A stretch of 44,469 nt of DNA. Source: Octopus bimaculoides (Eukaryota). The translations under genes were made by a program, and so were the position numbers. Each line of letters begins with the position of its first letter. The stretch's first letter is position 1. A model generated the notes under the pieces. It saw only the letters and a list, made by a program, of their open reading frames with translations. It made no database searches and had not been told where the DNA came from. The stretch covers positions 17,874,189 to 17,918,657 of the forward strand of contig NC_068990.1 in the NCBI RefSeq assembly GCF_001194135.2, given 5' to 3'. Positions 1 to 44,469 of the stretch are shown one piece after another.

Positions 1-540
1 AAAGGAAAGTATTAGAGGAGAAAAGGCTCTACTTACTGTTTTCTGGTGGGGTGGCTCCCCTATGTTTTCGTGTGGGTGTCTCCACTAAATTTTGATAAAG
101 GCTAATGGTTTCAAATTTTTGGCACAACGTAAAAAGCATCATCTGAACATGGCTGATGCCAGTACCCACTGACTGGTTCCCGTGCAGGTGGCACATAAAA
201 AGCACTATCCAGATGTGATCAATGGCAGGCCTGTCTGACCAACTCCTGTGCCGGTGGCACGTAAAAAGCATCCACTACAATTCATGTACTGGAGTCAATG
301 GTAGCAATTAACAATTTCCCATCAAAATTGCTAGCCTTATGCACACTAGTGTAGCTAGAGTGTTTGCCACCTGGAGTAGCCCTTCCGTTTGCTGCCCTTG
401 GACCCCACAAAAAACACACTGCCTACAGCAGACCCAAAAGCGGTGCCCCTCTAAAAGTGCTACCTGGGTCAGACTGCTCCTAAAACCCCCACCCCCTCCC
501 CAGCTACGCTAGTACTTGTGCCTAAATCAAAAACAGTTGA

Positions 541-1880
541 AGGTAGCAAGCTGGCAGAAATGTTAGTGTTGGAAGAATATGAAGGTCAATAAGATACCAG
601 TTAAGTTCTAGGGGCAATGTAATTGATTAACACCTCAACTTAAAATTGCTGGCCTTTTGCCAAAACTTTGAAACTATTAAGGCAGAGAACTGACAAAATC
701 ATTTGCACATTAGACAAAATGTTTAACAGCACAACCTCCTTACATTCAATGTTCAATTTCTGGTGAGGTCAACTTTACCTTTCACCCTTTTGTGATCAAT
801 AAAACAAAGGACCAGTCAAGTACTGGGATTGATGTGACCCACTAACTTTGTCTCCTTAAAATTTTTGGCCTTGTGTTAACATTTGAAACCATTATTATTA
901 TTGTTCAAATAGTACTTATTTTAGCAGGGTTGATAAAATAAATGTTAGTTGATTACTGGAGTTGAGGCAACTGACTAACCCGCAACTCCTGAAATTGCTG
1001 GTCTTGTACCAAAATTTAAAACAATTATTATTATTAATATCATTATTTATTTATGTTGTTGCTTTATTTAATGCAAGCTGTTCCAAATACCACCCAAGAA
1101 TCTCAAGTACCAACATGTCAGATATTTTGCTATGGATGTTATTCATGATTAATAATGGTATATTGTATGGGAGGGAGACCATAAACTGAAAACTAAGATT
1201 CTGTTAAATTTGTAATATTTCAGTTTCGAAAGAGTTTTAAAGGAATCAAATAGTTTCAAGTTGACAATATTTTTTCTTCGAATGTGGGCAGTACCCATGA
1301 GAACAATCTTTTGTAGTTCTGATACTTTTGAGTTTCCTGATATTTGGCTATATTGTTTAACAGCACCATTTGGTGATGTCTCCAAAGCTCTGATGATCAC
1401 AAGTACCGTTACTTTTCTAAGCTGTTGTTATTATTATTATTATAAAAGCAACGTGGCGAGCTGGCAGAATCATTAGCACACTGGATGAAATGCTTAGTGG
1501 TATTATGCCTGTTGCTACATTCTGAGTTCAAATTCTGCTGAGATTGACTTTGCCCTTTCAGGGGTAATATATTAAGTACCAAGGAAACACTGGGGTCAAT
1601 GTAATCAACTTACCCCCTCCCCAAAATCTCAAGCCTTGTGTCTAAAGTAGAAAGGATTATTATTATAAAAGCAGTGAAGTGGCAGAATCATAAGTGTAAC
1701 ACATGAAATGCTTAAATGCATTATTTCTGGCTCTTTATGTTCTGAGTTCAAATCCCACCAAGGTCAGGTTTGTCTTTCATCTTCTTGAGGTTGATAAAAT
1801 AATTACCATACCATTGTGGTCAATGTAATTGACTAGTCCACTCTCCCCAAGTTGCGTTTATAGTAGAACTTGTGCTTATA
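541..1880 (+). mobile_element. Cluster of five tandem copies of an (ATT)n-tailed tRNA-like SINE (family A), interrupted by a LINE fragment
   Basis: Repeated body GGTGGCGAGCTGGCAGAAT...TTCTGAGTTCAAATT (B-box-like)...TAAGTACC...GGCCTTGTG...ATTATT at about 541-678, 679-902, 903-1036, 1446-1665 and 1666-1880. Confidence 0.8.
1025..1425 (-). mobile_element. 5'-truncated R4/Dong-like LINE 3' end
   Basis: The peptide ELQKIVLMGTAHIRRK matches the C-terminus IQKIALLGTAHILRK of the element at 33.5 kb. Flanked by TAT runs on both sides. Confidence 0.75.
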
Positions 1881-1933
1881 GCAGAAAGAATTGTTATTTT
1901 TATTGCTATTTATTTATTATATTTTTCTTTTAG

Positions 1934-2055
1934 CCAACTTGTCCTGCTATGCTTGCTCCCACAAATACAGTCGAACAAGAAACACAAATTCCTGTGTGAC
2001 TCATTTGACAGATGACTTTATACAAAAATGTTCTGAAAATCAGAAATATTGTCAG
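1934..2055 (+). CDS. Ly6/uPAR (three-finger, quiver/sleepless-like) protein, internal coding exon
   Basis: Acceptor TTTCTTTTAG|CC (phase 1) and donor CAG|GTATG (phase 0). Encodes (A)NLSCYACSHKYSRTRNTNSCVTHLTDDFIQKCSENQKYCQ with the LU-domain start CxxC. Splices in frame to 3141. Confidence 0.88.
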
Positions 2056-2147
2056 GTATGTATGCACTGGGAGGACAAAGGTGAGAAGATTATGATTGTT
2101 TTTTGTTTTATTTGGGGGAAACAATCAGTAAGGAGAAAGAGTATATA

Positions 2148-2195
<48 letters not shown>

Positions 2196-2740
2196 AGTGG
2201 TAGGTAGGCTATCCCTGTAGGTGCAGTCTAGCCAAAGGTTTCAGTTGTCTGCTTTGCAACCCTGAGGTTTTGGGTTTGACCTCACTGCTTTGTGTCTTGA
2301 GCAAATGTCACTTTCTATAGCCTTGGGTTGACCCATACCTTGTGAGTGAAACTGGGTAAATGGAGATTGTATTGAAGCCCATAAGTTAGATTGTACTTTT
2401 AATTCAAAAAGAACAGCCTTATGCATTGTGTCATATTGATTCTGCTTGAGAATTATCCTTTAACGTACATATGTATGTGGAGTACTCAGCCACTTACATG
2501 TTAGTTCAGGAGCAGGTAATTATTCTCCACCCTTTTCCTACTGACTGTCCATGTAGATCAACTGTCCATTACCCTGTGTAACAAATTTTAATTTTCTTTT
2601 GTGTTTGGTCTGTAAGTATTATTTCATATTTGCTTCTATCTAGAAATCAAAGGAAATGACTACAATTCCCTTCAAACTTTGCTTTTGTGACTGGGATATC
2701 AATGCATTTCAGACAGATTCAGTACTGAGTTGCTGAAGCA

Positions 2741-2856
2741 GAATTTCCTGGAAGTTTCAAGAACTTCTGTGACGTTTCTAAAAGTTTCAAGAATTTCTAG
2801 AATGTTCTGGCAATATAAATGGCAGTATAAGGGATCATAAATTCAACAGTTCAGTT
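2741..2856 (+). promoter_or_regulatory. Heat-shock-element-like array plus TATA and Inr-like motif (possible solo LTR)
   Basis: Perfect GAAnnTTCnnGAA at 2751-2763 and TTCnnGAAnnTTC at 2795-2807, with imperfect units between. TATAAAT at 2814-2820 and TCAGTT at 2851-2856. Confidence 0.45.
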
Positions 2857-3140
2857 TACTTCTAGCTGTCCAAATGGAGATAAGTTTGAAGAAAGCAAAG
2901 TTTGAAGGAAATATTGTTCATTTTTCATACTTTCTAGGTATAAGCAAATAGGAAATAACAGTTGCTCCCTATGGACAAAAATTGTGTTACACAGTGTTTT
3001 ATTACTATTATGTCTATTCCACTCGTGCCTATCTCTATTCATTCCCCTTACCCCTAACTTCTTCACCTTTTACTTTTTCAGACATGCTACACCAGACAAC
3101 ATATCAAATTACTTTTCCATTTACACATTTTCTTTTGCAG

Positions 3141-3383
3141 GTGAAAGCTGTTTTAACCTATGGTGATGTGAAATCCATACAAAGAGGCTGTGTCACCAGT
3201 TGCAAAACTATTTGCAAGTATATCCTGTTTGGAATTAGCAAGAAGATTTGCACCAAATGCTGTGATAAATATTTATGCAATGATGATATAGCTTCCCATG
3301 CTGCAGCTATGGACCCTAAACTCATAGTTTTCCTCACTTATATAACCGCTATTATTATTACTACTGCGGTTATTCAACGGTGA
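3141..3383 (+). CDS. Ly6/uPAR protein, last coding exon with CC-x4-CN motif and GPI-type hydrophobic tail
   Basis: Acceptor TTTTCTTTTGCAG|GTG, phase 0. Encodes VKAVLTYGDVKSIQRGCVTSCKTICKYILFGISKKICTKCCDKYLCNDDIASHAAAMDPKLIVFLTYITAIIITTAVIQR*, with TGA at 3381-3383. Confidence 0.9.
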   Translation: MKAVLTYGDVKSIQRGCVTSCKTICKYILFGISKKICTKCCDKYLCNDDIASHAAAMDPKLIVFLTYITAIIITTAVIQR

Positions 3384-3854
3384 AATCGCGGTAAAAAATG
3401 GCAGACTTCCAGATTAAATATCTTACAGAATTTACTCTTGTCTTTCTTTGTTCTGAGATCAATCCCACTCTTTAGGGGTCAACTTTGCCTGTCCCCTCTC
3501 TCCAGAGCTTTTGTTGGTCCTAGCGCAACCCTGGTAAAGCAGAGATATTACCAAAAACAGTTCCAGCATTGACCATCTCTATTTTTTTTATCAGATGTAG
3601 TGTATCTAGGAGTACTTTAACCATTGTGTCTATTCATTTTTAAAATAGTAGGGTGTGATTTGAGGGAGATTTAGCTGCTATTTCTAGCAAATCAATCGAT
3701 TGCTTAGAGGATTTTTCATTTGTTATTTCTCCTCCAGGGTTGTTGTTGTTTAGCTTCAGCTCAAACTTGATAAAAAAAAAAAAAAGTAGGCCCATGATGA
3801 AAGGTGTTTCAACATTTACTCTCTCAGTGTTTTTTGTTTACAGATATCACTCAG

Positions 3855-4260
3855 GTATGGTTGTGTGGTTAAAAAGCTTACTTTGCAACCACTTTGTTTC
3901 AGGTTCAGTCCCACTGTGCAAGTGTCTTACTCCATAGCCTCAGACTGACCAACCCCTTGTGAGTGAATTTGGTTGAAGGAAACTGTGTGGAAGCCTGTTG
4001 TATGTATGTATGTATATGTAAGCATGTATGTGCATGTCTTTGTGTTTGTATTTGTCCCTCACACCTCTCACCACTTAACAACTGGCGTTGGTTTGTTTAT
4101 GTCCTGTATATTAGTGATTAGGCAAATGAGACTGATAGAATAAGTACCAAACTTTAAAACAAATAAGTACTGGGGTGGATTTGTTTGACTAAACCCTTCA
4201 AGGTGGTACCCCAGCATGGCCATAGTCCAGTGACTCAATCAAATCAGAAAATACATGATA
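3855..4260 (+). mobile_element. tRNA-derived SINE family C (CORE-like CCTTGGGCAAGTGTCTT segment, internal microsatellite)
   Basis: Head TGGTTGTGTGGT...GGTTCAGTCCCACT, then (TATG)n, then a 3' part ending CAGTCCAGTGACTCAA. Other copies at about 2215-2400, 7080-7300, 16675-16970(-), 19775-19865(-), 22290-22520(-), 30588-30705, 41215-41370(-) and 44240-44450(-). Confidence 0.8.
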
Positions 4261-5589
4261 ATACATATATAACTACCTTATTAATGTATCTTTGTCTTTT
4301 TAAGATGGTAGGGAGTGAATTGCAGGACATTTGGCTACTACTTCTAGCAGTTCAAGCAACCATATAGAGGCCTTTTCATCTGTTGATAAACTAGGTTATA
4401 TTATGACTTAATTGATTTATGTCATTGCCCTTTATACAACATATCTTATAACTTTGTATGACATCATTATTCTTCATTATGTGGTTGAGCATGATTAAAT
4501 ATAAATAAAAATAAGAACAAAAACTGTCAGTCATTTCTTTTTCCTCCTGCACCCCACAACTGGTTATTCTCACCTCTAATCCACTATTCACTACCTCCAC
4601 CCTCCAACCCTACCCAGGCTTTACAGTTGTTGCCTACCTCCCCTCCCGTCACCCATTCCTCATCTCTCACCCCCTCCATACATACCTGCAAACCCCCACC
4701 TACCCACACTCCTTGTTCCTCTCTCCCCACTTGATTCTACTCACTTCGTACCTTGAAGGTCCACAGAGACACCTCATCACTTCTATTTCTTATCTCTTTC
4801 CAGTTCCATCTGATCACACTCACCCTCTCTTCTCAAATGTGAGTAGTCATGTGGCCCTTCTACAGCAAGAAACCTGTTCTGCTCTGGCCTTTTCTCTCAT
4901 ACTTTAACCCCTCATTTTCTAGTATAAAGTCACCCCACTTTGAGGATTAGTCACGGAAGGTGCATGGTGACCTTAATAGTGCTGGTACCATGAAAAAAGC
5001 ACCAGCACATGCCGTGAGGTGGTTGACATTAGGAAGGGCATCCAGTGGTGGAAATCCTGCCAAGGGAGTACTGAAGTGCAATGCAGCTCTTGGACCCATT
5101 GGATCTTGTCAAACTGTCTAACCTATGCCAACATGGAGACTTAAAACAAAAAGATGATGACAATGGTGATGATGATGATGATGATTGAACGTTTACCTTA
5201 AAAACATTCCTTTAATAGTTTGCCTAAAAATGCCCCTTATCAAATTGTGATGAGATTAGGAGCATGTTGGACCTCATTGCTGTGCTAATTTATATGATTC
5301 ATAAAAACCATATCTTGTTGATGTTCAAGCAAACATCAATACTTTTCTAATATTATTATTCTCTTATTTTACTTTTTTTCAGTAAAAACAGAAATTTGGC
5401 ATAATCCAGCAATTCTTTATCTGAAGAAAAATTCCTTCTGGGGTTAAAATTTTCAAATTCTAAAGGAAAAATTGGTGATTCCAATGGGGATATTGTTTAG
5501 ATTGGAAAATTACTTATGATTATTCACAGTGTTTTTGCTACATTTATTTCCCCTTAATGTTGATTTTTTTTTTCATTAGGCCTATAATA

Positions 5590-6560
5590 TTAAATTAATA
5601 TCAGGTGAAACAAAGGTAATATATTTCAACAGAAATATTGTAATATAAAGGTTAAAATTAAAACTTTCATTCAAAGCTTTATGTTAATTTATGTTCCAAA
5701 TATCAGCTTAATAATTATTAAGATATTTTAACATGCTTCATTATTTTCAAAATGTATTGAAACAGAGGCAGTGTATTTCAACAGAAATTTGGCAATAAAA
5801 GAGTTAAAATGATCTAAATTAAAAATTTCAATCAAAACTTCATGCTAATTTATGTTCTGAATAAAGTGGCAAGCTGACAAAATCGTTAGCATGTTAGTAA
5901 AATGCTTAGCAGCGTTTCATCTGTCTTCTACATTTTGATTTAAATTCCACCAAGGTCCACTTTGCCTTTCGTCTTTTCAGGGTTAATAAAATAAGTACCA
6001 GTTGAACAATGGGGTTGATGTAATGAACCTGTCCCCTCCCCCAGAATTACTGGCCTTGTGCCAAAATTTGAAACCGATATTAATTTAAACGAAGGTAATG
6101 TATTTCAACAGAAATATGATAACAAAAGAGTTAAAATGATCTAAATTAAAACTTAACATCAAAATTTAATTTTGTTCTAAATAAGGAAGCAAGCAGGCAG
6201 AATTGTTAGCATGCTAGGCAAAATGCTTAGCAACATTTTGTTCATCTGTATGTTCTGAGTTCAAATTCTGCCGGAGTTTACTATGCTTTTCATCCTTTCA
6301 GAGTCAATCAAATAAATACTGATTGAACACTGTGGTTGATGTGATTGGCTTTCTCCCACCCACAAGATTACTGGCCTTGTGTCAAAATTTGACATCAATA
6401 TTAAATGAAACAAAAGCAAGGGTTAAAATGATCTAAATTAAAAATTTCCATCAAAACTTCATATTAACTCATGTTCTAAATATTAACTTAATAATGACAA
6501 AGATATTTCAATAAATTCTTCATTATTTTCAAAATTTATTGAAACAGATGCAATGAATTC
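5590..6560 (-). repeat. Tandem array of partial TTAA-type MITE units with two embedded family-A SINEs
   Basis: Recurrent GAAATATGATAACAAAAGAGTTAAAATGATCTAAATT units matching the 40329-40550 element. SINEs at about 5864-6081 and 6182-6401. Confidence 0.7.
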
Positions 6561-6785
6561 CAATGGAATTAACAACAATAACTAACAAATCACACATGTA
6601 ATGTTTTTACAGCCTACCTGTAAATGTTTATTTTCCTCGTATTTATTTCAAATTATATCAAATTTAAATACAGTTTTATATATTTTGTTTCATTTTATAT
6701 ATTTTGTTTCATTTTATATTCTTAATACTGAACTTGGAGTAAAAGTTTTTCCAAATATTTCTGCTATTGTCAGCTTTGCTGCCTT

Positions 6786-6914
6786 TTATTGCAGAGCATG
6801 TGTTAAGGTATTTATTAAGTAGTAAGTACCATTTCCACACTGGTTATCAAAGTCATCGAGTGCCATGTCCCATACTGCAAAGCCACCAAATGCATTTTCT
6901 TTCAACCACTGAGC
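6786..6914 (-). CDS. Chitinase last coding exon ([42 protein letters not shown])
   Basis: Acceptor TTTTTAG|GCT; 42 codons then TAA at 6788-6786. Hand-translated and absent from the ORF track. AATAAA overlaps the stop, and further AATAAA hexamers lie near 6627-6647. Confidence 0.92.
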   Translation of the reverse strand, partial: AQWLKENAFGGFAVWDMALDDFDNQCGNGTYYLINTLTHALQ

Positions 6915-7815
6915 CTAAAAATAAAAACACAATTTTGTTGAACAAAAAGAAAGCAAACAAACAAAAAACAACCCTCCTCAAATTACTGAGCAATGCAATT
7001 GACTAAAAATTCTCAGTCTAATGACTCAGTCTAATGGCCTCAGTCTAATGACTGAAATAAGTAAAAGATAAAAGATATGCATTTACGTATGTGTGTGTCT
7101 TCGGGTTTGTTCTCCTGTCACTTGAAAACCTGCGTTGGTTTGTTTATGTTCTTGTAACTTAATAGTTCAGTCAAAGAAACTGATAGAATAAGTACAGACC
7201 TGAGAGAAAAATATTGGGATCAATTTGCTTGATTAAATTCTTCAATGCAGTGCCCCTGCATGGCCAGAGTCCAATGTTTGAAACAAGTGAAAGAAGAAAA
7301 GAAGAAAAGAAATAAAAATATTTCTAAAAAATCCAATGGAAGACTCACTTTGATTGTTAAACTCTGGGCATCATCATAACCAATCCATTGGTCGTCCATG
7401 ACTAAATATGGCACCTTTTGTTCCTCAATCCAATATGTTTTGGCTCCACTCTTAATCATTTGGCAAATCTGAAAGAATTTCAGTAAAATCACTGTATGTT
7501 ACAATCATCATCATCATCATCATCATCGTTTAACGTCCGCTTTCCATGCTAGCATGGGTTGGACGATTTGACTGAGGACTGGTGAAACCGGATGGCAACA
7601 CCAGGCTCCAGTCTGATTTGGCAGAGTTTCTACAGCTGGATGCCCTTCCTAACGCCAACCACTCAGAGAGTGTAATATAATAAATAAATAAATAAATATA
7701 ATAAATAAAATTTTTCCTTTAATTCTAATAGTTATTTAGCATTTCAAAATTCTTGGCACACTCATACATTAATATTAATTTCATTATTGTCACCACCACC
7801 ACCACCACCACCTCT

Positions 7816-7862
<47 letters not shown>

Positions 7863-10800
7863 TGTCTTTCTTGTTTTCATGTTCAGTTTATCATGATTGA
7901 ATAGGTCGGATGGAATTTGTTGAGGTTAATTTTTCTATGGCCAGATGCTCTTCCTGTTGCTAATCCTCAACTGGTTCTAGGCAATGTTATATTGCCCCAT
8001 GACTAGACATGTTTTCACAGAAGACTGGAAACTAAAGACACTGCATGTATAACGGTAACACTCATTTACGACAAAGACACACACACATACACATGATTAA
8101 ACAGATTCCAAAGAGGTTGGCAAAATGATTTGTGAGTAGACTAAAAGTGTTGCCTGATTGTAAAATGGTGGAGGGTGCTTTTTAGGTTCCTGGTAATTTC
8201 TGACTGAGGAAACCTATGGATAAAGACATTCCTACAGGCATGTTTCTTGAGATAAAAGAATGTGATTCAAGGAAGGGAATTTAGTTGTTATTTCTAGCAG
8301 ATCACATGGCCTCATAGAAGTTTTCTTGCTGGTGATGCTGTAGAATTATATTGTGATGTGGTAGCGAGGGCCTGATAATCATCTGAGTAATAGCGTCACC
8401 ATTGAATACTTTCTGTCATCTATAAGATGTAGGGCTACACAGGTTGGCAGATACCCATGATTTTTCCAGCCAGGGCATATAATATAAAGATTCACCTTGT
8501 ATCTTGAAAACAAGCATGGAAAGCCAAAGAAGTATATGATGGGCACCCTTCAAAAGAAAAAAAAAAAAGCCAGCCCACTTGAATTTTGAGAGTACTCACA
8601 GCCCCATACCAGGCCCAAGAGCAACCTTCTACTTTGGACAATTTCTCTTGGAGGCCCTGCTCCCAGTTGACTGATACATACATGCATGTGCATACACATG
8701 CACACTGTCAATTTCTGGGTAGCAAAATACCATCATGAAGCTTTGGTTGTGGTATAAATCTGGAACCACATTGTTGCACATAATCATACTTGTACCCATA
8801 AATATTTTATCAGTGCTTAAATTTGTTTATATTGTTGATTATAAAAATATAGACTGCACTCAAAAGATATTTTATCTCTTTTATGTATTTCTGTTAACAA
8901 GTGTAATGAGGTACTCGACAAGGGAAGTAATTAATCTTAAATATTTCCATCTTCATCTACCTGACTTTTATATCATCATCTTTGACACTTCTTGTCCTCA
9001 CCTGGCAATCAAGTCCATTGCTTCCTTCAGCTGTGGCAAGGGTTTGGAGCTAAGCTGTCCGAACTTAGGATAAATGTACATGATATTTTATCATGCATAA
9101 CTCACATGATTTGTGAGTAGACTAAAAGTGTTGCCTGATTGTAAAATGGTGGGTGGGGTGCATTCTATGCCTTGACCCAAGCATAGAACAGGACTCACCT
9201 CTTTGAGCTAGGAAATGAATGGAGTACCTGGTGTGTGTCTTGTGGCTACCCACTCCTGAAAAAATGGGGAAAAGGCCTGGGTATATATATTATGTATTAT
9301 ATATATATATATTTATATAATATNNNNNNNNNNNNNNNNNNNNNNNNNNNNNNNNNNNNNNNNNNNNNNNNNNNNNNNNNNNNNNNNNNNNNNNNNNNNN
9401 NNNNNNNNNNNNNNNNNNNNNNNNNNNNNNNNNNNNNNNNNNNNNNNNNNNNNNNNNNNNNNNNNNNNNNNNNNNNNNNNNNNNNNNNNNNNNNNNNNNN
9501 NNNNNNNNNNNNNNNNNNNNNNNNNNNNNNNNNNNNNNNNNNNNNNNNNNNNNNNNNTTGTATGATTGTGTATAGAGGAATATATTATTTTGTTTAAAAG
9601 AGTTCCAGCACTGTCTGTTTTTTTATGTTTTATTTATATTCCTGCAAAACCAATGTAGGATATAGAATATGGAATATACAATATATAATATAATATACAA
9701 TATATAATATAAAATAAAAATGGATGGTACTATGAAATAAAGTATTGAATGTCTTATTGAATATATGGAATATGTCTTATTGAATATATGGAATATGTCT
9801 TATTGAATAGATGAAATATTGAGTGTTACACACACACACACACACATACGTACAGGTGTGTATGATTGTGCATAGAAGAATATATTACTCAAAGAAATTC
9901 CAACTTTGTACGTCTAAGTATTAGTATTACTTAGAGGTACTATTTTTACTGCTATGACTACTATCACTAACAACAACAATACTAAAGGTGCTCGTTATGA
10001 TGATAGCAGGAAAATACTATCTAAGTCAGTAAAAATTCTTATTTTGGGGTTTAAAGTTCTATTACCACAGCTGCTCCTACCACCACCATCACCAACAACA
10101 ACAATAAAGGAGATGGTAACGATGATGATGATAATGGAAATGTAAAAATCCTTGGGAAATGTTGTTTACAACATTTCTAAAAATAACCTAACAATTACTG
10201 CTTTGGCCAGGGTCAAAATACAGGTCTCTGGACATATTTAACAAACCATGACACCGAAACCAAATGCCAATCAACTTAAGTAATTTAGTAAAATCACACA
10301 CTAATTGGTCAGAATGCAGTTTGCAAAAATTAACATTCTGGAGCCTAAACAAATGTATTTAAGGTACATAGTTTAGCCATCTTGCCACAGTTGTAAATTG
10401 TAAAAAATAACTGTCACCACTACTACACGGACATGAACATTGTAGAGTTTAATACATGAAAGTACTAGTTCAACCAGAATGGACATTTAATATTCTATCA
10501 TTTCATTATATTATATTATATCATTATAAGATTGTAAATAAAATGTGAAGATCAGACTAAGTTGGAATTTCTTTGAGTAATATACACACACACACACACA
10601 CACATACATGTATACACATGTGTACACACATGCATACACACACACACGCATGCACATACAGGTATACACATGCCCATGCACACACACACGCACAACATTA
10701 TATGTTCATAAGGGACTAAAGTATTTTTCAATATTTGAATTGTGAAAATGAAAATAAAATCACTTAATTTGTATAGAAGAAAAGTAATAACAAATATTTC

Positions 10801-13800
10801 AAATTTGGCACAAGGCCAGCATTTTTAGGGGGTGGGGTTTAGCTGATTACATCAATCCCAGTACCTGACTGGTACTTTATTTTATTGGCCCCAAAAGGTT
10901 GAAAGGCAAAGTTAACCACAGTGGGATTTGAACTCAGAATGTTATGAGTCAAAAGAAATTTTGTTTTGCATTTTGCCTGATGTATTAATGATTTTGTCAG
11001 CAAAAATAATAAAAATAACATAATCTTACCTCATAGTATGACAAAAACCCTTCTAATCTGGTGTATCTACCAGCTGCATTGGGTCCAGATGAAGGACATC
11101 CTGGAGCAATGCAAGTTTTATTAGTCAATTTAAATCCTCGTCCATATACTGGAATACCAATGTTCAACTTTTCTTTGGGCAAACCATTTAGTACCCAGTA
11201 GTTAGCACTCCAGTTCTGTATGTTAAAGAACAAAATTGTATATCACATTGATTAATATCACTTTAATGATTACAGAAAATTTACTCATGTTTTGAAAAAT
11301 CAATTATTTAACAAATTAGTCTTGAATATTTCTCATCTGATATTTAGGAAACTGTTAGGAATTGGTATTGAGAAAGAGTTACGGATAAATAAAAAGAATG
11401 AGATATAGAGAATAAGATAGTTTTTAGGGATAATGGAGTTAATAGATTTATTTGAATCTTGGTCTGTCATGAGTTGAAGGACTCACAAAGTTGGAAATTA
11501 GCCTGATTTACATGGTGTATAAATGATTGAGACACAGTGCTGGATTAGCCATTAAGCAAAATAAGCACATGCTTAGGCATCAAGGGAAGGAGGGGCACCA
11601 CAGAAATGGTAAATGGTTTAAAGCACAAAAGAAATCACTTTAAACTTGCTAACATAATATTCAAGATGCCTTTATCTCTACTAAGTATATATGTAGATGT
11701 GTTACTTAAGATTAACTTTGAGGATCTGATCAAAGACTTTTGCAATTCAAAAAAGTAGGAAGAAACTTTTCTAATATAAATAAAGTGGAAGTATACAAAA
11801 ATAAACATTATTTTCCCTCTTACTGTTTTGTTTTGTTTTGAAAAATAAAAATTTATTTTACAGTTTGTTATTGTTTATATTTTGAATTAGATAATCTTTT
11901 ATGGGGCCACCAAAATCTTTTAAGTGCTTAGGGCTTCAATGGGTCTTAATCCAGCCCTGTTGAGACACAACACTCCCTGCTGAACAGGATGCTAGTTCAT
12001 CACAAGGTTAACTTCCCAGCTTCTACTGAGATTCATTTTTGCCAGCTGAGTGGATTGGAGCAATGTGAAATGAAGTGTTTTGCTCAAGAATATTATGCAT
12101 TGCTCAATCCAGAAATTGAAACCAAGATCTTATCAGAGGTAACTAATATGGAATGAAATATGGCAACTACTCTCTATTGTTGGAGGTAAATGGACACATC
12201 CAGTTTGTGTATGTATGTATGTATAAACATATAACATGACTAAAAGATGAGAAGTGAGAAAAAAAGCCTTTATACCATATTAAATGTTTTTGCTAATCCT
12301 TCTTCATCGCTCAGAGAGTACAGGGGACAGTTATGACCAAGCACTTTATCAAATGAACCACCATGGTAGTCATATGACATCAGATTGAAGAAATCTACAA
12401 CACTGTAAATTAAAAAGAGAAACTTCAGTGGAAATACTTTAGAATATATAACCATACACTCACACACACACACACACACAGTATAGAAATATTGTGCAAG
12501 AGGTACAGTCCACTGTCTGTCACAGAACTTACCACTTCATGCACAATTAGCCACTAACACTTAAATGCATTGACTGTGTCATCAGAAATATCCCATTTCT
12601 TCCAGTTTGTTTAAATTGTAGTTGTCACCATCACCACCACCACCACCAGCATCATAATTGCTGTCATCTTCTTCACCTTATTCTTTTAACGTGCATGTTT
12701 CATAGGGGCATGGATTGGTTGGTTGGTTGGACAGGATCCAGAAATGAATCTGATGAAAGTAGCATTAACTTGCTAGGTTCAGTTTCTTTTGACTGATCAA
12801 CAGACCAATTGAGTAAGCCTAACAATAATGAACCTATAACAATAACTGGAAACAGCTGTAAATCAAATTTACTATAATAAGGAAAACTATATAATGGCCA
12901 TTATTTATACCTTGTCTTGTATATCATTCTGTGTAAAAATAACTGGAGCACAACCACAAATTTACAATATAGAATGGTGAACTATAACCTCGGAGCTTAC
13001 CACAAGAAATTGTGGAGTTCTTTACTCATATAAACAATATTGTTAGCCTGGTGTACTAACAGAGAGCTTGATAATCCCTTGCTAATAACTCTGTTTTATA
13101 TATATATATATATATCATCATTTAAAATTCACTTTCCACGCTGAAATGGGTTGGATGGTTTGATAGGAGCTGGTTAGGCAGAAGACAGCACCAGGCTTCA
13201 GTATGCTTAAATATATATATGTATATATNNNNNNNNNNNNNNNNNNNNNNNNNNNNNNNNNNNNNNNNNNNNNNNNNNNNNNNNNNNNNNNNNNNNNNNN
13301 NNNNNNNNNNNNNNNNNNNNNNNNNNNNNNNNNNNNNNNNNNNNNNNNNNNNNNNNNNNNNNNNNNNNNNNNNNNNNNNNNNNNNNNNNNNNNNNNNNNN
13401 NNNNNNNNNNNNNNNNNNNNNNNNNNNNNNNNNNNNNNNNNNNNNNNNNNNNNNNNNNNNNNNNNNNNNNNNNNNNNNNNNNNNNNNNNNNNNNNNNNNN
13501 NNNNNNNNNNNNNNNNNNNNNNNNNNNNNNNNNNNNNNNNNNNNNNNNNNNNNNNNNNNNNNNNNNNNNNNNNNNNNNNNNNNNNNNNNNNNNNNNNNNN
13601 ACAGATATATACAGTATTATTAATTTTTACATAGAAAAGATTATTGGTCATCATCAGACTTCAAAGTCTGATGAAGACCAGTAAACTGAATCTTTGAAGT
13701 TTATGTTAACATTTTCTTAGAATAATTGATACATTTTATATCATTTAATAAGAGAGAGAGAGGGAGGGAGGGAGAGGGGAAGAATTTATGATATTGAAAA

Positions 13801-14506
13801 GGAAAAGGCACAAGCAAAATTAACTTATATATTTACATACATCTGTGTATGTAAACTGCAGTTTTAGTCATAAAGCACACACACACACTAATTTTACATA
13901 TATAATTGAAATTTATCAAATTTATAGAAAGACAAAGACAGGTGAAGGAACAACAAAGGATGACAGTGACAATATGTCTGGGCATACACTCAAGGTACGT
14001 GCAGAGTATTGGAAATAGTGTGAGGGTAAGTGAGACATGGTACTCTGACTCATTTGGGAGAGCAGTAACTTTGAATAGAATTGATTTGGGCTATGATGAA
14101 TATGTGCCACCCATATTGGCATAAAGAGCGAGTGTAAAATAATAATGGTGATGATAATGATGATGATGGAGAAGGTGGTGATGTTAATGGTATCATCCTT
14201 TCCAATGAAGCAAAAAATGTATTCTATACCTGCATCAGACTGGTAAACTTTTCCTTGTCTTCAGGTGGACTGCCCCTGCTAGCTGGATATTCCCAGTCCA
14301 TATCTAGACCATCAAAACCTCTGGTTCGGAGGAAGTCTGTGGCATTGGTGTAGAACTGTTTTCTGTTTTCTGGGGTTGATGCCATTTGAGTGAACAGTGC
14401 AGAACCCATATTCCAGCCTCCAACAGACAAAAGTACAACCAGCTTGGGGTTCTTCTGCTTCATAGCAACCACTTTTGCATACCTTAAAAATATATATATA
14501 ATATAT

Positions 14507-14558
<52 letters not shown>

Positions 14559-17500
14559 CATAGAACATAAAATAAGGAAAGATATGAAGAAGCTACAGAA
14601 AAGTCAGGTAAGGAAAATAACAGAATGATATGAGGCACTAGAGTTTAGGTGGTTTGACAGGAGCTGACAAACCAGAGAGCTTCACCAGGCTCCAATTGTC
14701 TGTTTTGGTTTGGTTTCTATGGCTAGATGCCCTTCCTATTGCCAACCACTTTACAGGATGTACTGGGTGCTTTTTATGTCACACCAGCACCATTGCTTTT
14801 TATGTGGCACTGGCACAGGTGCTTTTTACATGGCACCAGGGTGGGTGATTTTTGTGTGGTACATGCATAGGTGCATTTTACATGGCACTGACATGGGTGC
14901 ACATTATGTGACACTGGCGCGAGTGCTTTTTATGTGGCACCATCGTGGGTGCTTTTTATGTGGCACCAGCACTTATGCTTTCTTCAAATGAAACCACATC
15001 CAGTTGTGCTTCTCTTTATAGTAAAATGAGATAACCTAATAAAATATGATACATTACTGTATTGAAATATCTTATAAAACCTATACCAATGTTCCTAAGC
15101 ATGGAAAAAGAAAAACATGAATTATTCTATGGTATAATCCAGTATATAGTCTAAATGTCTATATCTATAATGCTAATGACTTCTTAAATGTAATTTCTTT
15201 CTGATTTTCGATATATCATAGATATCATTCTTTTTAATCTAGATTCATTTAAGGTAAATGTTTCATGCAAAACTTGTCACCTTCACTAATAATTTGAATT
15301 TAGAAATTTATCTAGCAGTGTATTATCTGAACAAGTTGTCTACTTAATTTAACTGTCTATTGAAATCTGTAATCTAATGCATTAACATCCAAATCAGTAG
15401 TAACGTTGCTCCACAGCACTTCTATCATCCTGACAAAGAACTGCTTTAAAACAAGTTTTTATGAACATAGCCATACATTTAAGAAATCTGGAAAGAAATT
15501 TATCACAGGATTATCTAAACATGCCTATTAAAAAAACATATTGATGGCATTTAAAACCCAATAGCTAATCCTCAGTTATGTTATACTTTATGCAAGTGAT
15601 CATTTTCATTCAAATCTGTGCTGAAAGTTTTGTTTAGATGATAAATTATTGATACTATATTGATTTCAAATTTTGGCACAAGGCCAGCAAGTTCGGAGGA
15701 GGAGGTAAGTCGATTAAATAAGTACTCAATTAGTACTTATTTTATTGACCCTGAAAGGATGGAAGGCAAAGTTGAACTCAGAACTCAGATACACAAATAC
15801 ACACATAAAACTTGTGTTATCCTTGGTCTAAAACGACCGAATATGCCAGCATATAAGATGCTCTTTTTTTATTCGTAAATGTAACAAAAATTTAGTCATG
15901 CATCTAATGTAACCATATTATGAATTCTATACCATGTGTATGTTGAAACATATCAAATTTGTTTTTTCCACAAAACATACGTGTAAAGTAGGGGTGCATC
16001 TTATGCAAGAATGTGTTTTATACATAGGCAGATGTGATACATCTATCAATATATCTATATTTTTGTCTGTCTGTCTGTCTGTCTGTCTATCTGTCTATCT
16101 ATCTATCTATCTATCTATCTGTCTGTCTCCCTATACATACATACATACATATACACACACACATACACATACACACATACATCATGCATGCACATGTGCA
16201 TGCTCACACACAATTTTTTAATTAATAGAACTACTTTTGAATAGGAACAATACGATTTTTAGCAATATAAAAGATTTTATCATAGTAAATTAACAGAATA
16301 TTTTTGAAAAACCAGCTGAGATGAGGTATAGATTCCAAAATGTAAGATACACATAAACTAATAATATAAAGCATCTAGTCTGGTACTTAACTATACATGA
16401 ATACTTGCTGCCTGTTCCCTTGCGTTGTAATTAATAACAGCAGATTAACTTGAGTCACTAAATAAATATTCTAAACTTGTATAATTAAGTAAGGAAACTA
16501 GGACAGAGAGAGAGTGTGGAAAACAATTTTATGTGTGTATATGTTAATGCATGTACATATATATGTATGTGTGTATGTGTATATATATGTGTGTGTCTGT
16601 GTGTATGTGTTGTGTGTGTGTATGTATGTGTGTATGTATGTGTGTATATATATATATACTTTTACTCTTTTAGTTGTTTCAGTCATTTGACTGTGGCCAT
16701 GCTGGAGCACCACCTTGTAAACCTGGTATTGATTCTATCGATCTTTTTTGCTGAACTGCTAAGTTACAGGGACATAAACACACCAACATTGGTTGTCANN
16801 NNNNNNNNTCAGTTTCTGTCTACCAAATCTACTCACAAGGCTTTGGTCGGCCCAAGGTTATAGTAGAAGACACTTGCCCAAAGTGCTACGCAGTAGGACT
16901 GAACCCAGAACTATGTGGTTGGGAAGCAAGCTTCTTACCACACAGCCACACCTGCACCTCAATCATATCGAAATCAAAATGGAAATTGCAGTTGTGGCCA
17001 ATGCCAGCGTGCGTATGTGTGTGTGTCTTTATTTCAGCAAGATCTATAGAGTGACACAAAAGTTGAGTTTCCGGCATACCTATGAGTCACTCTGTAATTG
17101 CTACTAATGAAAGTATAAAAATATTTATAATGAATACATACTAATGTTTTGAGTTCTATTTTTCATGTTTGTATTACCACACCTATCATTATCATCATTT
17201 AACATCCGCTTTCCATGCTAGCATGGGTTGGACGATTTGACAGGGGACTGGCGAACCAGATGGCTACACCAGACTCCAATCTGATCTGGCAGAGTTTCTA
17301 CAGCTGGATGCCCTTCCTAATGCCAACCACTCTGAGAATGNNNNNNNNNNAGTTTCTACAGCTGGATGCCCTTCCTAATGCCAACCACTCTGAGAATGTA
17401 GTGGGTGCTTTCTACATGCCACCGACATGAGGGCCAGTCCGGCGGTACTGACAATGGCCATGCTCAAATGGTGACTTTTACGTGCCACCTGCACAGGAGT

Positions 17501-20500
17501 CAGTCCAATGTATTGTTCACATGCCACCAGCATGAGTGCCAGTAAGGTGAAGCTGGAAACGATCACGCTCAAACGGTGCTTTTTACGTGCCACTGGCATG
17601 GAAGTGAGACCGCTGCTCTGGATGGTGCTGTTAGTGCTCCACTGGCACAAATCCCAGTCATCAAATTTGGTTCAGTTTCAATCTCACATGCCCCAACAGG
17701 TCTTCGCAAGCTGAGTTTAGTGTCCAATGAAGGAAGGTTGGCATGGGTGCCAGTCAACGAATTTGGTTCAATTTTCGATTTCAATTTCACTTGCTTCAAC
17801 AGGTCTTCACAAGCAGGGTTTTGTGTCCAAAGAAGGAAAGGAACCTATATACATACATAATTACATACATACATACATGCATATGCATGCAGACATAAAG
17901 AGATGCCAAGAGTGAAAAGGAAAGTAAGATATAGACAGACAGATAGAAACTGAGAGGTGGGGAAAGAGATAGTATGAGTGAGAGAAATTTGTAGAGTCTC
18001 CTCAAAAGGTGAACTAAGCCCTCTTAAAACAACACACCACCTACTGACAATGACAGTTGGATAATACAAACACAAAACAAACAGAAACGCAGACGGGTGT
18101 TTGACACAATTTTCTTAATTATACACTCATTATACAATATCAAATTAAATTGGTGTCAGTGATGGATCAACCACGTGCTTGCTCAAATTGCTAGAAATGA
18201 CAGCCTAATCTCTTTCAGATTACACTCTACCATCTTGAGGAAATGAGTCAAAATACATTGCATGAGTTTAGTTCTAGAAAAACCGTGTTTGAGTAAAAAG
18301 AAGAAAAAATGGTTTGTTATGCTTGGAATGTCTTCATTATAGAAGCAGAGTACTTTGGCCAAGGGGAAATATTACCTTGCTTAGAAACAGGTGAGGATTG
18401 GTGAAAGGAAAGGGTTTCCAGCCATTGGAAATCTGCCCCAACAAATTCTAAATAACCCATGCAAGCATGGAAAAGTGAATGTTAAGAAAATGATGATGAT
18501 GATGAGCTTTCAAGTCGAGATGAAGCATCATCATCGTCATTGTCATCATCATTTACTATTCTTCTTCCATGCTGGTATGGATTGAACAGTCTGACGGAAT
18601 TTGATGTGCCCAAGGACTGCATCCTGCTCCAGTGTATGTCTTGGCATGGTTTCTATGGCTGGATGCTCTTCCTAATCCCAAGCACTTTACAGTATAAACT
18701 ACTGGGTGCTTTTTTGTGATACCAGCACTAGTTACATCATTGTATAGCTTGCAAGACTATGAGTCTTGAGGGTGTAACTCTATGTCAGAGGAGGGATAAA
18801 AGTATGAGAGAAGGGGTCAGAGCAGAACCAGTTTCTTACTGTGGAGGAACTACATAACTATTGACATTTTAGAAGAGACATTGGGAGTGATCATAGTGCA
18901 GTTAGTAAGAGATAAGAATGGTGGTGATGAGGTGTCTGGATGGCCCTTCTACAAGGTGGGTAGAAGAGAGTGGGGAGAGAGGAGTTAGAAACATGCATGT
19001 GTGGTGGGGTAGAGATTGCAAGAGTGTATGGAGAAGTGAGAGGTAAGGAATGAGTGAGAGGATCAGTGGTATGCAACAAGTGTAAAGATTGAATAGGGCT
19101 GAATGGTGTATGTTGTGAATGGTGGATAAGGGGTGAGGGATGACCAAGAATGTTTCTTAATATGTAATCGTTTCTACTTTGGCACAAAATCTAAATTTTG
19201 GGTGAGGGGCCTCAGCCTCAGTGCTCAATGGTACTTATTTGGTTGGCCCTGAAAGAAGGAAAAGTAAAGTCAACTGCAGCAGAATTTGAACTCAGAACAT
19301 AAAAATGGACAAAATGTCACTAAGCATTTTTGTCTGGCATGCTAAAGATTCTGCCAGCTCAATACCAATGGATCAAACAGATTAATGTAGAATTAGTTTA
19401 TCACTAAAGTACTGAAGTGTATAGAAGTGAAATATAAAAAGAAACAAAGAACCGGTACTCAAATTCACTTGTATCGTATTCTACCTACATGCCAACCATC
19501 CATGGTGTTGAATCATCATTCCACTCAAAAGGTTTAAGGTAGTTGCCCTCCAGGGTAGCGAATGCATAAATGATGTGGGTACATAATTGAGGATCAATAT
19601 TTTCAGGCAGAAACTTGGCTGGTACTTCTCTGTACTGACTCCAGTTGGTGTAATAGCAGACTCGGCGAAAGCTCTGGTTGGCATCTGAAATATATAGAAG
19701 CATTTAAATATTTAATGATTGCGTGATATAAATGTGAAAACTTATTGTATTATAAATATGTTCACAAATAGCAAAATAGCACAGGCACACAGTACCACAC
19801 AAAGGGACTGAACCTGGAACCATGTGGTTGGGAAGCAAACTTCTTACTGCACAATCACACCTGTGCCTAATATATATATATATATAATAATCGATGACTC
19901 GGCAGCAAGGGGGAAGCCAACTAACACCTATTAAGGCTATAAATTCTGAAATGTACCCCTCCCTTTGTGTCATGGTGTTGCTCCCCTCCCATTGTACCAC
20001 TTGAATGTAGGAGCATTCCGTCGCTTACGACGACGAGGGTCCCAGCTGATACGATCAACGGAACAGCCTGCTCATGAAATTAATGTGCAAGTGACTGAGC
20101 AATCTACAGACACGTGTACCCTTAACGCCTTAACGTAGTTCTCAGGGAGACTCAGCGTGAAACATAGCGTGACAAGGCTGGCCCTTTGAAATGCAAGTAC
20201 TACTCATTTTTCTGCCAGCTGAGTGGTCTGGAGCAACGGGAAATAAAGTGTTTGCTCAAGGACACAACACGTTGCCGGGAATCGAAATCACGACCTTACG
20301 ATTGTGAGCCGAATGCCCTAACCACTAAGCCATGCACCTTCACTCACTTGAATGTACATTGTTTTTGGTTAAGCTCATTCTACGGTAAGAATCAATTGTA
20401 GAGTCACTAAATATATATGTGCCCTGAATTTTAAATTATTTTAGATGTCAATGGCTGTAATGAATTGACACCTGTCCCCCAATTGTTACTTATTTATTTG

Positions 20501-20732
20501 TAATTCACCTATCTCAGAACATGCCCCTCACATATTCTGAAGTATATTATGGACTGTACATTTAATTAAAATGTACATGTCTGAAGAACTCAAGAGCAGA
20601 TCATATACTCGAATATCATTCTGCCAGTACTTCTGTACCAAGGTTGGTATTCATCTATAATTGTTGTGTATGTATTTTATTCCAGCCTAAACAGGTGCCT
20701 CAACTTTAAGTACCTTATTCAACTGAATCTTG

Positions 20733-20776
<44 letters not shown>

Positions 20777-22590
20777 TGTATGTATGTATGTATATATGTA
20801 TCTATCTATCTATCTATCTATCTATATATTTATCATAAATATACAGGGATTAGCATTGAGTTGCTTCTCCAACATACTGAAAATTTAGAAATAGCAGTCA
20901 AAGAACTACTGATTCTAAACTACAAATTTTTCTTTAAACGGATGGCAATATTTATGGCACACATAGAACAAAAAACCGGAGGGAAAAGCATAAACAAAAC
21001 AAGTCTTTAGTTATCTATTATTAATTGACGATTCTATAATAATTCTATTATTAATTGACGATTCCCTGCCCTTATTCTTGTATATCTATATATTTATATA
21101 TTTAATCCTTTATATTGAACACTCAATATTTCATCTATTCAATAAGACACTCAATACTTTATTTCATAGTACCATCCATTNNNNNNNNNNNNNNNNNNNN
21201 NNNNNNNNNNNNNNNNNNNNNNNNNNNNNNNNNNNNNNNNNNNNNNNNNNNNNNNNNNNNNNNNNNNNNNNNNNNNNNNNNNNNNNNNNNNNNNNNNNNN
21301 NNNNNNNNNNNNNNNNNNNNNNNNNNNNNNNNNNNNNNNNNNNNNNNNNNNNNNNNNNNNNNNNNNNNNNNNNNNNNNNNNNNNNNNNNNNNNNNNNNNN
21401 NNNNNNNNNNNNNNNNNNNNNNNNNNNNNNNNNNNNNNNNNNNNNNNNNNNNNACACACACACATACATATGTATCAGAATTCTTCATTTCTATCCGAGA
21501 TAAACGACCAGGTAATTGAGATGTATATTGCCTTCACAGTGTTTACCGTTTTACAAAATCAAACTAGAAAACTGGACAAAAAAGAGAACCCAATTGAAAA
21601 AATTAAAAAGAAAAAAAAACAAAAAGAGAGAAAGAATGGCAGGCTCCCTGACTCCACAGGCCTCTATGGCCTTTCTTGCCACCTGAATGTTGGTCATTCC
21701 GCACATCATATGGAGTTGAACCTGATACTCAAGAGGAGCTTGGCCTGGGCAAACAACTCCTCCATCTTGGAACCATCTGGATTGTCCAGATGTGATGGCA
21801 AGAGATCTGATGGCCTCACCCTCTTTCCCTGGTTGCAAGGTAGATGCCTTGTCTGGGATGTCACAGTTAGCGGCTCCTTTGCTTCTTCTCACATCCTGGA
21901 TGCTGCGGTCAGAACAAGATCCACAGCTTCTACAGCTGAGAGAAACAAAATCCTGAAATACCATGATCTGTCAGCCAATTATATTTTCCATCTTGTGGCG
22001 TTCAAGATGTTTGGTGGGGTTGGACCACTTACTGCAAGATTCCTGTCTTCACTGGTAACTCACCTTGCAGAGGTAACTGATGAGGCTCGTGAGGGCACTT
22101 GGCTGTTCCAGTGCATCAGCCTTGCCATCACTCACGGCAATGCTGCAAGCATGCTGATGTGTCTCAATAGCCATTAGAAAGGTTTCCCATCAACCCTAAC
22201 TTTTCAATCCAAGGTGGTGAATTGTTTTTTCCTTTTTTCTCTTTCTTCTTTCTCTCTCTTTTTTTTTATATCAGAATATAAAAAAAGTTGGCGAACTGCT
22301 ACGTTATGGGGATGTAATCAAACCAACATTTGTCGTCAAGAGATGGTGGGGGGACAAACACAGACACACACACACACACAAACATGAAGGGCTTCTTTCA
22401 GTTTCCGTCTACCAAATCCACTCACAAGGTTTTGATTGGTCTGAGGCTATAATAGAAGACACTTGCCCAAAGTGCCACACAGTGGGACGGAACCCGGAAC
22501 CATGTGGTTGGGAAGCATATATATATACATACATACATATATATACATATATAATTAAAAGGGTAAGCAAATGTTTGCTGATCCCTTAAT

Positions 22591-22625
<35 letters not shown>

Positions 22626-23046
22626 NNNNNNNNNNNNNNNNNNNNNNNNNNNNNNNNNNNNNNNNNNNNNNNNNNNNNNNNNNNNNNNNNNNNNNNNNNN
22701 NNNNNNNNNNNNNNNNNNNNNNNNNNNNNNNNNNNNNNNNNNNNNNNNNNNNTCTCTCCTTCAATACCCCACTAACATCTCAAAGGATCTTTGTCTTGCA
22801 AGTTACTTGGTGACTTCACCAGTCCTGGAGCCAGGTAGAAAGCATCCAGTCTACTCTATAAAGTGGTTGGGGTTAAGAAAGGCATCCAGCCATACAAAGA
22901 CCATGCCAAAACAGACAATGGAGCCTGGTGCAGTCCTATGGTTAGCCAGCTCTTGTCAATCTGATCGACCCATGTCAGTGTAGAAAGTAGACATTAAATG
23001 ATGATGATGATGATGATGGTGATGGTGGTGGTGGTGGTGGTGGTGG

Positions 23047-23081
<35 letters not shown>

Positions 23082-24598
23082 GTCAGTCAAGTTATCATTT
23101 GTTCAAGGTGCCTTGCAGTGGTGCAGTAGTGAGATAAAAAGTGAAAGCTTGAAATGAACTCTGTATCCATCCACACAGCCATATCTGTACCTGATGGTTC
23201 ATATAAGACTCATAAATGCAATTGAGGTGACATTTAAATATATTGTCATAAGCAGGTGCACACATATTACACATACATATTTTATTAACTATGAAACGAG
23301 CCAACATTACAGCTTTTGTGTGATCAGGCAACCTGCAAGAAATTGCAGCCAAATCTACTTCAAATTGTACCCTATCATTCTAAAATCAGCAAGGATACAT
23401 TAAATATTATAGTCTAAGGTATATTATGCCTATAAAAATAAAAAAACACCAGCTGGTTGCAGTGGGAATGTCTTCGATCATAGCAGGTTAATTTAATTAG
23501 GGTTGACTTGGGATGAAGCAAAACGACCTGGGCATTATTGTTGACAGCAATTTGCATTGGACAAAACATGTTGCTAAAATTGCCAAGAAGGCTGAGAGTG
23601 TTTTGGCATCACTTACCAAGTCCTTTGTGAGCCGCTCTCCGGCTATCTATCTGAGGCTTTATATAGCTATGGTGTGGCCTCACCTGGAATTTGCGTCTCC
23701 GGTCTGGAACCCCTATCTTGCCAAGGATATTAATTGTCTGGAAACCATTCGGTGAGGTGCAACCAAGAGAATACCCTCCATCAGGCATTTGCCATATTCT
23801 GAATGCCTTACTTCCCTAGGTATGGATACATTGAAACTCTGACATCTGGCAGCTGGCTTGGCAGGTGTCTATAAAATTATTAACCATCTTACTAACAATA
23901 ACTCTGAGCACCTTTTCAAATTCCACCTGTCTAACACCCGTGGACATGTTTACAAAGTCAGAAAACAGCACAGCTCCCATGACTTTCAGAAACACTTTTT
24001 CACGCTAAGAGTTGCTGAAGTATGGAACAAACTGCCAGCATCAGTTGTTAGTTGTCGGAGCACTGCATCCTTCAAAACTTCCATGCTTCCTGAGATTCAC
24101 CAACACTACACCTGATTTTCTCCCCTCCATACACACGCAAGCATGTATCTGACTCATACACTGTTCACTTTCCAGACATATATGCAATACTACATATGCT
24201 TTATGTGCACTTTTGACAAGTTGTAGTGCACCTGAGCATTGTATACAATGATTTCATTATTATTATTAACAGCTTTACAGGAAATAAAGCCGTGTAAGCA
24301 TTATCATGCTGTACATTTATGATAACAAAATGAGGTCTTAAATGATTTATATAACCACACAGCAATCTACAAAACAATTTGTGTGTGTATGTGTGTGTGT
24401 GAGTGAGTGAGTGGGTGTGTGTGTGTGTGATGTTATCTGCATTTTGAGTGAGTTTGAGTAGTAAGGAAATAAAATTCAGTGAATTGATATGTTATGAAGT
24501 GCCAGTTGGCACTTATAGATTGTTGAATAACGATTTATGGAAACCCACTCTTTTCTTTTCACTAATCTATGTTTCATACATACGCTAACATACACATT

Positions 24599-24638
<40 letters not shown>

Positions 24639-24808
24639 TATATTTCTCTATTAATCTACCTGTGTATGTGTGTGTGAAAGGGAGACTCTGTATGTATGGT
24701 ACTTATGTGAGAGAGAATATACCGCTTCCTCTGCGTCTCTGTCTGTTTGTTTGTCTGTCTGTCTGTCTATCTCTGTCTAGTTGTTTGTTAGTTCTGTCAG
24801 TATGTCTA

Positions 24809-24853
<45 letters not shown>

Positions 24854-25720
24854 NNNNNNNNNNNNNNNNNNNNNNNNNNNNNNNNNNNNNNNNNNNNNNN
24901 NNNNNNNNNNNNNNNNNNNNNNNNNNNNNNNNNNNNNNNNNNNNNNNNNNNNNNNNNNNNNNNNNNNNNNNNNNNNNNNNNNNNNNNNNNNNNNNNNNNN
25001 NNNNNNNNNNNNNNNNNNNNNNNNNNNNNNNNNNNNNNNNNNNNNNNNNNNNNNNNNNNNNNNNNNNNNNNNNNNNNNNNNNNNNNNNNNNNNNNNNNNN
25101 NNNNNNNNNNNNNNNNNNNNNNNNNNNNNNNNNNNNNNNNNNNNNNNNNNNNNNNNNNNNNNNNNNNNNNNNNNNNNNNNNNNNNNNNNNNNNNNNNNNN
25201 NNNNNNNNNNNNNNNNNNNNNNNNNNNNNNNNNNNNNNNNNNNNNNNNNNNNNNNNNNNNNNNNNNNNNNNNNNNNNNNNNNNNNNNNNNNNNNNNNNNN
25301 NNNNNNNNNNNNNNNNNNNNNNNNNNNNNNNNNNNNNNNNNNNNNNNNNNNNNNNNNNNNNNNNNNNNNNNNNNNNNNNNNNNNNNNNNNNNNNNNNNNN
25401 NNNNNNNNNNNNNNNNNNNNNNNNNNNNNNNNNNNNNNNNNNNNNNNNNNNNNNNNNNNNNNNNNNNNNNNNNNNNNNNNNNNNNNNNNNNNNNNNNNNN
25501 NNNNNNNNNNNNNNNNNNNNNNNNNNNNNNNNNNNNNNNNNNNNNNNNNNNNNNNNNNNNNNNNNNNNNNNNNNNNNNNNNNNNNNNNNNNNNNNNNNNN
25601 NNNNNNNNNNNNNNNNNNNNNNNNNNNNNNNNNNNNNNNNNNNNNNNNNNNNNNNNNNNNNNNNNNNNNNNNNNNNNNNNNNNNNNNNNNNNNNNNNNNN
25701 NNNNNNNNNNNNNNNNNNNN

Positions 25721-25769
<49 letters not shown>

Positions 25770-26557
25770 CAGACAGACAGTTTATATGAATACTTGGTAT
25801 GTAGCCCGGTGCACCAATGACAATGAGAACAAATAAAAGTCTATATCAGTGGTTCTCAACCACATTTTTTTTTTCTTTGGGCCCCTTTGATTCTTATTTT
25901 ACTCTACTAGACTCCCTATAGCCAAGCAATGTTTAAAAAATTCTATTATATTCTTAAGATTATTAGGAACTGTAATATTATTAGAAACTGTAATAAAAAA
26001 TTATCAAACTATTTTGTATATTATAGAAGTATAACCAATTGCACATAAATCTTGATAACGAAATCTTATACGGAGCCCCAAGGGTCACATGGACCCTACT
26101 TAAGAACCACTGGTCTGTATCCTGGATATAAGAGCTGTAGGTTTCTCATCATTTCTACACAGATGTTTTTCTTTCCCCCAAATTTTGAAGTGATATTCAC
26201 ATCCATTAGACAGCTGATCTCTACAACAGTGAACAACTTTTGTTCCCTGTCTTATACAATCATATTTGGTCTGCTGTACTTACAACATCAGGTTGCAGTT
26301 TTTATTGGAATGTTCGACCAGTTTTCTTTGTTCATAAAGATGTAGATATTTTCTAGTTCTGGTGTGCCTTTGCTATGGCCATCAGGACAATCTTCCCTGT
26401 GTATAGTATTGTAGACTGTCTTAGCACCAATGTCAAGTCTCATGGGAAGGTAGTATCTTGCAGACAATTTTGGACAGATACTGATGATACTGATGATATC
26501 TTCCACACTTGTATGGCTCAATTGACATGTTCTTTCACCTCTTGGAGAGTTAGACGC

Positions 26558-26588
<31 letters not shown>

Positions 26589-26760
26589 CGTATGTATGTA
26601 TGTATGTATGTACGTATGTATGTACATATGTATGTATGCATGCATGCATGCATGTCATATTTTTGTATGTATGTGGCTGGCTACCTACCTATCTGTCTGT
26701 CTGTCTGTTTATCTGTCTGCTTGTCAATTTGCATGAACAAACATGTATATGGAGAACGTT

Positions 26761-26829
<69 letters not shown>

Positions 26830-29011
26830 CAAATTCCTCCAAACTGTGACAGTCTTTGAGTGTGTCTCTAGTGAGAGTGACATCATGCCACCCAACATAT
26901 TTGAACAGGGTCTTAGGCTCAATTCAAACAGCTACTGTATGTGAAGCCCTGGCTGCAGAGGGTTGCTGCTGGAAGGCCATATGTGTGCAACAAGATTCGG
27001 CTCCTTGCCATACTACTGAAAAGAATCAGAAGTGGCTGTAGAATTTCTGTGACTTTACCAACCCCAACTTCTGGCATCCTAATTCTCCTCCAACTGTAAT
27101 CCCATGGATTACTATGTATGGAGTGTCATTGAGAAAGACATAACTGCTCTGCTTACAACACCAAGCCTTGGCTGGTAGCCAAGATCAAGGAGGTGTTTGA
27201 TGATCTTTCCAGGGACGTAGTGAGAAACACATGCACCAGATTCCAGAGCTCTCTTGAGGTCACCATGGAAGCTGAGGATGGCTACTTTGAGTAAACTGTT
27301 AACTCCCAGCCATATTTGATATTTTTCAACTTGATATTTTTGATATTTGATAGATTTCAATTTTTTTTTTATAGTTGTGTAGTTAAGAATGTTATTTCAT
27401 AACCGCAAAGCTTCTCAACACTACTAAAAGCATTTAGCTGGCATATCAAGCTGGCATTATTAAAAAATAATACATTTCATTGTTACCAAGGTCCCAATGA
27501 AAGGGGAAAATATTTACTTTGCCAAAAAAGTAGATGGTTTCAAGATTGAACAGTAAGAGTATTTTCCTACAAAATGAGGCTATTATGGGATAGAAATAAA
27601 ACAATGTCTAATAGAGTGCTGGTTAGATATTATAAAACATCTTGAATAGCGCTGTCATTATTGAAGTTTGATCCAAAATACTTTAGTTAAAATCCTAACA
27701 TAAACAAAGCATAGCAGTTAACTACTCAGGTATATCAAATGTTTATGAAAGTTAGAATGATTACATATTCTTTTCTGTGAAAGAATAGTTCCTTTTCATT
27801 GCATATCATTTTGTTGTGGTTGTGTCAAGGATGTAAAACTCAGTGAATAGACATACATTGTACAGATGAATACTTACAGAGAAGTATCCATTAACGAGAT
27901 GTGAGTTAGCAATGAGTTCAGTGACAAATTTACCATGCAGTTAGGGTTCCATGGAGCAGGCATTAGAAAACCTTGTCATACATAGACTATACAAGTAAAA
28001 TATGATCCTCCAACTCATCTATGAGGGCAAATATGATTCTAAATAAGAACTAACTTGGATGTGACAACCTGTCCAACTGTACTAACAGGGAAAGCAGATA
28101 TAAAATAATATATCTGAAAGTGTAGCTGCTAGTATAAGAATAGCCTGGGCAAAGTTTAGAGAGCTCTTACCCCTGCTGGCGACAAAGGGACTCTCACTCA
28201 GAGTAAAAGGCAGACTGTATGACGCATGCATACGAACAACCATGCTACATGGCAGTGAAACATGGGCTGTAACTGCTGAGGACATACGTAAGCTCGCAAG
28301 GAATGAAGCCAGTATGCTCCGTTGGATGTGTAATGTCAATGTGAATACCCGTCAGAGTGTAAGTATCTTGAGAGAAAAGCTGAACATTAGAAGCATCAGT
28401 TGTGGCGTGCAAGAGAGACGATTGCGCTGGTATGGACATGTGGTGAGAATGGNNNNNNNNNNNNNNNNNNNNNNNNNNNNNNNNNNNNNNNNNNNNNNNN
28501 NNNNNNNNNNNNNNNNNNNNNNNNNNNNNNNNNNNNNNNNNNNNNNNNNNNNNNNNNNNNNNNNNNNNNNNNNNNNNNNNNNNNNNNNNNNNNNNNNNNN
28601 NNNNNNNNNNNNNNNNNNNNNNNNNNNNNNNNNNNNNNNNNNNNNNNNNNNNNNNNNNNNNNNNNNNNNNNNNNNNNNNNNNNNNNNNNNNNNNNNNNNN
28701 NNNNNNNNNNNNNNNNNNNNNNNNNNNNNNNNNNNNNNNNNNNNNNNNNNNNNNNNNNNNNNNNNNNNNNNNNNNNNNNNNNNNNNNNNNNNNNNNNNNN
28801 NNNNNNNNNNNNNNNNNNNNNNNNNNNNNNNNNNNNNNNNNNNNNNNNNNNNNNNNNNNNNNNNNNNNNNNNNNNNNNNNNNNNNNNNNNNNNNNNNNNN
28901 NNNNNNNNNNNNNNNNNNNNNNNNNNNNNNNNNNNNNNNNNNNNNNNNNNNNNNNNNNNNNNNNNNNNNNNNNNNNNNNNNNNNNNNNNNNNNNNNAAAC
29001 GATGATGATGA

Positions 29012-29052
<41 letters not shown>

Positions 29053-31192
29053 GTTAATGCTTGATTTTATGTTCACTTATGACATAAACAATTTTACATA
29101 AATCTAATGGATAACTGTATACTTTTGTAGACTATGAATTTTTTATTCTTAAACAAGAAGGTTGTTAACTGTATCGTCAAAGTTTAAGCCTGTTAAGCCA
29201 TCATCAGAAGATGGTTTAAGTGGCTGAAACTTTGAAGTCACTGTCAACAACATTTTTGTTTACGAATAAGAAATATTTATATATGAATATGTGTGTGTGT
29301 GTACTTTTATTAAAGCTGAAAAAAATCTTCACAAACTGTTTTTCAGAGGTTATGTGACTATTTGTCAAACAGCTGTGATCATACTAAAAGGCTTTTTAGA
29401 ATGATCACAAACATCTGATGAATGGTAACAGTTTGTGAAAATCTTTTCAGCTTTAATAAAGTATATACACATTCCAGAATGTTGTTAATGACTTTCAAGT
29501 TTTAGACAATTAAGCCATCATCTGATGATGGCTTGTACCATTTTCCTCCACCTTGTTTTGCATTTATGTGATTTTATATATATATATATACATATATATA
29601 TATAAAATCTATTGGTTTCCTAATAAGAAACCATTAATATTATATATGGAAATGTGCTGTGCGTGAGAAGACCCGGCAAGCCAAGTAAGATCGTTGCCAG
29701 TGCCCCTGGACTGGTTCTTGTGCGGGTGGCACATGAGATGCACCATTTTGAGCGTGGCCGTTGCCAGTACCGCCTGACTGGCTCCCGTAGGATTTTCGAG
29801 CGAGATCGTTGCCAGTGCCCCTGGACTGGCTTGTGCGGGTGGCACATAAAAGACACCATTTCGAGCGTGGCTGTTTTCGTGCGGGTGACACGTAAAAGCA
29901 CCCACTNNNNNNNNNNNNNNNNNNNNNNNNNNNNNNNNNNNNNNNNNNNNNNNNNNNNNNNNNNNNNNNNNNNNNNNNNNNNNNNNNNNNNNNNNNNNNN
30001 NNNNNNNNNNNNNNNNNNNNNNNNNNNNNNNNNNNNNNNNNNNNNNNNNNNNNNNNNNNNNNNNNNNNNNNNNNNNNNNNNNNNNNNNNNNNNNNNNNNN
30101 NNNNNNNNNNNNNNNNNNNNNNNNNNNNNNNNNNNNNNNNNNNNNNNNNNNNNNNNNNNNNNNNNNNNNNNNNNNNNNNNNNNNNNNNNNNNNNNNNNNN
30201 NNNNNNNNNNNNNNNNNNNNNNNNNNNNNNNNNNNNNNNNNNNNNNNNNNNNNNNNNNNNNNNNNNNNNNNNNNNNNNNNNNNNNNNNNNNNNNNNNNNN
30301 NNNNNNNNNNNNNNNNNNNNNNNNNNNNNNNNNNNNNNNNNNNNNNNNNNNNNNNNNNNNNNNNNNNNNNNNNNNNNNNNNNNNNNNNNNNNNNNNNNNN
30401 NNNNNNNNNNNNNNNNNNNNNNNNNNNNNNNNNNNNNNNNNNNNNNNNNNNNNNNNNNNNNNNNNNNNNNNNNNNNNNNNNNNAAATTACAGGTAAAAAC
30501 TCAATTATATGTGACAGTGGATTTTCATCGATGAGTTCATGAACCTTGGCTCTTTTCCCTAAAACTATGTATGTATATATATATATAGGTGCAGGCACAG
30601 CTGTGTGGTAAGAAGTTTGCATCTCAACTACATGGTTCTGGGTTCAGTCCCACTATGTGGCACCTTGGGCAAGTGTCTTCTCCTATATCCTTAGACTGAC
30701 CAAAGAGGTGCATGGCTTAATGGTTAAGGTATTGGACTCATGATTGGAAAGTTGTGGTTTTGAATCCTGGATCAAGCAATGCATTGTGTTCTTGAGCAAG
30801 ATACTTCATTTCATGTTGCTCCAGTCCACTCAGTTGGTAAAAATGAGTATTGCTGTGACAGACTATCATCTTGTCCAGGAGGGAAGATATATGCCACAAA
30901 AACTGGAAATCTGGCCTTATGAGTCTATATGGCCCAGGAAGGAGCAATACATGCATACATCAATTTAAATGCAGGGCTGCATTTAAATTGATGTAATGAT
31001 TGCGCTGTTCACTTAAATGGAGTCACTTGGGACAGTTGTACTGCATCACTTCTTGATATCCTGGTGCTTATTTTGATTTTATTCACCATACTTCGAGCTG
31101 TGCAGATAATACCGGACTCACTTGGTGCTTCAACTCAAGTACCTAATTCAACTAAATCTGAATTATTTCTACATATATATGTGTATACATAC

Positions 31193-31277
<85 letters not shown>

Positions 31278-31629
31278 TGCATGTGTGCATTTGTATGTTG
31301 GTTTGCATTAGCATTCTACAAAAGTTGCAATGAGTTGTTATTCAGCTTTTTCTGTTAACAATTTATCTGTTTGCTTTGCAACATCACAGATGTATAAAAT
31401 AAGGGATTTGCATGAAAAAAGATAAAAGTTAGTGACAGCAAAGGCATCCAGCTGTAAAAAGAATGTCTCAATAATATATTTGTCTAACCCATGAAAGTAT
31501 GAAAGAATAGATATAAAACAAATGAGTGATGTATGTGTGTGTGCATATAAAAGGTGTAAGTTACTTACCTACAACGTATAATGCCAGTAAAGATAGCAAT
31601 AAGCTGCCTAATACTTGAAGTAACATCAT
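6786..31629 (-). CDS. GH18 chitinase (chitotriosidase/AMCase-like), catalytic domain only; multi-exon gene with one exon missing from the assembly
   Basis: Seven exons (31629-31569, 19684-19489, 14482-14230, 12402-12276, 11215-11030, 7468-7349, 6914-6786), all with GT-AG junctions. Phases are compatible except for one missing 3n+2 exon. Motifs seen: [33 protein letters not shown], VWxxxLDDF. Confidence 0.95.
7349..7468 (-). CDS. Chitinase exon (ICQMIK...[13 protein letters not shown])
   Basis: Acceptor TTCTTTCAG|ATT and donor AAA|GTGAGT; 120 nt. Confidence 0.95.
7504..7672 (-). mobile_element. (GAT)n-tailed RTE-associated SINE or non-autonomous element (family B), 3' portion
   Basis: Sense end ...CCATGCTAGCATGGAAAGCGGACGTTAAACGATGATGAT and internal GGCGTTAGGAAGGGCATCCAGCTGTAGAAAC. 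Other copies at about 120-290, 4910-5185, 7810-8060, 14640-14985, 18380-18770, 22770-23085, 29640-29906, 32215-32460 and 35518-35780. Confidence 0.8.
11030..11215 (-). CDS. Chitinase exon (NWSANYW...YGRGF...FLSYYE)
   Basis: Acceptor ATACAG|AAC and donor GAG|GTAAGA; 186 nt. Confidence 0.95.
11535..11959. mobile_element. hAT-type MITE, 425 bp
   Basis: Termini CAGTGCTGGATTA and TTAATCCAGCCCTG. Perfect 8-bp TSD TTGAGACA at 11527-11534 and 11960-11967. Confidence 0.88.
12276..12402 (-). CDS. Chitinase exon ([15 protein letters not shown]...KTFNM)
   Basis: Acceptor TTTACAG|T and donor ATG|GTATAA; 127 nt. Confidence 0.95.
13229..13600. other. Assembly gap probably hiding a chitinase exon of about 125 nt
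   Basis: The exon ending at 14230 is phase 0 and the exon starting at 12402 needs phase 2. The roughly 40-aa helix/strand segment between them was not found in the sequenced part of 12403-14229. Confidence 0.7.
14230..14482 (-). CDS. Chitinase catalytic exon (SVGGW...[11 protein letters not shown]...LMQ)
   Basis: Acceptor TTTTTAAG|G and donor CAG|GTATAG; 253 nt. DxxDxDxE with the catalytic Glu is intact. Confidence 0.97.
17190..17830 (-). mobile_element. Longest family-B copy, with internal tandem modules
   Basis: Repeated TTTTACGTGCCAC modules and a duplicated roughly 95-bp module (17665-17830), plus the (GAT) tail end at about 17190. Confidence 0.75.
19489..19684 (-). CDS. Chitinase exon ([11 protein letters not shown]...[12 protein letters not shown])
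   Basis: Acceptor TTTCAG|AT and donor AT|GTAGGT; 196 nt, phase 1 to phase 2. Confidence 0.95.
20010..20344 (-). mobile_element. Full-length tRNA-derived CORE-like SINE (family D)
   Basis: tRNA-like head GGTGCATGGCTTAGTGGTTAGGG...GATTTCGATTCCC and CCTTGAGCAA segment. 12-bp TSD CACTTGAATGTA at 19998-20009 and 20345-20356. Relatives at 30706-30960 and 11970-12140. Confidence 0.85.
21635..22290 (+). mobile_element. 5'-truncated CRE-clade non-LTR retrotransposon (RLE endonuclease end)
   Basis: The ORF encodes [34 protein letters not shown]...AERNKILKY...GNAASML, the typical CRE C-terminus (RPDG...WDVT...K..KY...GNA). It is followed by a T-rich UTR and a short A tail near 22278-22286. Confidence 0.8.
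22990..23085. repeat. Compound (GAT)n/(GGT)n microsatellite
   Basis: Seen directly; it is the expanded tail of a family-B element. Many other (CA)n, (TA)n, (GA)n, (TATG)n and (TCTA)n runs occur, e.g. 2153-2192, 14510-14557 and 26762-26827. Confidence 0.95.
23513..24268 (+). mobile_element. CR1-clade LINE 3' end, decayed
   Basis: [10 protein letters not shown]...[13 protein letters not shown]...TRGHVYKV...[14 protein letters not shown] with in-frame stops; ends in an (ATT)n tail at about 24256-24268. Confidence 0.9.
25781..26556 (-). mobile_element. Decayed RLE-type (R4-like, second family) LINE fragment, interrupted by the hAT MITE
   Basis: Hand translation gives [32 protein letters not shown] (degenerate CCHC finger plus RHD), then [20 protein letters not shown]...LQLLYPGYR|[13 protein letters not shown]. 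Confidence 0.72.
25847..26112. mobile_element. hAT-Charlie-type MITE, 266 bp
   Basis: Termini CAGTGGTTCTCAA and TTAAGAACCACTG. 8-bp TSD GTCTATAT/GTCTGTAT (7 of 8 match), resembling the Charlie NTCTAGAN preference. Confidence 0.88.
26828..27295 (+). mobile_element. Tc1/mariner DD37D (maT)-type transposase relic
   Basis: [21 protein letters not shown]...[17 protein letters not shown]...[13 protein letters not shown]...EAEDGYFE*, with frameshifts and stops. Confidence 0.85.
28111..29015 (+). mobile_element. RTE-clade LINE 3' portion spanning a gap
   Basis: [44 protein letters not shown]...[12 protein letters not shown]. After the gap the sequence resumes AAACGATGATGATG, the same tail as family B. 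Confidence 0.88.
29161..29535. repeat. Nested foldback element with hammerhead-like units
   Basis: A 91-bp palindrome at 29161-29251, arms shared with 29478-29535, and inner inverted arms at 29300-29340/29427-29465 and 29374-29409. Confidence 0.7.
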
Positions 31630-31644
31630 GATATTGCTGGAGAT
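31569..31644 (-). CDS. Chitinase signal-peptide exon (ATG at 31629)
   Basis: The minus strand reads TTTTTCCAG|ATCTCCAGCAATATC-ATG...GTA G|GTAAGT and encodes [20 protein letters not shown] plus 1 nt. The phase-1 G joins AT of the 19684 exon, giving ...[15 protein letters not shown]. Too short for the ORF track. The upstream acceptor implies a further 5' UTR exon. Confidence 0.8.
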
Positions 31645-32849
31645 CTGGAAAAATTAACAAGTAGGATGGATTCTCTGTTACTTATTAGTGCTGTTTATCT
31701 AATCATATTGATGGGAAAGTACAGCTGAATCACAAAAGCAAAGGCAGACAGACAGGTAGAGAGAGAGAGGGGGGGAGAGGGAGAGAGAGATTTGGGGTAG
31801 TAGATAAGGCAAAGTGTGTGAAAGTAAAGAGAGGACAGAACAAAAAGAAATAAAAAAAACTTTAGCAAAACAAAGACAAACAGCACATCTACATGCATAT
31901 ATACGCATACACACACACACACGAATGCATGTAGACATGCTTACACACAAACAAACACAAAGGATGAGATAAATGAGGCCAAACATTAATTAGATTAAGA
32001 CAAGAGGGGAAGAACTTCTAAACACTAATTGCTTTAATGGGGGGGATTTAAACCTTGTGATGTCATTCATTGTGAGCATGTGAGCTTTAATTTTGTTTCT
32101 TCTTATTATTAATTATCATCATCATTGTAATCATCATCATCATTGAAATAGATTAATTAAAAAATATAAAAATTAGAGAAATCTTTTTTTATTGAATTAT
32201 TGTTCTTCATTATCATCATCCTTCTCCTCCTCTTCCAATGTCTGTCTTCTGTGCTGGCATGGGTTGGATGGTTTGATAGTAGCTGGCAAGCCAGAGCACT
32301 GTACTAAACTCTGTTGGTTGATTTGGCATGGTTTCTATGGTTGGATGCCCGTCCTAATGCCAGTCACTTTACAGAGTGTACTGGGTGCTTTTTATGTGAC
32401 ACCAGCACTGGTGAGGACACCAAGTAACTTGCAAGTCAAGACAAAGTCCCTCAACTGAGAGGGAGAAATGGCAATAAATGTGGTGGCTTTGTGTCAAGTA
32501 ATGAGAAGTTAAAGTAAGATAGTGGGGCAGAAGAGGTGCAATGGTTACTCCAGTTAGAGAGAGACAGAGAGAGAGAAAGAGAGGGAGAGAGAGGGGAAAA
32601 GAGAGAGAGGATGGTGATGGCTATGGGCCAGATCATACTCTCATACTCTCAAGATACAAGGCAGTGAATGTAAATGGAGTGGTAGTGGATTGGGCAAAGT
32701 GTGTGACCAGGGAGTTCATGAGAGGGAAAAGGGGTAAGAGGAGGCAAAAAGGAATGCAATGAGTGGAGAAACACAAGTATATAGAGGAGCAACAGACTTG
32801 CAATGATACAGTTGACAGTCGGGAGAACAGAAGAGAAGGATGACAGAGT

Positions 32850-33345
32850 GCTGTTGGGCTTCAACATTGTGGTCAATACTCACAAGTTTGTCATTACAAA
32901 GTCTACACTTTGTGTCTACCTCATTGTGTGTGACATTAGCTTGATAGTTCCATGTGAGGGGACTCTGGTCTTGTGCTATTAGGATGAATCCTTCTGTTTC
33001 GGCTTTCAAACCAATACTCTGCAACCACTGATGGGTTCTTCTTATATCTACATCAGCTTTCCTAGCCTGTTTAGGGCATTGCACATGCAATGGTTTTTCT
33101 TTCTACAGTCTTCCTATTTCTTTCAAACTTTCCTGTTTGACTTTTGTTTTACATTCTTTTGTTGCCTTAGTGGGTGGTGTGTCCTCCTTATCATCAACAT
33201 AAACAGGCAGGTTAAGCTCTTGTCTGTTTTTATATGCCTCATTTGAGATTGAGTACAGTTTTCTTAATCTGTTCACGCTGCCTTGCCAGCTGTATCATCC
33301 AGTCGGTGTTATTTTGAATGTACACTTGAAGTCATATCGTGGTTG

Positions 33346-33346
<1 letters not shown>
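32850..33346 (-). mobile_element. Older R4/Dong-family fragment
   Basis: KADVDIRRTHQWLQSIGLKAETEGFILIAQDQS...KCRLCND, with frameshifts; truncated at both ends. Confidence 0.8.
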
Positions 33347-33390
<44 letters not shown>

Positions 33391-34969
33391 GTTCAGTAGT
33401 TTTATTTTTATAATGTGCTTTCACTTCACTACCGAGCACAGCTCTGTGCGCCTTGGGTATGCGTTGTGGTTTGCTGTGGTGCTCTTATGTTTACTGTATT
33501 GAAAGTGTTTTGCGTAGAATGTGTGCAGTACCCAGTAGTGCAATTTTCTGTATGTTATATATATTTGTAAGTCCTGGTGTTTTTGTTATGTATTTGTCTG
33601 AATATTTTTTTATTATACCTAAGGCACCTACTATGATAGGAATTGTTTCTGTTTTTAGATTCCACATTCGAGTTATCTCTATTTCCAGGTCTTTGTATTT
33701 TGAAAGTTTTTCCATTTCTTTTAGAGAAACGTTGTCATCTGCTGATATTGATACATCAATTAGAAAGCATTTTTTTTCTTCATGATCTTTGACAACTACA
33801 TCTGGTCTATTTGCCTTAATTTCTCTATCTGTGTGTATTGGCATATCCCAGAGTATGGTTGCTTTCTCATTTTCTGTAATATTTTCTGGCGTGTGTTTAT
33901 ACCATCTTTTTTCTGTGGTTATTCCATAGTGTTGGCATAGCTTCCAGTGTATATAGGTCCCAGCTCTGTCGTGTCTGTGAATATATTCCTTCTTAGCCAG
34001 GACTGGGCAGCCAGAGATAATATGATTTATTGTTTCTTGTCGATCTCCACATATTCTACAGTTACTTGATATGTTTCTTTTCATTATGTGTTTTTGGTAA
34101 TTTCTGGTGGGGANNNNNNNNNNNNNNNNNNNNNNNNNNNNNNNNNNNNNNNNNNNNNNNNNNNNNNNNNNNNNNNNNNNNNNNNNNNNNNNNNNNNNNN
34201 NNNNNNNNNNNNNNNNNNNNNNNNNNNNNNNNNNNNNNNNNNNNNNNNNNNNNNNNNNNNNNNNNNNNNNNNNNNNNNNNNNNNNNNNNNNNNNNNNNNN
34301 NNNNNNNNNNNNNNNNNNNNNNNNNNNNNNNNNNNNNNNNNNNNNNNNNNNNNNNNNNNNNNNNNNNNNNNNNNNNNNNNNNNNNNNNNNNNNNNNNNNN
34401 NNNNNNNNNNNNNNNNNNNNNNNNNNNNNNNNNNNNNNNNNNNNNNNNNNNNNNNNNNNNNNNNNNNNNNNNNNNNNNNNNNNNNNNNNNNNNNNNNNNN
34501 NNNNNNNNNNNNNNNNNNNNNNNNNNNNNNNNNNNNNNNNNNNNNNNNNNNNNNNNNNNNNNNNNNNNNNNNNNNNNNNNNNNNNNNNNNNNNNNNNNNN
34601 NNNNNNNNNNNNNNNNNNNNNNNNNNNNNNNNNNNNNNNNNNNNNNNNNNNNNNNNNNNNNNNNNNNNNNNNNNNNNNNNNNNNNNNNNNNNNNNNNNNN
34701 NNNNNNNNNNNNNNNNNNNNNNNNNNNNNNNNNNNNNNTGCCACCTTCTGTGCGTTGTATATATAGCCTTTCTATGTCAGATTTTGGGTGGTGCATCCTA
34801 TATCCTGTCATTATTTTTCTTGTTTTCCTGTCTATTTTAGATAGTTCGTTTACTGTCCAGTTAAGGATGTTGTAGCTGTAGCTTATAACTGGGACAGCTA
34901 AAGTGTTGATACCCATTATCTTGTTTTTAGCATTGAGCTCTGTTTTTAGTATTGATCTAACTCGTCTAT

Positions 34970-34971
<2 letters not shown>
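33347..34971 (-). mobile_element. Young 5'-truncated R4/Dong-clade LINE
   Basis: RT C-terminus (YRRVRSILKTELNAKNKIMGINTLAVP), CCHC finger CRICGDRQETINHIISGC, RHD, NRPDVVVKD...LIDVS...KLSKYKDL, stop at 33491, 3' UTR and an (AAT)n tail at 33390-33347. Gap at 34114-34738. Confidence 0.93.
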
Positions 34972-35005
<34 letters not shown>

Positions 35006-35214
35006 GCTATTATTATGATTATTAAGGTGGTGAGCTGGCAGAATTGTTAGCGCTCAGGGTGAAATGGTTAGTGGTATATCGTCTGCTGTTATGTTCTGAG
35101 TTCAATTTCCACCTAGGTCAACTTTGCCTTTCATCCTTTCAGAGTTGATTGAATAAGTACCAGTTATGCACTCGGGTTGATGTAATTTGAGGCCTTATGC
35201 TTCCAGTAGAAAGG

Positions 35215-35247
<33 letters not shown>

Positions 35248-35328
35248 GTTAGAGAATCAGAAAAATTTCCCTGCAATTTTCATTCCAGCTCTTTTCATTC
35301 TACAAAGGTGATACATACATACATATAC

Positions 35329-35363
<35 letters not shown>

Positions 35364-35476
35364 ATTATTAATCATAGGGCAGCAAAAGAAATTTTAGAAA
35401 TTCAATTTACCACCAGTGGTCCAGCGAGAATAAAAAATTAGTCAACAGACTACATATATATTATATATATATAATG

Positions 35477-35524
<48 letters not shown>

Positions 35525-36725
35525 TAAAAAGCACCATTCAAACATGGTCAATGCCAGTCCTGTCTGACTGGCTTCCGTGCTGGTGGCATGTAAAATACAC
35601 CCACCACACTCTTGGAATGGTTAGCATTAAGACTGGAATGAAGCGGTAGAAACCTTGCCAAATCAGATTGGAGCCTGGTGCAGCCTCCCAGCTTGCCAGT
35701 CCTCAATCAAACCGTTCAACCCATGCCAGCATGGAAAGCGGATATTAAATGATAATGATGATGATAATGATGATGATGATATATGATGGGCTTCTCTCAC
35801 AAGGCTTTGGTTGGTTGGCTAGGGGCTATGATAGAAGACACTTGTTCAAGGCGCAGCAAAACAATACTGAGCCCAAAAGAATATGGTTAAGAAATAAGCT
35901 ACTTAGAAACACAGCCTTAAGATAAAACACCATAAATATATATTACATAGAAGTATACTATAAATGAGATCATACTGTAGAAAACACAGCATAAATGCAC
36001 ATAGCATAGCTCTTACTTTGTCACAGCTCTTGGAAAATTCAAATTTTAATAAATCTGATTTTTTTTTACTCAGATCTCAAACTGAGATATGTCACAGCCA
36101 AGCTATAATGGCTTCAGAAGATAATTCTTCAGAAGTATTAGAAATGCCTTAAATTGTTTAAAATGTTAAACAAGTTAATCATTTAATAAAGCATAAATTT
36201 CTTGTAGGGTTTCTCATTTCTGCATCTTGAAATAGATATATTTTTGAGGGAGACTAATTTAAAACTGGTGATCTCTGAGATATTACAACACTAGAATAAA
36301 TACATTATAATAGTTTTTAAGGTTTTAATCAGAGTAGAAAATACAGCACTCATGACTCTTTTCAAGATTTGTGACACTAAGTGGACCTTATCCTCAGACA
36401 TGGGACTGAGGTTGTTTGTTTGCAACAGAATGGACTTTTCTGTTAAAGGCACCCAAGGGCCAACTGGTGGTGCTTAACCGGGCAAGATAGGTGACCTGGA
36501 CTAACAAAGTGGATTCTTCTGTTAAGGGCAGTTTATTTTCTATTTGAAAATATTCAAACCCTCTTTTATCATATTTCTGGATGGTTAAATCTGGAATGTC
36601 TTTGAACATTCATAACTCATTTGTTACCATATTTCTGATGAAATACACTTGATTTTTTTTTTTTTATTAATTCTGAAAATAAAAAAGAATTTAGTAAAAT
36701 AACTTAAACATTATTAAGATGATGT

Positions 36726-36940
36726 CTAAGACAGCAAGCTGCCTGAATTGTTAGCAAGCCAGGCAAAATGCTAAACAGCATTTCACCTGTGTTTATGTTC
36801 TGAGTTCAAATTCTGTTGAGGTCGACTTTGCCTTTCAATGTTTTAGGATCGATAAAATAAGTACCAGTTGATCACTGGGGTTGATGTAATTGACTTACCC
36901 CTTCCCCTGAAATTATTGGCCTTGTGCCAAAATTTGAAAC
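36726..36940 (+). mobile_element. Family-A SINE inserted into a TTAA MITE
   Basis: Perfect 17-bp TSD CATTATTAAGATGATGT at 36709-36725 and 36941-36957. Other family-A copies at 10795-11000(-), 15660-15785(-), 19175-19365(-), 35024-35247, 37285-37450(-), 38365-38500 and 39060-39200. Confidence 0.88.
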
Positions 36941-38519
36941 CATTATTAAGATGATGTTTGGAACATAAAATAATGACGGAACAATTTAATTTAGATCACT
37001 TAAATATAGGAAGTTTGTATCATGTAAGGACAGTCCCAGGAAGGTTGATATCAAAAGGGTTAAATCCCATCCTACCATCATTTGATGATGTAGTCTGGAA
37101 TTTACTGTGATTTAATAAAAAATCACCGGATGGTCATGATTGGGAAGCCTTTGAACATACAGAACTCTTTTGTTACCATATTTCTGTTGAAACACATTGT
37201 TTTTTGTTTCAATTAATTTTGAAAATATAGGAGAATTTATTAAAATGTCTTTGTCATTATTAAGTGGGTGTTTGGAACATAAATTGATTTCAAATTTTGA
37301 CATAAGGCCAGCAAGTTCGGGGAAATGACCCCAGTATTCAACTGGTACTTATTTTATTGACCTTGAAAGAATGAAAGTTAATGTAAAGATGAATGAAATG
37401 CTGCTAAGCACTTTGCTCAGCGTGCTAATGATTCTGCCAGCTCACCGGCCTAGCTTGGAACATAAATTACCATGAAATTTTGATGAAAGGTTTTAATTTA
37501 GATCATTTGAAAACAGGAAGTTCGTAGCATGAAACTAGGAATGGTCTCAGGTGGATTGGCATCAAATGAAATGCAAATTACATGGGATAAAACACAGGGA
37601 GTTGTTAAAGACTTCTCTGAAAGGCATCGACCTGGGTTGAATGCTTGCAACAAAGTGGACTCCTCTGTTAAAGGCATCCAAGGATCAGGTGATGGTGTTT
37701 AACTGGACCAGAAGACAGAATCAAGTTGAATACTTGCAACTGAGCAGACTCCTCTACTAAAGGCACCCAAGAGTTAGGTTGTAAGATTGGATATTTATTT
37801 CTAATTGAAAGGAAGAGGATTAAATGTATAATAGAATGATACTTTTATTATAACCCTGGTGTATATGTGGGGATGAATATTACTTCTCAGTATTAATACT
37901 TCCTCTGTCACTAATATATATTATATATGTTATACATGCTGGTGTTTTAATCTAAAGCTGTTTCAAGCATGTATATTAATGTTGTTCATAACAGACATAA
38001 TCCTTAGAGCTCATCCAAGCTTTCAATTTTGCTGCTTTCTTCCCACAAAAGTTCAATATTTGAAAGTATCAAAAAATATAAATGATTAATATTATAGAGT
38101 TCCACTCCAAAGTCCAGTCTTTGTTGTGGTGTTGTGGCTTGTGTGTATCAATCACCCTGAGAACTATGTCAGTGAAGTGTAAGCTCCAGGCAGAGCCTCT
38201 CATGCTAGGTAGGTCAAAGGTTAGAGGTTAGATGAATATGATTCAACCCTTCCCAGAGGTAAAAATAGGTTTGCATAGGGTCAACACCCCTCCTAGAAAG
38301 AAATGCAAAGTTACCAAAGCATTGATGACAATTCAAAACCAACAAGACCTGGGAGAAGACAGCCCACAGTTATCCTTTAGGGGTCAATAAAATAAGTACC
38401 AATCAAGAACTGGAGTTGATGTGCTCAACCAGTCCCCTCCCATCAAATTTCAGGCCTCGTGCCTACAGGAGAAACGATTATTATTCGTACTATTATTAGT
38501 ATTATCAAGGCAGTGAACA

Positions 38520-39050
38520 TCATCTCATCTCATCTAGATTGTCCCATAGGACACTCTAAATGTGTGGATTCATAGGGGTTTTGGTTGTGCATACTATAGG
38601 AGTCGCAAGGTGCTGCTCCATGTGGTCCTACAGTTTCCATCCAACTAGGAATATTAGGGCCTCGTCCATTGTCTTGTATTCAAGATCCTCTGCATGATAT
38701 CCTGCTTGTTCAAAGCCACAAATCTGATCTGTTAGGTCTTGCCGATAATTAAATCCACGCCCTGCTGCTGATGCTTCGATTTATTAAGGTTTTGTCTGTC
38801 TCCTATCCTTCAACCTGTCAGGTCTGGTAAGAGCTGCCTGAAGATTTTTCTCCCTCCAGCATAACTCTCCAGGTCAATGGAGCACACAGGCACTTCACCA
38901 CGACATGGTACTTGTTGAATTGGCTGTTGACTACACAGTAGTTCTGCCCTTTCACGGGTCTTATTTTTCATCCCACAGGGTGTCCAACAATCACCCTCCT
39001 CACCAAGCAAGTTTGATGGGGTTGCCAGTTTAGTTGCTGACGACCCTGCA
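38520..39050 (-). mobile_element. Probable non-autonomous RTE derivative (5' UTR-like segment plus GATGA tail)
   Basis: The minus strand has TGTCGTGGTGAAGTGCCTGTGTGCTCCATTGACC...GACAGGT, resembling RTE/Bov-B 5' UTRs as recalled, and ends AGATGAGATGAGATG. A similar 5' UTR-like piece lies at 38125-38350(+). Confidence 0.45.
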
Positions 39051-40328
39051 GTGAACAGGAAGAATCATTTCCACATCAGACCAAATGCTTAGCAGCATTT
39101 CATCTGTCCTTCCATTCTGAGTTCAAATTCTGCCAGGGTCGACTTTGCCTTTCATTCTTTTAGGGTCAATAAAATAAGTACCAGTTGCATACTGGTGTCA
39201 AAAAAAAATCGTTGGATGACCGATGCTCCATAAAACATGAAAGGCTTAAATAAGTAAGTGTTAAAGGGTTAAACATTTTTATGGTTTTTCTACCTAATTC
39301 AAAACTTTGCAAGTGTTATCTATACAGATAAATCACAAAACATTCACCTTCAATGTGTTACACATGTGATCAATTTTAACTGGATGCAATGAAAAACAAA
39401 ATCAAAACATATTCCAACATAGTGGGACAGACATCTGGTGTTTGACAGTAAACTTATCTTATATTTTTAATCAAAGATAAAAATATGCATGTACACTTAT
39501 TTATATATTTATAATCTTATTTATAAGTCTACTTACAGTTCTATTTTTTAATTATGTTTTTTCTGTTGAATCTTTTTGCTTTTGTCTATGAGAGAAACCA
39601 GTTTTCTCATTATTGGTAAAGTTTTAAAGATTAAAATTAAATGACAATTTTATCAACAATTAAACAATAATCTTTGTGCAATAGCGAAAGCTCTTTCATA
39701 ATGATATATGTATATGTCTTATTTATCTTTTTAAACTAATTAAATGTTTGGAGAGATTTTGTATAAATAACTAACTTTTCCACTGTTATATTGAAAAATA
39801 TGCAAAGAAATATATATATATATATATATATGTATATATCTCAAGTCATTAAGAATGAAATGTCCGATTTTCTTATGCACCAAGTTTGACAGTCGTTAAC
39901 TCTAATGTTTTATCCTGACAATTCTTTATTTTACAACATTGAAGAGTTACATCATCATTTTTCGAAATGTGAGTTTTCTCTGGTAAAATGAGAAATCCTG
40001 TGATGGACTAGCATCCTATCCAAGTATGGGATATATACCCACTAAATCCAGGAAACATCCTTATAAGCCTGTAGCTCGGGAAGGACCTTTGATCTTTCTT
40101 TTCATCTACCTGAGTCTACCCTTGATTCCATGATAGATTTTACTAAATTCTTCATTATTTTGAAATTTAATTGAAACAAAGGCAGTATAATTCACCAGAA
40201 ATATGTTCACAAAAGGATTAAGCAGACCTATTCTCAAAGGTATCCCAGCCATGACCATCCAGCCATTTTGTATTTAAAATTAGTAAACCCCAGACTACAT
40301 CATCCAGTGATGGTAGGGTGTGATTTAA

Positions 40329-40550
40329 CCCTTTTCATATCAACCTGACTGAGATCACACCTTGTTTGAATGATACAAACTTCCTGTTTTAAAGTGATCC
40401 AAATTAAAATCTCATTCAAAATGTCATGTTAATTCATGCTCCAAACACCTGCTTCTTAATATTTAAGTTATTTTAGTAAATTCTTCTTCAATTTCAAAGT
40501 GAATTGAAACAAAGGCAGTGTATTTCAACAGAAATATAATTATAAAACAG
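40329..40550. mobile_element. 222-bp MITE with TTAA target duplication (piggyBac-like ends)
   Basis: TTAA at 40325-40328 and 40551-40554. One end reads CCCTTTTCATATCA; the other end is decayed here but reads AACAAAAGAGTTAA in sister copies. Related copies at 36610-37060, 37160-37560 and 40135-40225. Confidence 0.7.
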
Positions 40551-40841
40551 TTAAACCAGCAGGACCCTCTTCTTGCCTATACCATATTACACATAAGCTA
40601 TGTATATGTAGTATATTCCATATATATAAAAAAGCTTCCTCAGGTTGGCCAATTTTATGTTTAATGCTTATGTTTTTGCTGTAATCCTTGCTCCATCTTT
40701 TTCTATATCTGACCTAAAATCAATATTTGTAACCCAGTCAGTCTGCTTATAATACTATATCAATCAATCATTTCATTCAAACTCTAGCTGGCATTTCTTT
40801 ATTTTCATTCATGTGTCACTCTCTCTTTTTCATTCATTCAC

Positions 40842-40876
<35 letters not shown>

Positions 40877-41134
40877 TTCTCTCTTCTCATCACACACCAC
40901 ATTTTCATACCACACAAGTATCTCTCTTATCTCTTGTAAATTCAAACATTAACACCATCAGCAACCACCGCCGCCACTGTTGCAACTTTGTCTTGTTTCC
41001 AAGCAAGATAATATTTCCGATTGACTGGATATATTTTCATGGAAGATTTGAAATGACACCACTTGTGTGATGGTCAAACTTGTTTACAACTGTCATACAA
41101 AGTCAAGAATGGGAGAAACAAACACATAAACACA

Positions 41135-41181
<47 letters not shown>

Positions 41182-41396
41182 ATGCACAACACAACACTCA
41201 CACATACGCATACAAAATGGGCATCATTTCAGTTTCCATCAACCAAATCCACTCACAAACTGTTGGCTGGCCTAGGGCTATACAAGAGGACACTTGCACA
41301 AGGTAGCATCATCCAGGACTGAACTGCAAATCACATGTCTGGGAAGTAAACTTCTTACATTCACAGTGCTACCCACCCCCCACATGCACACACATG

Positions 41397-41618
41397 CGTG
41401 AGTGGGTGTTGGAAAGTTTCTGGCTTTAAGGGTATTGTGAAACACCTGATTGGATGACGAACCTTCTGAGTTCTTTTACAGGGCTTAGAAAAACTGAAGG
41501 ACTACTGCAGTAAGTGTGGTGTGAATCTAAAAGGGGAATATGTTGAATAAAATCATAATTAACTGATCCATCTGTATTTTCTTTTACCCAAAGTCAGGAA
41601 CTTTTCATCACCCCACCA
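41397..41618 (+). mobile_element. Mariner-derived MITE, about 220 bp
   Basis: TIRs GGGTGTTGGAAAGTTTCTGGCTTT and AAAGTCAGGAACTTTTCATCACCCC. The interior retains the mariner C-terminus, approximately QGLEKLKDYCSKC.NLKGEYVE*. Confidence 0.78.
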
Positions 41619-41620
41619 TA

Positions 41621-42493
41621 CATGGGGTGTTCAGGTTAAATTTGATGATTATTTTAATGTTTCCTTTTATCAAAAACAGTTCAATGTATTGGTGAACAGT
41701 CTGTGGTGTTGGAGAGCATAAAGATTAAAGCTGTGGTTGAGAAAAAGTTAGCTGATATGGAGGATTAGAAGACATCTGAATATTGGAAAAGAGTTATTTG
41801 TATCACACCAAGTATCAAAATGTGAACATCATGACTGCTGCCCAATGCTCTGTGAACACTGTAAAGATTGTATGATGTGACATGGACATCATGAAAAGAC
41901 AGTTCACCCAAAACTGTGATAGTCTTTGTATGTGTCTCCAGTGAGGACAATATCATGCTACTCCACATCTTTGAAGAGAGATGCAGGCTCAATTTAGACA
42001 ACTAAGTGAAGCTACTGGAGATTGTGGTCAATCCCTAGCTAGAGAGAGTTGCTGTTGGAAGGCCATATGTGTGGCAGTAGGATTTGGTTCATTGCCATAC
42101 CTCCAGAAAGAGTCAGAAATGGTTATCAGCAAATTTCTACAACTTCACCAACCCCCAACTTCTATCCTCCTAATTCTCTCAATTGTATTCCCATGGATTA
42201 CTATGTGTGGGGTTTGGTTGGGAAAGACACCAACTGGTCTGCCTGCAACACTAAGGCTGGCAGCCAACACCAAGATCTTCCCAGGAACACAGTGAGGAAT
42301 GCATGCACCAGGTCCCAGAGCTGTATTGAGGTTGTGGTGCAAGCCGAGGGCAGCTATTTAAAAAAAAAACTGTTATCTCCCAGTCCTAATCCAGTTGACA
42401 TTCATTGATTTTTTAAAATAATTTATTTTTAGATAGGATATTATGTTTTCTTTTCTTTTTATGCAAACTGTCAAATTTAGCCCCCAAACCTTG
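41621..42493 (+). mobile_element. Internally deleted DD37D (maT) element with degenerate TIRs
   Basis: Same transposase C-terminus as 26828-27295, with 37 residues between the 2nd and 3rd Asp after correcting a 1-nt insertion. Ends CATGGGGTGTTCAGGTTAAATTTGA and TCAAATTTAGCCCCCAAACCTTG, flanked by TA at 41619-41620 and 42494-42495. Confidence 0.75.
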
Positions 42494-43705
42494 TATTTGT
42501 ATGTGTTATACATACATACATACATATACATACATACATACATACATACATATGTATGTATACATTGCAACACCTGTCCATGTTCGGATTATCCTTACAC
42601 AGGGGCCATCCGGACTCCCGTTTGCACCATGAACAGGAATTAATCTTCTCTCTTCGCTCCTTTGCACAGCATAGGCTCAACTCTCCTCCCCTTTTCAACT
42701 AAACTCCTCCCCTTGCCTCTTTCCCCCTCTCCCCCTCCCTCCTACTTCCTCCCACCCACCTCTCCTTTCTTACTCTGATTCCTACTTCTCTTCACCCCTA
42801 CTCTCTTCCTCTCTTTCTCTCATACCCACCTTCCCCTTCCCCCTTCATCATCAACCCNNNNNNNNNNNNNNNNNNNNNNNNNNNNNNNNNNNNNNNNNNN
42901 NNNNNNNNNNNNNNNNNNNNNNNNNNNNNNNNNNNNNNNNNNNNNNNNNNNNNNNNNNNNNNNNNNNNNNNNNNNNNNNNNNNNNNNNNNNNNNNNNNNN
43001 NNNNNNNNNNNNNNNNNNNNNNNNNNNNNNNNNNNNNNNNNNNNNNNNNNNNNNNNNNNNNNNNNNNNNNNNNNNNNNNNNNNNNNNNNNNNNNNNNNNN
43101 NNNNNNNNNNNNNNNNNNNNNNNNNNNNNNNNNNNNNNNNNNNNNNNNNNNNNNNNNNNNNNNNNNNNNNNNNNNNNNNNNNNNNNNNNNNNNNNNNNNN
43201 NNNNNNNNNNNNNNNNNNNNNNNNNNNNNNNNNNNNNNNNNNNNNNNNNNNNNNNNNNNNNNNNNNNNNNNNNNNNNNNNNNNNNNNNNNNNNNNNNNNN
43301 NNNNNNNNNNNNNNNNNNNNNNNNNNNNNNNNNNNNNNNNNNNNNNNNNNNNNNNNNNNNNNNNNNNNNNNNNNNNNNNNNNNNNNNNNNNNNNNNNNNN
43401 NNNNNNNNNNNNNNNNNNNNNNNNNNNNNNNNNNNNNNNNNNNNNNNNNNNNNNNNNNNNNNNNNNNNNNNNNNNNNNNNNNNNNNNNNNNNNNNNNNNN
43501 NNNNNNNNNNNNNNNNNNNNNNNNNNNNNNNNNNNNNNNNNNNNNNNNNNNNNNNNNNNNNNNNNNNNNNNNNNNNNNNNNNNNNNNNNNNNNNNNNNNN
43601 NNNNNNNNNNNNNNNNNNNNNNNNNNNNNNNNNNNNNNNNNNNNNNNNNNNNNNNNNNNNNNNNNNNNNNNNNNNNNNNNNNNNNNNNNNNNNNNNNNNN
43701 NNNNN

Positions 43706-43968
43706 TATATAAACACACCAGCATCGGTTGTCAAGCGATGTTGGGGGGACAAACACAGACACACAAACATATACACACATACATACATATATATATACAT
43801 ATATACGACAGGCTTCTTTCAGTTTCCGTCTACCAAATCCACTCACAAGGCTTTGGTCGGCCCAAGGCTATAGTAGAAGACACTTGCCCAAAGTGCCACG
43901 CAGTGGGACTGAACCCGGGACCATGTGCTTGGTAAGCAAGCTACTTACCACACAGCCACTCCTACGCC
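43706..43968 (-). mobile_element. Young copy of SINE family C
   Basis: CpGs retained. A-box-like TGGCTGTGTGGT at 43958-43947 and B-box-like GGTTCAGTCCC at 43915-43905. The 3' part runs into the gap. Confidence 0.85.
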
Positions 43969-43987
43969 TATGTATGTATATATATAT

Positions 43988-44120
43988 GATAAAAAATTAT
44001 TAGTTACAGAATAAAAGCATTACATTTGGGTCAACAACTCAACATACAACAGAGACTGTTGTATGTGGAGAGTTGACCCAAATGTAATGCTTTTATTCTG
44101 TAACTAATAATTTTTTTATC
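43988..44120. repeat. Near-perfect 133-bp inverted repeat
   Basis: Arms of about 65 bp with a 3-nt loop (AGA), 2 mismatches and 2 single-base bulges. Confidence 0.95.
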
Positions 44121-44469
44121 CCTGTCTCAATTAACTTGAGCACTTCTCTTTGCAGTCCTGTAAAAAACTAATTTCTTTCTTAATAAGAAATGTTTACTAT
44201 TACCTATATGTGTATATATATATATATTCTCTTATTCTTTATTTGCTTCAGTCATTTGACTGTGGCTATGCTGGAGCACCACTCTTAGTTGACTAAATTG
44301 ACCCTTGGATTTATTCTTTGTAAGCCTAGTACTTATTCTATTGGTCTCTTTTGCTGAACTGCTAAGTTACAGGGATGTAAATCAGTTGTCAAGTGATGAT
44401 GGTGGGAGGGGGGACAAACACAGACACACAAACATACATACACACACACATATTTATATATATATATAT

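Follow-up and report, generated by a model that had tools for sequence, protein, structure and literature searches.

Two short exons near the start of a 44,469-nt stretch of Octopus bimaculoides DNA, the whole of which was analysed and is here termed the window, raise the question of what protein they encode and what that protein may do. These were identified as coding exons 2 and 3 (window 1934-3383) of the three-exon gene LOC106883984 on chromosome CM046610.1. Joining 1934-2055 to 3141-3383 on the plus strand, with the leading 2 nt finishing a codon, gave NLSCYACSHKYSRTRNTNSCVTHLTDDFIQKCSENQKYCQVKAVLTYGDVKSIQRGCVTSCKTICKYILFGISKKICTKCCDKYLCNDDIASHAAAMDPKLIVFLTYITAIIITTAVIQR followed by a stop, a product 100% identical to residues 26-145 of XP_014790630.1 ("uncharacterized protein LOC106883984", Octopus bimaculoides). 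Thus, the gene model was already on record, and it was present in RefSeq/GenBank for three Octopus species; the Pfam field precomputed for XP_014790630.1 was empty. The original prediction had termed the protein unannotated, which holds for its domain and function but not for its gene model, and what LOC106883984 lacked was a label for either of these.

The splice sites were canonical (AG/GT/AG: ttttcttttag/CC, CAG/gtatgt and tcttttgcag/GT), and the predicted join of the two exons matched the gene model. As foreseen, neither of the plain open reading frames (1891-2148 and 2982-3383) held the whole domain by itself. A signal exon was looked for inside the window and was absent; the upstream phase-1 exon, whose lack had been named beforehand as grounds for refutation, was found ~24.1 kb 5' of exon 2, outside the window. 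The features of the gene are given below, with window position 1 corresponding to L001 position 32217 and LU standing for the Ly6/uPAR (three-finger) domain.

L001:10001-10073: signal-peptide exon 1, 73 nt, ~22.1 kb upstream of window position 1, encoding MRPVRLWITFLAVILYHVVVHCSN plus G, with donor gtaagt in phase 1; exact peptide match.
1..1933, plus strand: 3' end of intron 1 (24,076 nt as a whole), with the polypyrimidine tract and acceptor AG finishing at 1933.
1934..2055, plus strand: coding exon 2, 122 nt, comprising the last 2 nt of codon A25 and then N26-Q65; identical to XP_014790630.1.
2056..3140, plus strand: intron 2, 1085 nt, GT..AG, phase 0, between Q65 and V66, one residue past Cys5.
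3141..3281, plus strand: LU part of coding exon 3, V66-N112, the remainder of the LU domain.
3282..3383, plus strand: GPI-type C-terminal propeptide, D113-R145, with stop TGA at 3381-3383.
3294-3296 (S117) and 3300-3308 (A119-A121), plus strand: candidate omega sites, by eye and hydropathy.
3321-3374, plus strand: hydrophobic tail L126-I143, by hydropathy.
3384..4510, plus strand: presumed 3' UTR, with candidate poly(A) signals ATTAAA at 3413 and AATAAA at 4494 and 4504 (pattern scan).

Intron 2 carries a (GA)n microsatellite at ~2153-2192, and the neighbouring gene encodes a GH18 chitinase. An exact-protein look-up for transcript-derived contigs matched genome assemblies only, and a literature search on the LOC and XP identifiers and on Ly6 in cephalopods returned nothing specific to the locus.

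When compared to O. bimaculoides, both O. vulgaris and O. sinensis were found to share the three-exon structure, with an intact frame and canonical splice sites, and the 2055/3141 junction was used in the gene models of all three species and was conserved in sequence. The coding sequence was 95.7% identical between Octopus species compared to 84-91% in introns and flanks. Within the LU domain, 2 nonsynonymous vs 4 synonymous codon changes were detected between species, with 2 of 84 residues differing (O. bimaculoides vs O. vulgaris/sinensis); the signal and tail had 10 nonsynonymous vs 1 synonymous changes. These counts indicate purifying selection on the LU domain when the Octopus species are compared. 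The basic charge is also kept in the O. vulgaris orthologue, where K56T is offset by S98R. A long (24 kb) first intron and a computational gene model might be expected of a gene-prediction artefact or an unexpressed pseudogene, yet the frame and splice sites are intact in three Octopus genomes, the exons are better conserved than the introns, all 12 cysteines, R80 and N112 are kept, and the intron position is common to other phyla. We find such an artefact or pseudogene scarcely credible, and LOC106883984 is almost certainly a real gene with an LU fold.

The 145-aa precursor begins with a signal peptide, continues with one 12-Cys Ly6/uPAR domain and ends in a short linker and a hydrophobic tail. 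On splicing, the cysteine pattern of the original prediction was reproduced exactly (C-2-C-12-C-11-C-6-C-17-C-3-C-3-C-11-C-2-CC-4-CN, 12 Cys). From its first cysteine to the CN, the domain (84 aa) was confirmed to be strongly basic, with 14 K/R against 5 D/E as previously counted, a pI of 9.05 and a net charge of +9. Exon 2 supplies Cys1-Cys5 (C29, C32, C45, C57 and C64), loop I with a basic KYSRTR stretch and the start of loop II, and it also encodes the predicted signal cleavage site SNA/NLS, at which the signal peptide would be cut after A25. Exon 3 supplies Cys6-Cys12 (C82, C86, C90, C102, C105, C106 and C111) and loop II; loop III has a hydrophobic tip, YILFGI, with flanking lysines, and the CC-x4-C-N motif is present with its conserved Asn (CCDKYLCN, residues 105-112). 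The LU superfamily is characterized by ten plesiotypic cysteines with disulfides 1-5, 2-3, 4-6, 7-8 and 9-10 (PMC6600238). All ten were present in the octopus protein (C29, C32, C45, C57, C64, C82, C86, C105, C106 and C111) and aligned with those of LYPD6, PSCA and SLURP-1. By homology to LYPD6, six disulfides would be formed: C29-C64, C32-C45, C57-C82, C86-C105, C106-C111 and an extra loop-III bond, C90-C102.

The small residues and hydrophobic tail expected after the domain were seen as a GPI-type C-terminus, which by hydropathy consists of A116, S117 and A119-A121, a spacer (MDPK), an 18-residue hydrophobic stretch (L126-I143) and a terminal QR. These elements, seen by eye and hydropathy together with the SNA/N site, are common to most relatives, and a 25-45-residue tail with a hydrophobic end was found in most of the 69 relatives having the 12-Cys framework. 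The protein is thus predicted, with good probability, to be GPI-anchored, and its tail would be exchanged for the anchor at about S117-A121; alternatively, the hydrophobic end could in principle span the membrane as a helix, leaving 2 residues in the cytoplasm. The predicted mature form would be ~92-96 residues long, a basic (+9) domain tethered to the plasma membrane at its outer leaflet.

Relatives of this protein were numerous in an exhaustive HMMER search of 1.84 billion representatives, which returned 71 proteins at E<=1e-3 (best E=4e-12). The 12-Cys framework was detected in 69 of the 79 proteins fetched, mostly with a hydrophobic tail, and the named members came from molluscs, annelids, a nemertean, a brachiopod, bryozoans, crustaceans, a horseshoe crab, a nematode and amphioxus. 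In an alignment of 52 relatives, nine cysteines were invariant, and C90, C102, C105, L27, R80 and N112 were present in at least 90%. The position and phase of the internal intron were identical in the Octopus paralogue LOC106873633, Lingula and amphioxus. With net charges of +9 and +8, respectively, LOC106883984 and LOC106873633 stand against a family median of +1, the former being the family's basic extreme. Word-indexed searching with the spliced protein returned its own cluster only, and with the family alignment the matches were mostly from decapod crustaceans, with no additional cephalopods among them. Among the named matches, there was no single-domain insect orthologue, the only named insect match being a multi-domain moth protein. 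One bryozoan member is labelled LYPD6 (UniRef) and one horseshoe-crab member LYPD6B-like; the source databases held no functional description for any returned family member. Taken together, these relatives suggest a bilaterian clade of 12-Cys LU proteins that is old, widespread and so far uncharacterized, with the octopus protein as a member. The domain is not a chance pattern, since its CC-x(3-6)-C[ND] motif occurs only once in the six frames of the 44-kb window, the spliced product is identical to a predicted protein, and its relatives reach E=4e-12. By the same motif scan, no second LU gene or tandem copy was found in the window.

Against Pfam models, the octopus protein itself gave weak results. 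Of the two families put forward for an HMM check, QVR (PF17064) and UPAR_LY6, neither matched the octopus protein, and hmmscan did not list QVR even with a cut-off of E<=10. The best Pfam match of the LU domain was Toxin_TOLIP (PF00087), at 19.9 bits vs a gathering cut-off of 21.2 (E=0.0013; alignment 1-72/72), and UPAR_LY6_2 (PF16975) gave 12.2 bits vs a cut-off of 31.5 (E=0.21). The protein reached no Pfam gathering threshold, and the full-length precursor matched no Pfam family at E<=0.01. When 52 family members were examined at E<=0.01, matches were detected to Toxin_TOLIP (26 members), QVR (11, weak), UPAR_LY6 (7) and UPAR_LY6_2 (5), and 6 of the 52 matched the CD59 model weakly. A family profile was needed for comparison with solved structures, since single-sequence phmmer against PDB chains gave insignificant matches only (knottin, E=0.31; LYPD6, E=7.4). 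With the profile, LYPD6 (1.5e-6, all 12 Cys aligned), PSCA, SLURP-1, Lynx1 (1.8e-3) and snake toxins were matched, with PSCA nearly level with LYPD6 in score.

A three-finger fold was predicted by AlphaFold2 (pLDDT 89.2, pTM 0.70), in agreement with the original prediction, which a different fold would have refuted, and the Foldseek PDB matches listed (best 50) were LU-domain proteins, three-finger toxins and ectodomains of TGF-beta/activin/BMP-type receptors, which share the three-finger fold. The matches listed included Lynx1 (2l03, the top match, TM 0.73), GPIHBP1, C4.4A, LYPD6/6B (LYPD6 6gbi with an rmsd of 3.6 A over 96 columns), Lynx2, PSCA and snake toxins. A typical LU gene has a phase-1 signal exon, a two-exon LU set and a GPI signal in the last exon (PMC4839075, PMC6600238), and the octopus gene fits this layout, with a 73-nt exon 1 ending in phase 1, the LU domain in exons 2-3 and the GPI-type signal last. 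Its internal intron interrupts the LU domain one residue past Cys5, where loop II begins, whereas the LU review places it at the loop-II tip (PMC4839075, PMC6600238). Because the Pfam matches were weak, superfamily membership rests on the family profile, cysteine framework, gene structure and predicted fold, and these support a basic, 12-Cys, single-LU-domain protein with a GPI-type C-terminus as originally described.

The original prediction had also raised a toxin-precursor lineage, by which the protein would be secreted and recruited into octopus venom or saliva. The predicted three-finger fold and strongly basic charge are in keeping with this, the lysine-flanked hydrophobic tip of loop III recalls cobra cytotoxins, and the GH18 chitinase next door is of a class reported from cephalopod salivary glands. 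By contrast, the reading frame runs past the CN, with no stop right there, into a 33-residue GPI-type hydrophobic extension; the few residue differences of the LU domain between species, with silent changes exceeding replacements, are the reverse of what toxin diversification typically shows; the gene is single-copy, no tandem array being present in the 44-kb window; and relatives built in the same way are found in non-venomous animals from many phyla. The toxin reading is disfavoured because of the GPI-type tail, the purifying selection on the LU domain and the age and spread of the family, and we give it a very slim chance. A toxin was rejected as the main explanation on the tail and the between-species conservation.

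Among characterized proteins, vertebrate LYPD6/LYPD6B (6gbi, 6ib6, 6zso; PF16975) appear to be the nearest relatives of the 12-Cys clade. Like the octopus protein, these have a single LU domain, 12 Cys in the same order and a GPI-type C-terminus (predicted in octopus), as well as extra loop-I and loop-III disulfides (C-x-C-x-C-x-C-x2-CC-x4-CN; the octopus bonds by homology) and a terminal CN. The octopus AlphaFold2 model has a short loop-I helix, a further likeness to LYPD6, and C90 and C102 align with LYPD6 Cys61 and Cys72 (PMC7582953). No PDB entry matched the family profile better than LYPD6, which has ~21% identity to the octopus protein in structural alignment. A functional LYPD6 orthologue would reside in rafts as a GPI protein, bind LRP6, the Wnt co-receptor, and enhance signalling through Wnt/beta-catenin. 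The profile match, in which all 12 Cys align, those of the extra loop-III disulfide among them, and the LYPD6 and LYPD6B-like labels of the bryozoan and horseshoe-crab members speak for this reading. However, the NxI (Asn-Ser-Ile) motif of loop II that mediates LRP6 binding (PMC7582953) is absent, being replaced by D74-V75-K76 in octopus (GDVKSI vs GNSISV), and the family consensus is also without Asn at this position. The domain has a net charge of +9 vs -4 in LYPD6 (PMC7582953), and it starts 3 residues past the predicted signal cleavage site compared to precursor residue 47 in LYPD6. In addition, PF16975 was matched at E<=0.01 by only 5 of 52 relatives and not by the octopus protein (12.2 bits vs 31.5), PSCA scored nearly as well against the family profile, and human LYPD6, when used for phmmer against the fetched set, gave a close match to the horseshoe-crab protein only (7.5e-16) with the octopus protein at E=0.05. 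LYPD6 orthology was rejected as a firm call on two grounds, the missing NxI motif and the failed PF16975 match, and a functional orthologue appears quite improbable.

A CD59-like role, in which the protein would block pore-forming proteins of the complement/MACPF type on its own membrane, is compatible with a predicted GPI-anchored single LU domain and with the weak CD59 Pfam matches of 6 of the 52 family members, and among the human three-finger proteins it is CD59 that LYPD6/6B resemble most in structure (PMC7582953). Yet the octopus protein itself has no CD59 Pfam match, and CD59 was not among the Foldseek matches listed (best 50), such that the chance of this role is judged slim.

We favour, at a rough probability of 0.55, a reading by analogy in which the octopus protein is a GPI-anchored, cis-acting accessory protein of a membrane receptor or channel. 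Its LU domain would bind the extracellular part of a receptor or channel in the same membrane via its three loops, and binding would tune the trafficking or gating of the partner as for Lynx1/Lynx2, LYPD6, Ly6H and Drosophila Sleepless. LU-domain partners include LPL, uPA, complement C8/C9, LRP6, K+ channels and septate-junction components, and, since they are so diverse, the fold does not identify the target. Among partner classes, the same analogies favour a nicotinic-type Cys-loop receptor above any other, a tentative assignment, and the chemotactile receptors specifically would be a rather improbable choice. The original prediction had proposed a modulator of acetylcholine-receptor-like channels, including chemotactile receptors, an idea that stands as a reasonable analogy. 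No nAChR-like gene was found in the 44-kb window. More speculatively still, and with a slight chance of being correct, LOC106883984 and LOC106873633 may be cephalopod-specialised GPI-tethered accessory subunits that tune the expanded nicotinic-like receptors, including the chemotactile receptors of the sucker.

The functions characterized so far for invertebrate Ly6 proteins are in large part of another kind, that of the Drosophila junction organizers Boudin, Coiled, Crooked and Crimpled, and the octopus protein may likewise act in epithelia or glia in septate-junction assembly and paracellular barriers rather than in receptor tuning. The breadth and conservation of the family across protostomes are as expected of such a housekeeping role, and the weak QVR matches in 11 of 52 members also speak for this reading. 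The Drosophila proteins have, however, a 10-Cys and not a 12-Cys framework, the octopus protein has no QVR match, and the named matches included only a multi-domain moth protein from insects and no single-domain insect orthologue. A junction organizer is considered unlikely, and the accessory-protein reading is preferred.

As it stands, the gene identification is correct but ordinary. An uncharacterized Octopus gene and its orthologues now have a label, namely a signal peptide, a 12-Cys LU domain and a predicted GPI signal, and the gene is placed in a conserved 12-Cys LU clade of many protostome phyla and amphioxus with a common intron position. If any member modulates nicotinic-type receptors, this clade would be a natural source of endogenous regulators for the large cephalopod receptor expansions; if the two paralogues tune chemotactile receptors, that sensory system would have in them its first endogenous 'prototoxin' partner.

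Several known systems provide a comparison for the predicted accessory protein. Lynx1, Lynx2 (LYPD1) and Ly6H are GPI-anchored single LU domains and a model for cis-modulation of nAChRs, on which LYPD6, Lynx1 and Lynx2 act (PMC7582953). Lynx2, which is among the Foldseek matches listed, has fifth and sixth disulfides (PMC7582953), as predicted for the octopus protein, whereas Lynx1 has 10 Cys compared to 12 and is of marginal similarity (family-profile E of 1.8e-3). Quiver/Sleepless and the insect Ly6 proteins (PF17064, QVR) are likewise invertebrate GPI-anchored LU proteins, with weak QVR matches in some family members, and Sleepless is reported to interact with Shaker-type K+ channels and nAChRs (PMC4735452); by contrast, the octopus protein is without a QVR match, has 12 Cys vs 10, and has no insect single-domain orthologue among the named matches. 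Snake three-finger toxins (PF00087) resemble it in fold (predicted in octopus), core disulfides (by homology in octopus) and basic charge, but they are secreted, have no GPI signal and 8-10 Cys, and evolve fast in tandem arrays, unlike the octopus gene, which is single-copy in the window, conserved and predicted to be membrane-tethered. Starfish Lystar5, from a different phylum, is an invertebrate three-finger relative of the Lynx2/LYPD6 group and a negative nAChR modulator, as assayed on vertebrate receptors only (PMC9410279), and offers a precedent for the mechanism outside vertebrates.

Two exons on the plus strand of the window were found to splice into a 120-residue open frame, in which two leading bases finish a codon, and the cysteine spacing of the product (C-2-C-12-C-11-C-6-C-17-C-3-C-3-C-11-C-2-CC-4-CN) was exactly that of the original prediction. 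All splice junctions were canonical (ttttcttttag/CC, CAG/gtatgt and tcttttgcag/GT), and the window matched O. bimaculoides chromosome CM046610.1 (GCA_001194135.2) exactly at all positions sampled. As had been stated, neither mechanical ORF over the locus spanned the whole domain; scanning all six frames of the 44 kb window turned up the motif CC-x(3-6)-C[ND] a single time. Exon 1 was not found inside this window. The phase-1 signal exon anticipated upstream was instead located in L001, the O. bimaculoides locus that includes sequence upstream of the window (L001 position 32217 is window position 1):

L001:10001-10073, outside the window, 24,076 nt upstream of exon 2: exon 1 (signal exon), encoding MRPVRLWITFLAVILYHVVVHCSN plus one base, with a phase 1 gtaagt donor
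1934-2055, plus strand: exon 2
2056-3140, plus strand: intron 2, phase 0, between Q65 and V66
About 2153-2192: (GA)n microsatellite in intron 2
3141-3383, plus strand: exon 3

The signal peptide is encoded by exon 1, the Ly6/uPAR three-finger (LU) domain by exons 2 and 3, and the putative GPI signal by exon 3, the same three-exon layout as in typical Ly6/uPAR genes (PMC4839075; PMC6600238). From the first cysteine to CN, the domain contained 14 K/R versus 5 D/E (pI 9.05), with positive residues clustered in three loops (three in loop I, three in loop II and four in loop III) and a hydrophobic tip, YILFGI, in loop III. Beyond the domain, DDIASHAAAMDPK led into a hydrophobic stretch of 18 residues. 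The observation of a basic domain with a small-residue segment and hydrophobic tail was thus borne out in every detail, its splicing and classification being correct. Residues 26-145 of XP_014790630.1, a 145-aa entry named 'uncharacterized protein LOC106883984', matched the spliced product with 100% identity, and its orthologues are CAI9729328.1 (O. vulgaris) and XP_029641092.1 (O. sinensis). The gene model was therefore already public; the term 'unannotated' holds only for the domain and functional label, which is missing, the precomputed Pfam field being empty.

The three exons were alike in O. vulgaris and O. sinensis, with canonical splice sites and introns of approximately 25-26 kb and 1.7 kb. 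Compared to these species, 19 of the 438 coding nucleotides differed in O. bimaculoides, and interspecies identity was 95.7% for the CDS versus 84-91% for alignable intron and flank. The LU domain (residues 29-112) had two nonsynonymous codon changes (K56T and S98R, with net charge the same) and four synonymous, and the signal peptide plus tail had ten and one, respectively. By this codon comparison, the LU domain is under purifying selection, and the hydrophobic ends change in the way expected of hydrophobic ends. The gene for signal peptide, LU domain and hydrophobic tail is conserved and intact, and an artefact or pseudogene is most improbable. The sole N-glycosylation sequon, N26-L-S (window 1936-1944), and a 13th cysteine, the signal-peptide residue C22 (outside the window), were lost in O. 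vulgaris and O. sinensis (N26S and C22S); functional importance of either is unlikely.

A GH18 chitinase-like gene (465-aa product) was detected as the downstream convergent neighbour on the minus strand, at approximately 6786-19703 and further. In its exon at 14224-14568, the DxxDxDxE catalytic motif retains its Glu, and enzymatic activity is therefore probable. Eleven N runs break up the window; sequence inside these gaps is unreadable, features there are hidden, and many of the runs are bordered by (TA/CA)n-type simple repeats. One retroelement-debris ORF matched zf-RVT (reverse transcriptase zinc-binding region, E=6.7e-5); the others resembled transposon fragments and had no match by Pfam search. 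Short interspersed repeats matched several sites in the O. vulgaris locus.

7220-7492, 10997-11233, 14224-14568 and 19485-19703, minus strand: chitinase-like exon-like ORFs
9324-9557, 13229-13600, 21181-21453, 22626-22752, 24854-25720, 28453-28996, 29907-30483, 34114-34738 and 42858-43705, with 10-nt runs at 16799 and 17341: assembly gaps
33491-34110 (minus), 21470-22177, 23513-24115 and 28242-28448 (all plus): retroelement debris
About 1447-1612, 1705-1832, 5863-6024 and 6189-6345: interspersed repeats, roughly 150-170 nt each, within intron 1 or downstream of the gene

When 1.84 billion representatives were searched exhaustively with HMMER, 71 proteins reached E<=1e-3, most of 120-170 aa. 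The 12-cysteine framework was common to 69 of 79 fetched proteins, and most of these 69 also had a 25-45-residue C-terminal extension ending hydrophobic. Named members included molluscs (the gastropods Lymnaea, Patella and Biomphalaria, a chiton and a bivalve), the annelids Capitella and Owenia, a nemertean, the brachiopod Lingula, bryozoans, decapod crustaceans, a horseshoe crab ('LYPD6B-like'), the nematode Trichuris, amphioxus and a paralogue on a different Octopus chromosome. Their labels were nearly all placeholder or automatic ('uncharacterized', 'hypothetical', 'Snake toxin/toxin-like domain-containing', 'prostate stem cell antigen'), and a functional description was found in the source databases for no named relative. 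Nine cysteines were invariant in a 52-sequence alignment, of which at least 90% of the sequences also had C90, C102, C105, L27, R80 and N112. An internal intron one residue after the fifth cysteine was identical in position and phase (phase 0) in four genes: the window gene and its Octopus paralogue (both YCQ/VK), Lingula anatina (YCK/VE) and amphioxus (YCM/IE). The amphioxus gene (Branchiostoma belcheri) has one extra intron, directly before the CTSCC motif. The paralogue, LOC106873633 (L004:10001-24867, on chromosome CM046606.1; 30% identity by BLASTP), has three exons with intron positions and phases identical to the window gene; downstream of it, after approximately 8 kb, the opposite strand carries a homeobox gene. 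An 833-aa relative from the moth Mythimna separata (P0008) appears to be a multi-LU-domain protein because the query matched 10 separate stretches, an unusual state in an otherwise single-domain family. Net charge of the LU domain ranged from -11 to +11 (median +1) among 69 relatives, with the window protein (+9) and the paralogue (+8) near the top. The proposal that this basic Octopus pair (LOC106883984 and LOC106873633) serves expanded nicotinic-like or chemotactile receptors is unsupported.

With regard to fold, Toxin_TOLIP aligned to the window protein over its full length at 19.9 bits, narrowly below the cut-off of 21.2 bits, and UPAR_LY6_2 scored 12.2 bits (E=0.21; cut-off 31.5 bits). 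The QVR and UPAR_LY6 profiles, named in the original prediction as a check, did not match the window protein alone in the Pfam model search. Among 52 relatives, matches were to Toxin_TOLIP (26), QVR (11), UPAR_LY6 (7), CD59 (6) and UPAR_LY6_2 (5); CD59-like protection is nevertheless a distinctly improbable role. Against the PDB, the family profile matched LYPD6 (1.5e-6, 12/12 cysteines aligned), PSCA (6.9e-6), SLURP-1 (1.5e-4) and Lynx1 (1.8e-3), followed by snake toxins. An AlphaFold2 model built from the family alignment (pLDDT 89.2, pTM 0.70) displayed the expected strands and a short loop-I helix, and the best 50 Foldseek matches listed against the PDB were three-finger proteins throughout, in agreement with the predicted fold. 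Among the matches listed were Lynx1 (TM 0.73), GPIHBP1, C4.4A, LYPD6B, LYPD6, Lynx2, PSCA and uPAR, as well as TGF-beta/activin/BMP-type receptor ectodomains and snake toxins. A toxin, suggested in the original prediction as an alternative, is very unlikely.

By sequence rules, the signal peptide would be cut after A25 (SNA/N) and a GPI anchor added near S117-A121. In the favoured reading, modelled on Lynx1/2, LYPD6, Ly6H, Sleepless and the starfish protein Lystar5 (PMC7582953; PMC9410279 for Lystar5; PMC4735452 for Sleepless), the tethered LU domain would then bind a receptor or channel ectodomain in the same membrane and tune that partner. The likeliest single partner class would be a nicotinic-type receptor, tentatively at a probability of about 0.3. 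A junction or barrier role, as for Drosophila Ly6 proteins, is less likely.

The octopus cysteine framework was found to correspond one-to-one to the LYPD6/LYPD6B disulfide framework, which consists of four core disulfides with a further bond in each of loops I and III (PMC7582953); by analogy, the pairs would be C29-C64, C32-C45, C57-C82, C86-C105, C90-C102 and C106-C111. By contrast, LYPD6 binds LRP6 via a loop-II Asn-Ser-Ile motif (PMC7582953), where the octopus protein has D-V-K, and an LYPD6-type Wnt role is improbable. The octopus protein also fell below the cut-off of the LYPD6 Pfam model (UPAR_LY6_2) and has a net charge of +9 versus -4 for LYPD6; when human LYPD6 was compared to the fetched proteins, its sole close match was the horseshoe-crab protein. 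Since motif, Pfam, human LYPD6 comparison and charge all argue against it, identity as LYPD6 was rejected, and the protein was placed as a member of a 12-cysteine LYPD6-like LU clade. To a public gene model without a domain name is thus added a 12-cysteine LYPD6-like LU identity.
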